DNA from: an uncultured Thermoanaerobaculia bacterium
GTDB lineage: Bacteria; Acidobacteriota; Thermoanaerobaculia; Multivoradales; CAZRFU01
Direction of reading: 5' to 3'
Length of the DNA: 64,000 bases
NCBI GenBank assembly: GCA_964599475.1
Contig: CAZRFU010000016.1
Coordinates: 17,619 to 81,618 of the forward strand
Part shown: piece after piece, positions 1 to 64,000 of the stretch
Numbering within the stretch: position 1 is the stretch's first letter
Layout of the letters: each line of letters opens with the position of its first letter
Position numbers and translations under genes: made by a program
The notes under the pieces: generated by a model
The model's database searches: none
Told to the model about the DNA's origin: nothing
What the model saw: the letters and a program-made list of their open reading frames with translations, nothing else

Positions 1-1
1 T

Positions 2-1498
2 GCGCGCGAGGTCCTCGAGGAGGGTGTCTCACGGATTGATCGAGCACTCGGCGATCAGCCCGCGGTGGCTGCCGACCTCTACGACGCCCTGGCCGAGATT
101 TACCAGCGCCTTGGCCTGGGAGCTCAGGGCCTCGATCTCGCCCAACGTGCCTTGGCGCTGCGCGAGCGAGAGCTCGCACCCGACCCGGCCAAGATCGGGG
201 AAACGCTGACCCGGATTGCCGCGCTCCAACTCGAGGGCCCGGAGCCGGCGCAGGCCCTTGCAGGTGCACACCGTGCGTGGTCGTTGCTGAGTCGCGAGCT
301 GGGCGAGGACAGTCTCGAGGCAGCACGCGCGGAAAGTGAGCTCGCTGCGGCCCTGATCTGGGCGGACCGCGCCGAGGAGAGCGTGGCCCATCACCAACAC
401 GCCTTCGACGTGCTCAGTGCCCTCCTGGGCCCCGACGATCCTCGCACCGCCGCACAGCTGGTGGCTTTGGCTCGTGCCCTCGAACAAGCGGGCCGGTACG
501 AGGACTCGATCGCTGCATTTCGGCAGGCCCTGCCGGCGCTCGAAGGAGCCCTCGGCGACCTCCACCCGGATGTCTCCTACGCGCGCCGGGATCTCGCCGG
601 GGTGCTCGATCGGGTCGGACGGCCCGCCGAAGCCGAGCCGCTGCTCGAGGCGGCGTTGGCGGCGCAACGCAAGGTGCTCGGGAACGACCACTGGCAAGTC
701 GGCGAAACTCTCTTCTCCTACGGCATTCTGCTCAACACCGCCGGACGTTTGCAGGAGGCGGAAGCTGCCTTCCGCGAGGCGCTGGCGATCGACGGCCCCG
801 CCACCCTCGCCGCCCACTGCCTGCGCTTCCTCGGCACCAACCTGGCCGAGCAGGGGCGCCTCGACGAGGCGGTCGAGAGTCTCGAATCGGCGATAGCCGA
901 GTACCGTCGTGTCGAGGGCCTGGACTCGACCGAGGCCTGGCGTGCGGTCGCCAGCCTCGGCCACGCCCACCTGCGCGGCGGGCGGGTCGAGCTGGCCCTC
1001 GCCACCCTGCGCGAGGCGGTGGCGCGGCTGGAGGAGCTGGCCGGGCCCGAGAGCTACCAGGTACGGATGCCGCTGCGCCAGCTCGGTGAGAGCCTGCGGT
1101 GGGCCGGCGAGCTCGAGCAGGCGGTTGCGGTGTTGCGCCGCACCCGCGCCCTCGAGGTCACCCTCTTCGGCACCGAGGACCATGGCGACATCGCCCTGAC
1201 CGATCTCCAGCTCGCGCGAACGCTGTTCGCCGTCGGGACCAAACCCGCACGCGAGGAGGCAAGCGCCCTGTTCGACGAAGCGATCGAGCTGCTGCGGCGC
1301 CACAAGACTCGCAGTGCCAGTCTCGGCGAGGCCCTGCTGGAGCGCGAGCGGCTCAGGCTCGCGCTGGGTGCCCCGGCGATCCGAGCCAACCTCGCCGAAG
1401 CCGTCGAGCGGCTGATGAGTGCCTACGACGCCGACGACCCCCGCACCCGCGAAGCTCGGGCCCTCCTTTCCGGCTCCGACCCGACCGCCAATCCCTGA
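2..1498 (+). CDS. TPR-repeat protein with its 5' end off-window. Probably the C-terminal sensor half of a Ser/Thr kinase paralogous to those at 6974 and 10109.
   Basis: The frame is open from base 2, with no stop before the listed Met at 65. It has repeated Ala/Leu-rich TPR-like helix pairs in the same style as the C-terminal halves of the two kinases downstream. Stop at 1496-1498. Confidence 0.7.
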   Translation, partial: AREVLEEGVSRIDRALGDQPAVAADLYDALAEIYQRLGLGAQGLDLAQRALALRERELAPDPAKIGETLTRIAALQLEGPEPAQALAGAHRAWSLLSRELGEDSLEAARAESELAAALIWADRAEESVAHHQHAFDVLSALLGPDDPRTAAQLVALARALEQAGRYEDSIAAFRQALPALEGALGDLHPDVSYARRDLAGVLDRVGRPAEAEPLLEAALAAQRKVLGNDHWQVGETLFSYGILLNTAGRLQEAEAAFREALAIDGPATLAAHCLRFLGTNLAEQGRLDEAVESLESAIAEYRRVEGLDSTEAWRAVASLGHAHLRGGRVELALATLREAVARLEELAGPESYQVRMPLRQLGESLRWAGELEQAVAVLRRTRALEVTLFGTEDHGDIALTDLQLARTLFAVGTKPAREEASALFDEAIELLRRHKTRSASLGEALLERERLRLALGAPAIRANLAEAVERLMSAYDADDPRTREARALLSGSDPTANP

Positions 1499-1627
1499 CC
1501 CGGGCTCTTCCTCGTTCACCAGCTCCTCCCCGGAGACCTGACTGCCTTGCCGGCGGCCGGCGCCCCACCGAACAGCGTGGCCCGCTGCCAGCGAGATTGT
1601 CGATCTGGGTTCTGAAAGGAGCTTCAG

Positions 1628-3157
1628 ATGGTCTCCGAACGAGCACCACGTCACCTCGCGCGTCACCTCGCGGGCGCATTGACGATTTTCGCCGCCGGCA
1701 GTGTCTCAGCCCAGGAGATCGGCGTCGACGACTTTCGCATCAGCGCCATGGGAGGCAGCGGAGATAGTGCCTACACGGCGATCTACTCGTCGGTTGCCCA
1801 CAACCCCCTCGCCGAGGAGTACCTGGTGGTGTGGCTCGGCGACACCAACACCGGCGACGGCGACAACCACTACCAGATCTTCGGGCAGCGTATCGACGTC
1901 GCGACCGGTGCCGAGCTCGGAACCGACGACTTCGTGATCGCAAGCCTCGGCGGCCCCTTCGGATCGGCGCCGTTCGCCTGGGTGACGGTGGCTCACGGCT
2001 CCGGCCAGAACGAGTACCTGGTCGTGTGGTCGACGATCACCGGGCTCGGCAACGGCAGCGACTACGAGATCTTCTGTCGTCGCGTCGCCGCCGACGGCAC
2101 ACCCCTCGGCGTCGCGCTCCAGATCAGCCACATGCACAACCCGACCCAGCCGCAGAACGAGAGCCAGTACACCGCCACCGAGCCCGCCGTCGCCTACAAC
2201 CCGCTCGCGGACGAGTTCCTGGTGGTGTGGGCGGGCGACCATGGTGTCGGCGGACTGGTCGACGAGGAAGTCGAGATCTTCGGGCAGCGCATCAGTGCCA
2301 CGACCGGCCTCGAGATCGGCACCGACGACGTGCGCATCAGCGACGTCGGAGGCACCGGCAGTACCTTCTCGGATGCCCGCTCGCCCGACGTCACCTACAA
2401 CTCGATCGACGACGAGTACCTGGTGGTGTGGGCCGCCGACGATCCCGATGCGGGCACGGCCGACAACGAGCTCGAGATCTACGGGCAGCGCCTGACCTCG
2501 CTCGGCGGCGAGATCGGCGTCAACGACTTCCGCGTCACCACCCATGGCCCCGCCAACGAGCCGGGCTACTCCGCGCTCGAGCCCGCGGTCGCCTTCAGCC
2601 CGGATCACTCCGAGTACCTGGTGGTGTTCAGCGCACCCGAAGCCTGGTCGCAGGCGGTCGGACCCGGCTTCGAGATCTACGCCCAGCGTCTCGACGCGAG
2701 CGCAAGCGCACTCGGCGGCGCCTTCAGGCTGAGCGATGTCGGCGGCCTGGCGGAGCTCGCTTTCGACGCCGACACCCCCGATGTCGCCTATGCCCCGGCT
2801 TCGGAGCGCTGGATCGTCGTCTTCCGAGCCGACGACAACGTCGGCGGGCAAGTCGACGGCGAGCGCGAGGTCCACCTGCAGGAGGTCGATGCGGCAACCG
2901 GCGCCGAGGTCGGCGACAACGACGCCCGCGTCAGCGACATGGGCCCCACCGGCAGCACGATCTACCAGACCTCACTGCCCACCGTCGCTTGCGCCGCTGC
3001 GACCGAGTGCCTGGTGATCTGGCGCGGCGACGACAACGTCGGCGGCCTGGTCAACGACGAATTCGAAATCTTCGGCCAACGCTGGGCAACCACACTGCCG
3101 GCCTCGATCTTCGAGGACGGGTTCGAAAGTGGCGACACCTCGGCGTGGAGCCTGTAG
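1628..3157 (+). CDS. Secreted seven-repeat protein (putative beta-propeller) ending in a DGFESGDTSAWS tail
   Basis: AAGGAG lies 6 nt upstream of ATG 1628. The N-terminus is signal-like (LAGALTIFAAGSVSAQE). Seven repeats of about 60-70 aa each contain E[YF]LVVW ... EI[FY]GQR ... G. The C-terminus is IFEDGFESGDTSAWSL. Confidence 0.8.
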   Translation: MVSERAPRHLARHLAGALTIFAAGSVSAQEIGVDDFRISAMGGSGDSAYTAIYSSVAHNPLAEEYLVVWLGDTNTGDGDNHYQIFGQRIDVATGAELGTDDFVIASLGGPFGSAPFAWVTVAHGSGQNEYLVVWSTITGLGNGSDYEIFCRRVAADGTPLGVALQISHMHNPTQPQNESQYTATEPAVAYNPLADEFLVVWAGDHGVGGLVDEEVEIFGQRISATTGLEIGTDDVRISDVGGTGSTFSDARSPDVTYNSIDDEYLVVWAADDPDAGTADNELEIYGQRLTSLGGEIGVNDFRVTTHGPANEPGYSALEPAVAFSPDHSEYLVVFSAPEAWSQAVGPGFEIYAQRLDASASALGGAFRLSDVGGLAELAFDADTPDVAYAPASERWIVVFRADDNVGGQVDGEREVHLQEVDAATGAEVGDNDARVSDMGPTGSTIYQTSLPTVACAAATECLVIWRGDDNVGGLVNDEFEIFGQRWATTLPASIFEDGFESGDTSAWSL

Positions 3158-3254
3158 CTCGGCGACGCTGGGTTCCGCGGCGTGTTGCTCGACCCGCGTG
3201 CAGCGCCATGGTCGGCGCAATGACGCCGCGCTGGGCAACCGGCCTGCGGCCCAC

Positions 3255-4789
3255 TCACGGCACGGTGTTCGACCACGCCCAGGTGTTGCCAGTCTCGAAA
3301 CCGTCGGCAAAGAACCACGGGCAGCCGCCCGCGGTGTGCTCGACCGAGCCCATGTCGTTGGTGCCGTTGCCCTGTGGCCGCAACACGCCACGCTGATCCA
3401 TGAAGGTATTGCCGCCCGCGAGAGGGATCCCAGCGTCGATCGCCGGGCTGCTCGGGCTGAGATTGTGGCTGCGGGTGAGCTCCTCGGGGATCCCGACCGG
3501 GCAGGAAAAGCCGAGGGGCAGGATCTGGGCGTCGGTCTCGGGTTTGTTGCCGTTGGTCGCAAGCTCGCCACAGCTGATCCCAGACCACAGGCTCGCGCCG
3601 ATGTCCACTGCGGCGCCGCCTGCGATCGAGCACTGGTCGCCGCTGTCCGTTGCGCTGTTCAGAGCCCAGATCACGTTGCGGGCGTGCAACGTCGAGCCGA
3701 TCGCCCCGGTCGTGACGCCACCGCCAACGGCGGCCTGATTGTTGGCGATCGTGGTCATCCGCAAGGTCAAGGCGCCTTCGTTGTGGATACCACCACCCGA
3801 GCCGGCGCTGGTGTTGCCGGAGACCGTCGTGTTCTCGAGCTGGAGGGTCCCGAGATTGGCGACGGCGCCACCTCTCGCGGCGGGATCGCTCGCGACGTTG
3901 CCCGAGAAGGTGGACTCGCGCTGGAGCGACGATGACCCCGCTGTGATGAAGAAGCCCCCTCCCTCGGCGGCAGCATTGTCGGCGACCGTATCCCGGCTGA
4001 GTGAAACGCCGGAGGCGTTCTGCAGCAACACGGCGCCGCCCTGGCCGGCCGCCACGTTGAGCACGAACGAGCTCAGATCCAGAAAGCCCGAGGCGCTCGT
4101 GGCACGAACCGCACCGCCATCGCCACCGGCGGTGTTGTTGTCGAACGAGGATCCAAACACCGCGAGCTGGGTCGTGTTGGCGACATCGAGCGCGCCGCCA
4201 TGGCCAACTGCGGTGTTGTTGGTAAGGATGGTGCGGCTCAGGTCCACCCGCCCGCCGATGGCGGCGATGGCTCCGCCGTCGCCGTTGGCGTGGTTGCCGG
4301 CAAGAGTGCTCCACAGAGCGTGGACCACGCCACCACTCGCGAGCACGGCGCCGCCACTCCCGGTGGAGGTGTTGTTGGCCAGGATGGCTCGGTCGAGCTC
4401 GAGGTCACCACCGGGCTCCACCACCCCGCTCCACCGCCCGCTGCAACGCCGTCGACGAGGAAGATCTCTCGCATCGTGGCGACCGCCGCAGCGGCGACCA
4501 CGAAGTGCCGCGTCGTGCCGCCACCCGACAGTGTCACCTTGTTGTCCCCATCGAAAACCACGAAGGCCGTGATCGGCTTGGCGGCGGTCAGGGTGATCAC
4601 GATCGGGTCGGGGCCACAGTCGAAGGTGATCGTGCCACCGCCGGCGTGCGCCGTCGCGATCGCGGCATCAAGGTGGGACTCGGTGCATCCTCCAGGCGAG
4701 CCGTCGCCGACGACGGCGTTGGCGCCGAGGACCGGAGGGACGGCGAGCAGCAAGCAGAGGGTGAGGCAAGGGAAGTCGCGAGGTTTCAT
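3255..4789 (-). pseudogene. Beta-helix (choice-of-anchor-Q / Pmp-like) secreted protein split by a 1-nt frameshift
   Basis: ORF 4238-4789 supplies a signal peptide and an N-terminus collinear with the paralogue at 4786-6309 (AVVGDGS..CTE...GGG.ITFDCGP). ORF 3255-4424 supplies GGA[VI]/GGG beta-helix repeats, DQRG..RPQG and the DGFETGNTWAWS tail. The two frames join at the C4 run 4424-4427. One extra G on the coding strand would give ...GGGAGVVEPGGDLEL. Confidence 0.6.
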
Positions 4790-6309
4790 GGCGTAGTCGA
4801 GCTCCAGGAGTTGGTGTTGCCGAGATCAAAGTCGTCGGCGAAGAGGGCGAAACAGTCGCCGGCCTGGTACTCGACCGCCCCAACGTCACAGCCAAGGCCC
4901 TGGGGCCGCGGGACGCCACGCTGGTCGACCTGCGGGGCCAGGGCACAGGAGGCCGCGTCGATCGCCGGGCTCGTTGCCTCGATCGCGTGGGTAGGGGTTC
5001 GTTCGGTTGCCAGTCCAGTGCAGGTCCTCGCCAGGGCGGCGATCCCAGGATTGGTGTTGGGTTGGTTGCCGCTGCTCGTGCCGGTACCGCAGGTCGTGTC
5101 GGACCAGATGCTGAAACTCAGCCCGAGCGGCGCGGCGCCGAAGTTGCACTGCGAGTCGACAAGGCCGTTGTTGGATCGGTTTGCAACCAAGAGGCTGTTG
5201 TGGATCTCGAGCAGGCCGGCAGGCAAGTTGTCGATCCCGGCGCCGGGGTCGCGTGTGACGTTGCCGACGATCGTGCTGTTGACCACCATGGCGGTGCCAC
5301 TGTTGCTGAGGCCACCGCCCCCCAACGCCCAGTTGCCGGAAATGGTCGCGTTCTGCAGGGCCAGCGTACCGAGATTTTCGATACCGCCGCCGATCACCGC
5401 GCTGTTGCGCGACACCGTTGTCGATATCACCACGACCTGCGATGGCGTGTTGACTCCGAGTCCACCGGCGAGACCGGCCGAGTTGTTGGCATCGAGCCAG
5501 GAGTCGGTGATCGTGACGTCGCTGCCATCCCACACGTAGAGCCCACCCGCCTCAGCCGCGTCGTTGCCCCGGATCAGCACGCGGGTGAACTGGGTGAAGA
5601 ACGCGCCGCGCAGGGCGACTCCTCCGCCGGCGCCGCCGGCCGTATTCCCCTCGATCCGGCTGTCGATCACACCGACATTCGAAAACCACGCTTCGACGGC
5701 GCCCCCATCGGTTCCGGCGCCGTTGCCGGTCATCGTGCTCGATTGCACCACGAGGCCGCCGGGATAGAGGTTGATGCCACCTCCTCCTCCGACAGCCTCG
5801 TTGTCGCGGACATGGCTGTCGACGAGGGAAACGAAGAGATGGTTGCCGGCGATCGCACCGCCCCAGGAGGCGGAGATGTTGTCCTCGAGGGTCACCCCCT
5901 CGAGATGCAGTTGCACCGCAAGGTCGAGGGACGGGGCGGGAGCCCAGATCGAACCGCCGGGTGAGGCGCTCCCGAGCGTCAGGGTGAGATTGCGCAGCGT
6001 CACCTCGCTGTCGTCGAGAAGGCGAAAGTGCCGCGTGGCAAGGCCTCCGGAAAGGGCGATCAGATTGCCACCATCGATCGTGACCTGGTCGCCGAGGACC
6101 TTTTCGCTGGTGAGCACGATGGCGTGGGGAGCCGGCCCACAGTCGAAGGTGATCAGGCCGCCTCCGGCGTTGGCGGAGGCCACCGCCGCCGTCAAGGCCG
6201 CCTCGGTACAACTTGCAGACGATCCGTCGCCCACCACGGCGTCGGCGCCGTAGGTCGGCGCGACCAAGGCCACGGCGGCGGGAAGTACGAGCTGATGAAC
6301 CAGGCGCAT
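4786..6309 (-). CDS. Beta-helix (choice-of-anchor-Q / Pmp-like) secreted protein
   Basis: ATG 6309 is preceded by GGAGGA. Signal peptide MRLVHQLVLPAAVALVAPTYGADA. Many GGGI/GGAV turn motifs, then DQRGVPRPQGLGCDVGAVEY and the C-terminal FADDFDLGNTNSWSSTTP. Its TGA overlaps the ATG of the downstream gene (ATGA, 4786-4789). Confidence 0.85.
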   Translation of the reverse strand: MRLVHQLVLPAAVALVAPTYGADAVVGDGSSASCTEAALTAAVASANAGGGLITFDCGPAPHAIVLTSEKVLGDQVTIDGGNLIALSGGLATRHFRLLDDSEVTLRNLTLTLGSASPGGSIWAPAPSLDLAVQLHLEGVTLEDNISASWGGAIAGNHLFVSLVDSHVRDNEAVGGGGGINLYPGGLVVQSSTMTGNGAGTDGGAVEAWFSNVGVIDSRIEGNTAGGAGGGVALRGAFFTQFTRVLIRGNDAAEAGGLYVWDGSDVTITDSWLDANNSAGLAGGLGVNTPSQVVVISTTVSRNSAVIGGGIENLGTLALQNATISGNWALGGGGLSNSGTAMVVNSTIVGNVTRDPGAGIDNLPAGLLEIHNSLLVANRSNNGLVDSQCNFGAAPLGLSFSIWSDTTCGTGTSSGNQPNTNPGIAALARTCTGLATERTPTHAIEATSPAIDAASCALAPQVDQRGVPRPQGLGCDVGAVEYQAGDCFALFADDFDLGNTNSWSSTTP

Positions 6310-6392
6310 TGGGTTTCCTCCTCGAGCTGCTATTGGCTCGAACGGGAAATCGAGGGAGAAAGCGGACATGGCGCCCCTGCTAACATCTCCGC

Positions 6393-6968
6393 GTGTCAGC
6401 TCCCATCCCGGCCGGCGACCTCACCGCCCTGATCGAGGCTTGGGATGGCGGCGCGGGGGTGCCGGTCGACGAGCTGTGGCAGGCTGCCTATGCCGAGCTC
6501 AAAGCGCTTGCACGCTCGCGACTGCGGCGCCAGGGACCCGTGACACTGCTCGACACCACCGCTCTGGTCAACGAGAGCTACCTGCGGCTGGTGGGCGTCG
6601 GCCGCCTCCAGGTCGAGACTCGCGGCAAGTTCTTCGCCTACGCCTCGCGCGTGATGCGGTCGGTAGTCGTCGACCTCGCGCGCGAACGACTCACGACACG
6701 GCGTGGTGGCGGTGCCGAGGCGGTCACCTTCGACACGGACGCCGTCGACCGCCTGCAGTTCCCGGCGCTGGCCGAGCCGCTCGATGTCGATGCGGTGCTC
6801 GCGGAGCTGGAGGTGGTCGACCCGCGACTCGCGAAGGTCGTCGAGATGCGCTATTTCGCGGGCTACACCGAGGTCGAGATCGCGACGATCCTCGGCCTCA
6901 CCGAACGCACGGTACGCCGCGACTGGCACAAGGCGAAGCTGCTGCTGCGCACGATGATCGTTCGCTGA
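6393..6968 (+). CDS. ECF-type sigma-70 family factor (kinase-associated ECF43-like / TIGR02999-like)
   Basis: GTG start. N-terminal DLTALIEAW..G, TTALVNESYLRL (region 2), and a region 4 helix-turn-helix YFAGYTEVEIATILGLTERTVRRDWHKAKLLL. It ends 5 nt before the kinase ATG. Confidence 0.9.
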   Translation: MSAPIPAGDLTALIEAWDGGAGVPVDELWQAAYAELKALARSRLRRQGPVTLLDTTALVNESYLRLVGVGRLQVETRGKFFAYASRVMRSVVVDLARERLTTRRGGGAEAVTFDTDAVDRLQFPALAEPLDVDAVLAELEVVDPRLAKVVEMRYFAGYTEVEIATILGLTERTVRRDWHKAKLLLRTMIVR

Positions 6969-6973
6969 GGCCC

Positions 6974-9334
6974 ATGAACCGCCTACCATGCTCACCCGGC
7001 CAATGGCCCGAGCTCTCGCGGCTACTCGACGAGGCGCTCGAAAGTCATCAGCAGGATCGAGGAATATGGCTCGAGCGCGTCGGCCGAGAGCGGCCGGACC
7101 TCATCGAGGCCCTGCGAACGGTGCTCGAGGCCGAGGTAGGCGAGCAGGCCGATGCCGCCCAATTCGAGTCCCCGTCCTGGGATCTCCTCGATGACGAGGA
7201 TGCTCTTGGCCAGGGAACCGTCGTCGGGCCCTACACGCTCGAAGCCGAGTTGGGAGTGGGCGGGATGGGGACCGTCTGGAGCGCCCACCGCAGCGACGGC
7301 GCGTACCAACGCCGGGTTGCACTCAAGCTGCCCCACCTCTGCGGGCCGGGGGCGGATCTCCGGGCTCGGTTTCGGCGCGAGCGGGACATCCTCGCCCGGC
7401 TGTCGCATCCCAACATCGCGCAGTTTCTCGACGCCGGCGTTGCTGCCGACGGGCGCCCGTATCTTGCACTCGAGTTGGTCGAGGGGCGGTCGATTCTCGA
7501 GGCTGCTGGGTGCGCTCGGCTCAGCGTCGACGGGCGCTTGCGGTGGTTCCGGGCGGTGCTCGACGCCGTCGCCTACGCCCATGCCAGGCTCGTGGTCCAC
7601 CGCGACATCAAGCCCTCCAACGTCCTGGTCGGCGCCGCCGGCTCCGTCAAGCTGCTCGACTTCGGGATCGCCAAGCTGCTCGAGCCGACCGCCTCCGAGC
7701 GCGGCGGCGCCGCGCAGCTCACCCGCGCGGACGTCAGACCAGCGACTCCCGACTACGCCGCTCCCGAGCAGCTCGACGGCGGTGATGTGACCGTGGCGAC
7801 CGACGTGTGGGCGCTCGGTGCGCTGCTGTTCGAGTTGCTGACCGGTGGCCGACCTTTCTCCCGCGCCGAGCGTCTGAGTAGCCAACGCGACCGCTTCGTA
7901 CCGTTCTCCTCGCGCCGCGTCGACCCGACGCACGCTCGGGCGTGCGGCTTGTCGACGAAATCCCTCGCCAGGCGACTCGAAGGCGATCTCGACGCGATCC
8001 TCGCCAAAGCTCTCGCTTTCGAGCCGACCGATCGGTACGCCTCGGTCGAGGCATTCGCCGGCGACCTCGACCGCCACCTTGCTCTCCAGCCGATCGTCGC
8101 GCGGCGGCCGAGCGCATTGGTGCGGGCGCGCCTGTTCGCGCGCCGTCACCGAGTCGGACTGGTGTCGTTCGGCCTCCTCCTCGCGTCGGTGACCGCAGGC
8201 ATGCTCGGGGTACTGCTGCAGGCCCGGGCGACCTCGGCGGCCGCCCGGCGCGCCGAAGCGACCAAGGACTTCCTCGTCGAGGTCTTCAAAGGCAGCGACC
8301 CGCGGGTTGCGCGCACCAAGCCCCGCGGCGAGATCACCGCTCGAGAGCTGCTCGACATCGCGGCTCACGATCTCGAAGTCGGGTTCGAGGATGATCCCGA
8401 GACCCGGATCGAGCTGTTGGGGCTGACCGCCACGATCTACACCTACCTCGACGAGATCGGTGCCGCACGGAGGCTGGCCGAGATGGGACGGCTCGAGGGG
8501 CAGCGCCTGCTCGAGGCCGACGATCCTCGCCTGCTCGACCCTTGGCTTCTCGAGATCTGGCTTGCCCTCGAGGCCGGGGACCTCGAGTCCGCGCGGACAC
8601 GGCTCACCGAGGTCGACCGACACCTTACGGTCTACGGGCTCGATCACACGGTCCACCGCGCCGGTTACCACCTGGCCGCCAGCGACATCGCTGCGGCGCA
8701 GGGCGATCGAGACGGCCGGAAGCAAGAGCTCGAGCAGGCCCGGGCTCTTTATGCTGCGGTGGCTCCACGCGACTCAGGGCATGCCGCAGCGCTGTCGAAT
8801 CTCGGCCTGTTGCGTCTGGGGGGTGGTGAACCCACGGAGGCTCTGACCCTGCTCGACCGCGCCCTGACGGTGGCCCAGACTGCCACCAGCGATGTGGGTA
8901 CCGACCTCGCCCGGATTCACGCTCGTCGAGGCCGGGTGTTGCTGGAGCTCGCGCGCTTCGAGGACGCCCGGGAAGCGCTCGACACGGCTCTGGCGCTGTA
9001 CGCCGCGACGGTCGGCACAGACCATGTGACCACCTGGGCCCCGCGCGCCGCCCGTGCCCGAGCGGCAGCCTACCTCGGCCAAGCCATCGACGCCGACCGC
9101 GACCTCGGTTCTCTCGAAAGCCTCCCGGGCTGGCAGGAACCGCGTTTCTCGCGCTACCGTCAGGAGGCCAACTTGCACCGCGGCCTGGCTTTGGCCAGAC
9201 TCGGTCGGCAGCCACAGGCTGCGGCGATTCTCGCCGAGAGCGTCGCAAGCCTGGGCGACGATCCCGAGCTCGAAGCCGAGATCCGCTGGGCTCGGCTCGA
9301 GATCGCAAGCACCCGGTCCGACGCAGGTGGATGA
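6974..9334 (+). CDS. Ser/Thr protein kinase with one transmembrane segment and a C-terminal TPR array
   Basis: LGVGGMGTVW, VALK, HRDIKPSNVLV, DFGIAKL and APE motifs. TM segment VGLVSFGLLLASVTAGMLGVLLQA. Long TPR-like C-terminus. The listed ORF start at 6368 is an out-of-frame run over the sigma gene. Confidence 0.9.
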   Translation: MNRLPCSPGQWPELSRLLDEALESHQQDRGIWLERVGRERPDLIEALRTVLEAEVGEQADAAQFESPSWDLLDDEDALGQGTVVGPYTLEAELGVGGMGTVWSAHRSDGAYQRRVALKLPHLCGPGADLRARFRRERDILARLSHPNIAQFLDAGVAADGRPYLALELVEGRSILEAAGCARLSVDGRLRWFRAVLDAVAYAHARLVVHRDIKPSNVLVGAAGSVKLLDFGIAKLLEPTASERGGAAQLTRADVRPATPDYAAPEQLDGGDVTVATDVWALGALLFELLTGGRPFSRAERLSSQRDRFVPFSSRRVDPTHARACGLSTKSLARRLEGDLDAILAKALAFEPTDRYASVEAFAGDLDRHLALQPIVARRPSALVRARLFARRHRVGLVSFGLLLASVTAGMLGVLLQARATSAAARRAEATKDFLVEVFKGSDPRVARTKPRGEITARELLDIAAHDLEVGFEDDPETRIELLGLTATIYTYLDEIGAARRLAEMGRLEGQRLLEADDPRLLDPWLLEIWLALEAGDLESARTRLTEVDRHLTVYGLDHTVHRAGYHLAASDIAAAQGDRDGRKQELEQARALYAAVAPRDSGHAAALSNLGLLRLGGGEPTEALTLLDRALTVAQTATSDVGTDLARIHARRGRVLLELARFEDAREALDTALALYAATVGTDHVTTWAPRAARARAAAYLGQAIDADRDLGSLESLPGWQEPRFSRYRQEANLHRGLALARLGRQPQAAAILAESVASLGDDPELEAEIRWARLEIASTRSDAGG

Positions 9335-9451
9335 CCGGAGCCGTCCCTCGACGTTCCCCGGTCCGGCGCCCCGCTGACGGCAGTCACCGAGACGCGTCTG
9401 GGAATGCCGCGCCCTGATACCGACCGCGCGGAGTCCTCTTCGAGCCGGGTG

Positions 9452-10057
9452 TCAGCCTGGGCGTGGTTCGAATCCGGTCAGCTCGAGATGCAACATCGCG
9501 CGAGCGGCCCGCCAGTCGCGCTTGACCGTCCGCAGCGAGACCGCTGTCGCATCGGCGATCTCCCCAAAGGTCAGCCCGCCGAAGAAGTGCCACTCGACCG
9601 TTTGGGCCAAGCGCGGGGCTGCGAGCTCCAGACGAGACAGGGCAGCATCCAGCGCCAAGAGATCTTCGATCGGGGCCGACGTGCCCGGCGCTGCGACGGC
9701 GATGGCGTCGAGGTCGATCTCAGGCTGACCACCACCACGTTTGCCTGCCTGGCGCCCGCGCGCGCGGTCGACCACCACGTGGCGCATCGCGCGCGAAGCC
9801 ACTGCGAACAGGTGTTGACGATCTTCGAATGGTAGCGCCCCTCGGCGCGACAGCCGCAGGAACACTTCGTGCACGAGCGAGGTGGCGGACGGCCCCGCAA
9901 CTTGGGCCCGCAGGTGGCGACCCGCCAAGGCCCGGAGGTCGGCGTAGATCAGATCGAACACCTTGCCTGCAGCATCGCGGTCGCCGCCGCGAGCGGCTGC
10001 CAGGAGCGCGGTCACGGCGCCCTGGTCGCCTTCGGGGGAATCGCCGGCCGCACCCAT
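9452..10057 (-). CDS. ECF-type sigma-70 family factor (second copy, kinase-associated)
   Basis: Only the last 201 aa of ORF 9452-11290 look real: AVTALLAAARGGD, TSLVHEVFLRL and FFGGLTFGEIADATAVSLRTVKRDWRAARAML. ATG at 10057. The RBS is weak, so the start is moderately uncertain. Confidence 0.85.
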   Translation of the reverse strand: MGAAGDSPEGDQGAVTALLAAARGGDRDAAGKVFDLIYADLRALAGRHLRAQVAGPSATSLVHEVFLRLSRRGALPFEDRQHLFAVASRAMRHVVVDRARGRQAGKRGGGQPEIDLDAIAVAAPGTSAPIEDLLALDAALSRLELAAPRLAQTVEWHFFGGLTFGEIADATAVSLRTVKRDWRAARAMLHLELTGFEPRPG

Positions 10058-10108
10058 TCCGAAGATTCTAGCGCCGCGTCCGACATCTCCTGTAGCGTTG
10101 CCGCACCG

Positions 10109-13072
10109 ATGGCCACCTCCCGGCAGGAAGAGCGAGCGCGCTGGTTCGTCGAGCTGTGCGACCTCGAGCTGCGGGAGCGTGACCGGGCTCTCGAGGAGAT
10201 CGCCGCGAGCGATCCCCAGCTGGCGGCCGAGGTCGAAAGGCTGCTCCGCCTCGATCGGCAATCGAACGGGCCGATCGAAGCCCTGCGCGAGGAACTTGGA
10301 CCGGCCCTGCACTCGGCGTTTTCCGAACTGGAGGTGGCAGACCTTGCGCCGCCGGAACGGCTCGGCCCGTGGCGCCTGGGCGAAAGACTCGGTGCGGGCG
10401 GCATGGGCGAGGTCTGGGCCGCCGAACGCGCCGATGCCGGCTTTGCCCAGCGCGCTGCCATCAAGCTGGTCCGCTCGAACATGGCGAGCGAGGAGGTGGT
10501 GCGCCGCTTCGCCATCGAACGCCGGGCTCTCGCACGGCTCGAACATCCCGGCATCGCCCGGCTGCTCGACGGCGGTGTCGCTCCCGATGGTCGCCCGTGG
10601 TTCGCCATGGAGCGGGTCGACGGCATCGCGATCACGACCTTCGCCGACACCAACGCACTCGACCTCGGGTCGCGATTGCGACTCTTCCTCGCCGTCATCG
10701 AGTCCGTCGCCTTTGCTCACCAGGCGCTGGTGGTCCATCGCGACCTCAAGCCCTCGAACATCCTGGTGACCGCGGCCGGCGCGCCCAAAGTCCTGGACTT
10801 CGGCCTGGCCAAGCTGCTCGACCCGGCGGAAGGCAACCAGGACCAGCCGGAGCTCACGCACACCAACCTGCTGGCGCTGACCCCGGCTTACGCCGCTCCA
10901 GAGCAATTCCTCGGCGAGCCGACCACCACCGCAACCGACGTCTACGCCCTGGGCGCGGTTCTGTTCGAGCTCCTCACCGGGCAATTGCCGCACCAGCGGC
11001 GAAGCCCTTCGCTCGCCGTGCTGCTCGAAGGGCTCGAGCGCGAGACCCTCGAGCGCCCTTCTCAGCGCCTCAGGCGTTCGGCTGCCAGCGAACGCCCGGA
11101 TCGAGCCGCCAGGCTGCTCGAGGGAGACATCGACACCATCGTGCTGCAGGCTCTCGCCCGCGAACCGGCCCGCCGCTACCCAACCGTGGCGGCGCTCGGC
11201 GCGGACATCCGCGCCCACCTCGAAGGGCGGCCGATCGCGGCACGGCCGGCCTCGGCCTTCTACCTCTTCTCCAAGTTCCTCGGGCGGCACCGAGCGGCGG
11301 CGATCGCTGCGCTGACCGTGGTGTCGGCCCTGAGCGTCAGCCTGATCGTCTCGTTGCAGCAGACTGCGGTCGCTCGCGCCGCCCTCGCCACGGCACAGAG
11401 CGAGGCCCGGCGCGCCGAGAGGGTCAAGGACTTCCTAGTGTCCGTGTTCGAACAGGCCGACCCAACCCACACCCAAGGAGCCGACGTGCCGGCGCGACAG
11501 ATCCTCGCCGAGGGCGCGGCCCAGCTGAGGACCAACCTCGCCGACGAGCCCGAGGTCCGCGCCGAGCTCTACGACACCGTCGCGCAGATCCAGACCAGCC
11601 TGGGATTGCTCGAAGAGGGGCTGGCCAACGCCGAAGCCGGCGCCGCAGAGCGCAAGCGGCAGTTCGGTGACAGCTCGCGCGAGTACGCCCGCAGCCGGGT
11701 GACGGTGGGCCGGGCCAAGCTGCAGCAGGCCCAGTTCGCTGGCGCGCTGGAGGACTTCGACCATGCCCTATCGGTGTTCGAAGCCAGGGTGGATACCCGC
11801 TCGCTCGACTTCGCGAAGGCACTCTCCGGTCGGGCCGAGGCCCGTCTGATGCTTGGCGACCCGGAGCAGGCGCGCACCGATCAGCTCGCCGCCAATGCGA
11901 TCTATGCCGCGGCCCTCGGGCCTGAGGATCGGGAAACCCTCGGCCAGCTCTCGAATCTCGCCGTGATCGAAACCCGGTCCGGAACCGTCCTCGAGGCCGC
12001 GCGGATCTTCCGCCAGGTGCTGGCCGGCCTCGAACGCGTCGAGCCCCCGGACTCGGCACGTGTGCTCGATGTCGTCCTCAATCTCGCCACCGCCCTCGAC
12101 ACCGCCGGCCAGAGCACAGAGGCCTTGGCGCTGTTCGAACGCGTCGTCGCCGGTCGCCGGAGGATCTACGGGGACCAACACCCCCTGCTTGCCGAAGCGC
12201 TGGTGATCGCCGGGCTCAGGATGTCGCGAGCCGGCCGTGGCGACGACGCACTTCGAGCGCTCGACGAGGCCCGCGCGATCTACGCACCGCTCGATCACCC
12301 GGAGCTCGGTACCGTCGACAACTTCAGCGGCCTGACCTACGCCGACCTGGGGCGGTTCGCCGAAGCCGAGGCGGCGTTCGCGGCAGCGTCGGCTCGGTTC
12401 TCACGGGACCTCGGCCCCGCGCACGTGATGACGGTTTCCGCCAACGCCAATCGGGCCAACGTGGTGAGTGAGCTCGGTCGCGAGGACGAGGCAGTCGAGC
12501 TGTTCGCCGAGGCGGTCGCCCAGCTGCGTGTGCTCCAGCAGCTCGACAACCCGAGGCTGTTGCGCATGCGACTGAACTGGGGAGCGGCGCTGCGCCGCGC
12601 CGGACGCTTTGCCGAAGCGCGGTCGGTGCTGGAAGCCGCGATGGCGGCCGCGCGCGAGCAGTTCGGAGGCGACCATCTGCGCATTGCCGAGGGCTCGGTC
12701 GAGCTCGCCCGCCTCGAGCTGGCTGCGAGAACGTCCACCGCTCCCGAGGTCGCTGCCTCACTGCTCGCCGAGGCGGAGCGGATCGCCGAGAACAACCCGC
12801 CCAACGCCGCCTTGGCCCGCAATCTGGCGGCAGCGAGGGCGGAACTGCGGGAGGCAAACGGTTCCTCGGCACCCATCACGGCCCCGACCACCCTGCCATC
12901 GACCCCGCTCGAACCCGTCCGAGAAGATCAGGCCATTGTCGAGGCTGGGGGACGGGCTCTACCATCTCCTGGCGTGCGGCGCGATCGAGGTGGAGATCAG
13001 CTCCGGCTCGGTGTCCGCGGTAGACGTCTTCGCCGACCGGCTGCGATTCGAGCTGCTGGATCTGCTGCGTGA
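10109..13072 (+). CDS. Ser/Thr protein kinase with one transmembrane segment and a C-terminal TPR array (3' end uncertain)
   Basis: ATG 10109 (MATSRQEERARWF). LGAGGMGEVW, AIKL, HRDLKPSNILV, DFGLAKL and APE motifs. TM segment AAAIAALTVVSALSVSLIVSL, then TPR repeats. The last ~60 aa are low-complexity and overlap an out-of-frame DGFESGDTSAWS tail. Confidence 0.85.
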   Translation: MATSRQEERARWFVELCDLELRERDRALEEIAASDPQLAAEVERLLRLDRQSNGPIEALREELGPALHSAFSELEVADLAPPERLGPWRLGERLGAGGMGEVWAAERADAGFAQRAAIKLVRSNMASEEVVRRFAIERRALARLEHPGIARLLDGGVAPDGRPWFAMERVDGIAITTFADTNALDLGSRLRLFLAVIESVAFAHQALVVHRDLKPSNILVTAAGAPKVLDFGLAKLLDPAEGNQDQPELTHTNLLALTPAYAAPEQFLGEPTTTATDVYALGAVLFELLTGQLPHQRRSPSLAVLLEGLERETLERPSQRLRRSAASERPDRAARLLEGDIDTIVLQALAREPARRYPTVAALGADIRAHLEGRPIAARPASAFYLFSKFLGRHRAAAIAALTVVSALSVSLIVSLQQTAVARAALATAQSEARRAERVKDFLVSVFEQADPTHTQGADVPARQILAEGAAQLRTNLADEPEVRAELYDTVAQIQTSLGLLEEGLANAEAGAAERKRQFGDSSREYARSRVTVGRAKLQQAQFAGALEDFDHALSVFEARVDTRSLDFAKALSGRAEARLMLGDPEQARTDQLAANAIYAAALGPEDRETLGQLSNLAVIETRSGTVLEAARIFRQVLAGLERVEPPDSARVLDVVLNLATALDTAGQSTEALALFERVVAGRRRIYGDQHPLLAEALVIAGLRMSRAGRGDDALRALDEARAIYAPLDHPELGTVDNFSGLTYADLGRFAEAEAAFAAASARFSRDLGPAHVMTVSANANRANVVSELGREDEAVELFAEAVAQLRVLQQLDNPRLLRMRLNWGAALRRAGRFAEARSVLEAAMAAAREQFGGDHLRIAEGSVELARLELAARTSTAPEVAASLLAEAERIAENNPPNAALARNLAAARAELREANGSSAPITAPTTLPSTPLEPVREDQAIVEAGGRALPSPGVRRDRGGDQLRLGVRGRRLRRPAAIRAAGSAA

Positions 13073-13256
13073 CGGCTTCGAAAGTGGCGACACCAGCGCA
13101 TGGTCGCTCGCGGTGCCGTAGCCGCGGCCATCCGGCCTGCGGGCTATCATCTGCTCGCGGTGACCGAGATGCCGAGCGCGGACTCGCCATTCGCAACGGT
13201 CGCGGCGCAGGCCGAGAGCAGAGAAGCCGACGAAGGCCCGGCGGGTTCAGCCGAGT

Positions 13257-13856
13257 TTGGGGTGCGGCTGGAGGATTCTCGTGGAAGAGTGGTGGTATTC
13301 ATGGATCGCACTGCCCGGGCTGATCTTCCTTGCCCGTACCACTGATGTCGGCCTGTCGACCCTGCGTATCCTGTTCATCGGCCAGGGCCGTCGCGGTCTG
13401 GCTGCCGCCACCGGGTTCTTCGAGGCGATCATCTGGCTGACGGTGGTGTCGCAGACCTTCAAGCACCTCGACAACCCGCTGGCGATCATCGCGTACGGCG
13501 GAGGCTTCGCCATGGGCAACGTCGTGGGGATGATGCTCGAAGGCAAGCTTCGACTGGGAGTCCAGGTCGCCCGGATCATCGGCGCCCGGGATCCGACGCT
13601 GTTGCAGGATTCGCTGAGGGCCCTCGACATCGGCTTCACCAGACTCGAGGGTCACGGCGCTCAGGGGCCCGTCTGGGTACTGTTTACGGTCGTGCGTCGG
13701 CGCGACGTGGCACGCCTGCTCGAGGCCGTCGAACGCGTCGCTCCCCAGGCCTTCGTGTCGATCGAGGACGTCCGACGGGTCGACCACGGTGTTTTCCCGC
13801 ACCCACCGATAGCGACCGAATGGCCGGGCTGGCGGCTGCTACGCAAGGCGCGCTGA
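13257..13856 (+). CDS. UPF0316 / DUF2179-domain membrane protein
   Basis: Collinear with the UPF0316 family: ...TLRILFIGQG..., IAYGGGFAMGNVVGMMLEGKLRLG, and a C-terminal DUF2179-like FVSIEDVRRV. The start is TTG 13257 or GTG 13281. Confidence 0.8.
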   Translation: MGCGWRILVEEWWYSWIALPGLIFLARTTDVGLSTLRILFIGQGRRGLAAATGFFEAIIWLTVVSQTFKHLDNPLAIIAYGGGFAMGNVVGMMLEGKLRLGVQVARIIGARDPTLLQDSLRALDIGFTRLEGHGAQGPVWVLFTVVRRRDVARLLEAVERVAPQAFVSIEDVRRVDHGVFPHPPIATEWPGWRLLRKAR

Positions 13857-13901
13857 ACTTCCGTGCTATTATTTGAAGGAGTTTCTCGAAGGAGAGGTCC
13901 C

Positions 13902-14369
13902 ATGTCGAAGATGTTCAGCTGGAGTCTCCTGGTGCTGATCGCGTCCGCCGCGAGCGCCGGCACCTTCACCGTGACCCTGCACAACGGCAACAGCTTCGAG
14001 AGCCGCTACCAGCCCAAGGCTGCCAGCTGGGATGACAACGTCATCCTGGTGCTCGACGAGCTCGGCAACTGGGTTGGGCTCGAGCGCGCCGACGTCAAGT
14101 CGGTGATCTCCGACATCGAGGCTCGCGGCTACGGCATCGTCATCGACACGACGACCAAGGAGTTCGGCTTCGCCCCGAACGACGCCGCGCTCCCCGACGA
14201 AGAAGGTGGCGCACAGCCGCAGCAGGCGCCGTCGGCCCTCGACCGCATCCTCGGGCAGACCTACGACACGCCGCAGTTCGTCGAGCCCGGCTCGAGTGGT
14301 GGCGGGTTCCCGGTCTTCAGCGTCGGAACCAGCGGCAGCGCGGCCACTCAGCCGCAGGGCCCTCGCTGA
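13902..14369 (+). CDS. Secreted hypothetical protein
   Basis: GGAGAGG lies upstream of ATG 13902. Signal peptide MSKMFSWSLLVLIASAASAG. No recognisable domain. Confidence 0.65.
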   Translation: MSKMFSWSLLVLIASAASAGTFTVTLHNGNSFESRYQPKAASWDDNVILVLDELGNWVGLERADVKSVISDIEARGYGIVIDTTTKEFGFAPNDAALPDEEGGAQPQQAPSALDRILGQTYDTPQFVEPGSSGGGFPVFSVGTSGSAATQPQGPR

Positions 14370-14378
14370 TCTCGGGCC

Positions 14379-15131
14379 GTGGCGCGGCTGATCCGTGACG
14401 GCGGCGGCTACGCCGTCCTCGAACGCGGCGCCGCGCTGCGCTTGAAGAGCAATCCCTTCGAGGTTCCGCGGCACGCCTGGGAGCTGGGCTCCCCCTGCGA
14501 GCCCGGCACGGCGCAGGTACCGGTGCACCCACGGACGGTCTTGGGCATCGGTCGCAGCTACCGCGCCCACGCCGAAGAGCTCGGCAACCAGGCTCCCGAG
14601 TCTCCGCTACTCTTCCTCAAGGCACCGAGCTCGCTGCTCGACCCCGGTGCCCCGCTTGCGATCCCCACCAGCTGCGGCCGGATCGACTTCGAGGGTGAGA
14701 TCGCGCTGGTGCTGGCATCGCGGCTGGATCGAGTACCAGCAGACGAGACCCTGTCGAAGGTGCTCGGAGTCACCGCTGCGTGCGACACCACCGCGCGCGA
14801 GATCCAGCAGGGTGACCGCACCTTCGCCCGTGGCAAGTCGCTGGTCTCGAGTTGCCCGATCGGCCCGGTGATCGATCTCGATCCCGACTGGGGAAACCTC
14901 GAGGTCGTCACGCGGATCAACGGCGTCGAGCGTCAGCGTGGACACGAGCGGATGTTGCTGTGGCCGATCGCGGAGATTCTCGCCTACGTGTCGAACTGGA
15001 TCGTGCTCGAAGCCGGGGACGTGATCCTCCTCGGCACCCCTGCAGGCGTTGCGCCCTTGAGCCCCGGCGACCGGTTGGAGGTCGAGGTCAGCGGCGTCGG
15101 GGTGTTGCACAACCCTGTCGTAGCGCGCTGA
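14379..15131 (+). CDS. Fumarylacetoacetate hydrolase (FAH) family protein
   Basis: FLKAPSSL, IDFEGEIALVL, ACDTTAREIQ, ARGKS....PIGP and GDVILLGTPAGV motifs. GTG start. Confidence 0.85.
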   Translation: MARLIRDGGGYAVLERGAALRLKSNPFEVPRHAWELGSPCEPGTAQVPVHPRTVLGIGRSYRAHAEELGNQAPESPLLFLKAPSSLLDPGAPLAIPTSCGRIDFEGEIALVLASRLDRVPADETLSKVLGVTAACDTTAREIQQGDRTFARGKSLVSSCPIGPVIDLDPDWGNLEVVTRINGVERQRGHERMLLWPIAEILAYVSNWIVLEAGDVILLGTPAGVAPLSPGDRLEVEVSGVGVLHNPVVAR

Positions 15132-15592
15132 TGGGGCCTCGGCGTCTCAGGCAGGTCATCGCCCTGATCGTGGCGCTGGCTGCCGCGGTGATCGGCCTCG
15201 AGGGCCGCGGATACCCCTGGTCACTGGCCGCGATCTTGGGTGCTGCCTGCGGAGCGTTCGTCTGGGTCTTGCTCGAGCGGATCGGCGAGATCGCGGCGAT
15301 GTTCGGCGATCACCACCCGCCACGGGAAGACGAGGACCGCCGCCAACAGCGCGAGATGGATCCACCCGCCGAAGACCATTCCGGCGCCGAGGGATACCAA
15401 CCAGGTCGAGAACAAGCCGAAGGTGAGGGCCAGCCGCAAGAGCTCGGGGCGCATGATGCACAGTCTAACCCCGAGGAGCCACTTCGCCGTGCGACGCTGG
15501 ATACTGACACCCCCGAGGTGCTGTTCGACCACCCGCTGATGCGAGCCGAACGGCGTCGGCTGCCGGCACCGGACGAGGAGCAGCACCGCTGA
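15131..15592 (+). CDS. Hypothetical membrane protein with two N-terminal TM helices and an acidic tail
   Basis: Joined by TGATG overlaps to the upstream gene (15129-15133) and to crcB (15590-15594). High GC3 in the TM part. It competes with the antisense ORF 15221-15586. Confidence 0.5.
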   Translation: MGPRRLRQVIALIVALAAAVIGLEGRGYPWSLAAILGAACGAFVWVLLERIGEIAAMFGDHHPPREDEDRRQQREMDPPAEDHSGAEGYQPGREQAEGEGQPQELGAHDAQSNPEEPLRRATLDTDTPEVLFDHPLMRAERRRLPAPDEEQHR

Positions 15593-15987
15593 TGCTACGC
15601 CTCGCCGTCGCCGTCGCCGCCGGCGGGGCCCTCGGCGCCCTGCTGCGCTGGGGTGTCGGTCTGGCGGGCCTCGAGCTCGCGCGTCGGCTCCCGGAGCCGG
15701 CGCGCTGGTGGCCTCTCGGCACCCTGGCAGCCAACGCCCTCGGCTGTTTTGCCATCGGCCTGCTCGTCGGGATCTTCGAACACCGCTGGGCAGCCCCGAG
15801 CGGGTGGCGAGCCTTTCTGGTGGTCGGGCTCCTCGGCGGATTCACCACCTTTTCGAGCTACGCTCTCGAGGCGGTGCAGATGGTCCAAGACGGCCGGGCC
15901 CGCGAAGCCCTCGGCTACGTGCTGGTTTCAACCGTCGGCGGGGTGCTGCTGGTCGCCGCCGGCTGGACCCTCGGCCGAGCGACGTGA
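15592..15987 (+). CDS. crcB: Fluoride ion channel CrcB/FluC
   Basis: 131 aa and four TM helices. GTLAANALGCF and LLGGFTTFSSY signature motifs. Confidence 0.9.
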   Translation: MLRLAVAVAAGGALGALLRWGVGLAGLELARRLPEPARWWPLGTLAANALGCFAIGLLVGIFEHRWAAPSGWRAFLVVGLLGGFTTFSSYALEAVQMVQDGRAREALGYVLVSTVGGVLLVAAGWTLGRAT

Positions 15988-15994
15988 GCAGTTG

Positions 15995-16075
15995 CCTACG
16001 CACCCTGCACCCCGGCCGTGCACCCCGGCCGATGAAAATCCGGTCTTCAGTACCCGGTACCTGGTACCCTCGTGG
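15995..16075. repeat. Member of the heptad-repeat intergenic element family
   Basis: 13-nt tandem duplication TGCACCCCGGCCG x2 (16006-16031), the core GATGAAAATCCGGTCTTCAG, and heptads GTACCCG GTACCTG GTACCCT (16050-16070). About 45 nt is a near-exact inverted copy of 30925-30968. Confidence 0.8.
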
Positions 16076-16105
16076 GCGCCTGCCAACCGTGTAAGCTCAC
16101 TCGCG

Positions 16106-16582
16106 ATGCGACTCGCCAAGTACTCGATACTCGCCGCCGCCGGCATGCTCCTGACCTGGGGCTGTGGCCCAGGCGAAAGCACGGGCGAACCGGCCGCAGC
16201 CCCCAACGAGCTGGTGACCGAAGAGGTCGCTGCACCGGTTGACGCGGCAGTCGATGTCGACGCCGACCCCAAAGCAATCGCCCGCAGTCACGAGAGCGTC
16301 GGCGGCGTGTTGCCCTCGGACTTTCCCGCAAGCTTCACTCTGCCGCGACCCGCGAGCATCATCGATCTGAGCTCGACCGACGACGGTTGGAGCACCGTAG
16401 TGCTTCGTACGCCCTCGTCACCCGGCCAGGTCGCAGGATTCTTCGCCCGCGAGCTGCCCCGGGGTGGCTGGACTGAATACGGTGGGCTGTGGATGCGCGA
16501 CCGCACCCAGGTCCGGGTGACGGTGAAGGTGCTCCCCGACGGCGCCCGGGTCCAGCTGGACTACCGCACCTCCGCCAGCTAG
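16106..16582 (+). CDS. Lipoprotein, hypothetical
   Basis: ATG 16106. Signal peptide with lipobox, MRLAKYSILAAAGMLLTWGC. No recognisable domain. Confidence 0.7.
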   Translation: MRLAKYSILAAAGMLLTWGCGPGESTGEPAAAPNELVTEEVAAPVDAAVDVDADPKAIARSHESVGGVLPSDFPASFTLPRPASIIDLSSTDDGWSTVVLRTPSSPGQVAGFFARELPRGGWTEYGGLWMRDRTQVRVTVKVLPDGARVQLDYRTSAS

Positions 16583-16642
16583 GAGGACTCGGCGGGGCGG
16601 CCCGGTCGGACGTGAATGGCGCCGTCCGAGCCCGAGGACCAA

Positions 16643-16772
16643 GGTACCGGGTACCAGGTACTCGTCGGAGCGCGAAAGCCACCCTCGGACGAAGCGCGCG
16701 AACGCCCGTCCATGTCGACCCGACGGGACGCCCGCCCTCCGGCTGGTCCCGGGTACCGGGTCCCGGGTCCCT
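16643..16772. repeat. Heptad-repeat intergenic element with two arrays bracketing a core
   Basis: GGTACCG GGTACCA GGTACTC (16643-16663) and GGTCCCG GGTACCG GGTCCCG GGTCCCT (16745-16772) flank an ~80-nt GC-rich core. The core begins CGTCGGAGCGCG, which is conserved next to the heptads at 31.0 kb and 35.7 kb in the opposite orientation. Confidence 0.8.
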
Positions 16773-16776
16773 ATCT

Positions 16777-17199
16777 CTACCGCCCAGCCGCCACCAGCCG
16801 TGCCCGGCACAACTCGATGGTGCGCATCGAGTCGCGGTAGCTCTCGTCCTGCGCTGCCACCACGAGCTTCTCCGCTGCAGCCATCGCCGCCTTGGTCGCG
16901 TCGACATCGATCTGCTCGGGGCCCTCGGCCTGATCGGCCAGCACCGTGACGACGTTGGCGCGCACCTCGCAGAAACCGCCGGACAGCGCAAAGACCCGAG
17001 TCTTCGCGCCGTCTTTGACCCGCATCACGCCGATGTCGAGCGTCGCCACCAAAGCGGCGTGGCCGGGGAGCACCCCGAACTCGCCCTTGCTGCCGGGCAG
17101 GATGACCTCGTCGCATGCGCCCGACAGAACCTCGCGATCGAGGGTGACGAGATCGAGGTGCAGGCGACCGGACGGCCCTGAGGTCGGTGCGTTTGCCAT
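16777..17199 (-). CDS. atpC: F1 ATP synthase epsilon subunit
   Basis: 140 aa. LPGSKGEFGVLPGHAALV motif. Last gene of the atp operon. The listed ORF start at 17643 is antisense run-on. Confidence 0.9.
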   Translation of the reverse strand: MANAPTSGPSGRLHLDLVTLDREVLSGACDEVILPGSKGEFGVLPGHAALVATLDIGVMRVKDGAKTRVFALSGGFCEVRANVVTVLADQAEGPEQIDVDATKAAMAAAEKLVVAAQDESYRDSMRTIELCRARLVAAGR

Positions 17200-17203
17200 G
17201 ACC

Positions 17204-19608
<2,405 letters not shown>

Positions 19609-19609
19609 C

Positions 19610-21142
19610 TCAGCCCACCTTGGCCTTCGGATTCTCGACCAGGAAGCGGTCGCGGATCTCGCCGAGGGCCGCGATGATCTTCTCGTCGAGCTCCTTGTCG
19701 ATCGCCTTCTTCTCGCGTAGGGCCGCGAGCAGGTCGGCCTTCTCCTCGCGGAAGAAGCGGTGCATCGCCGCCTCGAAGGCGAGCACGGACTTCACCTCGA
19801 TGGTGTCGAGGAAGCCCTTGGTGCCGGCGAGGATCGAGAGCACCTGGAGCTCGACCGCGAGTGGCGCATACTGGCCCTGCTTCAGGATTTCGACCAGCCG
19901 TTGACCACGAGCGAGCTGGGCCTGCGTCGCCTTGTCGAGGTCCGAGCCGAACTGCGCGAAAGCCTGCAGCTCACGGAACTGGGCGAGCTCGAGACGCAGC
20001 GTGCCGGCGATCTTGCGCATCGCGGTGATCTGGGCGTTGCCGCCGACGCGCGAGACCGAGATGCCGACGTTCAGCGCCGGACGCACACCCGAGAAGAACA
20101 GGTCGCTCTCGAGGTAAATCTGACCATCGGTGATCGAGATCACGTTGGTCGGGATGTAGGCCGAGACGTCGCCCGCCTGGGTTTCGATGATCGGCAGCGC
20201 GGTCAGCGACCCGCCGCCGTTCTTGGTCGAAAGCTTGGCGGCGCGCTCGAGCAGGCGAGAATGCAGGTAGAAGACGTCGCCCGGATACGCCTCACGGCCG
20301 GGCGGACGGCGCAGCAGCAGCGACAACTCACGATAGGCGACGGCCTGCTTGGACAAGTCGTCGTAGATCACCAGGGCGTGGCGGCCCGAATCCATGAAGT
20401 ACTCGCCGATGGCGCACCCGCCGTAGGGAGCGAGGTACTGCAGCGGCGCGGGCTCTGAAGCCGAGGCTGCGACCACGATGGTGTGGCCCATCGCGCCGTA
20501 CTCTTCGAGGGTCTTGACCACCTGGGCGATGGTCGATCGCTTCTGGCCGATGGCGACGTAGATGCAGATGACGCCGCTGTCCTTCTGGTTGATGATGGTG
20601 TCGACGGCGACCGCGGTCTTGCCGGTCTGGCGGTCGCCGATGATCAGCTCACGCTGGCCGCGTCCGACCGGGATCATGGCGTCGATGGCCTTGATGCCGG
20701 TCTGCAGCGGCTCTTTGACCGGCTGACGATCGATGACGCCGGGCGCGATGCGCTCGAGTGGGTACCGCTTGGTGGTTTCGATCGGGCCCTTGTCGTCGAT
20801 CGGCCGACCGAGCGGATCGACCACCCGTCCGATCATCGCGTCGCCCACCGGCAGCTCCATGATGCGGCCGGTGCGGCGCACCTGATCGCCTTCCTTGACC
20901 AACCGCGAGCTGCCGATCAGCACGGCGCCGATCTGGTCTTCTTCGAGGTTGAGGGCGATGCCGAACACTCCGTTGGGAAACTCGAGCATTTCGCCCGACA
21001 TCGCCTTCTCGAGGCCATAGACGCGGGCAATACCGTCGCCGACGTTGAGAACGGTACCGACTTCGGCGAGGTCGATGTCCGCCTCGTAGCCCGCCAGCTC
21101 CTTTTCCAGGATCGCGGTGATCTCATCAGCCTTGATATGCAT
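19610..21142 (-). CDS. atpA: F1 ATP synthase alpha subunit
   Basis: [11 protein letters not shown] Walker A and full-length collinearity with AtpA. Confidence 0.97.
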
Positions 21143-21175
21143 ACAGGTGCTCTCCGTAGAAAAAGGGGCTGGCGC

Positions 21176-21715
21176 TCAGGCCTGCGCGAGGCGCGCCGAA
21201 AGGCGCTGCAGCCGGCGCCTGAGGCTCGCATCGAAGACTTTGCTGCCGACCGTCGCCACGAAGCCGGCCATCAGGCTCGGATCGGTCGAGGTCTCGATAT
21301 CGACGGGGCTGCCGACCGCCTTAGCCAGACCGCTGCGCAGCGAAGCCAGTTGCTCGGCAGTGAGTGGCGTGGCGCTTCTGACCTCGGCCTTGACCGTGCC
21401 GAGCGCCCGCCGCAGGAGAATCTCGAGGCCGTCGGCGATTTCCGCCAGCCGCCCTAGCCGGTAGTTGCGTGTCAGCGTGGCAGCCAGGCGCCGGGTGATC
21501 GGACCGCTTCCCAGCTTGGCGACGACCTGGTCGATCACCGCCAGCTTGGTCTCGAGCGGCACGCCGGGGTTCGCAGCGGCCCGCGGCAGGGCCGGATTCT
21601 CGGCGAAGACTGCTGCCAGGGCTCGCAGCTCGGCCAGCACCTGCTGGGCGGCCGTGGTGCTGCCGGCTACTTGAAAGACCGCCTTGGCGTACGGACGAGC
21701 TACCCGGCCGATCAT
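21176..21715 (-). CDS. atpH: F1 ATP synthase delta (OSCP) subunit
   Basis: 179 aa. YAKAVFQVA N-terminus. Operon position. ATGA overlap with atpF. Confidence 0.85.
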   Translation of the reverse strand: MIGRVARPYAKAVFQVAGSTTAAQQVLAELRALAAVFAENPALPRAAANPGVPLETKLAVIDQVVAKLGSGPITRRLAATLTRNYRLGRLAEIADGLEILLRRALGTVKAEVRSATPLTAEQLASLRSGLAKAVGSPVDIETSTDPSLMAGFVATVGSKVFDASLRRRLQRLSARLAQA

Positions 21716-22278
21716 GCGCTTTTCCTCTCGAGGCCGGCGACGCCGTCGTCGAAGAGCCGACGCCGGGTCGCATCGTCGAGCTCGCCCGCGAGCCTGGCAG
21801 CGGCAAGCTCAGCGGCGAGCGCTGCGGCGTGACGAGTGAGCTCTGCCCGAGCCTGCTCGATACGGTGGTCCATCTCGGCATTGGCCTGGTCCACGACCCG
21901 CTGGCGCTCGACCTCGGCGGATGCCAGGATTTCCTCCCGCTCGCGCCGGGCATCCGCGTCACCCTTGGCGGTCAGCTCGGCGATCTCGCGCTCGAGCTCG
22001 GCAATCGCGCCGCTGAGCCGTTCCTCGAGACCGGCCACCTGACTCTCCTGCCGACGCGCGAGCTCGAGGCTCTCGCGGATCGCCACGCTGCGCGCGTCGA
22101 GGAAGGCGAGGATCTTGGGAACCGCAAACTTGAAGATCGCACCGAGGAAAATGGCCAAGTTGATCGACAGGAAGATCCAGACCGGCAGGCCGAGCCAGGT
22201 CCCGCCACCTCCGGCCGCCAGGGCCGAGGGGGCAACGCCCAGCACCACTGCGGCAAACGCGAAGCGCCGGGCCGACAT
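21712..22278 (-). CDS. atpF: Fo ATP synthase b subunit
   Basis: One N-terminal TM helix followed by a long charged coiled coil. ATG 22278 overlaps the upstream stop (TGATG); an alternative GTG start lies at 22281. Confidence 0.8.
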   Translation of the reverse strand: MSARRFAFAAVVLGVAPSALAAGGGGTWLGLPVWIFLSINLAIFLGAIFKFAVPKILAFLDARSVAIRESLELARRQESQVAGLEERLSGAIAELEREIAELTAKGDADARREREEILASAEVERQRVVDQANAEMDHRIEQARAELTRHAAALAAELAAARLAGELDDATRRRLFDDGVAGLERKSA

Positions 22279-22700
22279 CACGCCACCCTCCCGAGGAGGC
22301 GCCGCACCATGTCGTCGGCGATGCGTTCGGCGCGCGCCGCGAGCACCCCGCGCTCGGCAGCGACATCCGCCTCGAGCCGGTCGCGCACCTCGTCGAGCTT
22401 GGCACGGGCGGCCTTCCGCGCCTGGTCGACCAGGGCGGCCTTTTCGGCTTCGGCTTCGCGCCGGGTCGCCTCACGCCGGCGAGCGATCTCACGCCGGGCC
22501 TCGGCCAAACGCTCGCGCTGGGCGGCAAGGCCGGTTTCGAGTTTCGACGAAGCGGCTTCGAAGCGCGTGTGCGCAGCGGCGATCGTCGTTTCCCGCTCGT
22601 CGAGCAAGCGAGTGATCGGTCCAAAGAAGGACCATCTCAGGATCGCATAGACGACCCAGAAGATCGCCATGACGACCAGCAAGCTGGCATCGAATTCCAC
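22278..22700 (-). CDS. atpF2: Fo ATP synthase b' subunit
   Basis: GTG 22700 with GGAG 8 nt upstream. VEFDASLLVVMAIFWVVYAIL TM helix, then coiled coil. The listed start at 22829 gives an implausible leader. Confidence 0.7.
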   Translation of the reverse strand: MEFDASLLVVMAIFWVVYAILRWSFFGPITRLLDERETTIAAAHTRFEAASSKLETGLAAQRERLAEARREIARRREATRREAEAEKAALVDQARKAARAKLDEVRDRLEADVAAERGVLAARAERIADDMVRRLLGRVA

Positions 22701-22819
22701 GGACGGACTCCGCTCGGGTTGTTGACCGAAAAAAGGCTGAGAATGCTCGGCGTCGAGTCTCGACCGGAGAAGTCGAGAGCGGCACGACGCGCAGCCGGCC
22801 GCAGCCTGAGAGCTGCCGA

Positions 22820-22848
22820 AACTTAGCATCGGCCGCCGCGCTGGTCAA
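22820..22848 (-). promoter_or_regulatory. Candidate sigma70-type promoter for the atp operon
   Basis: On the minus strand, TTGACC (22848-22843), a 17-nt spacer, then TAAGTT (22825-22820). About 120 nt upstream of the atpF2 start and directly after the RDD-gene hairpin. Confidence 0.35.
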
Positions 22849-22850
22849 CT

Positions 22851-22870
22851 CCGGCGCCCTGCGGCGCCGG
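22851..22870 (-). terminator. GC-rich hairpin after the RDD gene (possible terminator)
   Basis: Perfect 8-bp stem CCGGCGCC / GGCGCCGG with a 4-nt loop, starting 2 nt after the stop codon. There is no U-tract. Confidence 0.4.
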
Positions 22871-22871
22871 C

Positions 22872-23417
22872 TCAGTCGGCCAGGATCAGCCGTGAGCGGC
22901 TCAGGCGGTCGGCCAGGGATCGCCGACCGATCAGGGCCACCAGCGCCAGCAGCCCGAGGCTCGCGACGGTGAAGACCGCCACGATCCATCGCACCGCGCA
23001 GCGTCGAAAGGTCGGCAGGCCACCGTCGTCGGCGACCAGCCGTACACCTGCCCAGGCCATTCCCGGCGTTCGGCCCCAGAATGCCAGGGGCAAGAGCATG
23101 TACAGGAACGAGAAGTCGAGCACGAACACCAGCACCCCGGCCAGGGCCCGGGAGGTCAGAGCCGTCCCGCCGAGGCTGACGCCCACCGCCACCACCGCCC
23201 CAATCAAGACGATGAATGCGAGATCAGCCAGCCCCCCCTGGAGACGCAGACCAAAATCGGCGTCGACGAGGTCGGCCGGCGGCTCGGGCTCGGGCGTCGC
23301 CCCAGGCACGTCGGCAGCCACCGGCCCGGCGCGTTCGTCCTGCTCCTCCTCGCGCTGCGGGTCGAGCGGAAGGTCGAAGAGGGTGGGGCCGCTGGGAGTC
23401 CGACGCCGAGAGCTCAC
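22872..23417 (-). CDS. RDD family membrane protein
   Basis: GRTPGMAWAGVRLV motif, three TM helices and an acidic N-terminal region. GTGA overlap with the upstream gene. Confidence 0.75.
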   Translation of the reverse strand: MSSRRRTPSGPTLFDLPLDPQREEEQDERAGPVAADVPGATPEPEPPADLVDADFGLRLQGGLADLAFIVLIGAVVAVGVSLGGTALTSRALAGVLVFVLDFSFLYMLLPLAFWGRTPGMAWAGVRLVADDGGLPTFRRCAVRWIVAVFTVASLGLLALVALIGRRSLADRLSRSRLILAD

Positions 23418-25492
23418 GGCACTCGCGAGCTCGCGTACTTCGTGTAGATCCGCGCCAGCAAGTCCTCACTGCGATCCTTGTAGGTGCGGGCGAATGCCAA
23501 CAAGCGGCTGACGCCTTCGTCCTCGGGAGCGAGCTTTTCCGCCTCCTGCAGGGATTCGATGGCCTTGGCGAAGAGGCCGCGCTGAACATCCCGAAGTGCC
23601 AGGTTGTAATAGCCCGTCACCAAGAGGTCGCGCAGGTCGCGATCGGCGTTGTCCTCCTCGTAGAGACGCCAGATCTCGGGCATGGCCTGCTCGTATTCCG
23701 CGTCCGCGAGCCAACGACGGACCTGGGCCAGGGCCTCGCGCTGTGTCTTGGCCTGCTTGTGCCGTTCGGCATCCTCGGGCTCGAGGGTGATGGTCTCGGC
23801 CAGCTGATCGTAGAGCGTGGCGGCAAGCAGCAGTCGCCGCTCGGCAAACGCCGCTCGCGCATCGTTCTGCAGCTTCTCCAGCCGAGCGATCTCGGCCGGG
23901 TCGATCTCCGGCTCGAGGCCAACCGGCTCAGCCGGCTTCTCCCACTCGCCCAGCAGCTGCTGAGCCTCCTGGAAGTGGGCGTCGCCCTCGGGAACTCGTT
24001 TGAGGAGGGCGATCGCGTTGGCCGGCTTGCCGCTATCGAAGAGAGCGCGCGCCCGATCGATCGGCGAAAGGTCGTCGGCGACGGGCTCGACGGTGTTGGG
24101 GAACACTTGGTCGCCCCGGGTCATCAACCACCAGCCGGTACCCCCGGCCAGCACCAACACCAGCAGACCCGCGCCGATGAGCATCGGCAACTTGCGCCCG
24201 GACTTGGCCTTGGGCTTGGGCAGACTGGGAGCCGAGGGCCGCTGGCGCGGAGCGGCTCCGGGCTCCGGCGGCACCAGGATCTCTTCGGTCAGAACGGCCT
24301 CCGCCACCGAGGCCTTGCGGGCAGCGGGGGAAGCGGGCGACGCCGTAGCCGGTTCCTGCTCGGCATTCTCCAACCGCTCGAGCAGCTCGCGGGCGGCGTA
24401 GTACCCAGGTTGCTGGTCGAGGATCCCCTGCAGCATGGCGCGCGCCCCAGCAACGTCACCCTGATCCACCAGAGACTCTGCGTCATGCAGCCTCGACTCG
24501 AGCACCCGCTCACCCTCGGCGCGACGCTTGCGTGCCTCCTCGATCCGCCGATTGGCCTCCTGGTGGTCGATGTCGATCAAGAAGATGCGCGACCAGGCAT
24601 CGATGGCCGCCTGGAACTCGCCCTTCTCGAAGGCTCGTTGGCCTTCGTCGAGGAGCTCTCGAATGCGTGGGTCTTTCTCGGCGCTGCTGCTCGAGAGACC
24701 CAGATCGAAGGCCGGGGGGGCAGCCCCGAGGGCGGGTGCTGCCGACTCCAGATCCAATCCCGGCTCCGCGTCGAGCCCAAAGGCGGGAGCGTCGAGAACA
24801 CCGTCGAGCAGCGATGCACCCGCCCCTGTGTCCGCGGGATCGCTCAGCTCCGCGCCGAAGCCCGGCAGCGCTTCGTCGTCCAAGTCGAGATCGTCCGAGC
24901 CGAGCCGGCCCTCGAGAGACAACACCCGAGGATGGTCGGCATCGAGGGCTCGGGCCTGTTCGAGTTGGCGTCGCGCCTCGTCGGTGTCGCCGGCGTCGAA
25001 GGCGCGTTCAGCGGCGTCGACCATGCCCAATACCAGCGGTTCGGCCTCGAGCCGCTCGGACGCCTGCATGGCCATCCTCCGCAGGTCGGGATCGGCCACC
25101 ACGTCAGCCTGATGTGCCCCTGCCAGCGCGAGCACTCCGCGCAGGTCGCGTTGCGCCAGGAGAGCCTGCAGCTGACCTCGAAGGGTATCGGCGCCCGGAG
25201 CCGGCAGCGGCTCGAGATCAGGCAGATCGCCGAGCTCCCCAAACTCGGGCGGCGCCTCGGCAAACGCCCCAGGCCGCAGATCGTCCACCGTGATCGCCCC
25301 AGTCGCGTCGGCGAGGCGCGTCTGCAGCTTGGTCGCCGGGGCGAACATCGGATCCAGCCGCAGCACGAAGTCGCAACCGAGGCGCGCTTCCTGGAGCTTG
25401 CCGGCAGCCGCGAGGTCGAGGCTCTGGTCGTAGGTCTGCAGGATCCGCGCTTGGACGTCGGGCGGCAACGCGGGATTACCAGGGTAGCTCAT
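23414..25492 (-). CDS. TPR-repeat protein with a single central TM helix
   Basis: ATG 25492 (MSYPGNPALPPDVQARIL) with GAGGG upstream. TPR-like helices on both sides of KLPMLIGAGLLVLVLAGGTGWWL. The listed start at 26167 is antisense to the next gene. Confidence 0.7.
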   Translation of the reverse strand: MSYPGNPALPPDVQARILQTYDQSLDLAAAGKLQEARLGCDFVLRLDPMFAPATKLQTRLADATGAITVDDLRPGAFAEAPPEFGELGDLPDLEPLPAPGADTLRGQLQALLAQRDLRGVLALAGAHQADVVADPDLRRMAMQASERLEAEPLVLGMVDAAERAFDAGDTDEARRQLEQARALDADHPRVLSLEGRLGSDDLDLDDEALPGFGAELSDPADTGAGASLLDGVLDAPAFGLDAEPGLDLESAAPALGAAPPAFDLGLSSSSAEKDPRIRELLDEGQRAFEKGEFQAAIDAWSRIFLIDIDHQEANRRIEEARKRRAEGERVLESRLHDAESLVDQGDVAGARAMLQGILDQQPGYYAARELLERLENAEQEPATASPASPAARKASVAEAVLTEEILVPPEPGAAPRQRPSAPSLPKPKAKSGRKLPMLIGAGLLVLVLAGGTGWWLMTRGDQVFPNTVEPVADDLSPIDRARALFDSGKPANAIALLKRVPEGDAHFQEAQQLLGEWEKPAEPVGLEPEIDPAEIARLEKLQNDARAAFAERRLLLAATLYDQLAETITLEPEDAERHKQAKTQREALAQVRRWLADAEYEQAMPEIWRLYEEDNADRDLRDLLVTGYYNLALRDVQRGLFAKAIESLQEAEKLAPEDEGVSRLLAFARTYKDRSEDLLARIYTKYASSRVP

Positions 25493-25612
25493 CGGCGTGG
25501 CCCTCGATTCGAGTTCATTGCCCAGATGATACCAGGGCGGGGAGGCCTCATCGGCCGGGATCATCGGTCGGCCTCTGGTCCGAGCCCCTTCGAAGCCTGC
25601 TACGCTCCCTGC

Positions 25613-26461
25613 ATGTTTGTGACCGACAGTGACGTCGGCGCCATCGTCGACCCGAGCGACGCGGTCCGCGAGCTTCTCGTCCGCGCCTTCGAGCGCGCCG
25701 GCCTGGCCGCCGAGGGTCACGAGCACATCGCCTCTCTCTGGCACCGACTGCGGGAGCCAGCGCCACCCCAGTTGCTCATGGTGCGATTCGGGCCGGAACA
25801 CTCCGAGGGAACCTGGAAGCAGCTGCGGACGACCGTGCCGGTGCACATCATCGCCCTCGCCGAACGCTCGATGTTCCCGATCGTGATCCGCGCCCTGGAA
25901 GCAGGCTGGGTCGACGACGTGCTCGAGACCCCCATCGACCTCGACCGCGCCCTGCACCGCATCCTCGTCGGTCGCACCAGCCTCGCACTGCGCCGCCGGC
26001 TCGAGAGCCGCGAGGTTCCCGCACCACCACCGACCCGTGATCCGGTGACCGGCTTGTGGAATCGCAGCTCGGCCGTCGATCTGCTGCGACGGGAGCTGGC
26101 TGGGGCACGTCGCACCGGAGCCCACGTCGGCCTGGTCCGACTGCGGGTGATCGGGCTCGAACAGCACGTTTCACCCTCGGCCGCCGATCTGGCCTTTCGC
26201 CTCGTCGCCGATGCCCTCCGGGTTTCGGTTCGGGTCAGCGACTGGGTGGCGCGACTGGGGCCGCTGAGCTTCGCGGTCGTCCTGCCGGGTTGTGCCGAAC
26301 CCCGAACCATCGCGATCGGCGAACGGATCTTCCGGCTGGCGACGGAACGGCTCGAGAGCAGCGGGGTGTTCGCCTCTCTGCGAGTCGAGGCCGAAGCGTC
26401 TTCCATCGCTCCCGATCACCCCGACAGCGAGCAGATCATCGCCGGCCTCGAGCAGGAGTGA
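25613..26461 (+). CDS. Pseudo-receiver plus degenerate GGDEF domain protein
   Basis: REC-like fold with Arg at the phospho-acceptor position (LLMVRFG). GGDEF-domain hallmarks (DPVTGLWNR) are present, but the active site reads GPLSF and the metal-binding DxD region reads VRLRV. Confidence 0.7.
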   Translation: MFVTDSDVGAIVDPSDAVRELLVRAFERAGLAAEGHEHIASLWHRLREPAPPQLLMVRFGPEHSEGTWKQLRTTVPVHIIALAERSMFPIVIRALEAGWVDDVLETPIDLDRALHRILVGRTSLALRRRLESREVPAPPPTRDPVTGLWNRSSAVDLLRRELAGARRTGAHVGLVRLRVIGLEQHVSPSAADLAFRLVADALRVSVRVSDWVARLGPLSFAVVLPGCAEPRTIAIGERIFRLATERLESSGVFASLRVEAEASSIAPDHPDSEQIIAGLEQE

Positions 26462-26549
26462 GAGGCCCATCGCTCGAGCTGCAGCGACGCCCGGTGGCCG
26501 AACCGGCGAGCTCGGATACACTGTCCCGCACTCTCCCAAGGAGGTCCGC

Positions 26550-27782
26550 GTGACGCGACACGTTGCCTTCGTCGGCCCCGACGTTTTCGACATCTACCCG
26601 GAGTTCGTTCGCGGCCTCAAGGAAGTCGGAGCCCGCGTCAGCGGCCTCGGCCACACGCCCAACGAGCGATTGGCGCCGACGCTCAAGCGGCTGCTCGACG
26701 ACTACGAACGGGTCGGCAACCTGCTCGATCCCGAAGCGCTCAGCGCCGGCGCGCGCGCGCTCGCCCGACGCCATCCGGTCGACCTGATCGAAACCGCGGA
26801 CGAGTCCTTGGTGTTGGCAACCGCCCATGCACGGGAAGCACTGGCGGTACCGGGACTGTCCGTGCACGGAGCCACGCTGTGCCGCGACAAGCCGCTGATG
26901 AAGGAGACCTTGCGTCGCGCCGGCGTGCCCTGTGCGGCGTCCGACGCAGTCGATTCGCTGCAGGCCCTCGCCGACTTCGTCGAGCGCGAGGGCTATCCCG
27001 TCATCCTCAAGCCTCGCTCCGCACTCGGTGGGCTCGGCACACACCGCGCCGACGACGCCAGGGAGCTCGAGGCAGCGGCCAAGAAGCTCGGCATCGACCG
27101 CGGTGAATCCGCCGCCGTCGAGGAGTTCATCGAGGGCCACGAGGGGTTCTACGACACCATTTCGATCGACGGCGAGCCGGTCCACGAGATGGTCTCGCAC
27201 TACTACCCCAACGTGCTCGAGGCGCTGTCCTCGCGTCACATCGCTCCTCAGATCGCAGCCACCAACCGCGTCGACATGGCGTCCTACGACGGCCTCCGCG
27301 AGATGGGGCGCACGGTCATCAAGGCGCTCGGCATCGGCACCTCGGCCACCCACATGGAGTGGTTCTACGGACCCAAAGGGCTCAAATTCAGCGAGATCGG
27401 GGCGCGCCCTCCGGGCGAGAAGTTGTGGAACCTCTACTGCGTCGGCAACGACATCGACCTCTATCGCGAGTGGGCGATGGTCATCGTCCACCAACGGCGC
27501 GGGGCCCACCTGAGCCGACGTGCCGCAACCGGATCGATCCAGGTACGGCCCGTGGTCGACGGCGTGGTGACGCGGGTCGTCGGACTCTCCGAGCTGCTGC
27601 CCCGACTCAAACCCCACATCTGGGCCTGGCAGGTCCCGAAGCCGGGCACACCCACCGATCCGATCTACAAGGGCTACCTCAACAACCTGTGGATCCGTCT
27701 GCAACACCCGGACTACGACCAGCTGCGCGCCATGATGGACCTGATCGGCGAACGCGTTCGCGTCGAGGCGCGGCCGGCGTGA
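26550..27782 (+). CDS. ATP-grasp domain protein
   Basis: AAGGAGG lies 5 nt upstream of GTG 26550. CRDKPLMKETLRRAGVP, YPVILKPRS and EEFIEGHE motifs, with a typical ATP-grasp layout. Confidence 0.8.
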   Translation: MTRHVAFVGPDVFDIYPEFVRGLKEVGARVSGLGHTPNERLAPTLKRLLDDYERVGNLLDPEALSAGARALARRHPVDLIETADESLVLATAHAREALAVPGLSVHGATLCRDKPLMKETLRRAGVPCAASDAVDSLQALADFVEREGYPVILKPRSALGGLGTHRADDARELEAAAKKLGIDRGESAAVEEFIEGHEGFYDTISIDGEPVHEMVSHYYPNVLEALSSRHIAPQIAATNRVDMASYDGLREMGRTVIKALGIGTSATHMEWFYGPKGLKFSEIGARPPGEKLWNLYCVGNDIDLYREWAMVIVHQRRGAHLSRRAATGSIQVRPVVDGVVTRVVGLSELLPRLKPHIWAWQVPKPGTPTDPIYKGYLNNLWIRLQHPDYDQLRAMMDLIGERVRVEARPA

Positions 27783-28315
27783 GCGCCCGCGTCCTGGCCA
27801 AACAGCAGATCCACCCCGGGCGGGTGGTCGACCTCTGGATCGAGGAGGTCGAGCTGCCCAATGGACGAGTGGCGGACCTCGAGGTGGTACGCCATCCCGG
27901 CGCGGCCGCGATCGTGCCCATCACAGGCGCCGGCGACGTGATCCTGGTGCGGCAGTATCGCCACGCTCTCGGTCGTTACTTGCTCGAGATCCCGGCCGGC
28001 AAGCTCTCACCCGGCGAGGACCCGGCCGCTTGCGCCGCCCGTGAGCTCGAAGAAGAAGTCGGCCAACGAGCGGCTCGGCTCGAGCCACTCGGCGCTCTGG
28101 TGCCGGCACCGGGATTTGCCGACGAGGTCATCCACTTGTTCCTCGCCCGTGATCTCGAGGCAACGAGCCAGAACCTCGACGACGACGAGGTGCTGTCGAT
28201 CGAGCTCCTGCACCTCGACCGTGCGGTCGACATGGCTCTGGGCGGTGACATCGACGACTCGAAGTCGGCAGTGGCGATCCTGCGAGCCGCAGCGAAGCTG
28301 GGCAACTTCGGCTGA
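27779..28315 (+). CDS. NUDIX hydrolase (ADP-ribose pyrophosphatase-like)
   Basis: NUDIX box GKLSPGEDPAACAARELEEEVG. GTGA overlap with the ATP-grasp gene. Confidence 0.85.
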   Translation: MSARVLAKQQIHPGRVVDLWIEEVELPNGRVADLEVVRHPGAAAIVPITGAGDVILVRQYRHALGRYLLEIPAGKLSPGEDPAACAARELEEEVGQRAARLEPLGALVPAPGFADEVIHLFLARDLEATSQNLDDDEVLSIELLHLDRAVDMALGGDIDDSKSAVAILRAAAKLGNFG

Positions 28316-28379
28316 CAGCGCACCGGCCGGCCGCGACGCGCGCGGTGTAGCATGAACGGCGTTGCATGAGCACCGCCGC

Positions 28380-29213
28380 ATGAGCACCGAAATCGTTGCC
28401 ATCGTCAGTCGCAAGGGCGGGGTCGGCAAGACCACCTCGGCCGTCGGGCTGGCGGCCGCGCTCGTGGAACAGGGCCGGCAGGTGCTCCTGATGGACCTCG
28501 ACCCTCAGGCCAGCGCGAGCGTTTCGCTCGGGGTCGACAAGCGGCAACTGTCGCCCTCGGCCGCCGACATGTTGCTGCGCGACACCGCCGCAGGTGAGGT
28601 CATCAGGGCTTCCGGCACACCGGGACTCGACTTGATTACGTCGTCGATCGACCTGCAGGCCTACGAAGCCGAAACCCGCTACGTGAGCGACCAGGAGACC
28701 GTACTGCGCGCCAAGCTCGCGGCGATCGAAGGGCGCTACGACTTCGTCGTGATCGACTGTCCTCCGGCGCTCAACCTGCTCTCCCGCAATGCCCTGGCAG
28801 CCTGCACCAGCTTCATCGTCCCGGTCGTTCCCCACTTCCTCGTGGTCGAAGGTGTACAAACCACCATCGGTGCCGCGGAGCGCCTGCGACAGCGCTGCGC
28901 CGGGCGTGGACGGCTGCTGGGAATCCTGCCGACGATGGTCGACTACCGCACCAAGCTCACTCGGGCCAGCCTCGCAGAGATCCGCTCGACCTTCGGCAGC
29001 GATGTCTTCGCAGTGGAGATCCGCACCAACGTGCGCCTTGCCGAAGCACCTGCGGCCGGGCAGACCATTCTCGAGTACGACGGCAACTCGTCGGGCGCCG
29101 GCTCCTATCGGCTGGCCGCCGAGGAGCTCCTCTTGCGGCTCGAGAGCTTGCGGCGACGTTTTCCGCTCGAGGAAACCCACACGATCGGATCCGGCGAAGG
29201 AGGCTCACGATGA
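28380..29213 (+). CDS. ParA/MinD-family ATPase (orphan)
   Basis: Deviant Walker A SRKGGVGKTT, LLMDLDPQ and VIDCPP motifs. ATG 28380, with an alternative TTG at 28362. Confidence 0.85.
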   Translation: MSTEIVAIVSRKGGVGKTTSAVGLAAALVEQGRQVLLMDLDPQASASVSLGVDKRQLSPSAADMLLRDTAAGEVIRASGTPGLDLITSSIDLQAYEAETRYVSDQETVLRAKLAAIEGRYDFVVIDCPPALNLLSRNALAACTSFIVPVVPHFLVVEGVQTTIGAAERLRQRCAGRGRLLGILPTMVDYRTKLTRASLAEIRSTFGSDVFAVEIRTNVRLAEAPAAGQTILEYDGNSSGAGSYRLAAEELLLRLESLRRRFPLEETHTIGSGEGGSR

Positions 29214-29674
29214 AAGAGATGCTCGGCGGTTGCGGTGGAGGACGGTTCGTCGGCACCAACCTGCTGTGGCTCGAAGGCGCGTCGGCGCCGGCCCTCGAGT
29301 CCCCCGCTCACGCCGAGCTCGAGGTGCTCGCCAGCGGCAAGCTCATCCGCTGCTCCTACACCTGGGTCTTCGAGGGCCAAACCCAACACGGTTCGATGGT
29401 GGTCGCTTGGAACGGTCGAGCCGAGCGCGCGAGCGCCGGGTGGATCGACTCGTTTCACCAGAGCAGCCACGTGATGCAGCTCGAGGGCGCGCTCGAGGAC
29501 GGCGGCGCGGTCGCGGTCTCCGGCACCTACCCCGCGCCGAGCGGGCCCGATTGGGGGTGGCGGATCCGGCTCGAATCCCCCACTGCCGACGAGCTCCTGG
29601 TGCTGATGGACAACGTCAGCCCTGACGGCCTTGCCGAGCCCGCCGTCCGCATCGACCTACGACGTCAAACCTGA
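29210..29674 (+). CDS. Hypothetical protein (DUF1579-like by recollection)
   Basis: GAAGGAGG upstream. ATGA overlap with the ParA-like gene and TGATG overlap with the dehalogenase gene. Confidence 0.6.
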   Translation: MKEMLGGCGGGRFVGTNLLWLEGASAPALESPAHAELEVLASGKLIRCSYTWVFEGQTQHGSMVVAWNGRAERASAGWIDSFHQSSHVMQLEGALEDGGAVAVSGTYPAPSGPDWGWRIRLESPTADELLVLMDNVSPDGLAEPAVRIDLRRQT

Positions 29675-30573
29675 TGCGGGTCCTTCGCACCCCCGCCGAA
29701 CGTTTCGTCGGCCTCCCGGACTTTCCCTGGGTGCCGCGCGAGACCGAGGTCTCCGGGCTGCGCATGTGCCACGTCGATGCCGGCGAGGGTCGGCCGATCC
29801 TGCTGCTCCACGGTGAGCCGACCTGGTCGTTCCTCTACCGCACCATGATCCCGGTGCTGGTCGAGGCGGGATTTCGGTGCCTGGCACCGGACCTGATCGG
29901 CTTTGGCCGCTCCGGCAAACCGGCCGACATCGGTGCGTACTCCTACGCCCAACACGTCGCCTGGCTCGCTGAGTGGATCGAAGCCAACGATCTTTCGGAC
30001 CTGGTCTTGGTCGCCCAGGACTGGGGCTCTTTGCTGGGACTCAGGTTGGTGGCGGAACACCCAGGGCGTTTTGCCGCCGTGGTGATCGCCAACGGCTTCC
30101 TGCCCACCGGCGACCAGCGGGTGCCGGCGGTGTTTCGGCTGTGGCAGAACTTCGCGCGGTGGTCACCCTGGTTCCCAGTCGGGCGCATCGTGCAGTGGGG
30201 ATCAGCCACCACCCTGCCGCCCGAGGTCGTCGCCGCGTACGACGCACCGTTCCCGACCTCGGCCCACAAAGTCGCCGCCCGGGCCTTCCCGCGCCTGGTG
30301 CCCACCACCCCCGACAATCCCGCCAGCAGCGCCAACCGCGCCGCGTGGAAGGTCCTCGAAGGGTGGCACAAGCCCTTTCTGACCGCCTTCGGCAGCCGCG
30401 ATGCGATCTTTCGCGGCGCCGATCGGGTGCTCCAACAGCGGATCCCCGGCGCCAAGGGCCAGCCCCACACGATCATCCGCGGCGCCGGCCACTTCATCCA
30501 GGAAGACCGCGGGCCGGAGCTGGCGCGAGTGATTGCGGAGTTTGTGCGCGGGCTGGAAGGGGTTGGGGGTTAG
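29674..30573 (+). CDS. Haloalkane dehalogenase family alpha/beta hydrolase
   Basis: LLLHGEPTWSFLYRTMIP, DLIGFGRSGKP and the nucleophile elbow VAQDWGS. Collinear with DhlA/DhmA-type enzymes. Confidence 0.85.
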   Translation: MRVLRTPAERFVGLPDFPWVPRETEVSGLRMCHVDAGEGRPILLLHGEPTWSFLYRTMIPVLVEAGFRCLAPDLIGFGRSGKPADIGAYSYAQHVAWLAEWIEANDLSDLVLVAQDWGSLLGLRLVAEHPGRFAAVVIANGFLPTGDQRVPAVFRLWQNFARWSPWFPVGRIVQWGSATTLPPEVVAAYDAPFPTSAHKVAARAFPRLVPTTPDNPASSANRAAWKVLEGWHKPFLTAFGSRDAIFRGADRVLQQRIPGAKGQPHTIIRGAGHFIQEDRGPELARVIAEFVRGLEGVGG

Positions 30574-30586
30574 GGGTTAGGGGTTA
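30559..30586. repeat. Tandem heptads GGGGTTG GGGGTTA GGGGTTA GGGGTTA
   Basis: Four direct heptads span the dehalogenase stop codon (TAG 30571-30573). Confidence 0.85.
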
Positions 30587-30857
30587 GGCTCCGTGCAGAG
30601 GCTGTCGGCGGGTTGCTACGAGCACCATCGGTCCGTGGTCGCCACTCGAGGGTGATCGCGTGCCGGCCGGCAGGAGCGCGCAGGGCGAGGAAGGCGTGGT
30701 CGGCGATCGCCACCTCGAGCGGCCCACCCCCTACGGTCGAAGCCCGCCAACCCGGCCACGCCGGTTCGGTCACCACCACCCATCCGTCACTCTGCATCGA
30801 CACTTCGAGAGCCAAGCGGTTCGGCGCCTGCCGACGGGCGACGACTTGCCCGCTGGG
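30570..30857 (-). pseudogene. C-terminal remnant of a YfhO-like polytopic membrane protein
   Basis: VVARRQAPNRLALEVSMQSDGWVVVTEPAWPGWRASTVGGGPLEVAIADHAFLALRAPAGRHAITLEWRP matches the YfhO C-terminal pattern (...PGW.A.vdG......F..v.vpaG.H.v...Y.P). Upstream the frame runs straight into repeat-element sequence, with no N-terminal part. Confidence 0.55.
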
Positions 30858-30884
30858 ATTGCCAACCTCGGCCGGCGGCGCGCC

Positions 30885-31061
30885 GGGTGCACCACGGAGA
30901 CATGGGGAACTGCTCAGAAAATGGGTACCGGGTACCAGGTACCGGGTACTGAAGGCCGGATTTTCATCCGCTGGGGTGCACCACGGAGGCATGGGGAACT
31001 GCTCACAGATTGCCCCGAACGCCACTCCGACAAGTACCCGATACCCGGTACCCGGTACCTT
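30885..31061. repeat. Composite heptad-repeat intergenic element (best example of the family)
   Basis: The unit GGGTGCACCACGGAGRCATGGGGAACTGCTCA occurs twice, 88 nt apart (30885-30920 and 30973-31009). Heptads GGTACCG GGTACCA GGTACCG GGTACTG lie at 30924-30951, the core GAAGGCCGGATTTTCATC follows, and heptads GTACCCG ATACCCG GTACCCG GTACCTT lie at 31034-31061. Confidence 0.85.
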
Positions 31062-31131
31062 GCAAGCAGTGCGCGGACGGCTCGATCGTTCCTCCAGCCG
31101 GGGCGCACCACCGAGGGATCCACGGCAACGA

Positions 31132-32775
31132 CTAATCGTTCTGCATCAGGCCGCGGATCCGCCCACCGGGCTCGATGCGGACACGCCGCGCCGCGGGATC
31201 CTTGGGGAGTCCCGGCATGGTCATGATGTCGCCCGCAAGCGCCACGTAGAACCCGGCGCCGGCGGACAGCCGCACCTCGCGGATGGTGGCGATATCGCCA
31301 GGCGCCGGCCGCCCGCGTTTGGCCGGATCGTCGCCGAGGGCCAGGTGCGTCTTGGCGACACACACCGGCAGGTCCGGCCCCTCGATCGCGATCGCGTTGG
31401 CGAGGTCCTTCTTGGCCTTGGGGGTCAGCACCACGTCACTGACACCCCACGCGGTACGACCGATCAGCTTGAGCTTCTCCTCGGGGTGGACATCGAGCGG
31501 GTAGAGATGCCGGACATCCACCGGGTGAGGCTGCGCGGCCAGGACTTCGGCGACGGCGTCGGCGAGCTCGAGGGAACCATCACCTCCCTGGGCGAAGCCG
31601 TCACACGCCGCCACCGGCGTACCGCGGTCACGACCATGGGCGCGCACGATGTCGAGCTCCGCATCCGAATCGGTGGCGAAGCGGTTGAGGGCGACCACCG
31701 CCGGCACGCCGAACACCGCCAACGTCTCGAGGTGTTTGTCGAGCACGTCGAGGCCCTTGCGCAGCGCCGCTTCGTTGGGATCCCCAAGGGTTCCCGCGGC
31801 CGCGCCACCGTGGTGTTTGAGGGCCCGCAGGGTCGCGACGATCACCGCCGCGTTGGGGGCGAGGTCCTTGCGCCTTGCGACGATGTCGAGGTACTTTTCG
31901 CCACCGAGGTCGCAGCCGAAGCCACCTTCGGTGACCACGACATCGGCGTGGGCGAGTGCAATCCGGCTCGCGACCACACTCGAGCAGCCGTGGGCGATGT
32001 TGGCGAACGGCCCGCCGTGCACGAACGCCGGCCCTCCTTCGCGGGTCTGCACCAGGTTCGGCATGTGGGCGTCGCGCAGCAGGGCGGTCATCGCCGCAGC
32101 CGCCTGGATGTCGCTCGCGCGGACCGCCGAGCCGTCCGGGCGCCGACCGATGACGATCTTGCCGAGCCGGCGCTCGAGGTCGGCGAGGTCGTCGGCGAGG
32201 CAGAAGATCGCCATCACTTCGCTCGCGGCGGTGATGTCGAAGCGGGTCTCGCGCGGCACGCCGTGCACCGGGCCGCCGAGGCCGATGATCGCGTGCCGCA
32301 ACGCCCGGTCGTTCATGTCGAGCACGCGCGGCCAGGTCACGGTGCGCGCATCGATCGGCTCGCCGAAGTGCAACGCGGCGTCGAGCAGCGCCGCCAGCAG
32401 ATTGTGGGCCGCCGAGATCGCGTGGAGATCACCGGTGAAGTGCAGGTTGATCGCGTCGGCCGGCTCGATCGTCGCGAGCCCGCCGCCGGTGCCACCACCC
32501 TTGACCCCGAACACTGGGCCGAGCGAGGGTTCACGCAGGGACGGCACCGCGAGCTTGCCGCGTTTGCGCAAACCCATGGCGAGCGCAATCGACATCGAGG
32601 TCTTGCCTTCGCCCGCGGGCGTCGGGTTGATCGCAGTGACGAGGACCAGTTGGCCTCGACGGGCATCGGCTCGGGGTGCAGCCGCGATCTTGGCGCGGTG
32701 GGGACCCCACGGGAGGACGACGTCACGGGCGAGACCGAGCTCGTCCGCAACCGCTTCGATTGGACGCAGTGTCAT
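31132..32775 (-). CDS. fhs: Formate--tetrahydrofolate ligase
   Basis: TPAGEGKTSMSIAL, EPSLGPVFGVKGGGTGGG and full-length collinearity with Fhs. Confidence 0.95.
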   Translation of the reverse strand: MTLRPIEAVADELGLARDVVLPWGPHRAKIAAAPRADARRGQLVLVTAINPTPAGEGKTSMSIALAMGLRKRGKLAVPSLREPSLGPVFGVKGGGTGGGLATIEPADAINLHFTGDLHAISAAHNLLAALLDAALHFGEPIDARTVTWPRVLDMNDRALRHAIIGLGGPVHGVPRETRFDITAASEVMAIFCLADDLADLERRLGKIVIGRRPDGSAVRASDIQAAAAMTALLRDAHMPNLVQTREGGPAFVHGGPFANIAHGCSSVVASRIALAHADVVVTEGGFGCDLGGEKYLDIVARRKDLAPNAAVIVATLRALKHHGGAAAGTLGDPNEAALRKGLDVLDKHLETLAVFGVPAVVALNRFATDSDAELDIVRAHGRDRGTPVAACDGFAQGGDGSLELADAVAEVLAAQPHPVDVRHLYPLDVHPEEKLKLIGRTAWGVSDVVLTPKAKKDLANAIAIEGPDLPVCVAKTHLALGDDPAKRGRPAPGDIATIREVRLSAGAGFYVALAGDIMTMPGLPKDPAARRVRIEPGGRIRGLMQND

Positions 32776-33074
32776 GGACGCAACGATATCCCGCCGGCCT
32801 CGAACTGCGCATCACCCGAAGGTGTGGGCTTGGTCCAGCCCGCGGGAGACTCAGCCGCGTTCGCGCGCTTGCGACATTTCTCGAGGGTACCGTCAGTGGC
32901 TCGCCTCCGCTTGGTCGTGAGGTCGTGCGCTCCGCTCGACGACCGCTGCGGACCTCGGCACCACCGGATCCCAGATCTCGGCTCCCGGCCTTGGTCCCCC
33001 TATCGTCGACCGACTGCTGGTCAGCGAGCAGGGCGGGCGGTGGTGTGGAGGGCTCGCGGGTTGCGGCCTCCGCG

Positions 33075-34673
33075 TTAGCGCCGCAGCTGTCGTGCCCGCG
33101 CGGCCATCGCCACGACCAAGAACGCCACCGCGGCGGCCCCGACGACACTCGCGCCCGCCGTACCGCCGATCCAGTCCAGGCTCGGCGTTTGGTTGGCCGG
33201 GCCGACGTACCACAAGGCGACGTAGAGGCCTTCGAACAGGCGGCTGGTGCCGCTTGCCACACCGCAGGCGAGGGCGAGCGCCGGCACCATGGCGAGTCCG
33301 GCAGCGGCCACCGCCGCTCGAGCCCACGCGCCCTCGAGCAGCAGGCGGACGATCCAGGGTGCGAGCACCAGACCCGCGATCACCACTCCCGCGATCCAGG
33401 CCGCGATCACCTGCCGGCCGACCGGGCGCGGCGCCGCGAAGAGGATCTGATCGGTGCCGTGAGTGTGCTCGCGCGTGCCGAGCTTCGACCAGATCAGGAT
33501 CGGCATCAGCGCCGCCGCCACCGCGAAACCCTGCGCCGCGTCGCGACTCGAAAAGCACAGGATCGCGGTGGGGATCAGCAGCATCACTCGCAACGGCCAG
33601 GAGAGAGTCCCGAAAGCCAGGGCAAGCTCGGCGCGGACCAATCCCGCGAGCCGCCCACTGATCTCGAACGCCGGCAGCCGGGGCACTGCGCCCGCCGACC
33701 GCCAGCTGTCGGCTACCGTGGGCGCGGCCTGGCGGGCACGGCGCCGACCGCCGCTTCGAAGACTCGAAAAGCGGTCGAACCACGCGGCGGCGAACACCAC
33801 CACGGCAAACGACGCCAACACCACCAGCAGCCGCGGCCCAACCGTCGAGAGGCCCATATCGAGCCCGTTCCACTCGAACGCGGCGGCTCCGGTCGACAAT
33901 GACCCGCCGCCGATGTTGAAGGTGAACTGCCCCGGCTCGGCCCCGGTCGCGGCGACGTAGTCGGCGATCAGGTCACGCCGCACGATGCCCATGCCGAGCC
34001 AATCCCACACCCCGCCCCCTGTCAGCACCACCGCCGCGCCGAGCGACCAGAAGAAGAACCACACCACGTTGCCGACACCACCGCGCAGGCCCGGAATGGT
34101 CTCGAACAGCACCGCACCCGCTGCCACCGCCATCGCCGCCGGGAGGGCCACCACCAGGCTCGGCCACAACAGCGGCCACAGCTCCATCGCCGCCTCACCC
34201 CGTTGCCACTGCAGCAGCGCAGTGGCCGCCCCGAGGATCACGATACTCGTCGCAAACAGCACCACGTTGGCGAGCCACTTGGACGTGAGATAGGCCCACG
34301 ACGGCAGCGGTGTGGTCGCGAGCAGCTCGCCGACCCGTGAGCTGCGGTCGAAGGCGACGGTGCCCTTGACGAAGTAGAAACCGACCATGGTGACGAAGAA
34401 GCTCGTGGCCAGTGCCATCATGGTTCCAAGCCAGGCCGAATCGAGGGTGCCGCGCACCGCGCCCAGCCCCATTTCGACGTGGCCGGCAAAGCCCAACCAG
34501 CCGAAGCCGAGGGTGGCCACCACCATCGCCAGGAAGCTCCCGCGCCGCAGGCGCTCTTTCAGATCACCGACCGCCACGGCCGCGATCTGCACCACCGTCG
34601 GCCGACGCGGCCCGGCGAGGGCACCCGCCGCCAGAGAAAACCCCGCGACCAGCGGATGGTCGCCGGCGATCAC
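33075..34673 (-). CDS. ABC transporter permease-like polytopic membrane protein
   Basis: GTG 34673 overlaps the ATPase stop (GTGA). At least 10 predicted TM segments. The listed start at 34871 overlaps the ATPase gene. Confidence 0.7.
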   Translation of the reverse strand: MIAGDHPLVAGFSLAAGALAGPRRPTVVQIAAVAVGDLKERLRRGSFLAMVVATLGFGWLGFAGHVEMGLGAVRGTLDSAWLGTMMALATSFFVTMVGFYFVKGTVAFDRSSRVGELLATTPLPSWAYLTSKWLANVVLFATSIVILGAATALLQWQRGEAAMELWPLLWPSLVVALPAAMAVAAGAVLFETIPGLRGGVGNVVWFFFWSLGAAVVLTGGGVWDWLGMGIVRRDLIADYVAATGAEPGQFTFNIGGGSLSTGAAAFEWNGLDMGLSTVGPRLLVVLASFAVVVFAAAWFDRFSSLRSGGRRRARQAAPTVADSWRSAGAVPRLPAFEISGRLAGLVRAELALAFGTLSWPLRVMLLIPTAILCFSSRDAAQGFAVAAALMPILIWSKLGTREHTHGTDQILFAAPRPVGRQVIAAWIAGVVIAGLVLAPWIVRLLLEGAWARAAVAAAGLAMVPALALACGVASGTSRLFEGLYVALWYVGPANQTPSLDWIGGTAGASVVGAAAVAFLVVAMAARARQLRR

Positions 34674-35548
34674 GCCGCCACCTCGAGCTGGTCCTGGCCC
34701 AGGTTGACCAGATAGGCATCCTCGAGCGTCGGCGCCACGCCGATCGCCTCGGCCGCCGGCCGCGAACCAACGACGCGCAGCTGGACCCCGTCGCTGCGGC
34801 GGATGGTCCCGGAAACCAGGTGGCGACCCCGCAGCTCGGCGACTGCCGTGCTCGGTACCGTCCACTGCCACACCCGGCCGTCGAGCTCCGCCAACAGCTC
34901 CTCGGGGGTGGCGCGGCGGACCAACCGCCCCCCGGCGATCAACACCAAGTCGGTGGCGATCGCCTCGACGTCGGAGACCACGTGGGTCGAGAGCACCACG
35001 ATCCGCTCCCCGGCGAGATCCGCCAGCAGGTTGCGCAGTCGGACACGCTCTTCGGGATCGAGTCCCGCCGTCGGCTCGTCGACGATCAGGAGCTTGGGGT
35101 CATTGAGCAGTGCCTGAGCGATACCCACCCGCTGGCGCATCCCGCCGGAGTACCCACCCAGGGGACGGTGGCGCGCGTCCCCAAGATTGACCAGGTCGAG
35201 CAGCTGATCGATTCGCTGGGTCGCGAGGCGCGCAGGGATGCCCTTGGCCGCAGCGATGTAGGCGAGAAACTCGACCGCGCTCAGCTGCGGATAGACCCCG
35301 AAGTCCTGCGGCAGGTAGCCGAGCTCGACGCGCAGGCGGTTGGGCTCGGCCAGCACGTCGACGCCGTTCCACGAGATCGCCCCCGCGGTCGGCCGATTGA
35401 CCGTCGCCAGGATCCGCATCAGGGTCGACTTGCCGGCGCCATTCGGCCCCAGCAGTCCCACCACCCCCGGCCGCAACACCGCCGAAAAGCCCTGCAAGCC
35501 CCACTCGTTGCCGTAGCGCTTCCCGACCCCGTCGATCACCAAGCTCAT
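34670..35548 (-). CDS. ABC transporter ATP-binding protein
   Basis: GAGGGAG upstream of ATG 35548. Walker A GPNGAGKST, signature YSGGMRQR and Walker B LLIVDEPT. Confidence 0.9.
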   Translation of the reverse strand: MSLVIDGVGKRYGNEWGLQGFSAVLRPGVVGLLGPNGAGKSTLMRILATVNRPTAGAISWNGVDVLAEPNRLRVELGYLPQDFGVYPQLSAVEFLAYIAAAKGIPARLATQRIDQLLDLVNLGDARHRPLGGYSGGMRQRVGIAQALLNDPKLLIVDEPTAGLDPEERVRLRNLLADLAGERIVVLSTHVVSDVEAIATDLVLIAGGRLVRRATPEELLAELDGRVWQWTVPSTAVAELRGRHLVSGTIRRSDGVQLRVVGSRPAAEAIGVAPTLEDAYLVNLGQDQLEVAA

Positions 35549-35605
35549 CGCGTGCTCCCTCGTCGTCTGGAGAGACAACGCCCGGAACGCAGAGGTGTTA
35601 CGTGA

Positions 35606-35830
35606 GGGACCGGGGACCAGGGACCCGGGACCCGGGATACCAGAGACGGGCACTTGATTTCATCCCCCGGGGTGCAGCACCCAGGGGTGCATGGGAACTG
35701 CTCAGAAGGATGCCCTCACCGCTCCGGCGAGTACCCGATACCCGGCACCCGGTGCCACGCCGGTGGCGCACAGACGGTCCGATTTCATTCAACCTGGGCG
35801 TACCACCGAAGGCCCATGGGCAACTACACA
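35606..35830. repeat. Composite heptad-repeat intergenic element
   Basis: Heptads GGGACCG GGGACCA GGGACCC GGGACCC GGGATAC (35606-35640), GATTTCATCC, the unit GGGGTGCAGCACCCAGGGGTGCATGGGAACTGCTCA (35669-35705), heptads GTACCCG ATACCCG GCACCCG GTGCCAC (35731-35758), then a second degenerate GATTTCAT...CCATGGGCAACT unit. Collinear with 30950-31061. Confidence 0.85.
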
Positions 35831-37503
35831 AAGAGGCGCGGCGGGGCCTTGGCCTGGTAGTCACCGTCGCGCAGCTCCTCGCCGTCAGGGGTGCCGAAGC
35901 GGCCGGGCGCGAGGAAGGCGAGGATGCGATTGCGGCCGTTGCCCTTGGCGGCGTAGAGCGCCTGGTCGGAAAGCTCGAGCAGCTCCTTGCCGGACTCGAC
36001 GAACAGGCCCGGGAAGGTCGCCACGCCTCCCGACATGGTGACCGGCAGCCGTTCGCCCTCGAACCAGATCGGCAGCGCTTCGACCTCGGCGCGCAGACGT
36101 TCGACCACCGCGATCGCCTCCTCGGCCCCGAGTCCTTCGAGCAACAACGCAAACTCCTCGCCGCCCCACCTGGCGCACAGGTCGTCGTCGCGCAGCCGAC
36201 TGCGCAGCACCGCAGCAGCGTGGATCAGCGCCTGATCACCTGCCGCGTGGCCGTAGACGTCGTTGATGCGCTTGAAGAAATCGAGGTCGACCAGCGCCAC
36301 CGACACACTCTCGCCGCGCTCGGCGGCGCGCTCGAACGACTCCACCAGCCGCCGTTCGAACACCCGCCGCAGCGCCGCGCCCGTCAACGGATCCTCCCGC
36401 GCCTCGCGTCCCAGCACTCCGCGGTGGAGCCGCGCTCCGAGCTGCGGCAGCAGCCGTTCGATCAGCTCGGTCGACTGGCGGCCGAGGCGCCGCGGATCAC
36501 ACCACAACCGCACCACGGCAAGGGGTCGTCCCTCTGCCTCGAGCTCGTGCTCGAGCAGTTTCCAGCCCGAACGCCGGTGGATCCCCGGCAACATCGGCGG
36601 CGCCGTCGGCGGTTGGGGTCGGCCGACCACCAGGGAACCATCCGGGTCGCCCGCCCACTCCTGGCCCTCGCGACCATGCGCGACCACCTCGAGATGGAAC
36701 CACTCGATCGGCACAGCGTGGCGCAGCTCGCGCCAGATGCTCGCCACCGCCTCCTCCAGATCCGAGGCGCCGCGGCTGAGCCGTTCGCCGGCGCGGCTGA
36801 GGCGTTCGAGCTCGCGGCCGCGCTGGCGCTCCCGCGTCGCCCGACGCCGCGACTCGAGCAGCTCGAGAGCTGCGGCTGCGGCCACCACGGCGACCGCATA
36901 CCTCCCCAGCGGCGGGCTCGCGGCAGCGGCCCAGATGATGATGTCGGCCACCGTCCGCACGGCGGCCCTGGGCCCGGGATCGAGCCGATTCGTCGCGGCG
37001 AGCCCCGCGGTTCCCGCAAGGCCGGCGGTGATCGCAACGATCAGCAGCTGCGCCGGCTCGGAGGCCCCCACCGCGGTCGCGGCCCGAGACGCCATCGACG
37101 CTGCAGCCACCGACGCGATCACCACGGCAAGCGCGACTCCGGCGCAGCGCAATCGCTCGCGGCGTCGGTCGACACCATCGACCCACCACGCGACGATGGC
37201 CCCGCCGAGGCTCCCAACTGCGGCGAGCAGCAACGCGGTGCGCACCAGCCCGTCGGCGACGAGGGGGGCAATCACCAGCGCACCCCAGCCGAGGCCCGGT
37301 GTGGTCGCACCCCGCGCAGCCACGGCGGTGATCACCACCCCTGAGGTCACCAGGATCCAAGCCCAGTCGATCCGAGACCGGTCGAGCATCCACAACGACA
37401 CGACCGCAATGGTCACGAGGGCGACGAGGACCAGCCGCCGACGATCGGCACGGCTGCCTGGCGAAAGTCCGGCGAGTGCCCGGGGCCGCACCACCTCACT
37501 CAT
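35824..37503 (-). CDS. Membrane-anchored diguanylate cyclase (GGDEF)
   Basis: N-terminal multi-TM region, a central sensor-like region, and a C-terminal GGDEF domain with DPLTGA..RR, VDLDFFKRIND and an intact GGEEF. Confidence 0.85.
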   Translation of the reverse strand: MSEVVRPRALAGLSPGSRADRRRLVLVALVTIAVVSLWMLDRSRIDWAWILVTSGVVITAVAARGATTPGLGWGALVIAPLVADGLVRTALLLAAVGSLGGAIVAWWVDGVDRRRERLRCAGVALAVVIASVAAASMASRAATAVGASEPAQLLIVAITAGLAGTAGLAATNRLDPGPRAAVRTVADIIIWAAAASPPLGRYAVAVVAAAAALELLESRRRATRERQRGRELERLSRAGERLSRGASDLEEAVASIWRELRHAVPIEWFHLEVVAHGREGQEWAGDPDGSLVVGRPQPPTAPPMLPGIHRRSGWKLLEHELEAEGRPLAVVRLWCDPRRLGRQSTELIERLLPQLGARLHRGVLGREAREDPLTGAALRRVFERRLVESFERAAERGESVSVALVDLDFFKRINDVYGHAAGDQALIHAAAVLRSRLRDDDLCARWGGEEFALLLEGLGAEEAIAVVERLRAEVEALPIWFEGERLPVTMSGGVATFPGLFVESGKELLELSDQALYAAKGNGRNRILAFLAPGRFGTPDGEELRDGDYQAKAPPRLFV

Positions 37504-38492
37504 CGACCAGCGTCTCTCGCTGTCGGCAGCAGATCAAAACCGTTGGCTGCCCGCACCCCCCGCAAAACGGCCTGCTCGACCACCAGCTGGGCGAGAACAC
37601 CGAGTTGGTGCGGGTGCGACGGAACACCCCCGGTTGCCAGAATTGCGAGTAAATCGCCGTCGTAGAGCGACAGCGCCGGCGCGAGCACTCGATGAAACGC
37701 GCCGAAGGCGATTCTGGCCGCCTGGCCGAGCGCCAGACGAGGCAACGCGGCGTTGGTCATGATCACGGCGAGCGTCGTGTTGCCGGCCGCCTCCCACGGA
37801 TGACCCTGCCCCGCCGGCTGGACCAACACCGTGCGAGCATCGATCATCTCGAGGGAGTCGGCGGCACGACGACACCCGGCCACGATGGTTCCCGATTGTG
37901 GGTCGATCACGTCACCGAAGGCGTTGACCGCAACGACCGCCGCGACCTCGAGCTCACCGACGCGAATCCGCGCGAACCCGATCCCTCCCTTCATGCCGCA
38001 CTGCCGCCCGTTGGCTTTGCCGACGGTCGCGCCGGTGCCGGCGCCGACACTGCCGATCTCCACGGCGCCGGCCGAGGAGCTCTGGAGGGCTGCTCGCACC
38101 AAATCGGCAGTCGGCCGTGCTCCCGGGTCGCCGAAACCCAGGTCGAAGAGGATCGCCGTCGGCACCAAGGGTACCTTCCCGACCCCGGTATCGAACCCCA
38201 CGCCCGCCCTCTCGAGGTACTTCACCACCTCGTCTGCCGCGCTCAACCCGAAGGCACTGCCTCCCGCCAACACGAACGCGTGAACCGGGGGGCCGAGGTG
38301 CCAGGGGTTGACCAGGGCATCGAGCTGTCGCGTCCCGCTCGCGCTGCCCCGGACTTCGGCCACTGCGCTGGCGCCTGCGGGGCACAAGATCACGGTGACT
38401 CCGGTTCCACCGGCCGCATCGGTGCCGTGTCCGAGCGTGAAACCCGGCACCGCCAGCTCGAGAGACGCCTCGACGTGCACTCCGTCCACCAC
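37500..38492 (-). CDS. Peptidase family S58 (DmpA / P1 aminopeptidase-like)
   Basis: GTGVTVIL, RGSASGTR, AGGSAFGL, GAGTGATVGK and NTTLAVIMTNA motifs. ATGA overlap with the GGDEF gene. Confidence 0.85.
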   Translation of the reverse strand: MVDGVHVEASLELAVPGFTLGHGTDAAGGTGVTVILCPAGASAVAEVRGSASGTRQLDALVNPWHLGPPVHAFVLAGGSAFGLSAADEVVKYLERAGVGFDTGVGKVPLVPTAILFDLGFGDPGARPTADLVRAALQSSSAGAVEIGSVGAGTGATVGKANGRQCGMKGGIGFARIRVGELEVAAVVAVNAFGDVIDPQSGTIVAGCRRAADSLEMIDARTVLVQPAGQGHPWEAAGNTTLAVIMTNAALPRLALGQAARIAFGAFHRVLAPALSLYDGDLLAILATGGVPSHPHQLGVLAQLVVEQAVLRGVRAANGFDLLPTARDAGR

Positions 38493-38625
38493 GCGGAGAT
38501 CCTACGCGCGACCGGTCGAGTGCGGGCGCGAGGTTTCCTCGACGGTCGCGCTTGACGTAGAATCTGGGAACTCGGGTTTCCTCCCGATTCCCTTGCATGC
38601 GACCTCCCCCGGGGAAGGACGGCTG

Positions 38626-39117
38626 ATGCGCTCCGAAAGCTTGGTCATTTTCGACGAAGAGTACCACCACCTCGAAGAGGCTCTAAGCCGACTTCGCGCC
38701 GACGCCAACGCCAAGGCGGTGTTCCTGATCGACAAGAACGGTCAGGAGATCGCCTCGGCCGGCGAAACCGAGAAGTTCGACTCGACCTCCTTGGCATCGT
38801 TGACCGCCGGCAACGTCGCTGCGACCGACGGTCTTGCCAAGGTCATCGGCGAACGCGAGTTTTCGGTGCTGTTCCACGAGGGTCAACAAGACCACATTCA
38901 CATCTCGATCGTGGCCCGACGCGCGATCCTGCTGGTCATCTTCGACGAGCGCAGCTCCCTCGGGCTGGTGCGCCTCAGGGTCAAGCGGGCGAGCTCGGAG
39001 ATGGAACAGATCTTCGAGGACATGGTCAAGAAGAGCCAGCAGAGCTCGGCAGGCGACGCTGCGACGCCCTTCTCCGAGATCACCGACGACGACATCGACG
39101 CTCTGTTCGGCGAATGA
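38626..39117 (+). CDS. mglB: MglB, Roadblock/LC7-domain GAP of MglA
   Basis: Near-collinear with Myxococcus MglB as I recall it: [40 protein letters not shown] and C-terminal [10 protein letters not shown]. Confidence 0.9.
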
Positions 39118-39142
39118 TCGCGGGTGGCAGCGAGAGCCTTCG

Positions 39143-39727
39143 ATGACCTACATCAACTACGCCAGCAAAGAAATCAACTGCAAGATCGTCTACTACGGCC
39201 CCGGGCTGGGTGGCAAGACCACCAATCTGCAGTACATCTACGGCAAGACCGCGCCTGATGCCAAGGGCAAGATGATCTCGCTTGCGACCGAAGCCGATCG
39301 CACGCTCTTCTTCGACTTCTTGCCCCTCGACCTCGGGTCGATTCGCGGCTTCAAGACCCGTTTTCATCTCTACACCGTCCCCGGCCAGGTGTTCTACGAC
39401 GCGAGCCGCAAGCTCATCCTCAAGGGCGCCGACGGCGTGGTGTTCGTCGCGGACAGCCAGGAAGAGCGGATGGATGCGAACATCGACTCGATCCGCAACC
39501 TCGAAGAGAACCTCACCGAGCATGGGCTCGACCTGACCACCATCCCCTACGCCCTGCAATTCAACAAGCGCGACCTGCCGACCGCCATGCCGGTCGACCA
39601 GATGTACCGCATGCTCAACTACAAGCGCGAACCGACCTTCGAGGCCGTCGCCTCGGACGGCATGGGGGTGTTCGACACCCTGAAGTCGGTGGCCAAGCAG
39701 ATCCTCGTCGAGCTGCGCAAACGCTGA
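39143..39727 (+). CDS. mglA: MglA, Ras-like polarity GTPase
   Basis: [77 protein letters not shown] and NKRDLP. Confidence 0.95.
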
Positions 39728-39731
39728 GCTC

Positions 39732-39747
39732 GGGAGCCATCGCTCCC
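39732..39747 (+). terminator. Short hairpin after mglA (weak terminator candidate)
   Basis: GGGAGC-CATC-GCTCCC, 5 nt after the mglA stop. No U-tract. Confidence 0.3.
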
Positions 39748-39865
39748 CATGATCGACGTCTACGACCCTCTGCGCCGCGAGCTGCTCGATCTCCCCCTCG
39801 AGCACCGCGGATCTTCATTTCTCCCCGAGGCCTGAGCGCCCTTCCGCCCCCAAAGGAGCCCTGCG

Positions 39866-40483
39866 ATGAGCAAGCGCTGGCAAAAAGTCGAAGTCCAATA
39901 CCTGACCAAACACGCCACCTCCAAGACCGTCGACGAGTTGGCTGAGCGATTCCACACCGACGCCGCCGAGGTGACGGCCAAACTCATCGAGCTTGGGCTG
40001 ATCGCCGACCCGAACGGCGGCAACGGCGACCAGGAGGCGGCCGCACTGGCTGCTTTCGAAAGTGGCCTCGAAGCCTTGTTCGCCCAACGACACGCGGCCG
40101 CGCTCGAGAGTTTCCGCACCGCGGCGGCGATCGGCGACGAGTACCCCGACCTCGCAGCGCGCAGTCGGCAGTACCTCGACATCGCCGCTCGCAAGCTCGC
40201 CGAGGCGCCCGAGCCCGACCCGTTTGCGGTTGCAGTGTGGTCCAAGAACGTCGGTGACCTGCAGGGCGCTTTGGCGCACGCCACCCCACTCGCCGGCAAG
40301 GACGAGCGGTTCACCTACCTGGCGGCAGCGACGTCGAGCCTGGCCGGCGACACCGCACGCGCCCTCGACTATCTCGCCAAGGCGATCGAAATGATGCCGC
40401 GGAATCGACGCTTTGCGGCCAACGATCCCGACTTCGAGGCACTGCGTGGCGACGCCTCCTTCGCCGCGCTGGTCCGCGGCTGA
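39866..40483 (+). CDS. Hypothetical protein with TPR-like helices
   Basis: AAAGGAG upstream of the ATG. The C-terminus NDPDFEALRGDASFAALV resembles the end of TPR groups. Confidence 0.65.
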   Translation: MSKRWQKVEVQYLTKHATSKTVDELAERFHTDAAEVTAKLIELGLIADPNGGNGDQEAAALAAFESGLEALFAQRHAAALESFRTAAAIGDEYPDLAARSRQYLDIAARKLAEAPEPDPFAVAVWSKNVGDLQGALAHATPLAGKDERFTYLAAATSSLAGDTARALDYLAKAIEMMPRNRRFAANDPDFEALRGDASFAALVRG

Positions 40484-41465
40484 GGCGACGACGGAGGTCC
40501 CCGGCGACCTCCGTGTCGTCACGGTCGGGGGAGGGTCCGGCCTCTCGGTCGCGCTTTCGGGCCTCAAGCGCCATGTCGGCCGCGAGATCGCCGATCTCGC
40601 GGCGGTGGTGACCGTGGCCGACGACGGCGGCTCGTCCGGGCGCCTGCGGCGCGACTTCGGCGTGCCCGCGCCGGGTGATATCCGCAGCTGCCTGGTGGCC
40701 CTGGCCGACGACGAGGACCTGCTGGCACGGCTCTTCCAGTACCGCTTCCAGCTCGGCGAGGGACTCTCCGGCCACTCCTTCGGCAACCTCTTCCTGACCG
40801 CCGTCGCAGGGGTAACCGGGGACTTCTACCAGGCGGTCGAAACCGCAGAGAAGGTCCTCTCGGTTCGCGGCAGAATCCTGCCGGCAAGCCTCGGCGGCGA
40901 CCTTCAGCTGCGCGGGCGTGGAGTTTCGGGCAAACAGTACCAGGGCGAGTCGGCGGTCGGCCTTTCCGGCGAGCGACTGACCGAGCTCGTCCTCGACCCT
41001 CCCCACGCCCACGCCTTCCCCCCCGCGGTCGAAGCGCTCGAGCACGCCGACCTGATCGTGCTCGGGCCCGGCTCGCTGCACACCTCGATCATCCCCAATC
41101 TCCTGATCCCCGGCATTCGTGCAGCCATTCGGCGCTGCCCGGCGCCCACGGTGTTGGTCGCGAATCTGATGACCCAGCCGGGGGAAACCGACGACCTGAG
41201 CCTGCTGGATCACCTCCAGGCGATCTGGCAACACGCCGGCGAGGGGCTCGTCGACGTCGTGTTGATCAACCGCTCCCCGCTCGACCCCGCGGCCGTGGCA
41301 CACTACCGCGAAGCCGGTGCCGCACCGGTCGCGATCGACGTCGCGGCCATCGAGGCCCACGGCGTCCGGGTGGTGGCGGCGGACCTCGTTGCGCCCGGCG
41401 CCCTGGTTCGGCACGACCCCAATCATCTGGCCGAGGCCCTGCTGGGGCTGGCCGTGGAGCCTTGA
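40413..41465 (+). CDS. YvcK / CofD-like (UPF0052) gluconeogenesis-factor family protein
   Basis: VTVGGGSGLS, VTVADDGGSSGRLR, GDIRSCLVAL and GHSFGNLFL motifs. The start is uncertain: TTG 40413 or GTG 40446, both overlapping the upstream gene. Confidence 0.85.
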   Translation: MRPTIPTSRHCVATPPSPRWSAAEATTEVPGDLRVVTVGGGSGLSVALSGLKRHVGREIADLAAVVTVADDGGSSGRLRRDFGVPAPGDIRSCLVALADDEDLLARLFQYRFQLGEGLSGHSFGNLFLTAVAGVTGDFYQAVETAEKVLSVRGRILPASLGGDLQLRGRGVSGKQYQGESAVGLSGERLTELVLDPPHAHAFPPAVEALEHADLIVLGPGSLHTSIIPNLLIPGIRAAIRRCPAPTVLVANLMTQPGETDDLSLLDHLQAIWQHAGEGLVDVVLINRSPLDPAAVAHYREAGAAPVAIDVAAIEAHGVRVVAADLVAPGALVRHDPNHLAEALLGLAVEP

Positions 41466-41469
41466 CCCC

Positions 41470-42846
41470 ATGTCCGCACCTCGCATCGCCGTGATCCTCG
41501 CCGCCGGCCGCGGCACCCGTCTGCGCTCGCGCCTGCCCAAGGTCCTCCACGAGGTGGGCGGCAAACCGCTGCTCGCGTGGCCCCTCGATCTGGCGGCAGA
41601 AGTCGGCTGCGAGCGACGGATCGTGGTGGCGAATCCCGAGTCGCTCCCGGCTCTCCGGAAGGCCTTTCCGGATCCCACGATCGAGTGGCGTATCCAGGAT
41701 CCCCCGCGCGGCACAGGTGATGCACTGGCCTGCGGCCTGGAGGCGGTTTCCGGGGACGCGGCGGTGTTGGTGCTGTCGGGGGATGCACCCTTGCTGAGGG
41801 TCGAAACCGCCGAACGCCTCCTGGCACATGCCGACTCCGGAGCCGGCGCGATGGCGGTAGCGTGGGTCGAACGCCCAGGTTCGCTCGGCCGGGTCTTCGC
41901 CAATGCTCACGGCGCGCTCGAACGCATCGTCGAAGTCGCCGACGCTCGCCCCGAGGAGCTCGAACATGGTCTGGTCAACGCCGGCTTCTACGCCTTCTCG
42001 GCTCGTGCTCTGGCTCCTCAGCTGACCGCCCTCGAGCCCCACAACGCCCAAGGCGAGCTCTACCTGACGGACGCCGTCGTGGCGGCCGCCGCAACGACAT
42101 CCGTGGCGCTGGTCGAGCTCGAGGCCGGCGAGGCCTTGGGGGTCAACTCGCGCGCCGACCTCGCCCGGGTCCAATCTGCCCTGGCCGAGCGCGTTGCAGC
42201 GCGGCTGATGGACGCGGGCGTAACCATCCTCGATCCCAAGAGCACCGTGATCGATGCTGAGGTCACCATCAGCGCCGACACGATCGTCCACGCCGGGGTG
42301 CACCTGCTCGGCCGTTGCCGGATCGGCAGCGGCTGTGTTCTGCACGCCGGCGCGTGGATCCGCTCCAGCATGATCGGCGACGAGGTCGAAGTGTTGCCGT
42401 ATTCGGTCGTCGACCAGGCCCGCGTCGGGTCGGGCTCGAAGGTGGGACCGTTCGCGCGGCTGCGCCCCGGAACCGAGCTCGAAAGTGACGTGCGCGTCGG
42501 CAACTTCGTCGAGGTCAAGAACGCGCGGCTCGCAGCCGGCGTCCGTGCTGGGCATCTGGCCTACCTCGGCGACGCCACCGTCGGGGCCGGAACCAACATC
42601 GGCGCCGGAGTGGTCACCTGCAACTACGACGGCGCCCGCAAGCATCACACGACCATCGGGCGCGACGCCTTCGTCGGCAGCGATACGATGCTGGTGGCGC
42701 CGGTGACGGTGGGCGACCGCAGCACCACCGCCGCCGGATCGGTGATCACTCACGACGTTCCCGACGACGCCTTGGCCGTCGCTCGCGCGCGTCAGCGGGT
42801 GATCGCCGACTGGTCGAGCCGCCGCCCCCGGCGCGAGGAGCACTGA
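41470..42846 (+). CDS. glmU: Bifunctional UDP-GlcNAc pyrophosphorylase / GlcN-1-P acetyltransferase
   Basis: ILAAGRGTRLRS..PKVLH N-terminus and left-handed beta-helix hexapeptide repeats in the C-terminal half. Confidence 0.93.
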   Translation: MSAPRIAVILAAGRGTRLRSRLPKVLHEVGGKPLLAWPLDLAAEVGCERRIVVANPESLPALRKAFPDPTIEWRIQDPPRGTGDALACGLEAVSGDAAVLVLSGDAPLLRVETAERLLAHADSGAGAMAVAWVERPGSLGRVFANAHGALERIVEVADARPEELEHGLVNAGFYAFSARALAPQLTALEPHNAQGELYLTDAVVAAAATTSVALVELEAGEALGVNSRADLARVQSALAERVAARLMDAGVTILDPKSTVIDAEVTISADTIVHAGVHLLGRCRIGSGCVLHAGAWIRSSMIGDEVEVLPYSVVDQARVGSGSKVGPFARLRPGTELESDVRVGNFVEVKNARLAAGVRAGHLAYLGDATVGAGTNIGAGVVTCNYDGARKHHTTIGRDAFVGSDTMLVAPVTVGDRSTTAAGSVITHDVPDDALAVARARQRVIADWSSRRPRREEH

Positions 42847-42849
42847 GTC

Positions 42850-44676
42850 ATGTGTGGAATCGTCGGCTATGTCGGCACCAAACAGGCAGCCCCGCTGCTG
42901 CTCGATGGCCTCCGGAGGCTCGAGTATCGCGGCTACGACTCCGCCGGGCTCGCCATTCTCGACGGCCCCGAGCTGTCGGTGCGGCGCGCCGAGGGCAAGC
43001 TGCAGGAGCTCGTCGACCGCGTCGCACACGACCCCGTGACGGGAAGCTGTGGGCTCGGGCACACCCGGTGGGCCACCCACGGGCGACCGTCGGAACGCAA
43101 TGCTCACCCGATTCGCGACGCCTCCGGTCGGGTGGTGGTCATCCACAACGGCATCATCGAGAACTTCCTGCCGCTCAAGCATCGACTCCAGGCCGAGGGC
43201 GTCTCCTTCGTGACGGACACCGACACCGAGGTGATCGCCAACCTGGTCGCCAGCTTCCTCGACCAAACCGGCGGAGATCTGGCCCAGGCCGTGCGCCGCG
43301 CGCGGCGCGAGCTCGAGGGGCACTACGCGTTCGCAGCCCTGGCGCGTGACGGCAGGGTGCTGGTGGCGGCCCGCAGCGGCCCACCCCTGGTCCTCGGCGT
43401 GGGCGAGGGCGAGCTCTTCCTCGCTTCGGATCCCATCGCCCTGCTCGCGTCGACGCGCGACATCATTTTCCTCGAAAACGGCGACCTCGCCCGCCTCGAC
43501 GACACCTCCCTGCGCGTGCTCGACCAGCACGACCGACCAATCGAACGGCCCCTGCAGCGCCTCACCTGGGATCCCATCCAGGCCGAAAAGGGCGGCTACA
43601 AGCACTTCATGCTCAAGGAGATCCACGAGCAGCCGCGAGCCGTCCAGGACACCTTCGGCGGCCGCCTGGACTTCTCCCGCCGTGAGGTCACCCTCGATGG
43701 CTTCGAAGCCGTGGCGTCGCAATTGCGCGATGCCCAGCGGCTGGTACTGTTGGCCTGCGGCACCTCGTGGCACGCCGCGCTGGTCGGCAAGTTCATGATC
43801 GAGAGCCTTGCCGGGCTGCCGGTCGAGGTCGACTACGGCTCGGAATACCGCTACCGCAACCCCATCGTGCGCCCCAATACCGTCGCGGTCGGCATCACCC
43901 AGAGCGGCGAAACCGCCGACACCCTCTCGGCGATGGAGGCCGCCAAGGAGCGCGGCGCCACCCTGCTGACCATCTGCAACGTGCCCGGCAGTCAGGCCAC
44001 CCGCATCACCGATGGCGCCCTGCTGACCCATGCCGGCCCCGAAATCGGCGTCGCCTCGACCAAGGCCTTCACCACTCAGCTGGTCGCGCTCTACCTGCTG
44101 GCCCTCGAGCTTCGCAGCCGTCAGGGCCTGGCCTTGGCCGAAGAGCACCTCGGCGCTTTGGCGCACCTGCCCAGCGCCCTCGAGGAGGTCCTCGGGCTCG
44201 AGGCCCAGATCGACGAGGTCGCACGCCAGTTCCACCGCGCCGAGGACTTCCTCTACCTCGGCCGCGGCGCCAACTACCCGATCGCTCTCGAGGGTGCGCT
44301 CAAGCTCAAGGAAATCAGCTACATCCACGCCGAGGGTTATCCCGCCGGCGAGATGAAACACGGACCCATCGCCCTGATCGACGAGGACCTGCCGGTCGTG
44401 GCGATCGCCACCGACGACATGGTCTTCGACAAGGTCCGCAGCAACCTCCAGGAGGTCCGTGCTCGCGACGGTCGCGTCCTGGTCGTGACCGATCGGCCGC
44501 CGAGCGAATTCGCCGACCTCGCCGAGGTGGTGTTCCCGGTGCCGCGCCTGTCTCGCCACCTCCAGCCGATCGTCAACGTCGTGCCGCTCCAGCTGTTGGC
44601 ATACTCGATCGGAGTCAAGCGCGGCTGCGACGTCGACCAACCGCGCAACCTGGCCAAGAGTGTGACCGTCGAGTGA
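42850..44676 (+). CDS. glmS: Glutamine--fructose-6-phosphate aminotransferase
   Basis: [10 protein letters not shown]-terminus, two SIS domains and the C-terminal NLAKSVTVE. Confidence 0.97.
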
Positions 44677-46889
44677 AGGCGACGGGCGATCTGCTCGCCG
44701 CTCTCGATCCGGATCAGCGCGCCGCCGTCACGCACGGGGAGGGTCCCCAACTGGTGCTCGCCGGCGCCGGGTCCGGCAAGACCCGCGTGATCACGTACCG
44801 CATCGCCTTCCTGGTGCGCGAATGTGGGGTCGTCCCCGAGGCGATCAGCGCGATGACTTTCACCAACAAGGCCGCGGCCGAAATGCGCGAGCGGGTCCAA
44901 GGGCTGCTCGGCTGGGAGAGCCTGCCGACCTTCGTCGGGACCTTCCACCGCTTCGCCCTGCGCGGTTTGCGGCGCTTTGGCCGCCGCGTCGGGCTGGCAC
45001 CCGACTTCGCGATCTTCGACACCAAGGATCAGCTCGAGCTGGTCAAACGTGCCCTCGAGCTCGAGGGGCTGGCCGAGACGAGCTTCCCGCCGCGCACGGT
45101 GCTCTCGCGCATCAGCGCATGTAAGAACCGCCTGCAGGATCCCGAACACTTCGCGCGCGAGGCCGTGGGCTTTTTCGAGGAGCGGCTCGCGCCGGTGTAT
45201 CGGCGCTACCAAGGCCTGTTGCACAAGGCCTCCGCGGTCGACTTCGACGACATGTTGTTCCTGGCGGTGCGGCTGCTGCGCGAAGCGCCCGAGGTGCGCG
45301 AGTGGGGCTGGGGCGGTCCAGAGTATTTGCTCGTCGACGAGTTCCAGGACACCAATACCGCCCAGCTCGAGCTGGTGCGCCTGCTGATCGGCGAGAGCGG
45401 CAACCTCACGGCGGTGGGCGACGAGGATCAGGGAATCTACCGGTGGCGGGGTGCCGAGCTCCAGAACATCCTCGAGTTCGAAAAGAGTTTCCCTGGGGCC
45501 ACGGTGCGTAAGCTCGAACGCAACTACCGCTCGACCAAGACCATCGTCGACGCGGCCAGCGCCGTGGTTGCCAACAATCGCCTGCGACGAGGCAAGACCC
45601 TGTGGACGGACCGTGAAGCCGGGGCCACGATTTCGGTCTTCCACGCCGCCGACGAGGGTGAAGAGGCCACCTGGATCGGCGCCGGCATCAGCCGTCTGCT
45701 GCGTGAGTACCGCGCCGACCAGATCGCCGTGCTCGTCCGTACCCACGCCCAGACGCGTGTTCTCGAGGAGGACCTGCTGCGCCGGGGCATCCCTTACCAG
45801 CTGCTGGCAGGCGTTCGCTTCTACGACCGCGCGGAGATCAAGGACATCCTCGCCTGGTTGCGAGTGCTGCGCAACCCTCGCGACGATTGGTCCCTTTCAC
45901 GGGTGATCAACGTGCCTCCGCGCGGGATCGGCGCGGGCACGGTCGAGTCGCTCACTCAACGCGCGAACGAGCTCGGTGGGGTGCGCCTGTGGGACGTCCT
46001 CGCCCAGCGCGCCCTGCACGACCTCCCCTCACGGGGCCGCCGCGCCCTCGAGGCTTTCGCCGAGTTGGTCGAGTCGCTTCAGCGCAGTATCGACCAGCAC
46101 GACCTTCCCAGCCTCCTACTCGATCTGCTGCAGCGCACCCGCTACCGCGAGCTCTACGCCTCCGAAACCGAAGAGGACGACGCGCGCCTGGCCAACATCG
46201 ACGAACTGGTCTCGGCGGCCGGAGAGCTCCAGGAATCCGACCCGAACCTACGCGGAGCCGAAGCCCTGACCGCGTTCCTCGACCACGTGTCGCTGGTCGC
46301 CGATGTCGATGGGGCGGGTGCCAGCGGGGTCTTGCTCATGACCTTCCACACCGCCAAGGGCCTCGAGTTCCCGGCGGTGTTCCTCGCGGGCCTCGAGGAC
46401 GGGCTGATGCCGCATTTCAACTCCAAGGACAACCTTGCCGATCTCGAGGAGGAACGCCGCCTGCTGTACGTCGGAATGACCCGAGCCCAGGAGCGGCTGC
46501 TGCTGTCGACCTGCCGACGACGACGGGTTTCGGGCACCTGGATGGATCGCGAGCCCTCGGCGTTCCTCACCGAGGTCCCGGGCTCGCTGGTGGACGAGGA
46601 ACGCTCCTCGGCGCTGTGGCGTCCCACCCGCGAACAGTCCGTCTACAGCTTCTTCCAGGGCGGCTCGCGGCCCAGCCCTCCCGCCTCGGCCCCGCGCCGT
46701 CCGGCTCCAACGGCAGGCCCCGCCGGCGGCTCCGGGTTCCGGCCGGGTACTCGGGTCGTGCACCCGACGCTCGGGCCGGGCGTGATCCTCGAGGTCGACA
46801 CCGCCGGTGAGGAGAGACTCACGGTTTTCTTCGAGCGAGCCGGAAAGAGGCGCTTGGTCGCCAAGTACGCCAACCTCACTCGGGCGTAG
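44673..46889 (+). CDS. uvrD: UvrD/PcrA/Rep-family SF1 DNA helicase
   Basis: GTGA overlap with glmS. AGAGSGKTRV, VDEFQDTN, YRSTK and VGMTRA motifs, plus a Tudor-like C-terminus. Confidence 0.92.
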   Translation: MKATGDLLAALDPDQRAAVTHGEGPQLVLAGAGSGKTRVITYRIAFLVRECGVVPEAISAMTFTNKAAAEMRERVQGLLGWESLPTFVGTFHRFALRGLRRFGRRVGLAPDFAIFDTKDQLELVKRALELEGLAETSFPPRTVLSRISACKNRLQDPEHFAREAVGFFEERLAPVYRRYQGLLHKASAVDFDDMLFLAVRLLREAPEVREWGWGGPEYLLVDEFQDTNTAQLELVRLLIGESGNLTAVGDEDQGIYRWRGAELQNILEFEKSFPGATVRKLERNYRSTKTIVDAASAVVANNRLRRGKTLWTDREAGATISVFHAADEGEEATWIGAGISRLLREYRADQIAVLVRTHAQTRVLEEDLLRRGIPYQLLAGVRFYDRAEIKDILAWLRVLRNPRDDWSLSRVINVPPRGIGAGTVESLTQRANELGGVRLWDVLAQRALHDLPSRGRRALEAFAELVESLQRSIDQHDLPSLLLDLLQRTRYRELYASETEEDDARLANIDELVSAAGELQESDPNLRGAEALTAFLDHVSLVADVDGAGASGVLLMTFHTAKGLEFPAVFLAGLEDGLMPHFNSKDNLADLEEERRLLYVGMTRAQERLLLSTCRRRRVSGTWMDREPSAFLTEVPGSLVDEERSSALWRPTREQSVYSFFQGGSRPSPPASAPRRPAPTAGPAGGSGFRPGTRVVHPTLGPGVILEVDTAGEERLTVFFERAGKRRLVAKYANLTRA

Positions 46890-46928
46890 GCTGGCATACG
46901 GGATCGGGTATCGGGGCCAAGACACCGG

Positions 46929-46948
46929 AGGCCCGTCGCGAAGGCCTC
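46929..46948. terminator. Hairpin between the convergent uvrD and MarR-GNAT genes
   Basis: GAGGCC, a 9-nt loop, then GGCCTC. Preceded by imperfect GGGATC/GGGTATC/GGGGCC heptad-like repeats (46900-46919). Confidence 0.3.
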
Positions 46949-46950
46949 GC

Positions 46951-47910
46951 TCAGCCCCAGCCGGCGGCCAGCTCGCAGCTCATCACCACCGACTGCCGCG
47001 CATACCCAGGGTGCCTCACCGGAGGCGCCGGCACCGGTGAGAAGCCCAGGCTGCGGAAGAACGCCATCGCAACCGGCAGCTGGGGGCTGGTGAAGAGAAA
47101 GAGGCGATCGATGCCGCGTCGCGCGCACAAACCGATGGCGGCACGAGCGAGACCTCGCCCGATCCCGCGACGACGATAAGCCGGCCGCACCGCCATCTTG
47201 GTGAGCTCGGCTACGGCGGCATCGTCGAGGTCATGGAACATCAAGGCGCAGGTGCCCACGACCTCTCCCTTCGCCAAGGCAAAGAGGATCTCGCCGCCGG
47301 CCGCGATCACCACCTCGGCAGGGCGCTCCAGCACCTCGCGATCGAGTGGCTCGACCTCGAACGTCTCTTCCAGCCACTCGAGGTTCAGCGCTCGAAAGGC
47401 CGGCGCCAACTCCGGACGGAACTCGACGATCTCGAAGTCGCGGCTGGGCTCGAGACGCTCGCGTAGCGGCCGCTCACCGAGCTTCATCTCGAGGCGTTCG
47501 AGCTGGGCGAGCAGCCCGGCTGCCTGGCTTTCCTCGACCAGCTCGAACGTCGCCCGCTCGACCGATCGCCACAGCGGCTGCAGCCGCTGCAGCACCTCGG
47601 CGCCGCGTGGCGTGATCGTCACCAGCCGTGGACCTCGGCCCGAGGCGCCACCGCCACAGACCGCAAAGCCGCGCTGCTCGAGCGCTCGCACCGCTTGGTT
47701 GAGCTGGGAGTATTCGAGCCCCAGCTGTGCCGCCAGATCGACCATCGCCACCGGCTCCGCACCGAGCGCCCGCAGCACCAGGAACCAGCGTGCACGCAGG
47801 TCGACACCGTGTTGAGTGTAGATCGTCGAGACCTCCTCCTGGAGCTGCTCACCGAGGCGCCGCAACCGACTCGCCAAACCTAGGCAACCAAGTTCCCTCA
47901 ACAGGTCCAC
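46951..47910 (-). CDS. MarR-type HTH fused to a GNAT acetyltransferase
   Basis: The N-terminal winged helix (WFLVLRALG..PVAMVDLAAQLGLEYSQLNQAVRALEQRGF) is followed by a GNAT core (MAVRPAYRRRGIGRGL). The start is GTG 47910, 47931 or 47937; the listed start at 48399 is antisense to sbcD. Confidence 0.75.
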   Translation of the reverse strand: MDLLRELGCLGLASRLRRLGEQLQEEVSTIYTQHGVDLRARWFLVLRALGAEPVAMVDLAAQLGLEYSQLNQAVRALEQRGFAVCGGGASGRGPRLVTITPRGAEVLQRLQPLWRSVERATFELVEESQAAGLLAQLERLEMKLGERPLRERLEPSRDFEIVEFRPELAPAFRALNLEWLEETFEVEPLDREVLERPAEVVIAAGGEILFALAKGEVVGTCALMFHDLDDAAVAELTKMAVRPAYRRRGIGRGLARAAIGLCARRGIDRLFLFTSPQLPVAMAFFRSLGFSPVPAPPVRHPGYARQSVVMSCELAAGWG

Positions 47911-47971
47911 ATGGGCACTACGGACCGGCACGCCCACGGTTGCACCATCGGCCTGGTATCCTCGCGCCTCG

Positions 47972-49138
47972 ATGCGGATCCTGCACACCGCCGATTGGCA
48001 CCTCGGTCGGCGCCTCGGCCGTTTCGACCGCGACGACGATTTTCGCGCGGCGCTCGACCAGGTGGTCGAGCACGCCGACAACACCCGCGCCGATGTCGTC
48101 CTGGTTGCCGGCGATCTGCTCGAGAGCGCACGCCCCACGGTCGAAGCGCTCCGTCTAATGCTCGAGACCCTCGAGCGCCTCGCAGCGGACGGCAGACAGG
48201 TCGTCGCCATCGCGGGGAACCACGATCCCCCGGCGATGTTCGAGTTGCTCGCTCCGCTGCTGCCCTCGCGTCGCATCCACCTGGTGGGCGAGGTCAAGCG
48301 CCCCGACGACGGCGGCATCGTCGACCTCGTGGTCGGCGAGGAACGTCTCGCCGTCGGCTGTCTGCCGTTCTTGCGCGAGGGACGGGTCGTCGACTTCACC
48401 AGCGCCAGCGGCCGCTGGCACGGCGCCTACGCCGACCGCCTGCGCCGGGTCGCGGAGGCCTACTCGAAGGCCCTCGTCGACCGCGGCCCCGACGTCGTCA
48501 AGGTGCTGATGGCGCACTTCCTGATCGACGGCGTGTTGCTCGGCCGCGGCGACGCCGCCGGACAACCGCGAGGCGAGCGGCCGCTGCACCTCGGACAGGC
48601 CTGGGCAGCCACCCACCAGGCGATCCCAACCGGCCCCCACTACGTTGCCCTGGGACACATCCACGCACCTCAAAGTGCTCCCAATTCGCCGATTCCGGCC
48701 GAGTACGCCGGCTCCCTGCTCGAGCTCGACTTCGGCGAAGCAGGTGAAGCCAAGCGTGTGGTCCTGGTCGACGCCGCCCCCGGCAAACCGGTGCACCTCG
48801 AAACGCTGCCGGTTTGCGCCGGCAAGCCACTGCGGCGCGTGATCGGCAGCTGGGCCGCGATCGAGGCGCAACGCGAAGCCCTCGCCGATGTCTGGCTCGA
48901 TCTGGTGGTCAAGACCAACGGCCCGGAGCCCGGCCTGGCAGACCGAGCTCGCGAGCTCTTCCCCTTCCTGGTCAAGGTCCGAGCCGACTACGGCCGAACG
49001 CTGCCGCAGACCACGCCCCAAGCTGGGCGGAGCTGGGACGAGTTGTGGTCGGAGTGGCGCCTCGGCGAAGGTCGACCACGACCGAGCCCGGCCGAGCTCG
49101 CGGCCTTCCGCGAGTTGCTCGAGGAGGTCCGGGAGTGA
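47972..49138 (+). CDS. sbcD: Exonuclease SbcD (Mre11 family)
   Basis: MRILHTADWHLG, VLVAGDL and IAGNHD phosphoesterase motifs. Confidence 0.92.
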   Translation: MRILHTADWHLGRRLGRFDRDDDFRAALDQVVEHADNTRADVVLVAGDLLESARPTVEALRLMLETLERLAADGRQVVAIAGNHDPPAMFELLAPLLPSRRIHLVGEVKRPDDGGIVDLVVGEERLAVGCLPFLREGRVVDFTSASGRWHGAYADRLRRVAEAYSKALVDRGPDVVKVLMAHFLIDGVLLGRGDAAGQPRGERPLHLGQAWAATHQAIPTGPHYVALGHIHAPQSAPNSPIPAEYAGSLLELDFGEAGEAKRVVLVDAAPGKPVHLETLPVCAGKPLRRVIGSWAAIEAQREALADVWLDLVVKTNGPEPGLADRARELFPFLVKVRADYGRTLPQTTPQAGRSWDELWSEWRLGEGRPRPSPAELAAFRELLEEVRE

Positions 49139-51501
49139 GGCCCCTCGAGCTGGTCTTGGAAGGCTTTCGATCCTGGGGAGATCGGGCGACGTTCGATTTC
49201 CGCAATCGTCACCTGGTCGCAATCGTCGGGCCGATCGGCAGCGGCAAGAGCTCCTTGCTCGACGCCATCGCCTTCGCCCTGTACGCGCGCACGCCCCGAA
49301 TCGAGAAGGAAGTGGCCGCGCTGATCCGCCACGGCTGCGACGAGGCACGGGTCGAGCTGCTGTTTGAAGCCGGTGGCTCAGCCTACCGCGCCATTCGCGT
49401 GATCAAGCGCAAGGGCGCCAATCAACATGCGCTGTGGCGTTACGCCGACGACGCCGGAGCCGGTGAGCCGATCGAGCGGCTCGATCGTGCGCGGGAAATC
49501 GACGAGCGGCTTCACCAGGTGGTGGGGCTCGACTTCACCGCCTTCTGCCGCTCGGTACTGCTCGCCCAGAACCAGTTTGCACGGTTCCTCGAGGCGCCGC
49601 CGGCCGAACGCGACGCCGTGCTCAAGGGCCTTTTCGGCTTCGAGCGACTGGACGCGATGCGCGAGCTCGCTCGGCAACGGGAAGAACGCTGCAAGGCCGA
49701 GCTCGGCGGGCTCGAGCGCCGCCTGTCCGAGCTGAGCCAGCTGGAGCAGCAGCTTCCCGGTCTCGAAGCCCGCACCGCAGCGGCGGCAGCTCGTGTCGCC
49801 CAGTTGCGCCAGGCAGCGCCCGACTTCGAGCGGATCCAAGCCGCCCGCCAGGAAGCAAACGAGCTCGAACAGCAGACCCGCAAGGCGCGGCAGGGTCTCG
49901 CCGCGATCGAACGCGATCTCCCACCGCCGCAACAGGTCACCGACCTCGCCTCGGGCGCCGCACGGCGCCAAGCAACCCTCGACCAGACCAACCGAGCGCT
50001 GGCGCAGATCGAGGCGGCTCTGCTGCGCTGCGAAGAAGCCGAAGCGACGACCCTCACCGCCATCGCGGCCCAGACCTCGGCCCTGCACCACCTCGGCCTC
50101 GAACGCGCCGAAGACTCGCTGCGCGCTGCCATCGCCGCCGACCACGACTGCCGCGCCGCACTCACCGCGGCCGAGGAGAAGCTCGAGCGCGCGAGAGAGA
50201 CACTGCGCCGCACCGAGCACGGGCAGTACGCCGCCCTGCTGCGAGAAGACCTCGAGCACGGCCAGCCGTGCCCGGTCTGCGACCAGCCGGTGCCGGTGGT
50301 CCCGCAGGCGCGCCCGGTCCCCGAGCTGGACCATGCCCGCACCCAGAGGACGCTGGCCGAGAACGAGCGGGCCCTCCGGGCCCAGGCCCTGGAGCGCGCT
50401 CACCGCGAGGCCGCCGCCGCCGAGGCCAAACGCAACGCAGCACAGTCCGCGCTCGAGGCGTGGCAGGCCTCGAACCCCGACGTGGTAGCGAGCGCTGATC
50501 CCGATCCGCAGGCCGCCCGTGCCGCCGCTACTGCCGACCTCGAGCAGATCCGCCGCGAGCGCGCCGCTCTGCGCCTCGATCGAGACCGAGCCCGGACGCG
50601 CCTCGCCGAAGCCCAGGCTGCGGTGGCCGGCATCGAAGCCGAGGTGTCCGAGCTCGTACGGCGCCTCGAACGGCTCGCCGGCAGACTCGACCTGGACCAG
50701 CTTCCGGAAGGCCTAGTAGCAGCTCGGACGCAGCTCCACGACGAGCTCGAGCGGCGCATCGCCGGAGCCGAGGCCACCATCGCGGAAACGAGGGCGGCCA
50801 CGGCCGCCCTGGACAGCCGGATCCTGGCGTTGTGCACCGCCGTGGGTCTCGAACCGACAACCTCCTTCGACGGGGCCCTGGCCGAGGCCGAGCGCTCCCT
50901 CACCCGCCACGAGACGGAGCTCGCAGCCCTGCGAGACCGACTCCGCGAAGCCGAGCTACGGCGCGGCGAGCTGGACCACTGGCGCGAACAGTTGTCGATC
51001 TGGAGTGGCCTGGCCGAGGACCTGCGCCCTTCGCGCCTGCTTCGTCACCTGCTCGACGAAGAGCGCCGGCGTTTGGCGGCAATCGCTGCAGAGCGCTTCG
51101 AAAACCTCTCAGGGGGCCGCTACCGGTTCAGCCCGGATGGCAGCTTCGCCGTCGTCGATCTCGCCAACGCCGAGGAGCTGCGCCGCCTCGACACCCTCTC
51201 CGGTGGCGAGACCTTCCTCGCCGCGCTGGCTCTCGCCCTGGCCCTTGCCGAGATCGTCGCCGGTGGTGGCGGACGCCTCGACGCGTTTTTCCTCGACGAG
51301 GGCTTCGGCAGCCTCGACCAGGAGCACCTGCGACTGGCCCTCGACGGCATCGAGCACCTCGTCGTCGATGCCCCTGGGCGTCTGGTGCTCCTGGTCAGCC
51401 ACGTGCCCGAGGTCCAGGAGCGCTTCGACGACGTCATCTCACTCGACCGCGAACCGCTCCAGGGCGCGTCGATCATCCGCTCCGGGGCGACGCCACCGTA
51501 G
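49135..51501 (+). CDS. sbcC: Exonuclease SbcC (Rad50 family)
   Basis: GTGA overlap with sbcD. Walker A GPIGSGKSS, long coiled coils, zinc hook CPVC, LSGGETF signature and Walker B FFLDEGFG. Confidence 0.92.
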   Translation: MRPLELVLEGFRSWGDRATFDFRNRHLVAIVGPIGSGKSSLLDAIAFALYARTPRIEKEVAALIRHGCDEARVELLFEAGGSAYRAIRVIKRKGANQHALWRYADDAGAGEPIERLDRAREIDERLHQVVGLDFTAFCRSVLLAQNQFARFLEAPPAERDAVLKGLFGFERLDAMRELARQREERCKAELGGLERRLSELSQLEQQLPGLEARTAAAAARVAQLRQAAPDFERIQAARQEANELEQQTRKARQGLAAIERDLPPPQQVTDLASGAARRQATLDQTNRALAQIEAALLRCEEAEATTLTAIAAQTSALHHLGLERAEDSLRAAIAADHDCRAALTAAEEKLERARETLRRTEHGQYAALLREDLEHGQPCPVCDQPVPVVPQARPVPELDHARTQRTLAENERALRAQALERAHREAAAAEAKRNAAQSALEAWQASNPDVVASADPDPQAARAAATADLEQIRRERAALRLDRDRARTRLAEAQAAVAGIEAEVSELVRRLERLAGRLDLDQLPEGLVAARTQLHDELERRIAGAEATIAETRAATAALDSRILALCTAVGLEPTTSFDGALAEAERSLTRHETELAALRDRLREAELRRGELDHWREQLSIWSGLAEDLRPSRLLRHLLDEERRRLAAIAAERFENLSGGRYRFSPDGSFAVVDLANAEELRRLDTLSGGETFLAALALALALAEIVAGGGGRLDAFFLDEGFGSLDQEHLRLALDGIEHLVVDAPGRLVLLVSHVPEVQERFDDVISLDREPLQGASIIRSGATPP

Positions 51502-51512
51502 CAGCCCGTGGT

Positions 51513-51533
51513 GCGCCCCGGGTCCCGGGTCCC
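51513..51533. repeat. Short heptad array GCGCCCC GGGTCCC GGGTCCC
   Basis: Lies in the 36-nt gap between the convergent stops of sbcC and the 51538 gene. Same GGGWCCC heptad as at 16.7 kb and 35.6 kb. Confidence 0.7.
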
Positions 51534-51537
51534 TGAG

Positions 51538-51948
51538 CTAGCCTTCCGGCTTCGGGTCGCCGCCGGCCTCGGAATCGCTCTCGGTGCCGTCCGCTTCGTC
51601 GACGATCTTGGGAGCGGCTCGGAAGACCGGAGTGAAACGCTCGCGGATGCCGTCGAGGGAGATGCTCTCGACGTAGTACCAATAGGCGCGGCGCGGATCG
51701 ATGGTGCGATCGACGAAGACGTAGGCCTGTGGTTCGTCGACGGTTCCGGCGCCGGGAATCGGCGTTTCGGTGAGGCGCTCGAACGGGCCTTCTTCGGCGT
51801 CGCCGCGGTAGACGTCGAAGCCGAAGTTCTCGACCTCACTCGCGGTCTTCCACTTGAGCGTGTTGGTGTACTCGGTCACCTCGTCTGCGACCGCCGAGGC
51901 GGCGCTCAGCAGCCCGAGCGCGAGCAGGGCCAGGAACTTGTTGCGCAT
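51538..51948 (-). CDS. Small secreted protein with an FN3/Ig-like repeat
   Basis: Signal peptide MRNKFLALLALGLLSAASAVA. LKWKTASEVENFGFDVYRG......YVFVD....YWYYV pattern. TGATG coupling to the C25 peptidase gene. Confidence 0.7.
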   Translation of the reverse strand: MRNKFLALLALGLLSAASAVADEVTEYTNTLKWKTASEVENFGFDVYRGDAEEGPFERLTETPIPGAGTVDEPQAYVFVDRTIDPRRAYWYYVESISLDGIRERFTPVFRAAPKIVDEADGTESDSEAGGDPKPEG

Positions 51949-54491
51949 CAGTTGCTCTCCTTGGGTGCCAGCTCGGCCACGGCCTCGGCTGGTGTTTCTC
52001 GAAGATCGAGCGCTCCGGCCGCGTCGCGCCTCGCCGCTTCGTTCCAGGCGTAGACCCCGACCCGCTCCGCCGAGATTGCCTGAGGCAGGCGCCATACGAC
52101 CGGGCTCGGATCCTGCAATTCCTCGCGCGCCAGCACATTCCCGCTCGCGTCGAAGGCTTCGAACAACACCCGCGTCCCGGGCTCTTGCCAGGGCACATCG
52201 ACGCGGATGTCGTCGGCGACGAGGGCCGGGTGCAGAGTGTCGGCCGGTCTCGCCAGCGGCAACGCGGGATCCCCGATCAGGTTGAACATCATCACGAAGG
52301 CCTTGTTGCGCGAGAACTCAGCCTTGGTCACCCGCAGGGCTTCGCCCAACGAGTCTTCCTCGAGCAGGCCATTCATCAGTCTCTCGCTGACCCGTTGCGA
52401 CGGCGAGTAGCGCCAGGAGGCCCCGAAGACTGCAATCGCGCCTCGATCCGGAAGTCGCAGGAAGCGCTCCCCGATCGAATCCGCGGTCGGGTGGTCAAAC
52501 GGCGCGGAGTAGCACGTCATGCTCAGGATCACGGGCAGCTTGTCGTTGGGCGCGAGCGCATCGAGGTCGTCGAGGGTGAAGAGATCGTGGTTCTTGCGCG
52601 GGTCGGGCGGCCCCGTGCGCCAGATGAAACGCCCGCCGTGGCCGACGAAGTGCACCATCAGCTGCCCCTCGTCGATCGCCTGGCGAATTGCGCCCTGGTG
52701 CAACTCGTTGGAGGCTTCCTCGGGCTTGGGGTAGATCTTCGACCCGCCGAGGCCGCGCTCGGCCATCGCGCCGGCAAGGTTGTCGGTCTGCCGCTGGAAC
52801 CCAGCCTCCTCGTTGACCAGCCACAAGACATGGCGGCGCCACGGCCCGACCGGCGGCCCGGCGAGATAACCACGGATCTTCGAGACGATCCCCCGCACCT
52901 CGTCCGGCTCGCTCACCGGCAGGCGACCGATCGCCATCTCCGGACTGCCGTCCTCGTCGAAGTCGACGAAGTAGTGGTCGGATGCGGCGTGGCCGTCGGA
53001 ACTTGCCCAGCGGTAGGTCGGGATCAGATTGCGATGGCCTAGGGTTGGTCGCCGCGGGTGTGGGGTCGCGGGAATCTTGTTGAAGCCCTCGCGCTCGAAT
53101 GTGGCCCAGGTCATGTCGGCGTAGCGCTGGTCGTCGAGCTCCTCGTTGCGAGCGTCCCAGCTCGCATCACCCACCAGCAGCACGAAGCGTGGCACGGGCG
53201 CAACCCAGGATGTCGCGGTGTGGTGCAGGAACGACCGAATCGCTTTGGGATCGACGACGCCGAAGGAGAACTCATCGAAGATCTCCTCGACATCGACGAC
53301 CTCGACACTCAGCCCGCGACGCCGATGGACATCGGCGAGGTGTTCGGTCTCGAGCCGCAGGCTCGGATGGGTGATCATCAGGTAGTCGGCCTGACGCGAA
53401 CGGCTGCGCAGATCCGAAGGCTGATCGAGCTCGACCACCGCGGGGCGGTGGAAGGCCCCGTCACGAACCACCCAGACCGAGGCTTCCGGGGTGCGAAACG
53501 TCACACCGAACTGCTCGCGACGCGGCACGCCCGCGGCACGCTGCGTGGCCCCGAAGACGGCGATCCGCTCCGCCTCCCGCACCATGAAGTCGAGCGATCG
53601 GCAGCTCTCGTCCGCGCGAGCAAAAAGCTCGCGCTGGGCGTATCGCACCGAGCGATCGTGCGGGTAGCTCAGCTCGATCCAGTTCAGCAGCGAGACGTCG
53701 ACGATCGGGTTGTCCTTCTCGTCCATGCGGCGGGGCGAGGTCACGCTGAGCTTCACCTGCTCCGGCAGCTCGGCCGCCGGGCGGCGCAGCACGAACTCGG
53801 CCAGCTCCTGACCCTCGAACTCGACTCGGGCCTGCTCGGCACCGTCGAGGGCAGCCGTGACGATGTGAGTCGGTTCCCCCTCCGCCAACCGCGGAGTCGA
53901 CCAGCCCCGCAGCTGACCGGTGATCGTCAGGGGCTGAGCAGACGAGCGATCGAGATCTGCCAGCTCGAGCGGGAGCTCGAACTGATCCTGGGGGAAAAAC
54001 GACACCCGCGACCACATCCACGGCTCGATGTCGCCGAGGCGCGGAGCAAACCGCAGGAGCAACCGGTCCTCCTCGAGATGCTGACGCACCTCGAGCGCAC
54101 AGGACTTGCCCGATGCTTTGGCGGGTACGTCGACGTAGCGCAACCCGCCACCACCGAGCCGGACCCAATAGACCGCCCACGCAGTCTCCTCGGCAAACCA
54201 GCTGCGCTCACCCGGCAGGTGCCGACCGACCAGCTCGATCGCATCACCCGGGCCAAAGAACCCGTCCTCGCCGCCGCGAACGTGGATCGGCACCGGCTCG
54301 CCCAGACTGTCGACGCCGAGCTCGTCGGTGGGGATCGGTTGGCCTTGCCACCCCGCCGCGGTCAGATCCTCGAAGCTCACGGCGTACACCCCGGACTCGC
54401 GCAGCAGCACCTTGAACGAGGGTGTCGCGGCGATGGCGACAGCGGCACTGACCCACGAGGTGACGGCGAAAGCGGCGACGGCGAGACGCAT
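51948..54491 (-). CDS. Peptidase C25 (gingipain-like) family protein
   Basis: Signal peptide. DYLMITHP...FVLLVGDASWD, a catalytic-type His in HFVGHGG and Cys in ILSMTCYSAPF. Confidence 0.8.
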   Translation of the reverse strand: MRLAVAAFAVTSWVSAAVAIAATPSFKVLLRESGVYAVSFEDLTAAGWQGQPIPTDELGVDSLGEPVPIHVRGGEDGFFGPGDAIELVGRHLPGERSWFAEETAWAVYWVRLGGGGLRYVDVPAKASGKSCALEVRQHLEEDRLLLRFAPRLGDIEPWMWSRVSFFPQDQFELPLELADLDRSSAQPLTITGQLRGWSTPRLAEGEPTHIVTAALDGAEQARVEFEGQELAEFVLRRPAAELPEQVKLSVTSPRRMDEKDNPIVDVSLLNWIELSYPHDRSVRYAQRELFARADESCRSLDFMVREAERIAVFGATQRAAGVPRREQFGVTFRTPEASVWVVRDGAFHRPAVVELDQPSDLRSRSRQADYLMITHPSLRLETEHLADVHRRRGLSVEVVDVEEIFDEFSFGVVDPKAIRSFLHHTATSWVAPVPRFVLLVGDASWDARNEELDDQRYADMTWATFEREGFNKIPATPHPRRPTLGHRNLIPTYRWASSDGHAASDHYFVDFDEDGSPEMAIGRLPVSEPDEVRGIVSKIRGYLAGPPVGPWRRHVLWLVNEEAGFQRQTDNLAGAMAERGLGGSKIYPKPEEASNELHQGAIRQAIDEGQLMVHFVGHGGRFIWRTGPPDPRKNHDLFTLDDLDALAPNDKLPVILSMTCYSAPFDHPTADSIGERFLRLPDRGAIAVFGASWRYSPSQRVSERLMNGLLEEDSLGEALRVTKAEFSRNKAFVMMFNLIGDPALPLARPADTLHPALVADDIRVDVPWQEPGTRVLFEAFDASGNVLAREELQDPSPVVWRLPQAISAERVGVYAWNEAARRDAAGALDLRETPAEAVAELAPKESN

Positions 54492-54574
54492 CCGGCGACT
54501 TTAGCAGGTGCCCTGTATTGCTCCGCCTGGCCCCACCAACCGCCGCCACACCAGGCGTCCGACGAAGGAGCGGA

Positions 54575-57500
54575 TCACACCCACTCGGCGCACAGCAGTT
54601 CCGCCTGGGCCAGCACCGTCTTGACCGCTTGGTCCTGGAGATCCGGCGGGTAGCCCCAACGATTGAGGATGCGTTTGACCATCACCCGCATGCGTGCGCG
54701 GGCGCTTTCGCGGACGGTCCAGTCGATGGTGGCGCTCTTCCTCACCTGGGTGATCAGCTCGGCGGCGATCGCGCGCAACTTCTCGTCACCCATCGCCTGC
54801 ACCGCGCTGTCGTTGGTGGCGAGCGCGTCGTAGAAGGCGATCTCGTCGTCGCTGAGACCGAGCGCTTCGCCGCGTTTCCCGGCGGCTTCGAGGTCCTTGG
54901 CGAGCTTGATCAGCTCTTCGATGACTTCCATCGTCGAGATCGCGCGGTTGTGGTACTTGTTCAGCGTTTCCTTGAGCTTTTCGCTGAAGACCTGGCTCTC
55001 GACCAAGTTGCGCTTGCCGCGCACCTTGAGCTCGTCTTCGAGCAGCTTGCGCAGGAGCTCGGCGGCGACGTTCTTGTGCTGCAGGCCGCGGACCTCGGCG
55101 AGGAACTGGTCGCTCAAGATCGAGATGTCGGGTTTCTGCAGACCGGCGGCGGTGAACACGTCGATCACTTGGCCGTCGGTGGTGATCGCCTTGCTCACCA
55201 ACTGGCGGATCGCCGCGTCGATCTGTTCGGGGGTCTTGCCGCTCCCTGAGCCACCCTTGGCGAAGGCCGCTTGCAGCGCCTGGAAGAACGACACGTCGTC
55301 GCGGATCGTCGTCGCCTCGTCGGTTGCCGCCGCGAGCGCGAAGGCACGCGAGAGCTCCATCACCACCCTGGCCCACCGTTGTTGACCGTCCGGCTGCGCC
55401 AGGATGTGCTCGCGGCCGGCGGGAATCAACGCGAGGCGTTCGCTCGGCGAGCCGCTGATCCAGCGGCTCCAATCGAAGCCGTTCAGCATCGAGCAGGCGA
55501 CCTCGTGCTTCTCGAGCATCACCGCAATCGCGGCAGCCGTGTCGAAGGTCGGATCACCCTTGCCGCCGCTTTCGGTGTAGGTCGCCAGTGCCCGTTTGAG
55601 CTGATCCGCGAGCCCGAGGTAGTCGACCACCAGGCCGCCGGGCTTGTCGCGAAACACCCGATTCACTCGTGCGATCGCCTGCATCAGGCCGTGGCCGTGC
55701 ATCGGCTTGTCGACGTACATGGTGTGCAGACACGGCGCATCGAAGCCGGTCAGCCACATGTCGCGCACGATCACGATGCGGAAGGGATCTTTGGCGTCTT
55801 TGAAGCGCGTCGCCATCCGCCGCCGACGGTCTTTGCTGCGGATGTGCGGTTGCCACGCAGGGCCGTCGTCGGCGCTGCCGGTCATCACCACCTTGACCAC
55901 ACAGCTGCGGTCCTTTTCGGCCTCGGCATCGTCGCCGACACTCGCCCATTCGGGGCGAAGCGCGATCAGCGCGTCGTAGAGGTCGACGCAGATGCGCCGG
56001 CTCATGCACACCACCATCGCCTTGCCGTCCATCGCCTCGAGGCGCTTCTCGAAGTGCGCCACCAAGTCCGCCGCGATCAACGCGATGCGTTTCGGGTCGC
56101 CGACCAAGGCTTCGAGCGCCGCCCACTTGCTCTTGAGCTTCTCGCGGTGGGTCGGCTCTTCGCCCTCGGTGATCTCGTCAAACTCGTCGTCGAGCTTGGG
56201 GACCTCGGCGGCGTTGAGGCTGAGCTTCGAGATCCGGCTTTCGTAGTAGATCGGCACCGTCGCCTGATCCGCCACCGCTCGCTGGATGTCGTAGATCGAG
56301 ATGTAGTCGCCGAACACCACCCGCGTGTTGGCGTCGGCGAGCTCGATCGGGGTGCCGGTGAAGCCGATGTAGCAGGCGTTCGGCAGCGCGTCGCGCAGGT
56401 TGCTCGCAAAGCCGTACGACAACGCGCCGGTCTTGGGGTTGACCTTGGCGCCGAAGCCGTATTGGCTGCGGTGTGCTTCATCGGCGATCACCACGATGTT
56501 CTGCCGCGCACTCAGCACCGGCATGGCTTCGCCCTGCTCCGGCAGGAACTTGTGAATGGTGGTGAAGACCACGCCGCCGCTCGCGACCGTCAGGAGCTCG
56601 CGCAGCTGCTCACGGCTGCCGGCCTGCACCGGCGTCTGCCCGAGCACGTCGGCGCAGCGCTGGAACTGGCCGAAGAGCTGGTCGTCGAGGTCGTTGCGGT
56701 CGGTCAACACCACCAGCGTCGGGTTCTGCATCACCGGGTGGCGTACCACTCGTGCGGCGAAGAAGAGCATCGAAAAGCTCTTGCCGCTGCCCTGGGTGTG
56801 CCACACCACCCCGGCGCGGCGGTCGCCCGGCTGGCCGCCGCGCATCCGCCCGGCCCAATAGGTGCCCGGCGTTTCCTTCGCCTCGTCGGCTCGCGCCAAC
56901 CCACTCGCCCGCACCGTCTCCTCGACCGCGGCGTTGACCGCGTGGAACTGGTGGTAGCCGGCGATGATCTTGTGCAGCGCCCCCGAGTCCGGATCCTCCT
57001 CGAACACGATGAAGTGCTGCAGCAGCTCGAGGAAACGCCGCTGGTCGAACACTCCGCGGATCAACACCTCGAGCTCGAGCGCATTCGCCGGCGCGTCGCC
57101 CTCGCCGTCGACCGTGCGCCAGACCTTGAACCACTCCTGGTTCGCCGTGAGCGACCCCATCCGCGCCTGCAGTCCGTCACTCACCACCAACACCGCGTTG
57201 TACTGCAACAGCGACGGAATTTCGGCCTTGTAGGTCTGCACCTGCGCGTAGGCGCTCCAGATCGTCGCGTTTTCATCCGCCGCGTTCTTGAGCTCGATCA
57301 CGCCGAGCGGCAGCCCGTTGACGAACACCACCAGATCCGGCCGGCGGCTGTGCTGGCCCTCGATCACCGTGAACTGGTTCACCACCAGCCAGTCGTTGGC
57401 GGCGGAATCGGTGAAGTCGACCAGCCGCACGTGGTCGCCGGCGATCGACCCGTCCAGGCGGCGGTATTCCACCTGCACCCCGTTGCGCAGCAGCTTGTGG

Positions 57501-57763
57501 AAGGCACGGTTGGTCTGGATCAGCGACGGCGTGGCGATCCGCACCACCCGGCGCAGGGCATCCTCGCGAGCGTCCGCAGGGATCGTTGGGTTGAGCCGCG
57601 CAATAGCGTCCCGCAGCCGGCCGGCGAGCAAGACGTCGCCAAACGAATCCCTCTCCGCCGCCGGTTCGCCCGGCGCCAGGTGTGGCCCGTGGCCGACGGC
57701 GTAGCCGAGACCAGCAAACCAGTCGAGGGCGGCGGATTCGACGATGGATTCGTCGAGACTCAT
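54575..57763 (-). CDS. hsdR: Type I restriction enzyme R subunit
   Basis: PD-(D/E)xK nuclease region ([19 protein letters not shown]), SF2 motor motifs ([12 protein letters not shown]-like IADEAHRSQ) and a DUF3387-like C-terminus. 1062 aa. Confidence 0.95.
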
Positions 57764-57766
57764 CGG

Positions 57767-58219
57767 CTAGTCCCACACATACCGCTCGTCGAACTCGATG
57801 CCATACTTCTTCAGGAGGCGGCGGTACTCCTCTTGGAACGAGATCTTGCGATGATGCTGCGCCTGGCCGGCGAGGTATTTCTCGAGAGCAGCGCGATGGG
57901 AAGGACTGAGCGAAAACGCTCCGTAGCCGCTCTGCCAGTGAAAGTCCTGCGAGCCTGGGGCCTTGGATTTGAGCCACTTCGTCGATCCGGTCTTGATGAC
58001 CTGCACCAGGTCGGCCAGCGCCACCGTTCTCGGGTGCGCGACGAGGAGGTGGATGTGGTCCGCCACCGATCCCGCCGCCAGCAGCGTGCCCTGGTGGTTC
58101 AGGATGATGCCGCCGATGTAAGCGTGGAGCTCGTCGCGGATGTCGTCAGCCAGGCGCGGTTCGCGGTTCTTGGTCGAAAAGACCAAATGGACGAGGATCT
58201 GCGCGAGGGACTGTGGCAT
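57767..58219 (-). mobile_element. Y1 HUH transposase of the IS200 / REP-associated (RAYT) type
   Basis: ATG 58219 (MPQSLAQILVHLVFSTKNREP), HUH motif HIHLLV and a Tyr-containing WQSGYGAFS. Flanked by REP-like hairpin elements. Its stop lies 3 nt from the hsdR ATG. Confidence 0.85.
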
Positions 58220-58300
58220 GGCAAGCAAGCGCTCCGGCGTTTTCGGCCGAGTCTATCCGTCCCGACGGGCGCGGGTCCGCAAGTTGGCGATGGTCGCGCT

Positions 58301-58533
58301 CCGGGGCCCCAACGGGGCCCAATGAGATAGCCCAGGGCAACGCCCTGGGTAGGCAAGCCCCCGTCCCTTCCCAAGCCCTGAAAGGGCGAAACATCCCTCC
58401 GCGACGATCCTGCGCCGCAACCGCCCCGGAGTTCCGCCCTTTCAGGGCTCGGAACCAATGGGGGGTGCCGCGGTACCCAGGGTGTCGCTTCGCTCTACCC
58501 TGGGCTATCTCATCTCGCCCCTTTGGGGCTTCG
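58301..58533. repeat. Head-to-head pair of REP-like elements
   Basis: The forward unit (58301-58397) contains GGCCCCAACGGGGCCCAATGAGATAGCCCAGGGCAACGCCCTGGGT...GCCCTGAAAGGGCGAAAC. The inverted variant unit is at 58428-58533. Each has three GC-rich hairpins. Confidence 0.85.
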
Positions 58534-58687
58534 GATCGGCAGCCCGGCACCGGCGGGGCACCAGTGGATCGCCCCAACGACCGGCCCGCGATGCAGCACC
58601 CCGCCGTCGGGTCCCCGTGGCCCCAACCGGCACAGGTGGATCGCCCCAACGCCCGCCAGTGGCACGGCACCGCACGGATGCTCGGCT

Positions 58688-58784
58688 CCGGGGCCCCAAC
58701 GGGGCCCAATGAGATAGCCCAGGGCAACGCCCTGGGTTGGGCAAGCCGGTCCCATTCCCGAGCCCTGAAAGGGCGAAACATCCC
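58688..58784. repeat. REP-like element (forward unit, second copy)
   Basis: Nearly identical to 58301-58397 and 60300-60396. Shares a 25-nt 5' extension (GGCACCGCACGGATGCTCGGCTCCG) with the 60.3-kb copy. Confidence 0.85.
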
Positions 58785-58832
58785 AGGCCGACCCGGGTCC
58801 ACCGTCCGCGCGCGATCCACCGGCCCCACGGC

Positions 58833-60125
58833 CTACCCCGGATACGCCGTGGCCAACGCCCGCAAACCCAAAAAGCACACGCCGACGCCACCAACCGCCG
58901 CCACGCCGATCGCCGCCCTTGCATGGCGCCGCAACAAGCCCCATCGGCTCGCCCCGCCAACCGCCAAGGCACACGCCGGGCCGATGGCGGGTAAGACCAG
59001 CCGCCCCTGGGGCTGCCAATCCGAGCTGACCATGTACACCGCCAGCAGCACCAGCGCCGCCCCGATCCCGGACACCGCGGCGATCGCGACCACACCACGC
59101 TCCCGCCACGTGGCCCACACCCCGCCGACGATCGCCGCAGTCGGCAGCAGGAACCATGCGTAGGCGGCCACCGGCAAGTGAACGTTGAACCACCCGAGCT
59201 TGGCCCAGGTGCCGAGCCACAGGGTGACCATCCACCCCGGCTCGGTGATCAACGCGACCGCGGGCCCACCGTGCAACTTCCAGCTCGGCGGGACCGCATG
59301 CCCGAATGGGATGCCACGTGTCGCCTGAAACGCCAGAAGCCCCGCCAGCAGCGAGCTCCACAGTCCAACTCCCGCAGCGGCGACGCTGCGGCGCATCCGG
59401 GCGACACCGATCACCACCAGCGGCGCGAACAAGAAGGCCGCGGTCAATTTGGCCCACAGCGCCACTCCCGCGACGACGGCGGCAAGCAAGTACAGGCGAG
59501 TCGACCGGGTTTCCCCCGCACGCAAGAGCAGGGCAAAGCACACGGTCGAGAGGGCGATGGTGGCGGCGTCGTTGCTGAAGGTAGCGAACGAAAACACCAA
59601 CTGGGGCACCAGCAGGAACACCAGGAACACCGGCACCACCTCGACCGGCCTCCGGCCGGCCTGCCTCGACACCACTGCACACCCCCACAGCGCCGGCACG
59701 AACACCACCGCCCAGGCGACGTTCACCAACCGGGGCGCCCACCACCCCCGCCGGGGTTCCCCGTCGACATAGGGTTTGGGTGGCTGACTGAAATCGAAAT
59801 CCGCCGATCGGCGCAATGCCGGCAGCTCCGAATCCCCTCCCGCCACGCGGAGCGCCGCCGCCGCAGCGAGATAGGCAAGCGGCGGTTGGTGCAGCTCGTA
59901 GCTCACCTCGCCGGGTAGGGCAGGGACAACCGGCCCGCTCCCGGCGCGCGCCACCTCGCGCACGTATTCGAGATGCGCCGCCTCGTCCGGAGCTTCGCCG
60001 AGCGGCGTGACCCATGAATACGCCAGCGCCAGCACGACGAACGCAACACCGCCGAACGTTGCGAGCACTCGGAGTGGGCGCTCCGAGCTGGTGGTGGGTC
60101 TGGCGTCCGCTTGGTTCGGGGCCAT
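58833..60125 (-). CDS. Polytopic membrane protein (DUF2142 / GT-C glycosyltransferase-like)
   Basis: 430 aa and at least 10 TM segments. N-terminal loop motif PLGEAPDEAAHLEYV, as in DUF2142/ArnT-like proteins. High GC. Bracketed by REP clusters. Confidence 0.65.
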   Translation of the reverse strand: MAPNQADARPTTSSERPLRVLATFGGVAFVVLALAYSWVTPLGEAPDEAAHLEYVREVARAGSGPVVPALPGEVSYELHQPPLAYLAAAAALRVAGGDSELPALRRSADFDFSQPPKPYVDGEPRRGWWAPRLVNVAWAVVFVPALWGCAVVSRQAGRRPVEVVPVFLVFLLVPQLVFSFATFSNDAATIALSTVCFALLLRAGETRSTRLYLLAAVVAGVALWAKLTAAFLFAPLVVIGVARMRRSVAAAGVGLWSSLLAGLLAFQATRGIPFGHAVPPSWKLHGGPAVALITEPGWMVTLWLGTWAKLGWFNVHLPVAAYAWFLLPTAAIVGGVWATWRERGVVAIAAVSGIGAALVLLAVYMVSSDWQPQGRLVLPAIGPACALAVGGASRWGLLRRHARAAIGVAAVGGVGVCFLGLRALATAYPG

Positions 60126-60273
60126 GGTCGCGGGTTGCCTTTATGCAGCCAAGTGGTTTGTCGCCAGAAACATACATTGGCCTCCGGGTGGCAGGCTGCG
60201 CTACCGCCTAAACAAGCTCACTCAGGCCTTGCGTCGCTCGTGCAGGTCTTTGACGCCTTGTTGGAGGGCAGGC

Positions 60274-60508
60274 TCGGCACCGCACGGATGCTCGGCTCCG
60301 TGGCCCCAACGGGGCCCAATGAGATAGCCCAGGGCAACGCCCTGGGTGTCGGGCAAGCCCACCGACTCCCCGAGCCCTGAAAGGGCGAAACCTCCCGCGA
60401 CGGTTCGCCCCGCCCCCTCGGAATTCCGCCCGTTCAGGGCTCCGGACCTCCAGGGGTGCCGCTGTACCCAGGGTGTCGCTTCGCTCTACCCTGGGCTGTC
60501 TCATCTCG
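60274..60508. repeat. Head-to-head pair of REP-like elements (third locus)
   Basis: Forward unit at 60300-60396 with the 5' extension from 60274. The inverted variant unit at 60420-60508 is truncated where it abuts the hsdR stub. Confidence 0.85.
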
Positions 60509-60515
60509 TGAGCTG

Positions 60516-60903
60516 GGTTCACCACCAACCAGTCGTTGGCGGCGGGATTGGTGAAGTCGACCAGCCGCACGTGGTCGCCGGCGATCGACCCGTCCGGCCG
60601 GCGGTATTCCACCTCCACGCCGTTGCGCAGCAGCTTGTGGAAGGCACGGTTGGTCTGGATCAGCGACGGCGTACCGATCCGCACCACTCGGCGCAGGGCA
60701 TCCTCGCGAGCGTCCGCAGGGATCGTTGGGTTGAGCCGCGCAATAGCGTCCCGCAGCCGGCCGACGAGCAACACCTCGCTGAACGAATCGCGCTCCGCCT
60801 CCGGTTCGCCGGGGGCGAGGTGAGGCCCGTGGGCGACGGCGTAGCCGAGACCGGCAAACCAGTCGAGGGCGGCGGATTCGACGATGGATTCGTTCAAGCT
60901 CAT
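60516..60903 (-). pseudogene. hsdR: 5' stub of an hsdR gene (first ~129 codons)
   Basis: Aligns gap-free with 57376-57763 at a constant offset of 3140 nt, with about 93% identity by manual count. The frame leaves hsdR sequence after DWLVVN and reads into the REP element. Confidence 0.85.
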
Positions 60904-62786
60904 TCGGCGGTTGACGTCTGGATGGGGCCGATCATCGTGGCTACCTGACCAACACCCTCGTCCGCCACGGCAGGAACGGCTGCTGGTGGCTCCGCGGCAA
61001 AGAACTTCTCCACCTCCTTGACTAGAGGTGCAAACCCGACAAAGGCATCATTCAGCGCCTGGCCGGAGAGCCCGCACACGTACCTTGCTAGCTTCCCTTT
61101 CGCGAAGGGCTTGAGTTGTCTAGTCAACAGCAAGAGTTCGTCCTTGCTAGCGTTCTTCGACCGACAGTAGTTCTCGAACGTGTCATCAAGTGCGGTGAAC
61201 TTGTTCAAGGCAACGGCTTCGGATCGCTCGATGAGCCACCCTTTCTGCTCGGCGTACCTCCAGACCTCGATGGGGAAGAGTTCTTCCAACGCTATCGGCA
61301 GCAGGAGGCCTTTTCTTGCTATTGCCACCAGAGCATGGGGCTTGTACGCCCCGAGGAGCAAGGCCTTGATTCTATGCCTTCCATTTTCGCGGAGGAACGC
61401 TTGATTCGAACTCTTGACACGGTCGTTGTTCACCACCGCGCTTTTTGCCTCGCGGCCCGCATCATCGTCGTCGAATAAGCCTAGTGCAAGATGCGAAGTT
61501 CGGCTGTGTGCCCAAGAAATGAGCATGTCCTTAACCCAGGGGGCTCCGGCCTGGTCTTCGCTTCGTACAGTCGCCCGTTCCAGGACAGTGGGGGCCAACA
61601 GCTCCAGGGCCCTCGTGAAGACCCGAGCATCGGATGTACCTTCGACGAAGAGAGCAGGGCTAGCGATGTGGTTGGTCCTTTGAAGGATCGCGAGCGCTCG
61701 CTCCCGACTCTCGACGGCCTCGGCAATCATCGGGGCAACGACCGGCATGAGGCCGACGTGTTCGTCAAGTTCATGCATCTCGTTTGAGGCCAGCGTTTTG
61801 ACCTGAGTGGCACCGTCCTCGCCACTGCCAGAGACGAGGAAGGGAGTCACTGTAGGTGAGGATCTGGCCAGCGAATAGAAAGCTGGCGAGTGCGTGGTAG
61901 CGAAAATCTGGATCTCCTTGCTGTAGGCGACGCACTCGCTCGCAAGTTCGGCCGCCTTGAGCATTTCAAGATTGTTCTCAGGCTCCTCGAAGCCCCAAAT
62001 CGTCTGGACCTGCGGACTACCCTTGACTCGCCGTGTTCGCGACTGCTGGGCTAGGTAGTGCAGGAGGATCGGAATGTGGCGCGCCTTGACTCCGTCGCCC
62101 CGGAGGCCCAGCGGCACTCCGAGCGGGCCGTCCGATTGGAACTCAAGCCGCGAGAACAGCTCGCGAAGGTCGGCGGGTAGCTGGATCGTGCTCTTGATGC
62201 CAAGCTTGGCTTCGATCTCAGCAAGGGCGGCCTGCGTCTTCTCGTTGATGGTGGAGGTGAAGCCGCCAGAAGCCGCGCGAATGTCCGCGGCGACCGTGCC
62301 GACGAGGACATCGTGAAGGCCCCGAAGTAGTGTCTGGAAGTAGTCGCTGCCTTTCACGGCAGGTACGTACTCGAACCGCACGGAGTTGAGGAATGCCGGA
62401 ACCTTTGATCGCGGCTTGAGTTGGCTCCCGTCGAGGTGTCGAAGCTCGTTTCCAGGCTCATGGTGCCCGCCAGAACGCCACACCTTTCGCCAGAGGATCT
62501 CGGACGCGTCGTAGGAGGGGGGGAGCCTCATAGTTAGAGTTACACGAACCTCTTTGGCCTTGTTCGACGGGGTCCTCGCGTGTTTGCTGAAGTCGCGGTC
62601 AAACACGAAGGGGCTCGCGGCGGCAGTGCCGTTGAAGAACAAGTCGAGGGCACGAAGGATGTTCGATTTGCCGACATCGTTCAGGCCTACGAATAGATTG
62701 AGCCGGTTGGTCCGGAAGTCCTCGTTGAGGATGGAGCGGTAGTTCTGAATCCGGACAGACGTGATCTGCATTCCGTCGACCGCCAT
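60900..62786 (-). CDS. OLD-family-like ABC ATPase + Toprim nuclease embedded in the Type I R-M operon
   Basis: ATG 62786 lies 5 nt after the hsdS TAA, with GAGGAG upstream. Walker A GLNDVGKSN, Walker B IWGFEEPENNLE, TTHSP, and a Toprim-like FVEGTSD plus FDDDDAG. Its TGA overlaps the ATG of the hsdR stub. Lower GC than the flanks. Confidence 0.75.
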   Translation of the reverse strand: MAVDGMQITSVRIQNYRSILNEDFRTNRLNLFVGLNDVGKSNILRALDLFFNGTAAASPFVFDRDFSKHARTPSNKAKEVRVTLTMRLPPSYDASEILWRKVWRSGGHHEPGNELRHLDGSQLKPRSKVPAFLNSVRFEYVPAVKGSDYFQTLLRGLHDVLVGTVAADIRAASGGFTSTINEKTQAALAEIEAKLGIKSTIQLPADLRELFSRLEFQSDGPLGVPLGLRGDGVKARHIPILLHYLAQQSRTRRVKGSPQVQTIWGFEEPENNLEMLKAAELASECVAYSKEIQIFATTHSPAFYSLARSSPTVTPFLVSGSGEDGATQVKTLASNEMHELDEHVGLMPVVAPMIAEAVESRERALAILQRTNHIASPALFVEGTSDARVFTRALELLAPTVLERATVRSEDQAGAPWVKDMLISWAHSRTSHLALGLFDDDDAGREAKSAVVNNDRVKSSNQAFLRENGRHRIKALLLGAYKPHALVAIARKGLLLPIALEELFPIEVWRYAEQKGWLIERSEAVALNKFTALDDTFENYCRSKNASKDELLLLTRQLKPFAKGKLARYVCGLSGQALNDAFVGFAPLVKEVEKFFAAEPPAAVPAVADEGVGQVATMIGPIQTSTAE

Positions 62787-62791
62787 TCTGG

Positions 62792-64000
62792 TTACTCCTC
62801 GAAGAAGGCTCTTCCACCAAGTAGTTCTGGCAACAAGGCTTCGCGCTGTCCGGCGAGAAGGTGACCTTCGGCCGCACGGCTCTCTGCCATGGCCAACAGG
62901 GGGCTTACCCTGTCGGTGAATGCGTGGGCCAAAGCGGTCGGTGGAATCAGGCACGGCAGGGCGAAGGCATCTTCGGGCCTAACGCGCTGATGGCTCCCCG
63001 TCGTGCCAGTCACGAGTGAGGCATAGGCGGTTGAGAACGGTTGGCTTGTGAAGAGCGAATAGAGAAACTCACTCGAAGCGCTAGTGGCTGGCTCGACCAC
63101 GATGAATTCGGTCGAGCAGACGGACGGGCGAGAACCGTGGAGCTTGGCAGGGAACCACACGCGAGGGATGTGAGGGTTGAGCTTGGACAACAGCACGGCG
63201 CCTTGGGGAACCGCGAACTTGTTGCTTCGGATGGCTGCCCCAAGCTCTACCTTCGGTTTCCGGCCATCGTCGAAGGCAGGGAGGCTGTAGTGGTCGAACT
63301 GCTCGCCCGGGCACAGGCCTGGGTTCAACGAGGCCTTTCCAACGGTCGCCAACTCGGAAAGGGGGCCGGTTCTCCACCCGCGTGGAATCCGCCCGAGGTC
63401 GGAGTCTTGGAAGGAGTCGGGGAAGAGGGCGGCGGTTTCGGGGTCGAGGCCGGGGGGGTGGCGGCCGTCGAGTTTGGCGCGGACGGGGTCGAAGTCGACG
63501 AACCAGCTCTGGAAGAGCGCCCGCGCCATGGCCTCGAGGGTGGCGTTCATGCGGCGGTTGAGCTCGATCTTGTCGTCGAGGGCGCCGAGGGTCTCCGCGA
63601 TCAGCCTCTGATGACCGATGGGCGGCACAGTGATCTTTAGTCGGCGTTGGTCGGTAAGGCTCAGGTAGGGGGCCATGTCCGTTGAGGCCTTCATCCCGGA
63701 GAGCTGCTCGCTGAACTCGCGCCCGCAGGCCCAGTAGCGCAGGAACCCGCTGTCCAGACGATCAAGGTCGCGACTTCGCCAGTAGCTCAGGTGGGGCGAA
63801 TAGACGAAGGGAGGCATTCGTGGAGTAACGAACGAGGTTCGACCAGTGCTGTTGCCTTTCGTCGTGATGATCGTGTCGCCGACGCGGGACATCTTCGGTC
63901 GCACCTTTTCGAAGAGGTGCTCGTGGAAATGCTCAACCCCAGAGAAGTCGATGTGGCTGTCAGTGACGTGGCCGGCACGAAGGAAGATTGGACCGTTGCC
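62792..64000 (-). CDS. hsdS: Type I restriction enzyme S (specificity) subunit, 5' end off-window
   Basis: The frame is open to base 64000. Central conserved region PPIGHQRLIAETLGALDDKIELNRRMNATLEAMARALFQSWFVDFDPV and a matching C-terminal conserved helix, separating two target-recognition domains. Confidence 0.9.
   Translation of the reverse strand, partial: GNGPIFLRAGHVTDSHIDFSGVEHFHEHLFEKVRPKMSRVGDTIITTKGNSTGRTSFVTPRMPPFVYSPHLSYWRSRDLDRLDSGFLRYWACGREFSEQLSGMKASTDMAPYLSLTDQRRLKITVPPIGHQRLIAETLGALDDKIELNRRMNATLEAMARALFQSWFVDFDPVRAKLDGRHPPGLDPETAALFPDSFQDSDLGRIPRGWRTGPLSELATVGKASLNPGLCPGEQFDHYSLPAFDDGRKPKVELGAAIRSNKFAVPQGAVLLSKLNPHIPRVWFPAKLHGSRPSVCSTEFIVVEPATSASSEFLYSLFTSQPFSTAYASLVTGTTGSHQRVRPEDAFALPCLIPPTALAHAFTDRVSPLLAMAESRAAEGHLLAGQREALLPELLGGRAFFEE

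Follow-up and report, generated by a model that had tools for sequence, protein, structure and literature searches.

The window, by which we mean the whole 64,000-nt stretch of DNA that was analyzed, contains a Type I restriction-modification (R-M) locus in which the start of hsdR is present twice: as a 5′ stub beside a guest gene that follows hsdS, and as part of an intact hsdR directly behind a Y1 transposase gene. Listed from the hsdS end, the features of the locus are the following:

62792..64000, minus strand: hsdS specificity gene (Pfam Methylase_S; PADLOC Specificity_I, 1.4e-67)
63374..63601, minus strand: central conserved region of hsdS, a candidate left anchor where a homologous crossover may have occurred
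60900..62786, minus strand: AAA_15 guest, a 628-aa ABC-type ATPase of the OLD/GajA/AriA kind (Pfam AAA_15/AAA_21)
60509..60903, minus strand: hsdR 5′ stub, codons 1–129 intact, then a frameshift by a 1-nt insertion
60295..60508, no strand assigned: REP doublet (REPIN-like), outer unit truncated at the stub joint (unit alignment)
58833..60125, minus strand: DUF2142/PMT_2-like polytopic membrane protein gene, 430 aa (Pfam DUF2142, 4.9e-11)
58298-58538 and 58685-58784, no strand assigned: REP units preceding the Y1 gene, a doublet and a single unit (collinear with the array of the related locus L084)
57767..58228, minus strand: Y1 (HUH) transposase gene of the RAYT/IS200 kind (Pfam Y1_Tnp, 3.5e-21)
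54575..57763, minus strand: intact hsdR, 1062 aa, matched by the stub over its first 388 nt (57376-57763)

The initial annotation had aligned positions 60516-60903 with 57376-57763 without gaps at a constant offset of 3140 nt, and we reproduced this alignment exactly to the base. The two copies differ at 28 of 388 nt (92.8% identity), all 28 mismatches also lying within the 383-nt span counted earlier, and 11 of 129 codons carry an amino acid change, as had been reported; the codon differences comprise 14 synonymous and 11 non-synonymous changes. In the flanks of the duplicated block, identity at the same offset drops to chance (3–8 of 20). The hsdR homology of the stub begins at the ATG and ends at about 60509 (hsdR nt ~394), which means that the stub does leave hsdR beside a REP-like unit, as noted previously, but that the homology extends ~7 nt beyond the exit point given after ...DWLVVN, where a 1-nt insertion causes a frameshift. 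The stub ORF continues to 60208 for a total of 231 aa and is annotated as a protein in NCBI. No further hsdR fragments were found elsewhere in the 64-kb window.

The Pfam HSDR_N match of the stub covers profile positions 2–116 of 198, and the stub lacks both the catalytic D...ExK, a motif that starts at about residue 153 of the full protein, and the motor domains, the features by which we recognized a functional HsdR. We infer that the stub is a non-functional remnant and that the working copy is the hsdR behind the Y1 gene. The stub may still be translated because it is coupled to the AAA_15 gene, the stop codon of which overlaps the stub ATG (ATGA). We considered this overlap as a special feature of guest and hsdR and rejected it: the hsdR family itself begins with ATGA, so any upstream ORF in the right frame stops at the hsdR start.

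The intact hsdR carries HSDR_N, SWI2_SNF2/ResIII, T1R_D3-like and T1RH-like_C domains (Pfam) and the motif PDLVVF...IELK in its translation, and it scores 570 bits against TIGR00348 (cut-off 285) and 1132 bits against PADLOC REase_I. A PD-(D/E)XK nuclease, an SF2 motor and a C-terminal helical domain are thus present in one protein of ~1000 aa. It shares 97% amino acid identity with the protein P0122, and its dN/dS of 0.077 relative to the L084 gene indicates strong purifying selection. hsdS lies 5 kb upstream on the same strand, its frame open to base 64000 and running past the window end, and hsdM lies beyond that end. Genome and metagenome scans with hsdR returned relatives that were all at or below 82% amino acid identity; the close relatives discussed below came from a 90% cluster look-up and from homologues of the RAYT and DUF2142 genes.

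The gene between hsdS and the stub had been described as a guest nuclease. An ABC-type ATPase N-terminal domain is indeed present, but sequence searches detected no Toprim or other nuclease domain: the PADLOC AriA/Old/GajA matches cover the N-terminus only, GajA from the PDB aligns to residues 6–88 only, and residues ~310–628 matched no Pfam, NCBIfam or PADLOC family. The exact protein is present in NCBI (P0001), and its closest homologue is 65% identical. The GC content of the guest gene is 58–62%, as is that of the whole patch running from the second hsdS target-recognition domain (TRD2) through the guest to the stub, vs 66–72% in the surroundings. The central conserved region of hsdS is 94.3% identical to that of L084 vs at most 87% to all other fetched loci, and the TRDs flanking this region are unrelated to those of L084. 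A scan for promoters and terminators gave no signal above shuffles.

Between the two hsdR copies lies an interval of 2752 nt with the content reported earlier, namely REP clusters, the polytopic membrane protein gene and the Y1 transposase gene. The REP units share exact runs of ~46 nt and are confined to this locus, with none in the remaining 61 kb of the window; Rfam searches of the units returned only sub-threshold Acido-Lenti-1 matches, and L068 returned none. The DUF2142 gene is a passenger flanked by REP units, and this REP-DUF2142-REP module recurs at 93.7% identity in an independent contig (L169) and is absent from L084; DUF2142 homologues at 58% identity occur in housekeeping contexts in MAGs, one of them named Thermoanaerobaculia. 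The Y1 gene probably starts at M4 (58219), giving 150 aa, and its translation contains DHIHLLV and WQSGYGAFS, that is, the HxH and catalytic tyrosine of a Y1 HUH enzyme. Its product shares 95% amino acid identity with that of L084 and scores 57.1 bits against the NCBIfam IS200 model (cut-off 55) and 20.4 bits against REP_Tyr_transpos (cut-off 80), below the threshold of this curated RAYT model; close homologues are named RayT at JGI and IS200/IS605 at NCBI. REP doublets lie only 5′ of the Y1 gene in the window and in L084, and on both sides of it in L175, where the RAYT homologue is 82% identical and flanked by REP arrays.

At its junction with the stub, the outer REP unit is broken, hsdR sequence replacing the outer hairpin GCCCCAAnGGGGC. 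This hairpin is kept in all 22 other REP units of the window, L084 and L169, leaving the unit at the stub joint as the sole exception among 23. Only ~2–3 nt (CG..GAT) are shared at the joint, which would be the illegitimate junction. The insert had been called REP/RAYT-bounded, a description that does not stand at the stub side, where the REP unit is a broken unit and not the end of an element. The insert has no integrase, the Y1 transposase being its only recombinase-like gene, and it lacks the complete ends and duplicated att segment of an integrative element, one “end” being a truncated REP unit and the other a gene junction that L084 has without any stub.

This second boundary became clear from the relatives. 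L084 and L085 read hsdM-hsdS-2.2-kb REP array-RAYT-3 nt-hsdR (hereafter P2 type), and L084 is collinear with window positions 58654-54577 at 93.7% identity over 4.1 kb, its hsdR sharing 97% amino acid identity; it has no stub, no AAA_15 guest and no DUF2142 gene. The 3 nt between the transposase TAG (57767-57769) and the hsdR ATG, a spacing already reported for the window and confirmed here, thus belong to a conserved block of REP array, Y1 gene, 3-nt gap and hsdR that is found in stub-less relatives (L084/L085 and L171-174). The junction between transposase and hsdR is therefore older than the event and does not mark an edge of the insert. Insertion of a clean REP/RAYT element was rejected because of the truncated REP unit at the joint together with this conserved junction. 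It had also been proposed that the intact hsdR has lost its coupling; anatomically this is so, but the only hsdR of L084 has the same arrangement, and the gene has a dN/dS of 0.077. The uninterrupted order hsdS-X-hsdR, suggested earlier as something to look for in related genomes, was found in L170, which reads hsdS-AAA15-hsdR with no stub (P1 type). A near-identical P1 parent was not found, the nearest AAA_15 homologue being the one at 65%.

These comparisons also bear on whether the locus was assembled correctly. An assembly chimera, in which strains ~93–95% identical were joined via REP repeats so that the spacing of stub and full copy does not exist on one molecule, would be in keeping with the source, apparently a single metagenome-style contig whose exact proteins were found once (on an NCBI contig of 81,989 nt), with the presence of related strains in other samples and with the exact ~46-nt runs common to REP units; linkage across the REP repeats rests on a single assembly. 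No k-mer is shared at the stub/REP joint, however, and the joint must therefore exist in real DNA; moreover, 60352-58685 and 58654-54577 were each confirmed by independent assemblies, and the locus is L084-type on both sides. We regard a chimera as extremely unlikely.

The divergence between stub and full copy suggested that the two had separate histories as genes. All 11 amino acid differences fall at family-variable sites at which both states are common, and dN/dS was 0.29 for the stub vs the full copy and 0.18 for the stub vs L084, with 0.21 for two functional copies over the same codons. This signature indicates that the stub diverged as a working gene; neutral decay after duplication in place was rejected on the site pattern and dN/dS. 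The earlier use of the 7% divergence as an argument against a recent duplication holds for duplication in place. The stub also reads as a three-part mosaic of population alleles, with nt 1–140 95% identical to the L171 allele, nt 141–285 97% identical to the full copy of the window and nt 286–388 100% identical to L084. Over the 5′ 388 nt, the full copy is 88.4% and the stub 89.9% identical to L084. Within nt 1–285 the full copy is no nearer to L084 than the stub is, and three- and four-way comparisons yield no simple tree, so that gene conversion at a later time, or additional recombination, has to be assumed. Beyond nt 400, identity between the intact hsdR and L084 is roughly even, and no recombination breakpoint could be located within hsdR relative to L084.

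One of the two origins put forward in the initial annotation, namely that an old insertion had duplicated the 5′ end of hsdR, fares poorly against these data, given that the REP-Y1-3-nt gap-hsdR block exists stub-free in L084/L085 and L171-174. In its most specific form, a circular or transposing REP-DUF2142-REP-RAYT element carrying hsdR nt 1–394 would have entered an AAA15-hsdR locus, by a single crossover (Campbell-type) or by action of the Y1 transposase at a REP hairpin, after which the copies diverged. Direct repeats flank the interval exactly, a RAYT gene with an hsdR 5′ unit also occurs in the further context of L171, and the REP unit breaks at the foot of the hairpin, which is where HUH enzymes cut. 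Yet L084 has a RAYT gene followed by a full hsdR with no stub, and the L171 hsdR is an internally deleted full gene (nt 1–629 and the last 88 nt are left), not a mobile fragment; among the 23 REP units only the one at the joint is incomplete, an integrase is absent, and the copies differ with a signature of purifying selection and as a mosaic of outside alleles. We therefore consider such an insertion highly improbable.

The evidence does agree with the other origin, in which two Type I loci or alleles recombined; both parental architectures exist (L084/L085 and L170). We think it fairly likely that the stub is a scar left in the variable guest zone of a mobile Type I locus when two of its alleles recombined, the patch of AAA_15 gene and stub probably being the imported part. 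Two versions of the locus family would have met, a P1 hsdM-hsdS-AAA15-hsdR and a P2 hsdM-hsdS-REP array-Y1(RAYT)-hsdR, and the present locus would consist of P1 sequence up to hsdR nt ~394, joined illegitimately inside a P2 REP unit, and of P2 sequence beyond the joint, through the Y1 gene and into the intact hsdR. More likely, the resident was of P2 type and gained a patch of ~2.9 kb containing hsdS TRD2, the AAA_15 gene and the first ~394 nt of the donor hsdR. The left end of the patch would have entered by homologous recombination within the central conserved region of hsdS, its right end by the illegitimate joint. Such a process would be homology-facilitated illegitimate recombination, with the hsdR homology of the patch too short or too diverged for a clean double crossover. 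As hsdM and the left flank fall outside the window, the left crossover is placed on the basis of just 228 nt within hsdS. The DUF2142 module counts against this explanation in that it is absent in L084 and needs a separate event or another P2 variant.

The direction we infer from the L084-type sequence on the two sides of the low-GC stretch of TRD2, AAA_15 gene and stub, which probably represents an imported patch. The previous suggestion that the native hsdR was replaced implies the opposite: a resident hsdS-AAA15-hsdR locus would have gained REP-DUF2142-REP-RAYT-hsdR from an L084-type donor, by a homologous crossover inside hsdR and an illegitimate joint between resident hsdR nt ~394 and a donor REP unit, the stub being the native remnant. 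The structure fits this equally well, the ATGA coupling of the stub to the AAA_15 gene is retained, and the GC content of the insert equals that of the genome backbone, for which a same-lineage donor would fit too. Against it stand the hsdS conserved region on the AAA_15 side, which at 94.3% is L084-type like the REP-RAYT-hsdR block (93.7%), and the 5′ 388 nt of the full copy, which are no closer to L084 (88.4%) than those of the stub (89.9%). One-sided homologous recombination would also be an awkward route to an illegitimate joint that lies within the homologous anchor itself. Import of the hsdR side thus appears unlikely, and import of the AAA_15 patch the more plausible direction.

Stubs of this kind recur. 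About a quarter of related loci (35 of 137) carry 5′ hsdR stubs, for a total of 46 same-strand stubs, one to four per locus, lying between embedded defense genes. They start at nt 1–35 and end at nt 42–264, except for one that ends at nt 500, and fall into 33 distinct junction classes; no internal or 3′ hsdR fragments were found among the 46. In L081-83, too, AAA_15 homologues are followed by a 128-nt stub, TIR and deaminase genes and hsdR. The left end of the RhuM guest is fixed (GGGCAAC and a covarying hairpin), and the stubs fused to it measure 65, 87, 195 and 199 nt. At exactly the hsdR ATG, conservation across the family leaps from ~0.2 to ~0.8, in keeping with the 5′ end of hsdR being where shared sequence first resumes on the right-hand side of the variable zone. 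We dropped the idea of inserts usually starting with an hsdS 3′ tail, as this was true for only 2 of the 46 stubs.

The stub of the window, which alone would be an ordinary scar, is nevertheless one example of a trace that recurs and is datable from the sequence. Guests would pass by recombination from one allele of a mobile locus to another, with the hsdR 5′ end as the right-hand edge of the exchange zone and some exchanges resolved illegitimately, and the history of such loci would become readable from sequence. It is conceivable, though we hold it only tentatively, that hsdR 5′ stubs are the footprint of a general, ordered collection of guests by Type I R-M loci. Were this true, each new guest would bring an hsdR start along or land next to one, the earlier start would stay in place, and a row of stubs would record the order of acquisition. 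Stub and full copy, as direct repeats, might also allow the recombination machinery of the host to release a guest as a circle that then integrates at another locus of the family; guests would in that case move as cassettes, and no dedicated recombinase would be needed. In a sharper variant, joining may be directed by hairpins, as the fixed left end of the RhuM guest and the position of the window joint at a REP hairpin would suggest. On the practical side, such stubs get annotated as short proteins.

Embedded defense genes in Type I R-M loci now serve as leads to new immune systems. Payne et al. described defense genes embedded in such loci (“guilt by embedding”; Payne et al., 2024, bioRxiv 10.1101/2024.01.29.577857), and DarTG2 in EPEC is embedded between hsdS and hsdR, a site termed “a potential recombination hotspot” (PMC12255303). 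A text search of Payne et al. (2024) found no mention of gene remnants, truncation, recombination or hsdR, gene remnants are not mentioned in PMC12255303, and we found no relevant description of hsdR remnants or stubs in the open-access literature. Like these loci, ours has a guest, the AAA_15 ATPase, which is flanked by hsdS and hsdR and shares their strand, and related loci hold RhuM, TIR, deaminase, Schlafen/AlbA_2, PD-(D/E)XK and DprA-like guests in this zone. Unlike in those reports, guest boundaries here can carry an hsdR 5′ stub as a physical trace of guest addition, and the insert also contains non-defense cargo (REP array, Y1 transposase and membrane protein).

Homology-facilitated illegitimate recombination is known from natural transformation in Acinetobacter and Streptococcus pneumoniae. 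The present locus would resemble it in having one end anchored by homology (in the hsdS conserved region or hsdR) and the other joined at 2–3 nt of microhomology, and in the gain of a few kb of foreign DNA; it differs in that the pathway is deduced solely from its product, that the joint falls within a REP unit rich in hairpins and that the outcome is a duplicated gene start, not the classic insertion-deletion product. In Type I systems, hsdS target-recognition domains shuffle by crossover in the hsdS conserved regions. The window and L084 share a central conserved region at 94% with unrelated TRDs on both sides, as such shuffling would leave, but here the exchanged tract would have run past hsdS and through the guest gene into hsdR. 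RAYT/REPIN systems, finally, consist of REP-associated tyrosine transposases with flanking REP doublets, and our locus likewise has a single 150-aa Y1 HUH gene preceded by inverted REP doublets, but this gene abuts hsdR across a 3-nt gap, with no REP on its 3′ side.

Read on the minus strand, the Type I locus runs from hsdS through an ATPase gene (AAA15) and a 5′ piece of hsdR (the stub) to a 2752-nt insert and a full copy of hsdR.

Parts of the Type I locus, minus strand, in reading order, with Pfam identifications
63602-64000, first target-recognition domain (TRD) of HsdS
63374-63601, central conserved region of hsdS
60900-62786, AAA15, AAA_15 ATPase gene embedded between hsdS and the stub
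60509-60903, stub, matching HSDR_N at profile positions 2-116 only
58298-60508, insert, stretch holding all five REP-like units of the window
58833-60125, insert, DUF2142/PMT_2 membrane protein gene
57767-58228, insert, Y1_Tnp (Y1/RAYT) gene
54575-57763, full copy of hsdR, 1062 aa, with HSDR_N, SWI2_SNF2, T1R_D3-like and T1RH-like_C

The two hsdR copies (60903-60516 and 57763-57376) gave an ungapped alignment at a fixed offset of 3140 nt, with 28 mismatches in 388 nt (92.8% identity) and amino-acid changes in 11 of 129 codons (14 synonymous and 11 non-synonymous among the differing codons), bearing out the duplication described in the initial annotation. Identity at this offset dropped to chance directly outside the aligned block; the block itself stood as first described, with homology ending about 7 nt further on, at ~60509. 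Its other limit was the ATG, and since conservation across the whole family rose abruptly, precisely at the hsdR ATG, from ~0.2 to ~0.8, a start of homology at the start codon is accounted for. The stub ATG overlapped the stop codon of AAA15 (ATGA), a 1-nt insertion after DWLVVN shifted the stub out of frame, and the TAG of the Y1 transposase and the full-copy ATG were 3 nt apart. A 231-aa ORF at 60208-60903, in which the stub continues through REP sequence, is a predicted protein in NCBI (P0126); long spurious ORFs of 314-389 aa likewise arise from the REP arrays of the related contig L084.

Our key comparison came via the 90%-identity cluster to which the window HsdR belongs; the cluster representative (P0122, 97% identical to the window protein) was carried by two JGI contigs, L084 and L085. 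Both displayed the order hsdM, hsdS, 2.2-kb REP array, Y1 gene, 3-nt gap and hsdR, and window 58654-54577 was collinear with L084 at 93.7% identity over 4086 nt; no stub, AAA15 or DUF2142 was found in L084 on comparison with the window. L171-L174 likewise had REP sequence and a Y1 gene (93% aa) separated by 3 nt from hsdR, which in these relatives has lost about 2.5 kb internally (nt ~630-3100). Because these relatives share this arrangement, the transposase-hsdR junction is a conserved feature of the locus lineage rather than a boundary made by insertion. The hsdR behind the Y1 gene gave a dN/dS of 0.077 between the window and L084, pointing to strong purifying selection.

On the stub side, alignment of REP units showed the inner hairpins of the adjoining unit intact up to GAGATGAGACAG, while its outer hairpin (GCCCCAAnGGGGC), which was kept in all 22 other units from the window, L084 and L169, was replaced by hsdR sequence. 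Only 2-3 nt were shared by hsdR and the REP unit at this joint, which is illegitimate and lies inside a pre-existing repeat, not at a clean element end. Of the origins first proposed, recombination of two Type I alleles is upheld, while neither an insertion that duplicated the start of hsdR nor a boundary role for the REP and RAYT sequences is, given the joint within a REP unit and the conserved RAYT-hsdR junction.

All 11 residues that differ between the stub and the full copy occupied positions variable among 73 family members, with both states common and odd residues in neither copy. Over the same codons, dN/dS was 0.29 for stub against full copy and 0.18 for stub against L084, compared with 0.21 for two functional genes; the stub therefore diverged within a working gene of another lineage. 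Decay after a local duplication was rejected on the site pattern and these values. Among species-representative genomes, none was closer than 78% DNA identity to either copy. Against close alleles, the stub was a mosaic: nt 1-140 were 95% identical to L171, nt 141-285 97% identical to the window full copy, and nt 286-388 100% identical to L084, every other allele pair showing 94% in that last segment. A run of six sites unique to the full copy lay at the 3′ end of the aligned copies (post-hoc probability 3e-4). Compared with L084, the window Y1 gene was 96.8% identical, whereas identity in hsdR was 88.5% over nt 1-388 and 94.6% beyond them. From the mosaic and this dip, we infer that the 5′ end of hsdR is a zone of repeated allele exchange.

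The central conserved region of hsdS was 94.3% identical to L084, against at most 87% to every other locus fetched, and the flanking TRDs were unrelated to those of L084. GC content was 58-62% from TRD2 through AAA15 versus 66-72% in the insert and genome backbone. On account of the hsdS identity, the REP-RAYT-hsdR collinearity and this GC contrast, the window is L084-type on either side of a ~2.9-kb segment comprising TRD2, AAA15 and the stub. We favour import of this segment into an L084-type locus, in which the left joint would be a homologous crossover within the conserved region of hsdS, with an illegitimate joint on the right, inside the REP array. Uptake of REP-RAYT-hsdR by a resident AAA15-hsdR locus would yield the same structure; we regard this reverse direction as unlikely, and the earlier proposal that the native hsdR was replaced is probably wrong, as the hsdS centre is L084-type. 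The first TRD, next to this L084-type centre, resembled its counterpart in L068 (79% DNA identity; Ca. Accumulibacter), a case of TRD shuffling across distant hosts.

With regard to the donor in the favoured import, an uninterrupted hsdS-AAA15-hsdR architecture was found in L170 (AAA15 63%, hsdR 82% aa). Because the nearest AAA15 homologue was only 65% identical, the actual parent is probably not among the sampled sequences. AAA15 carried an OLD/GajA/AriA-type ATPase head, and domain and family searches detected no nuclease domain, leaving its initial label of guest nuclease unproven. Beside AAA15 homologues in L081-83, a 128-nt stub started 6 nt after the AAA15 stop, followed by TIR and deaminase genes and then hsdR.

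The locus has moved, the end of hsdR forming its right edge, because homology of the window, L084 and L171 loci stopped at the hsdR stop codon (window 54575; L084:13189; L171:1304) and the right flanks differed: the window has a PorU-like gene there, L084 a REP unit, (GATCCCC)n repeat and GyrB-like gene, and L171 a tRNA synthetase gene. In L171:589-1304 (also L172-L174; a ~93% identical relative), hsdR nt 1-629 were joined to the last 88 nt, and a class I aminoacyl-tRNA synthetase gene followed. Separately, 37 nt of the window (32889-32925) matched the far end of contig L171 (4172-4208) at 97% identity.

The REP-like units consisted of three hairpins each, arranged as inverted doublets, and none was found in the remaining 61 kb of the window. 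Rfam Acido-Lenti-1 (RF01687) matched them below threshold (25-27 bits versus 37; 58305-58349, 58498-58530, 58692-58736 and 60302-60346), hinting that this "sRNA" motif is possibly a REP-type repeat. The REP-DUF2142-REP module was 93.7% identical in the independent contig L169; remoter DUF2142 homologues (58%) occurred in MAGs in a housekeeping-gene context, and NCBI names one of these MAGs Thermoanaerobaculia, a weak pointer to the host. The family of the Y1 protein is very large and highly conserved (>7800 matches at E <=1e-20), its members being named RayT at JGI and IS200/IS605 at NCBI. The protein narrowly passed the NCBI IS200 model and failed the RAYT model. Genes of this family, with REP arrays, also lay at other positions inside other Type I loci; among 160 hsdR-anchored loci, four had one.

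Y1/RAYT genes elsewhere
L175:5600-7300, Haloferula sp., between hsdM and hsdS
L096:2553-3120, order RAYT-REP-RhuM-hsdR
L124:309-876, same order as L096
L073:3599-4045
L108:4650-5090

To see how often hsdR 5′ stubs recur, we surveyed 137 related loci in which 1 kb or more of sequence preceded hsdR, a count that is not de-replicated. One to four same-strand copies were present in 35 of them (46 stubs), starting at nt 1-35 and ending at nt 42-264, except for one at nt 500; 14 ended at nt 181-200. Searching related loci with a 3.1-kb hsdR query yielded no internal or 3′ fragments. Since the sequences 3′ of the stubs fell into 33 classes, most events appear to be independent. The genes between stubs (RhuM, PD-(D/E)XK, Schlafen/AlbA_2-HATPase_c_4, TIR, deaminase, DEAD helicase and a DprA-like protein) are typical embedded defence-type genes, RhuM being present in 49/165 loci. 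Stubs may be short because longer repeats are removed by recombination, or because longer fragments with the nuclease core are harmful.

The RhuM-family guest had a conserved ~55-nt leader made up, in order, of GGGCAACT, a hairpin (5-bp stem, four covarying pairs), AGTTCAA and a ribosome-binding site, with no match in an Rfam search. The left end of its cassette was fixed and directly adjoined either the tail of hsdS or a stub of hsdR; the stub end varied, with stub lengths of 65, 87, 195 and 199 nt. A small hairpin element (..CTCACCCGGCCTCTCCC..GGGAGAGG..) lay within or beside several stubs.

Recurrent elements near stubs
RhuM leader: L068:10190-10256; L054:8420-8480; L031:5540-5599; L086:7875-7943; L050:8872-8936; others
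Small hairpin element: L031:5439-5500; L080:10128-10180; L015:~300-360; L068:6508-6560

TRD shuffling in hsdS is established, as is one-sided homologous recombination whose second joint is illegitimate, and the window stub alone is an ordinary scar. Defence genes embedded between hsdS and hsdR are likewise known (Payne et al., 2024, bioRxiv 10.1101/2024.01.29.577857; PMC12255303), and the hsdS-hsdR site has been termed a potential recombination hotspot (PMC12255303). A search of open-access text turned up no account of hsdR 5′ stubs as guest-boundary markers; their recurrence, of moderate interest, offers a readable trace of the acquisition of embedded genes by Type I loci.

Follow-up and report, generated by a model that had tools for sequence, protein, structure and literature searches.

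In the IS200/IS605 family, a TnpA dimer binds the hairpins LE and RE. For a domesticated transposase that keeps non-coding 'offspring' of its own, REP/RAYT systems are the standard textbook example. The REP/BIME elements of E. coli and their TnpA_REP (RAYT), together the 'REPtron', were reportedly described by Nunvar in 2010 and by Ton-Hoang and Messing in 2012 (PDB 4ER8), and the REPIN-RAYT systems of Pseudomonas are said to go back to Bertels and Rainey in 2011 and to Bertels and co-workers in 2017. The miniature derivatives of IS200/IS605 (PATEs) are grouped with these nearest known systems.

Among the classes of Y1 proteins, the RAYTs, or class 2, carry the Tyr motif Y-x3-N-P, and class 3 proteins, with 'atypical secondary structures', occur in Planctomycetes/Acidobacteria (Quentin et al. 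2018, PMC6006769). In the same catalogue, TnpAY1 subclass 1.2 falls outside Bertels' RAYT groups and is listed with 'REP: no', mainly from Cyanobacteria and Bacteroidetes, with 1.7 copies per genome, 36% identity and no IS features. Acido-Lenti-1, an orphan Rfam motif, is a candidate sRNA whose function is given as not known, and the main text of its description does not tie it to a Y1 gene or to a DNA-level function (Weinberg et al. 2010).

We think that the locus described here is probably REPtron-like, formed by an array of a cognate repeat and by an IS200-related, likely domesticated Y1/HUH ssDNA endonuclease of subclass 1.2. Repeat and gene occur together in about 11 phyla, which would make this a REP/RAYT-like system on an enzyme subclass reported without such repeats, and the repeat link would thus fill a gap in the catalogue. 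As in E. coli, a single Y1/HUH gene stands beside or between inverted hairpin repeats, two variants alternate in orientation within arrays (cf. the Y and Z REPs), and most copies are intergenic and dispersed away from the gene. The initial annotation had called the elements REP-like, and this likeness stands as regards the inverted doublets, the alternating arrays and the intergenic placement. It does not stand in other respects: the unit is about 100 nt long with three hairpins, whereas a REP is a single hairpin of 20–40 nt; it lacks the GT[AG]G tag (neither this nor CGTC is found at any hairpin foot of the unit); and it is conserved across phyla, whereas REPs are species-specific. As with the REPINs of Pseudomonas, inverted doublets able to fold into one long hairpin predominate, and the Y1 gene takes the position of the doublet spacer, looking single-copy and vertically retained in each context. 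Unlike in REPINs, three hairpins make up each arm of the doublet.

The repeat array in the window

The window, that is, the whole 64-kb stretch of DNA that was analysed, holds three forward and two inverted copies of the three-hairpin, GC-rich unit at 58.3–60.5 kb (Table 1). The initial annotation had listed these five copies, the longer middle hairpin of the inverted ones (CCCAGGGTAGAGCGAAGCGACACCCTGGG), three short GC-rich hairpins in each forward unit, head-to-head pairs about 30 nt apart and a 16-nt motif recurring at 58564 and 58636, and the analysis bore out all of these readings. The forward units score 71.0–76.3 bits with covariance model R1, which was built from 96 sequences, 93 of them units of other genomes, the three window forward copies also being in the training alignment. 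Folding of A1 as ssDNA gives hairpins at 58304–58320, 58331–58349 and 58375–58387, all with 3-nt loops. The 20-mer GAGCCCTGAAAGGGCGAAAC, with up to three mismatches, occurs five times against 0.00 expected from shuffles, and ATGAGATAGCCCAGGG occurs five times against 0.36. A covariance model search with filters off found no further or degenerate copies in the other 62 kb of the window.

Table 1. Features of the array and of the neighbouring genes, in window coordinates
Feature	Position	Strand	Evidence
hsdR, full length	54575..57763	-	Pfam domains
Y1/HUH gene, 150 aa from ATG	57767..58219	-	Pfam Y1_Tnp, 76 bits
Putative catalytic Y115, motif Y115-x3-Q119-x2-H122-H123	57875..57877	-	aligns with catalytic Tyr region of ISDra2 TnpA
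HUH motif codons, H55-I56-H57 within ADHIHLL	58049..58057	-	read from sequence
Unit A1, short-loop type	58299..58399	+	76.3 bits, covariance model R1; ssDNA fold
Unit B1, long-loop type, GCGAAGC in middle hairpin	58424..58536	-	58.5 bits; inverted repeats I1, I6
Array spacer, 16-mer GTGGATCGCCCCAACG twice (58564-58579, 58636-58651)	58557..58655	+	direct repeat D5
Unit A2	58686..58786	+	75.0 bits; alignment
DUF2142/PMT_2-like membrane protein gene, within repeat array	58833..60125	-	Pfam DUF2142, 42.5 bits
Unit A3	60296..60398	+	71.0 bits
Unit B2, truncated, hairpin 1 absent	60416..60508	-	26.6 bits; alignment; sequence
hsdR 5' fragment, about 130 codons	60509..60903	-	repeat D1; Pfam HSDR_N, 63.5 bits

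The array amounts to about 2–2.5 doublets, in which forward and inverted partners lie 24–30 nt apart with their third hairpins at the facing ends. Unit A1, inverted relative to the Y1 gene and 72 nt upstream of its ATG, forms such a doublet with B1 across a 30-nt gap, third hairpins face to face. Both copies of the 16-mer lie within a 27-nt repeat (89% identical), and the same spacer motif recurs between the doublets of L121, a related locus whose Y1 protein is 95% identical. Unit A2 has no B partner; its similarity to A1 stops 10 nt past hairpin 3, where the DUF2142 segment starts, and on its 5' side it has about 30 nt of array spacer in common with A3. The membrane-protein gene inside the array, without a match in the syntenic array of L121, is foreign. 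In B2, the break falls at the 3' foot of the expected hairpin 1, and the unit is directly joined to the hsdR fragment.

The window copies sit between genes and differ from each other by 4–33%. All five lie on one side of the Y1 gene, upstream, so that, contrary to the initial annotation, the gene is not surrounded in the window; on the other side, the hsdR ATG follows 3 nt past the Y1 stop codon, a junction that is identical in L121. That the window gene is not bracketed by inverted units counts against the REPtron-like reading.

The Y1/HUH enzyme and its linkage to the repeat

The adjoining 150-aa gene, with the HIHLLV and SGYGAFS already pointed out, was confirmed as a Y1/HUH gene; an in-frame TTG at 58228 would extend the protein to 153 aa. 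An identical 150-aa protein is present in the database, where at least 7827 sequences belong to the family at E<=1e-10. In 33 homologues, 57 of the 150 columns are invariant, among them D54, H55 and H57 as well as Y115, Q119, H122 and H123, the latter motif reading Y115-LAG-Q119-AQ-H122-H123, and the active site is intact.

The label 'RAYT-type' had to be given up. The NCBIfam model REP_Tyr_transpos (NF047646) gives 20.4 bits (E = 3.6e-4), below its cut-off of 80, whereas the IS200 model (NF033573) is passed marginally, with 57.1 bits against a cut-off of 55. Sequence matches in the PDB begin with IS200/IS605 TnpA, the best folds for the AF2 model (pLDDT 82) are ISDra2/IS608 TnpA, and in Foldseek the first 29 ranks are IS200/IS605 TnpA (best E = 5.7e-9), with the E. 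coli RAYT (4ER8) 30th. The Tyr motif is Y-x3-Q-x2-HH, in contrast to the Y-x3-NP of RAYTs. Sequence, motifs and predicted fold all place the enzyme with IS200/IS605 TnpA, whose HUH, Tyr and Gln catalytic residues it shares, and outside the canonical RAYTs. This closer kinship with IS200 transposases than with proven REP nucleases is a further point against the REPtron-like reading.

Within the Y1 proteins, the enzyme matches TnpAY1 subclass 1.2 (PMC6006769), an assignment made by motif and not by the HMM of that paper. The subclass has DH[IV]H, WQ, Y-x3-Q-x2-HH, about 148 aa and a conserved C-terminal domain, and the window protein has D54-H-I-H57, W95-Q96, Y115...Q119..H122-H123, 150 aa and a conserved tail at 124–150. 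In contrast to the catalogue, the subclass is here tightly linked to a repeat family and is abundant in Verrucomicrobiota, Planctomycetota and other phyla. Class 3 was ruled out, its motifs NHVH, W[TA] and YV..EQ not matching.

The linkage was examined from both sides. Nine lineages were fetched solely by the exact Y1 protein sequence, and units abut the Y1 gene in all nine. In L244, L247-249, L250-255, L256, L257/258 and L259/260, a forward unit ends 0–3 nt before the ATG, and in L245/246 the gap is 104 nt; the unit closest on the upstream side in L121-123 is inverted and 76 nt off, and L261 has no upstream unit. Past the Y1 stop, a downstream inverted unit or array follows within about 3–50 nt in eight of the nine lineages, L121-123 having hsdR directly instead. 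Within 6–8 kb of the gene, the units concentrate at the gene itself, the only outliers being two in L121 (a unit 5.4 kb upstream and a half unit after hsdR). Besides, 240 loci were fetched solely by an exact pattern of the repeat, so that the conservation of hairpins 2 and 3 in this set is partly imposed by the search. A full Y1 homologue was found in 20 of these loci. Counting L121-123 as well, there are 23 full-length Y1 genes, 16 with an inverted unit at most 42 nt downstream and 11 with a forward unit at most 43 nt upstream. The REPtron arrangement, in which the gene lies between inverted copies of a dispersed repeat, is thus seen in relatives, whereas the window has units upstream only. 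These counts show that the repeat family is tied to the Y1/HUH gene family.

An ordinary insertion sequence might instead account for this picture. Forward unit, Y1 gene and inverted unit, about 650 nt in all, would then be an autonomous IS200/IS605-type transposon with inverted repeats of about 95 nt as its ends, the doublets would be MITE-like deletion derivatives, and the window copy would be a decayed, immobilised IS. The marginal pass of the IS200 model, the nearness to ISDra2/IS608 TnpA and the intact catalytic residues agree with such an element, as does the position of the gene, exactly in place of the 23-nt spacer of a doublet and with units 0–6 nt from the ORF. Hairpins 1 and 3 of the unit are alike, in the same orientation and with similar adjoining short sequences, which recalls the LE/RE of IS608/ISDra2. 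Nevertheless, the ends of IS200/IS605 elements are same-strand hairpins, not inverted repeats such as those bracketing the Y1 gene in relatives, and the conserved short sequences lie here 3' of the hairpins on the strand with the GAA loops. The protein has an extra conserved C-terminal tail of about 30 aa, no tnpB partner lies beside the window gene, whose neighbours are the repeat array and hsdR, and there is no sign of multiple identical copies among the contigs looked up. Across samples and assemblies, every Y1 protein looked up kept to a single conserved genomic context apart from P0039, which was seen at two R-M loci in one sample. Plasmids hardly carry the family (two records) and phages lack it, the repeat-anchored loci have about ten units to each Y1 gene, and the subclass has the low copy number and identity noted above (Quentin et al. 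2018, PMC6006769). For these reasons, we regard the insertion sequence as unlikely. The initial annotation had held that its view would fail if the transposase clustered with canonical IS200/IS605 TnpA and had its own IS ends: the clustering was indeed found, whereas the flanking repeats are dispersed REP-like units and not private ends.

Anatomy and dispersal of the unit

Hairpins 1 and 3 of the unit are two copies of one module, with a 5-bp GC stem, a GAA, AAC or AAA triloop and a short 3' tail of consensus R-N-N-A-Y-A, and between them lies hairpin 2, CCCAGGG-loop-CCCTGGG. Even where flanks differ, the unit has a sharp left edge, which falls at the foot of hairpin 1. In hairpin 1 all five pairs covary: 98% of the cells pair, double-change cells number 93 against 24.5 in shuffles, and sliding the partners lowers pairing to 15–61%. 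Compensatory changes are present in hairpins 2 and 3 too (358 distinct units). In addition, the two tails within one unit, behind hairpins 1 and 3, match at 4.08 of 8 positions, as opposed to 2.77 with shuffled partners (z = 10.5).

On the strand with the GAA loops, G.T pairs outnumber A.C pairs by 98 to 14, which is not so on the Rfam strand. This would tentatively favour the GAA strand as the substrate strand, though nearly all of these cases lie at the loop-closing pair. Hirao et al. reportedly found that C-GAA-G triloops and embedded GCGAAGC form very stable DNA mini-hairpins. With their occurrence in both orientations as palindromic doublets and their DNA-stabilising triloops, the units appear to act as DNA and not as RNA.

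The search recovered 408 near-full units in 243 loci. Of the 173 adjacent pairs, 121 are inverted doublets (F>R<), their median gap being 23 nt. Solo units number 109, and the majority of all units, chiefly in inverted doublets, are located away from Y1 genes; there are about ten repeat loci per Y1 locus among the pattern-anchored loci. At low-GC loci, ORFs of at least 150 aa cover 76% of the bases and yet contain only 6 of 49 units. The unit occurs in hundreds of unrelated contexts in about 11 phyla and is conserved almost to the base among them. These observations support a genuine family of dispersed hairpin repeats. An all-against-all megablast of 256 loci gave no clean pair of filled and empty sites, its 20 candidates being unrelated indels bar one: a 76-nt half unit (hairpins 2 and 1) is present in L185 and absent from L223, with GGGC/GGC microhomology. 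This difference is too weak for defining ends or proving mobility. With it and with the divergence among the window copies, the data do not support the view of the initial annotation that the system is active or recently active. Carriage by plasmids or phages was discarded as the cause of the cross-phylum spread, since only two Bacteroidota megaplasmids and no phage gave a match.

From Segatella copri to Planctomycetota the unit is nearly invariant while the enzyme is 34–51% identical, and recognition of DNA by the protein must therefore be unusually constrained. Known REP-RAYT pairs are unlike this, which counts against the REPtron-like reading, and the near-identity across phyla could reflect another conserved partner or an RNA function.

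The latter leads to a reading of the units as structured RNA, that is, as sRNA genes or cis-elements (Acido-Lenti-1 and relatives) or as terminator or stabiliser hairpins, with the nearness to the Y1 gene being secondary, for instance as 5'/3' UTR elements controlling Y1 expression. At the gathering threshold, Rfam has no match across the whole window. In a permissive scan, hairpins 2 and 1 of every window unit match RF01687 at 24.7–27.0 bits, below its threshold of 37, and twelve related units elsewhere pass at 37.6–55.3 bits, in Acidobacteriota, Lentisphaerota and one Verrucomicrobiota locus. Other weak Rfam matches (mir-3085, mir-671, Hammerhead_3, frameshift elements) were set aside as chance matches to the long inverted repeat. 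The two hairpins and linker of the Acido-Lenti-1 model correspond to hairpin 2 plus hairpin 1, and the fact that a candidate sRNA of Rfam covers part of the unit speaks against the REPtron-like reading. Covariation would suit RNA just as well, a Shine-Dalgarno-like GAAAGGG lies in hairpin 3, many metagenome copies lie just past terminator-like hairpins, and a forward unit that ends at the Y1 start codon must be in the mRNA leader of the gene. Against this, inverted doublets and alternating arrays predominate, so that no single transcribed strand fits; the Rfam model takes in only two of the three conserved hairpins, leaving out the third and the spacer, and describes the strand that does not carry the GAA loops; the G.T excess is on the GAA strand; the triloops stabilise DNA and are atypical for RNA; and an ssDNA endonuclease gene is linked to the units in a systematic way. 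We therefore hold structured RNA to be quite improbable. If the units are instead DNA repeats, the orphan motif gains an origin, as two-thirds of a repeat unit.

It is very improbable, in our opinion, that the array is a passive scar of local tandem or inverted amplification in a horizontally acquired R-M island, by slippage and homologous recombination with Y1 as a dead passenger: the non-identical window copies, the lack of units elsewhere in the 64 kb and the different array lengths in the window (2.5 doublets) and L121 (7–8) despite 94% identical flanks would suit it, but the hundreds of unrelated contexts, the strong conservation of Y1 with its active site and the sharp left boundary of the unit stand against it.

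Returning to the REPtron-like reading, we infer binding, cleavage and mobilisation as follows. A Y1 dimer would bind two like hairpins of one unit in ssDNA, such as the lagging-strand template, cut beside them by means of its HUH/Tyr site and then rejoin the ends. Units and doublets would in this way be copied, moved or deleted in trans while the Y1 gene remains single-copy. The forms found are REPIN-like inverted doublets, which prevail and have their third hairpins face to face, BIME-like arrays of alternating variants and solo copies, mostly intergenic. In the window, array and gene lie within a type I R-M operon, the downstream unit having been lost or never present, and the Y1 gene is fused to hsdR in operon fashion. 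Such a system would offer biochemistry one defined substrate across many hosts, including abundant gut bacteria.

The restriction-modification operon

Type I R-M operons hold the Y1 gene in six of the nine lineages, where it reads in the direction of the hsd genes, and in a seventh it is beside an Eco57I/helicase pair. A literature survey, with subscription journals outside its coverage, found no description of the repeat or of an R-M link, and in PADLOC neither the Y1 nor the DUF2142 protein is covered by a defence-system model. The block of array, Y1 and hsdR is syntenic between the window and L121, the two being 93.7% identical over a stretch of 4086 nt that extends to the hsdR stop.

The hsdR fragment upstream of the array is 93% identical to 57376–57763, its ATG overlaps the stop codon of an upstream ATPase gene, and at its other end it abuts the unit whose break falls precisely at the hairpin 1 foot. 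A role of the Y1 system in the hsdR rearrangement, which the initial annotation had proposed, is plausible from these junctions. Since the two hsdR 5' copies are 7% apart and synteny with L121 is so close, acquisition as a block fits at least as well as a local event driven by the transposase.

A bolder proposal is that Y1 and the three-hairpin repeats are a working component of type I R-M and defence islands, beyond a selfish or domesticated repeat system that landed there by chance. The recurrent R-M placement, the Eco57I/helicase neighbour, the 3-nt junction with hsdR and the membrane-protein gene in the array are the grounds for it, besides the hsdR fragment ending at a hairpin foot and the position of Y1 and hsdR jointly between units in L121. 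The system could be a cut-and-join machine for ssDNA by which genes between hsdM, hsdS and hsdR are inserted, swapped or deleted, or it could couple hsdR expression to the processing of ssDNA hairpins. We find this proposal rather doubtful. The recurrent placement suggests that HUH endonucleases have a connection with how defence islands are composed.

In L121, the alternating B>A< doublets fill 2.3 kb upstream of the gene in BIME-like fashion, and spurious long ORFs are called across arrays of this kind, such as a '314-aa protein' in that locus.

A three-hairpin repeat in the window and in other genomes

The repeat units, their pairs and the duplicated 16-mer described in the initial annotation were reproduced by reading the sequence (57000-61200) and with a repeat finder, as collected in the table. 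Paired forward and inverted units are 24–30 nt apart, and folding as single-stranded DNA gave the three short hairpins expected in each unit, all with 3-nt loops. Two diagnostic words occur five times each in the 64-kb window, always at the repeat locus, while shuffles predict 0.00 and 0.36. A covariance model trained on 96 sequences (93 units from other genomes plus the three forward window units) scored the five window copies at 76, 75, 71, 58.5 and 26.6 bits. Run without filters, the same model gave no further copy in the window at E<1. One point has to be corrected: the units had been placed around the Y1 gene, a small HUH/Y1 transposase ORF, and all five are on one side of it.

Features of the repeat locus and its neighbours in the window
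Feature	Position	Strand	Remarks
Y1 ORF	57767-58219	-	150 aa from ATG; Pfam Y1_Tnp, 76 bits
Forward unit	~58300-58397	+	sequence reading, repeat finder
Inverted unit, longer middle hairpin	~58428-58538	-	sequence reading, repeat finder
16-mer, duplicated	58564 and 58636		
Forward unit A2	~58687-58784	+	sequence reading, repeat finder
DUF2142/PMT_2-like membrane (glycosyltransferase-like) gene	58833-60125	-	mid-array
Forward unit	~60297-60394	+	sequence reading, repeat finder
Inverted unit, longer middle hairpin	~60420-60508	-	sequence reading, repeat finder
ATPase gene	60900-62954	-	684 aa; between hsdS and hsdR fragment

A scan of species-representative genomes with an exact pattern demanding only hairpins 2 and 3 returned at least 120 matches. 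By record titles, the matches listed span about eleven phyla, to which we take the named organisms to belong: Verrucomicrobiota, Planctomycetota, Bacteroidota (including complete Segatella copri genomes), Acidobacteriota, Desulfobacterota, Pseudomonadota, Hydrogenedentota, Sumerlaeota, Binatota, Lentisphaerota and Bacillota. One unit is on a contig (L003) titled MAG: Klebsiella pneumoniae, which is out of line with the other hosts, and this label may be a binning error.

Because the pattern was exact, hairpins 2 and 3 look more conserved in the gathered units than they really are. Hairpin 1 lies outside the pattern, and a perfect stem of at least 4 bp is found at its place in 92 of 100 units, with diverse stem sequences and loops that are mostly GAA (53), AAC (16) or AAA (8). 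In an alignment of 96 units all five of its pairs covary: 98% of cells pair, against 15–61% when the partners are slid, and there are 93 double-change cells versus 24.5 in shuffles. Compensatory changes are also present in hairpins 2 and 3, such as A-T to G-C in 17 of the 358 distinct units from a profile search. Hairpins 1 and 3 represent the same module, present twice in each unit. They are identical in many Bacteroidota units, and the 8 nt that follow them within a unit agree at 4.08 positions, compared to 2.77 for shuffled partners (z = 10.5).

The unit has a sharp left boundary, which coincides with the foot of hairpin 1 in many different flanking contexts. A second recurring element, the bidirectional terminator-like palindrome AAAAACCCGGGGACAGTCCCCGGGTTTTTT, is found ~20-45 nt upstream of hairpin 1 in metagenome loci with differing outer contexts (L124, L134, L152, L184, L193, L199, L206, L232 and others); it may form a repeat family of its own, or be a sequence beside which units are preferentially found. 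In locus L013 (5999-6120), and in L129, L148, L182 and L214 (267-300-nt period), units are arranged head to tail in tandem arrays, unlike the inverted doublets, and neighbouring units share one hairpin, the third of one being the first of the next. The sole presence/absence case found for units is a 76-nt half unit (hairpins 2+1, Acido-Lenti-1-like) at L185 1308-1385, absent at L223 ~860-871, with flanks 94-98% identical and GGGC/GGC microhomology at the junction.

In a permissive scan, Rfam RF01687 (Acido-Lenti-1) matched hairpins 2+1 of every window unit on the opposite strand, at 24.7–27 bits, below the threshold of 37. Within 18 fetched loci twelve units exceed this threshold (37.6–55.3 bits), and they come from Acidobacteriota, Lentisphaerota and one Verrucomicrobiota MAG. 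According to Weinberg et al. 2010, Acido-Lenti-1 was proposed that year as a candidate sRNA; almost no literature on it after 2010 was found. We read it as two-thirds of the three-hairpin unit, an identification that appears to be new.

Pairing of the repeat with the Y1 gene

Among the repeat-pattern matches listed, full Y1 homologues (34–77% identical) are present in 8 of 120 genome loci and 12 of 120 metagenome loci. These repeat-anchored genes and those of L121-123 make up 23 classified full-length genes. An inverted unit lies no more than 42 nt past the stop codon in 16 of them, and a forward unit no more than 43 nt ahead of the start codon in 11. In eight others the near arm of a doublet, which is an inverted unit, is found 66–136 nt upstream; the window gene has this arrangement, at 72 nt.

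Nine lineages were fetched by the exact Y1 protein sequence only, which leaves the gene-to-repeat test unbiased as to the repeat, and units touch the gene in all nine. Six of them (L244, L247-249, L250-255, L256, L257/258, L259/260) have a forward unit that ends 0–3 nt ahead of the ATG, and in eight the stop codon is followed, after about 3–50 nt, by inverted units or arrays; in L121-123 hsdR follows directly. Within 6–8 kb of the gene, unit positions cluster at it, except for one L121 unit 5.4 kb upstream and one half unit after the L121 hsdR. L121 carries the nearest relative of the window Y1 (95% identical), and 7-8 alternating long-loop/short-loop doublets occupy the entire 2.3 kb upstream of it in a BIME-like manner. 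Spurious long ORFs (227–316 aa) span the arrays (L121 8461-9405; window 58213-59163 (+) and 58146-58829 (-)), one of 314 aa being annotated over the L121 array; they are artefacts of GC-rich repeats, yet are annotated as genes in public data, with recurring pseudo-peptides such as AQGNALG and ALKGRN.

Where no Y1 gene is near, the inverted doublet with facing third hairpins is the prevailing form (121 of 173 adjacent pairs, median gap 23 nt), and solo copies make up 109 of 408 units. ORFs of at least 150 aa take up 76% of the bases in low-GC loci, yet contain only 6 of the 49 units there. Y1 thus takes the position that the spacer has in a doublet, which is how RAYT genes have been proposed to relate to REPINs.

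The initial annotation had called the enzyme a RAYT-type transposase, and sequence and fold favour IS200/IS605 TnpA instead. The NCBIfam model for IS200/IS605 transposases gives 57.1 bits (cut-off 55) and that for REP-associated tyrosine transposases 20.4 (cut-off 80), while a PDB sequence search retrieves Deinococcus/ISDra2 TnpA but misses the E. coli RAYT. For the AlphaFold model (pLDDT 82), Foldseek ranks 1-29 are all IS200/IS605 transposases (best E = 5.7e-9), and the E. coli RAYT 4ER8 is rank 30 (E = 4.1e-5, 13% identity). The enzyme is thus not a canonical RAYT. Judged by its motifs (D54-H-I-H57, W95-Q96, Y115-x3-Q119-x2-H122-H123), its 150-aa length and its conserved 27-aa tail, it matches TnpAY1 subclass 1.2, described as low-copy, without IS features, "REP: no", and with mostly cyanobacterial or Bacteroidetes hosts (Quentin et al. 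2018, PMC6006769, Table 1). A repeat family for a subclass reported without one appears to be new. The active site looks intact, with HUH, Tyr and Gln unchanged in all 33 homologues compared. The family is large, with at least 7827 proteins at E<=1e-10, and strongly conserved; the best 120 of them are 71–100% identical and nearly all 150 aa long, with hosts in Verrucomicrobiota and Planctomycetota.

In its apparent function, the system resembles a REPtron/REPIN-RAYT system. However, the window Y1 does not pass the RAYT protein tests, nor does the unit conform to a canonical REP. With inverted flanks and no tnpB, the locus also departs from an IS200/IS605 element as structurally defined. It also appears new that the repeat is near-invariant across phyla (for hairpins 2 and 3 partly an effect of the exact pattern) while enzyme identity is 34-51%.

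Possible working of the system

The anatomy, covariation, linkage, dispersal and conservation of the gene-repeat system are matters of observation, and a mechanism can be proposed by analogy. Like its IS200/IS605 relatives, the Y1 protein would act as a dimer, binding both like hairpins of one unit in single-stranded DNA and cutting and rejoining the DNA beside them, by which units or doublets might be propagated or removed in trans. There are hints that DNA, not RNA, is the active form: the doublets are palindromic and the arrays alternate, the partner is an ssDNA endonuclease, and the units contain C-GAA-G triloops and embedded GCGAAGC, which are very stable DNA mini-hairpins. On the strand whose loops read GAA, G.T pairs outnumber A.C pairs (98 vs 14), which may favour this strand as the substrate, but nearly all of them are loop-closing. 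A forward unit abutting the start codon must belong to the Y1 mRNA leader and, as its hairpin 3 holds a Shine-Dalgarno-like GAAAGGG, translational control of Y1 as in IS200 is possible.

Restriction-modification operons and the hsdR rearrangement

Six of the nine protein-anchored lineages have Y1 embedded in a type I R-M operon and co-oriented with its hsd genes; it comes just before hsdS in five and just before hsdR in the window/L121 lineage. Besides the window, the loci concerned are L121, L244, L247/L248, L250-L255, L257/L258 and L259. A seventh lineage has Y1 beside an Eco57I-type methylase and a helicase, and the remaining two have it elsewhere. As background, hsdM or hsdR is present in 3 of 220 repeat-only loci, and no hsd genes were found in the short loci of distant Y1 homologues (34–51% identical). 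The nine lineages are related (71–95% identical), and a single ancient insertion that travelled with R-M islands could account for some of the association. The association of Y1 with R-M operons, of which no description was found in the searchable literature, appears to be new. The R-M-associated Y1 is often among other inserted defence-type genes (Abi_2, TIR_2, SLFN/AlbA_2, an NTase/HEPN-like pair, PIN).

Read in gene orientation, the window locus consists of hsdS, the AAA ATPase, an hsdR fragment (codons 1 to about 130), a doublet (long-loop unit B>, short-loop unit A<), the DUF2142 gene, a unit A<, a spacer with the 16-mers, a second B> A< doublet, 72 nt, Y1, 3 nt and a full-length hsdR. 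The N-terminus of the ATPase matches AriA, GajA, OLD and AbiL-type defence ATPases, and it looks like defence cargo within the R-M operon; the listed ORF overlaps hsdS by ~160 nt, so its real start is probably further downstream. The DUF2142 gene occupies the place of a long-loop unit and of the greater part of a spacer; the segment that carries it begins (left junction) 10 nt past hairpin 3 of unit A2. Both genes are missing from L121.

The initial annotation had made a REP-RAYT system the likely agent of the hsdR rearrangement. The hsdR fragment is joined to a unit without hairpin 1, the break being at the 3' foot of that hairpin, and such junctions at unit landmarks, that of the DUF2142 segment included, fit an involvement of the repeats. 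Acquisition of the array-Y1-hsdR block by recombination is an explanation no less good. Between the 5' copies of hsdR in the window the identity is 93%, a divergence of 7% (fragment vs L121, 90.5%), and the block is collinear with L121, 93.7% identical over 4086 nt and ending exactly at the hsdR stop codon. We therefore regard a repeat-driven rearrangement as no more than possible. In both the window (57764-57769) and L121 (10451-10459), 3 nt separate the Y1 stop from the hsdR ATG (TAGCCGATG). L121 carries a half unit (hairpins 2+1; 13652-13707, -) 10 nt past the hsdR stop codon, so that Y1 and hsdR are together between units. It is followed, at 13720-13790, by about nine tandem copies of the heptamer CCCCGAT.

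Follow-up and report, generated by a model that had tools for sequence, protein, structure and literature searches.

A putative OLD-family ATPase-Toprim nuclease encoded behind hsdS in a Thermoanaerobaculia Type I restriction-modification locus, a candidate second-line phage defence

The 64,000-nucleotide window from an uncultured Thermoanaerobaculia bacterium carries a guest gene, here called X, within a Type I restriction-modification (R-M) locus; all features below lie on the minus strand. The 3' part of hsdS, encoding the Type I specificity subunit (62792–64000; Pfam Methylase_S, E = 9e-9), ends with a TAA at 62794–62792, and its 5' end lies outside the window because the gene crosses the edge at 64000. 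Separated from this TAA by a 5-nt gap, X (60900–62786) runs as a 628-aa ORF from an ATG at 62786 to a TGA at 60902–60900. A Shine-Dalgarno-like GAGGAG (62795–62800) within the last hsdS codons is spaced 8 nt from the ATG, and the X stop overlaps the start of a truncated hsdR copy in an ATGA (60900–60903). An earlier sequence-only reading had described this hsdS stop, the ORF and the overlap, and each of its coordinates and motifs was found as given. In this window of 68% GC, long spurious ORFs are frequent; one of 1019 aa lies antisense to hsdR. By sequence comparison, X is a real gene and not a chance ORF, because it has 353 homologues in the database (the 120 best listed have E-values between 0 and 1e-93) and the motifs described below coincide with columns that do not vary in the alignment. 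Translation may begin at ATG 62786 or at ATG 62771 (Met6), with which the start of most homologues aligns; 62786 is favoured because GAGGAG lies 8 nt upstream and the same 5-nt gap recurs in the L001 homologue, 63% identical to X. The GC content of X is 59%, foreign to the window, suggesting horizontal acquisition, which we count in favour of the interpretation preferred below.

The gene coupled to X on its downstream side is a truncated hsdR copy, and the earlier description of X as hard-wired into the operon needs qualifying to that extent. The stub (60507–60903; Pfam HSDR_N, 3e-17) makes up codons 1 to ~134 of a 231-aa ORF, the remainder of which, to 60208, is repeat-derived. A 402-bp stretch (60507–60908) matches the 5' end of the intact hsdR (57368–57767) with 92.3% identity. 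This intact gene (54575–57763; 1062 aa; HSDR_N, SWI2_SNF2, ResIII, T1R_D3-like and T1RH-like_C) lies 3.1 kb downstream of X. The locus is evidently rearranged, since the downstream partner of X is an hsdR stub; REP/RAYT and other DNA have been inserted, and other defence cargo, such as TIR_2 and deaminase genes, adjoins X.

The N-terminal part of X has the features of an ABC-type ATPase, as the sequence-only reading had proposed. The protein matches AAA_15 at 71.3 bits (cutoff 32.1), and also AAA_21 and AAA_23. These matches include the N-lobe (residues 1–145; 62352–62786), in which G34, N36, D37, G39, K40 and S41 are invariant and the Walker A motif FVGLNDVGKSN occupies residues 32–42 (62661–62693; K40 at 62667–62669). 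A helical insertion (residues ~146–225; 62112–62351) occupies the place of the dimerisation domain of OLD proteins in the AF2 model and in full-length Foldseek alignments to TsOLD and GajA. Its helices (147–183 and 185–195; pLDDT 66–82) are the least confident part of the model, and by analogy with described OLD proteins it probably mediates oligomerisation (PMC7049728). The C-lobe (residues 226–365; 61692–62111) contains the second AAA_15 stretch and the invariant residues G230, D231, G232, R236, W264, G265, E267, E268, P269, E270, N271, E274, T297, H299 and S300. It carries a signature-like GLRGDGVKARH (residues 227–237; LRGDG at 62076–62108), the Walker B/D-loop QTIWGFEEPENNLE (residues 261–274; IWGFEEPENNLE at 61965–62006) and the H-loop ATTHSP (residues 296–301; TTHSP at 61884–61901). 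In the homologue alignment, GxxxxGKS, WGxEEPEN and TxHS are invariant. Profile matches in the PDB are to GajA, TsOLD and Eco8 OLD; matches to RecF, Rad50 and SMC are weak and lie in the P-loop region.

The C-terminal part is predicted to carry a complete two-metal nuclease site. The Toprim core (residues 375–497; 61296–61664) includes LFVEGTSD (residues 379–386) with E382 (61641–61643) and D386 (61629–61631), and GLFDDDDAG (residues 436–444) with the DxD pair D439/D441 (61464–61472). It is followed by a helical domain (residues 498–600; 60987–61295), delimited by AF2, Foldseek and invariance, which has a pLDDT of 93–98 and contains the invariant E501 (61284–61286) and K563 (61098–61100); its region aligns over ~245 columns with the Class 2 OLD C-terminal regions 6njv and 6nk8. 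A tail (residues 601–628; 60903–60986) is non-conserved, absent from homologues and of low confidence (pLDDT <50 for 608–628). Across 60 homologues of 32–63% identity, each ATPase and Toprim motif is either invariant or conserved to 90% or more. Conservation of the putative catalytic Glu/Asp had been singled out beforehand as a test that could refute the reading; E382, D386 and E501 proved invariant, and D439 and D441 are kept in at least 90% of sequences. In the model, metal site A would comprise E382, D439 and D441, and metal site B D386 and E501. We propose E501 as a metal-B ligand and K563 as the counterpart of BpOLD K562, a general acid or stabiliser, both by inferred residue-to-residue mapping and not by superposition. 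In an HMM alignment, E382/D386 coincide with the catalytic residues E374/D378 of Eco2 (PMC12916289), and Ala499 stands where BpOLD and TsOLD have a Thr/Ser that helps hold metal B. Neither the direct search of X with Pfam OLD-like_TOPRIM nor that of its C-terminal half alone with Pfam and PADLOC Toprim models gave a match, so the Toprim call rests on structure prediction, residue conservation and the weak matches of relatives, 11 of 31 of which match OLD-like_TOPRIM (best E 4e-4). The Toprim-helical module also occurs behind other N-termini, of REC-like, STAND NTPase and further ABC ATPase types, and we count this fusion to varied partners, an effector character, in favour of the preferred interpretation. 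The ~200 aa in which the earlier reading recognised nothing are not a new module. They correspond to the usual second half of the nuclease domain in OLD proteins, because the ~190 aa after the DxD hold the metal-B glutamate and the helical domain with its conserved lysine, as found in Class 2 OLD and retron Eco2 (PMC6755086).

The full-length AF2 model (mean pLDDT 86.7) has the three-part OLD fold, an ATPase with a helical insert followed by Toprim. Its best PDB matches in Foldseek are full-length OLD proteins, namely GajA (8e-17), TsOLD (1e-15) and Eco8 OLD (9e-14); 540–730 columns align with OLD structures (E 8e-17 to 4e-12), with differing domain orientation and high rmsd. Profile matches, conserved motifs and these structural matches thus agree with the initial identification of an ABC-ATPase + Toprim protein of the OLD kind. 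ATPase-Toprim fusion is standard in OLD Classes 1–3, and the earlier suggestion that the fused architecture and the C-terminal region may be an undescribed variant is not supported. On the modelled fold, X is an uncharacterised protein within a known family, the OLD ATP-dependent Toprim nucleases, with predicted nuclease and ATPase activity. None of the full-length PADLOC 2.0.0 models matches it. The family is patchily distributed (465 matches among 185,579 species genomes), with sizes mostly of ~580–615 aa among the 120 best homologues listed.

X resembles, and departs from, each described OLD class. Like Class 1 OLD (P2 Old, TsOLD, Vibrio cholerae Vc OLD and E. coli YbjD), it is a single gene that has the E...D / DxD / E two-metal set; it adjoins hsdS and the truncated hsdR copy, and no UvrD-like helicase, RT/ncRNA or separate Toprim gene lies beside it. 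Many relatives among the 120 best homologues listed match DUF2813, the YbjD family. However, the C-terminal helical domain of X, with its conserved lysine, has no equivalent in TsOLD (PMC7049728), and family sizes lie at or above the Class 1 range of 500–600 aa (PMC12392090). Class 1 genes are also described as not near other defence genes (PMC10568477), whereas X itself is, and ~30% of its family lies inside or beside R-M operons. The Toprim and helical-domain layout is shared with Class 2 OLD/GajA (BpOLD C-terminal region, 6NK8), and counterparts of E400, E404, D455, D457, E508 and K562 are proposed in X, but sequence identity is ~15% and Thr506 is replaced by Ala. No gajB (UvrD/PcrA/Rep-like) lies beside X in the window, where the only helicase nearby is hsdR, and none recurs among related loci. 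As for the Class 3 retrons, no RT or ncRNA lies beside X, hsdS and the hsdR stub flanking it directly and leaving no room; the score for NCBIfam retron_eff_Eco8 is 35.9 bits, below its cutoff of 250.

The closest sequence relative of the nuclease module is the RT-Toprim of retron Eco2 (Ec67; type I-C). The PADLOC RT-Toprim_I-C model is matched in 9 of 31 relatives (E 3e-7), and the Eco2 motifs PTIxxEGKTD and MEDLFP align with X. The sensor or regulator of Eco2 is a reverse transcriptase with msDNA, whereas the sensor-side domain of X is an ABC ATPase; Eco2 cleaves the acceptor stems of tRNA once the msDNA has decayed (PMC12916289).

The location of X recalls PrrC of the ecoprrI Type IC locus, a latent nuclease tied to the Type I enzyme (PMC12707154). 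Both occupy the hsdM-hsdS-X-hsdR slot, as the sequence-only reading had pointed out, and both join an ABC-type ATPase N-domain to a nuclease C-domain. The C-domain of PrrC is an anticodon nuclease, whereas that of X is a predicted metal-dependent Toprim fold. PrrC is not among the best 25 of the 95 PADLOC families matched by X, and no PrrC-type Pfam match was found. PrrC is reported to occur almost exclusively within Type I loci (Payne et al.; bioRxiv 10.1101/2024.01.29.577857), in contrast to only ~22% of the X family. PARIS, RloA/RloB and AbiLi/AbiLii also combine an ABC ATPase with a Toprim-type nuclease, which in X form one chain, and rlo genes lie within Campylobacter Type I loci according to work cited in a passage of PMC11411939. 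One of 31 relatives matches RloB (0.0016) and four of 31 match AbiLii (0.0026); X as an RloA/RloB or AbiLi/AbiLii pair is ruled out by its single chain and these few weak matches. Type I R-M operons are known hosts of embedded defence genes (bioRxiv 10.1101/2024.01.29.577857; PMC11411939). HEC-04, an ABC ATPase-Toprim fusion embedded in the Hma immune operon, depends for defence on its Walker A and E/D/D residues (bioRxiv 10.1101/2024.01.29.577857). The host of HEC-04 is Hma, whereas X and its relatives occur in Type I/III R-M at a fixed position after the specificity gene. The HEC-04 model of PADLOC-DB v2.0.0 matches neither full-length X, X without the P-loop region, nor the 31 C-terminal segments.

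Relatives of X are repeatedly embedded in R-M operons. Among the 81 related loci surveyed, 18 lie within Type I operons on the same strand, spanning at least six clades and two gene orders, and in 11 of these 18 X directly follows hsdS. This adjacency is kept in both the M-S-X-R and R-S-X-M orders in at least five clades. Three further loci have the Type III order mod-X-res, bringing Type I or Type III operons to ~26% of loci. Of 14 related loci, 12 have X starting -11 to +27 nt from the stop of the specificity gene. The earlier reading had named a lack of enrichment beside Type I R-M genes as refuting; homologues instead recur strongly within Type I operons, in the PrrC-like slot behind hsdS. 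Across the 81 loci, no partner gene other than R-M is recurrent. R-M is not required for the family to exist, since ~70% of relatives lack any R-M gene within 10 kb, which we count towards autonomy. The strict position of X after the specificity gene, in both Type I orders and in Type III, nevertheless exceeds the need of simple co-expression and hints at functional coupling.

One reading, in line with the earlier suggestion that X could monitor the R-M complex, makes this coupling central. By analogy with PrrC and PARIS (PMC11464382, PMC12707154), X would stay latent while the Type I/III enzyme is intact and, freed by an anti-restriction protein, would cut tRNA or DNA and abort the infection. 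An Ocr/ArdA-type DNA mimic or a Stp-like peptide may act as the trigger, by disabling the R-M complex or by binding the ATPase of X. PARIS senses Ocr, an anti-restriction protein. The prrC slot just after hsdS, the tight or overlapping junctions maintained across both gene orders, the same logic in Type III and AriA as the best PADLOC match of the ATPase (71 bits) are consistent with such a role, as is the cleavage of tRNA by the proteins nearest in sequence to the Toprim module (PMC12916289). We consider it possible yet doubtful. The relatives without nearby R-M genes weigh against it, the family's occurrence with three different R-M types speaks against docking on any one particular complex, and TgvAB, BrxU and the tested HECs work independently of their host system (PMC11411939; bioRxiv 10.1101/2024.01.29.577857). 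A more speculative extension, to which we give somewhat less credence still, is a fifth, context-defined OLD class of R-M guardians placed after hsdS (Type I) or mod (Type III), which would sense loss or mimic-block of the recognition complex and then turn an Eco2-like Toprim against tRNA. The diverged hsd stubs after X in several genomes would mark a recombination hotspot loading defence cargo, and the guardian would be made in step with the recognition subunit.

Two other readings carry far less weight. That X is a single-chain AriA-AriB (OLD Class 4), sensing Ocr and cleaving tRNA-Lys, is the least probable of all, even though AriA is the top PADLOC match, the context is R-M and single-gene ariAB fusions are known (PMC9122126, PMC11464382). 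The AriA match is limited to generic P-loop and Walker B stretches. The C-terminal half of X has no DUF4435 match even at E up to 5, with 2 of 31 relatives at E 0.018, and the AriAB PADLOC model, matched by 2 of 31 relatives (0.009), is no longer matched once the query lacks the P-loop region. PARIS membership is refuted, the Toprim domain not being DUF4435 and the AriA/AriAB matches being weak or P-loop-bound. Marginally less improbable is a RecF/SbcC-like housekeeping or repair nuclease, or an accessory or inert passenger in a decaying R-M locus. The weak RecF, Rad50 and SMC matches, the truncated hsdR copy and the REP/RAYT and other insertions fit this reading; the patchy distribution, the foreign GC content, the occurrence inside R-M operons beside TIR_2 and deaminase cargo, the intact catalytic residues and the hsdR still present in intact form all oppose it.

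By analogy with characterised systems, the best explanation, with a probability of about 0.6, is that X is an autonomous second-layer defence nuclease co-expressed with R-M, its embedding not an obligatory partnership. X would share a transcript with hsdS, to which its translation is probably coupled, and would consequently be produced whenever the specificity and methylase subunits are. The ATPase would restrain the nuclease until an infection cue, upon which the Toprim site would cut nucleic acid and halt phage replication, possibly at a cost to cell growth. DNA nicking or cleavage appears slightly likelier than tRNA cleavage, at about 55:45, because P2 Old, TsOLD, VcOLD, GajA and Eco8 OLD act on DNA. 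Counted against this explanation is that the nearest sequence relatives of the nuclease module, the retron Eco2 RT-Toprims, are tRNA cutters and do not cut DNA (PMC12916289). The missing Toprim model matches for X itself, Ala499, the strict position behind the specificity gene and the rearranged state of the locus also weigh against it. A validated ATPase-Toprim fusion within another immune operon (HEC-04) and a systematic survey of genes embedded in Type I loci are already published (bioRxiv 10.1101/2024.01.29.577857). On these analogies, X is a good, not unprecedented, candidate for second-line phage defence, whose embedding in R-M would provide co-expression and co-transfer with the first-line system.

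A single X chain, the product of the 628-aa guest gene between hsdS and the truncated 5' copy of hsdR (60900..62786, minus strand), combines a full ABC ATPase with a full two-metal Toprim site of the OLD type. The length of the X ORF is no proof of a gene by itself because long ORFs occur by chance in the 68% GC window, including a 1019-aa ORF antisense to hsdR. X is nevertheless a real gene, as it has 353 homologues (E-values between 0 and 1e-93 for the best 120 listed) and its motifs occupy invariant columns of a 60-sequence alignment (32–63% identity). All six motifs named in the sequence-only reading were found, at residues 32–42, 227–237, 261–274, 296–301, 379–386, and 436–444, and minus-strand reading confirmed its coordinates for hsdS, X, and the ATGA overlap. 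The hsdS gene, which matches Pfam Methylase_S and whose 5' end lies outside the window, terminates in TTC GAG GAG TAA (stop 62794–62792), and the 628 codons of X begin at ATG 62786, 5 nt past this stop. Most homologues start at the equivalent of Met6, corresponding to an alternative ATG at 62771. We favor 62786 on the basis of the spacing of the Shine-Dalgarno sequence (GAGGAG, 62800–62795, 8 nt before this ATG) and of the identical 5-nt gap at locus L001, whose homologue is 63% identical to X. X is operonic behind hsdS and probably translationally coupled. The TGA of X (60902–60900) shares the sequence ATGA (60903–60900) with the ATG of the next ORF; the overlap noted earlier is present, and the coupled gene is an hsdR stub, not hsdR (intact copy at 54575..57763, minus strand). 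With 59% GC, X lies below hsdS (63%), hsdR (66%), and the window (68%). A scan of 57.5–64 kb returned no promoter-like sites and terminators at chance level, a result without diagnostic value at a genomic GC of 68%.

The ATPase half matches all three Pfam families put forward for it, namely AAA_15 (71 bits; cutoff 32), AAA_21, and AAA_23, and the X family profile retrieved GajA, Thermus OLD, and the retron Eco8 OLD from the PDB at 5e-11 to 3e-6. No NCBIfam model came close to its own cutoff. The top PADLOC match was AriA (71 bits); HEC-01A, Old, ATPase-Toprim_I-B, and many GajA models ranked next, and every one of these matches is confined to the P-loop and Walker B stretches.

The Toprim assignment of the nuclease half required AF2 models and structure comparison as well as an alignment of the family, because direct scans were empty: the C-terminal 280 aa matched nothing in Pfam at E-values up to 5, and the C-terminal 280, 263, and 199 aa scanned directly in Pfam and PADLOC gave no match. 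The AF2 model of whole X has a mean pLDDT of 86.7, with values of 93–98 across nearly all of residues 380–590 and one ten-residue block at 83. Its best PDB matches by Foldseek are full-length OLD proteins, namely GajA (8e-17), Thermus scotoductus OLD (TsOLD; 1e-15), and Eco8 OLD (9e-14), and each alignment spans 540–730 columns; therefore, both halves of X align to OLD. The C-terminal structure was also predicted separately (residues 366–628, from 31 C-terminal segments; pLDDT 93), and its top Foldseek matches are the C-terminal regions of Class 2 OLDs (6njv, 5e-3; 6nk8, 2e-2; ~245 columns each). The profile matches to OLD-type Toprim, DUF4435, and RloB sought on the basis of the sequence-only reading were absent from the C-terminal half of the window protein and appeared weakly in relatives: among the 31 segments, Pfam returned OLD-like_TOPRIM for 11 (weak), DUF3226 for 5, Toprim_2 for 4, DUF4435 for 2, and RloB for 1. 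PADLOC retron RT-Toprim_I-C models were matched by 9 of the 31 (best E 3e-7). The sequence profile of the C-terminal alignment gave marginal PDB matches only (Eco2, 0.05; 1t6t, 0.15; ribosomal uL3 as noise).

Conservation in this region supports an OLD-type catalytic site. In the profile search, PALFVEGTSD of X aligns with PTIITEGKTD of Eco2, placing E382 and D386 on the catalytic E374 and D378 (PMC12916289), and LEELFP aligns with MEDLFP. Using published maps (PMC6755086, PMC7049728), we propose a correspondence with the Class 2 Burkholderia pseudomallei OLD (BpOLD) in which E382, D439, and D441 would bind metal A (BpOLD E400, D455, and D457), D386 and E501 would bind metal B (E404 and E508), and K563 would be the lysine of the helical domain (K562). 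Within the X family, E382, D386, E501, and K563 are invariant, and at least 90% of sequences retain D439 and D441; the assignments of E501 and K563 were inferred from their order and spacing, the secondary structure, and the matching fold. X has Ala499 at the position of T506 in BpOLD and S478 in TsOLD. The ~200 aa in which the sequence-only reading recognized nothing are, according to the models, Foldseek, and conservation, two parts of an OLD-type nuclease region, the metal-B helix and the helical domain, and the last ~25 residues alone are unconserved and disordered.

The nuclease module of X also ends architectures other than ABC-ATPase fusions of ~590 aa. The C-terminal profile retrieved 922 of 1.84 billion representative proteins at E-values up to 1e-3 and 188 at up to 1e-30. 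These architectures include a consistent class of ~365 aa with a receiver-like N-terminus (Response_reg, sub-threshold; P0151, P0161, P0170, P0176, P0187, P0193, and P0206), longer AAA_15/AAA_21 proteins of 680–930 aa (P0183, P0204, and P0223 at 830–930 aa), a STAND NTPase of 1250 aa (P0185), and proteins of 240–290 aa that are either solo or fragments. In the proteins named here, the Toprim-plus-helical module scored E 1e-35 to 1e-52. Pfam scans of the window protein and of two solo proteins (248 and 258 aa) returned no model for it. Such spread across N-termini is typical of a defense effector swapped among sensors.

Embedding of the X family in restriction-modification (R-M) operons is recurrent. 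A scan of 185,579 genomes, one per species, yielded 465 relatives of X; the 80 top-ranking loci, together with metagenome loci, gave 81 non-redundant loci, in which the hsdS-X-hsdR synteny suggested by the sequence-only reading was surveyed. An initial tblastn pass that used Hsd proteins of the window as queries under-counted the Type I loci at seven; clustering of neighboring ORFs and HsdS, HsdM, and HsdR HMMs built from the clusters raised this to 18 of 81 and exposed the R-S-X-M order. In all 18, the Type I genes share the strand of X, and X lies inside the hsd cluster or at its border. The orders are M-S-X-(cargo)-R (L001, L044, L055, and the window, whose hsdM would lie beyond its edge), X-R on truncated contigs (L007 and L071), R-(..)-S-X-(..)-M (L017, L018, L022, L026, L028, L029, L060, and L062), R-M-(..)-S-X (L048), and M-S-R-X (L067 and L078). 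The gene immediately upstream of X is hsdS in 11 loci plus the window. Of 14 junctions between a specificity gene and X, 12 have a stop-to-start spacing of –11 to +27 nt. At three further loci, relatives ~40% identical to X are embedded in Type III operons as mod-X-res (L012, 8739–14772; L030, 11–5879; L023, truncated), where the Type III-like mod is an N6_N4_Mtase, res combines ResIII and RE_endonuc, and the 8–11 nt gap after mod mirrors the hsdS-X arrangement. Others adjoin Type IIG-like enzymes (L010 and L011) or a large N6_N4 methylase (L020). In a neighbor-joining tree, R-M-embedded members are spread over six or more clades, in which they intermingle with members outside R-M operons. The hsdM-hsdS-X order is present in close homologues; within the window's clade, P0022 lies in M-S-X-R, P0007 is followed by hsdR after 18 nt, and P0010 lies in M-S-X followed by TIR_2 and deaminase/HATPase cargo and then R. 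An R-M locus was not visible around P0004 (64% identical) or the more distant P0025 (44%). In about 70% of the 81 loci, no R-M gene lies within 10 kb, and no other partner recurs. Most of the family is chromosomal: the plasmid collection yielded six matches, the one example inspected being a solo copy without R-M on a Sphingobium conjugative plasmid, annotated only as "AAA family ATPase," and the phage collection yielded a single partial match, covering 46% of the query at 26% identity, in an unannotated 5-kb record. The survey thus describes a bimodal gene, either solo or in an R-M operon and then nearly always behind the specificity gene.

The junction after X bears a recurrent signature suggestive of insertion. 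In the window, the hsdR stub (60507–60908) shares 92.3% identity with the start of intact hsdR (57368–57767), with homology beginning 5 nt upstream of the ATG. A recent tandem duplication was rejected as its origin, as the copies are only 92% identical. Three REP-like repeats of ~110–230 bp (60271–60508, 58661–58784, and 58289–58517; 84–92% identical) follow, one of which makes the 3' part of the stub ORF. Between the stub and an IS200-like, RAYT-like Y1 transposase gene (58228–57767, minus strand; Pfam Y1_Tnp, E 3.5e-21), which ends 3 nt before the hsdR ATG, lies a 430-aa DUF2142 membrane-protein gene (60125–58833, minus strand; weak glycosyltransferase-like PMT_2 match), unrelated to R-M and presumably inserted cargo. 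The transposase and repeats have the look of a RAYT/REP system. The order of X, a diverged copy of the 5' end of the following hsd gene directly behind it, cargo, and the intact gene recurs in several unrelated genomes with 78–92% identity between stub and intact gene: a 128-bp hsdR stub in L001 (11834–11961 versus 15375–15502; 87.5%), a 325-bp hsdM stub in L017 (11778–12102 versus 14340–14664; 78%), a 176-bp stub in L021 (11789–11964 versus 13540–13715; 88%), a 58-bp stub in L022 (11785–11842 versus 13914–13971; 90%), and a 58-aa HsdR stub in L007 (86% to window HsdR). This pattern suggests that the junction is a hotspot at which foreign cargo enters by homeologous, Campbell-like recombination.

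Several further features were observed around these loci. The stub ORF of L001 is a chimera of the hsdR 5' end and a piece resembling the hsdS 3' end. The X-hsdR gap there (11833–15261; also in L002 and L003) holds a 356-aa TIR_2 protein and a 499-aa dCMP-deaminase/HATPase_c_4 protein, a small defense island embedded in the Type I operon. In L022 (3281–8579), hsdR is in three fragments, broken by a ~500-aa ORF, and an ORF of the same family follows the hsdR stub of L007 (2052–3539); this ORF could be an hsdR-targeting mobile element. Beyond hsdR, the window encodes an 895-aa SbcC/Rad50-like ABC ATPase (48814–51498, plus strand; AAA_23, SMC_N, and SbcC_Walker_B) and an 847-aa gingipain-like Peptidase_C25 protein (51948–54491, minus strand).

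To our knowledge, no class within the widespread OLD defense family is less well understood than the single-gene nucleases, with in vivo phenotypes for P2 Old, Vc OLD, and YbjD only and triggers mostly unknown. X is a Class 1 OLD by the context-based scheme, being a single gene without GajB, RT, or a split Toprim gene (PMC12392090), whereas its C-terminal region is built like those of Class 2 OLDs and Eco2. Class 1 genes have been generalized as not lying near other defense genes (PMC10568477), and X breaks this rule. Some relatives are already named "ATP-dependent nuclease/endonuclease of OLD family" in databases, and OLD nucleases, experimentally validated HEC-04-type embedded ATPase-Toprim fusions, Type I-embedded defense genes, and R-M guardians have all been published. 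Among known systems, fused PARIS was rejected for X, which matches no DUF4435 model and has a lower AriB fold score; PrrC was ruled out by its different nuclease domain, and the RloA/RloB pair was also ruled out. Neither HEC-04, any PDC model, nor any other PADLOC 2.0.0 model gave a full-length match.

X is probably an autonomous effector, an independent second layer of defense, to which we assign a probability of about 0.6. In this view, embedding would bring X shared expression and joint transfer with R-M. By analogy with characterized OLD proteins, X would oligomerize via its helical insert, its ATPase would gate its nuclease, and infection would activate it to cleave nucleic acid and block the phage (PMC7049728, PMC12392090, PMC10568477). 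For the target, we lean slightly toward DNA over tRNA (about 55:45), and both are possible. Single-chain OLDs studied to date nick or degrade DNA; AriB cuts tRNA. Eco2, the closest sequence relative of the X Toprim module, also cuts tRNA (PMC12916289). X might instead stay latent while R-M is intact and act as its guardian, like PrrC or PARIS (PMC12707154, PMC11464382), and the constancy of the slot behind the specificity gene, which holds for both Type I gene orders and for Type III operons, hints at such a role. The majority of the family lives without R-M, however, and other tested embedded systems work independently of their host operon (PMC11411939; bioRxiv 10.1101/2024.01.29.577857), and we consider guardianship unlikely. 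It is more doubtful still that the X clade is an OLD nuclease class of its own, made up of R-M guardians whose Eco2-like module cuts tRNA.

None of the Pfam, NCBIfam, and PADLOC 2.0.0 models run captures the X clade as a family; therefore, defense annotation pipelines built on such models would pass over it. If X is just an autonomous nuclease hitch-hiking in R-M operons, it is another case of the published "guilt by embedding" pattern. The slot of the clade behind Type I and Type III specificity genes offers a concrete, testable setting in which an OLD ATPase might sense anti-restriction, and such sensing would tie the ideas developed for PrrC and PARIS to the OLD family proper.
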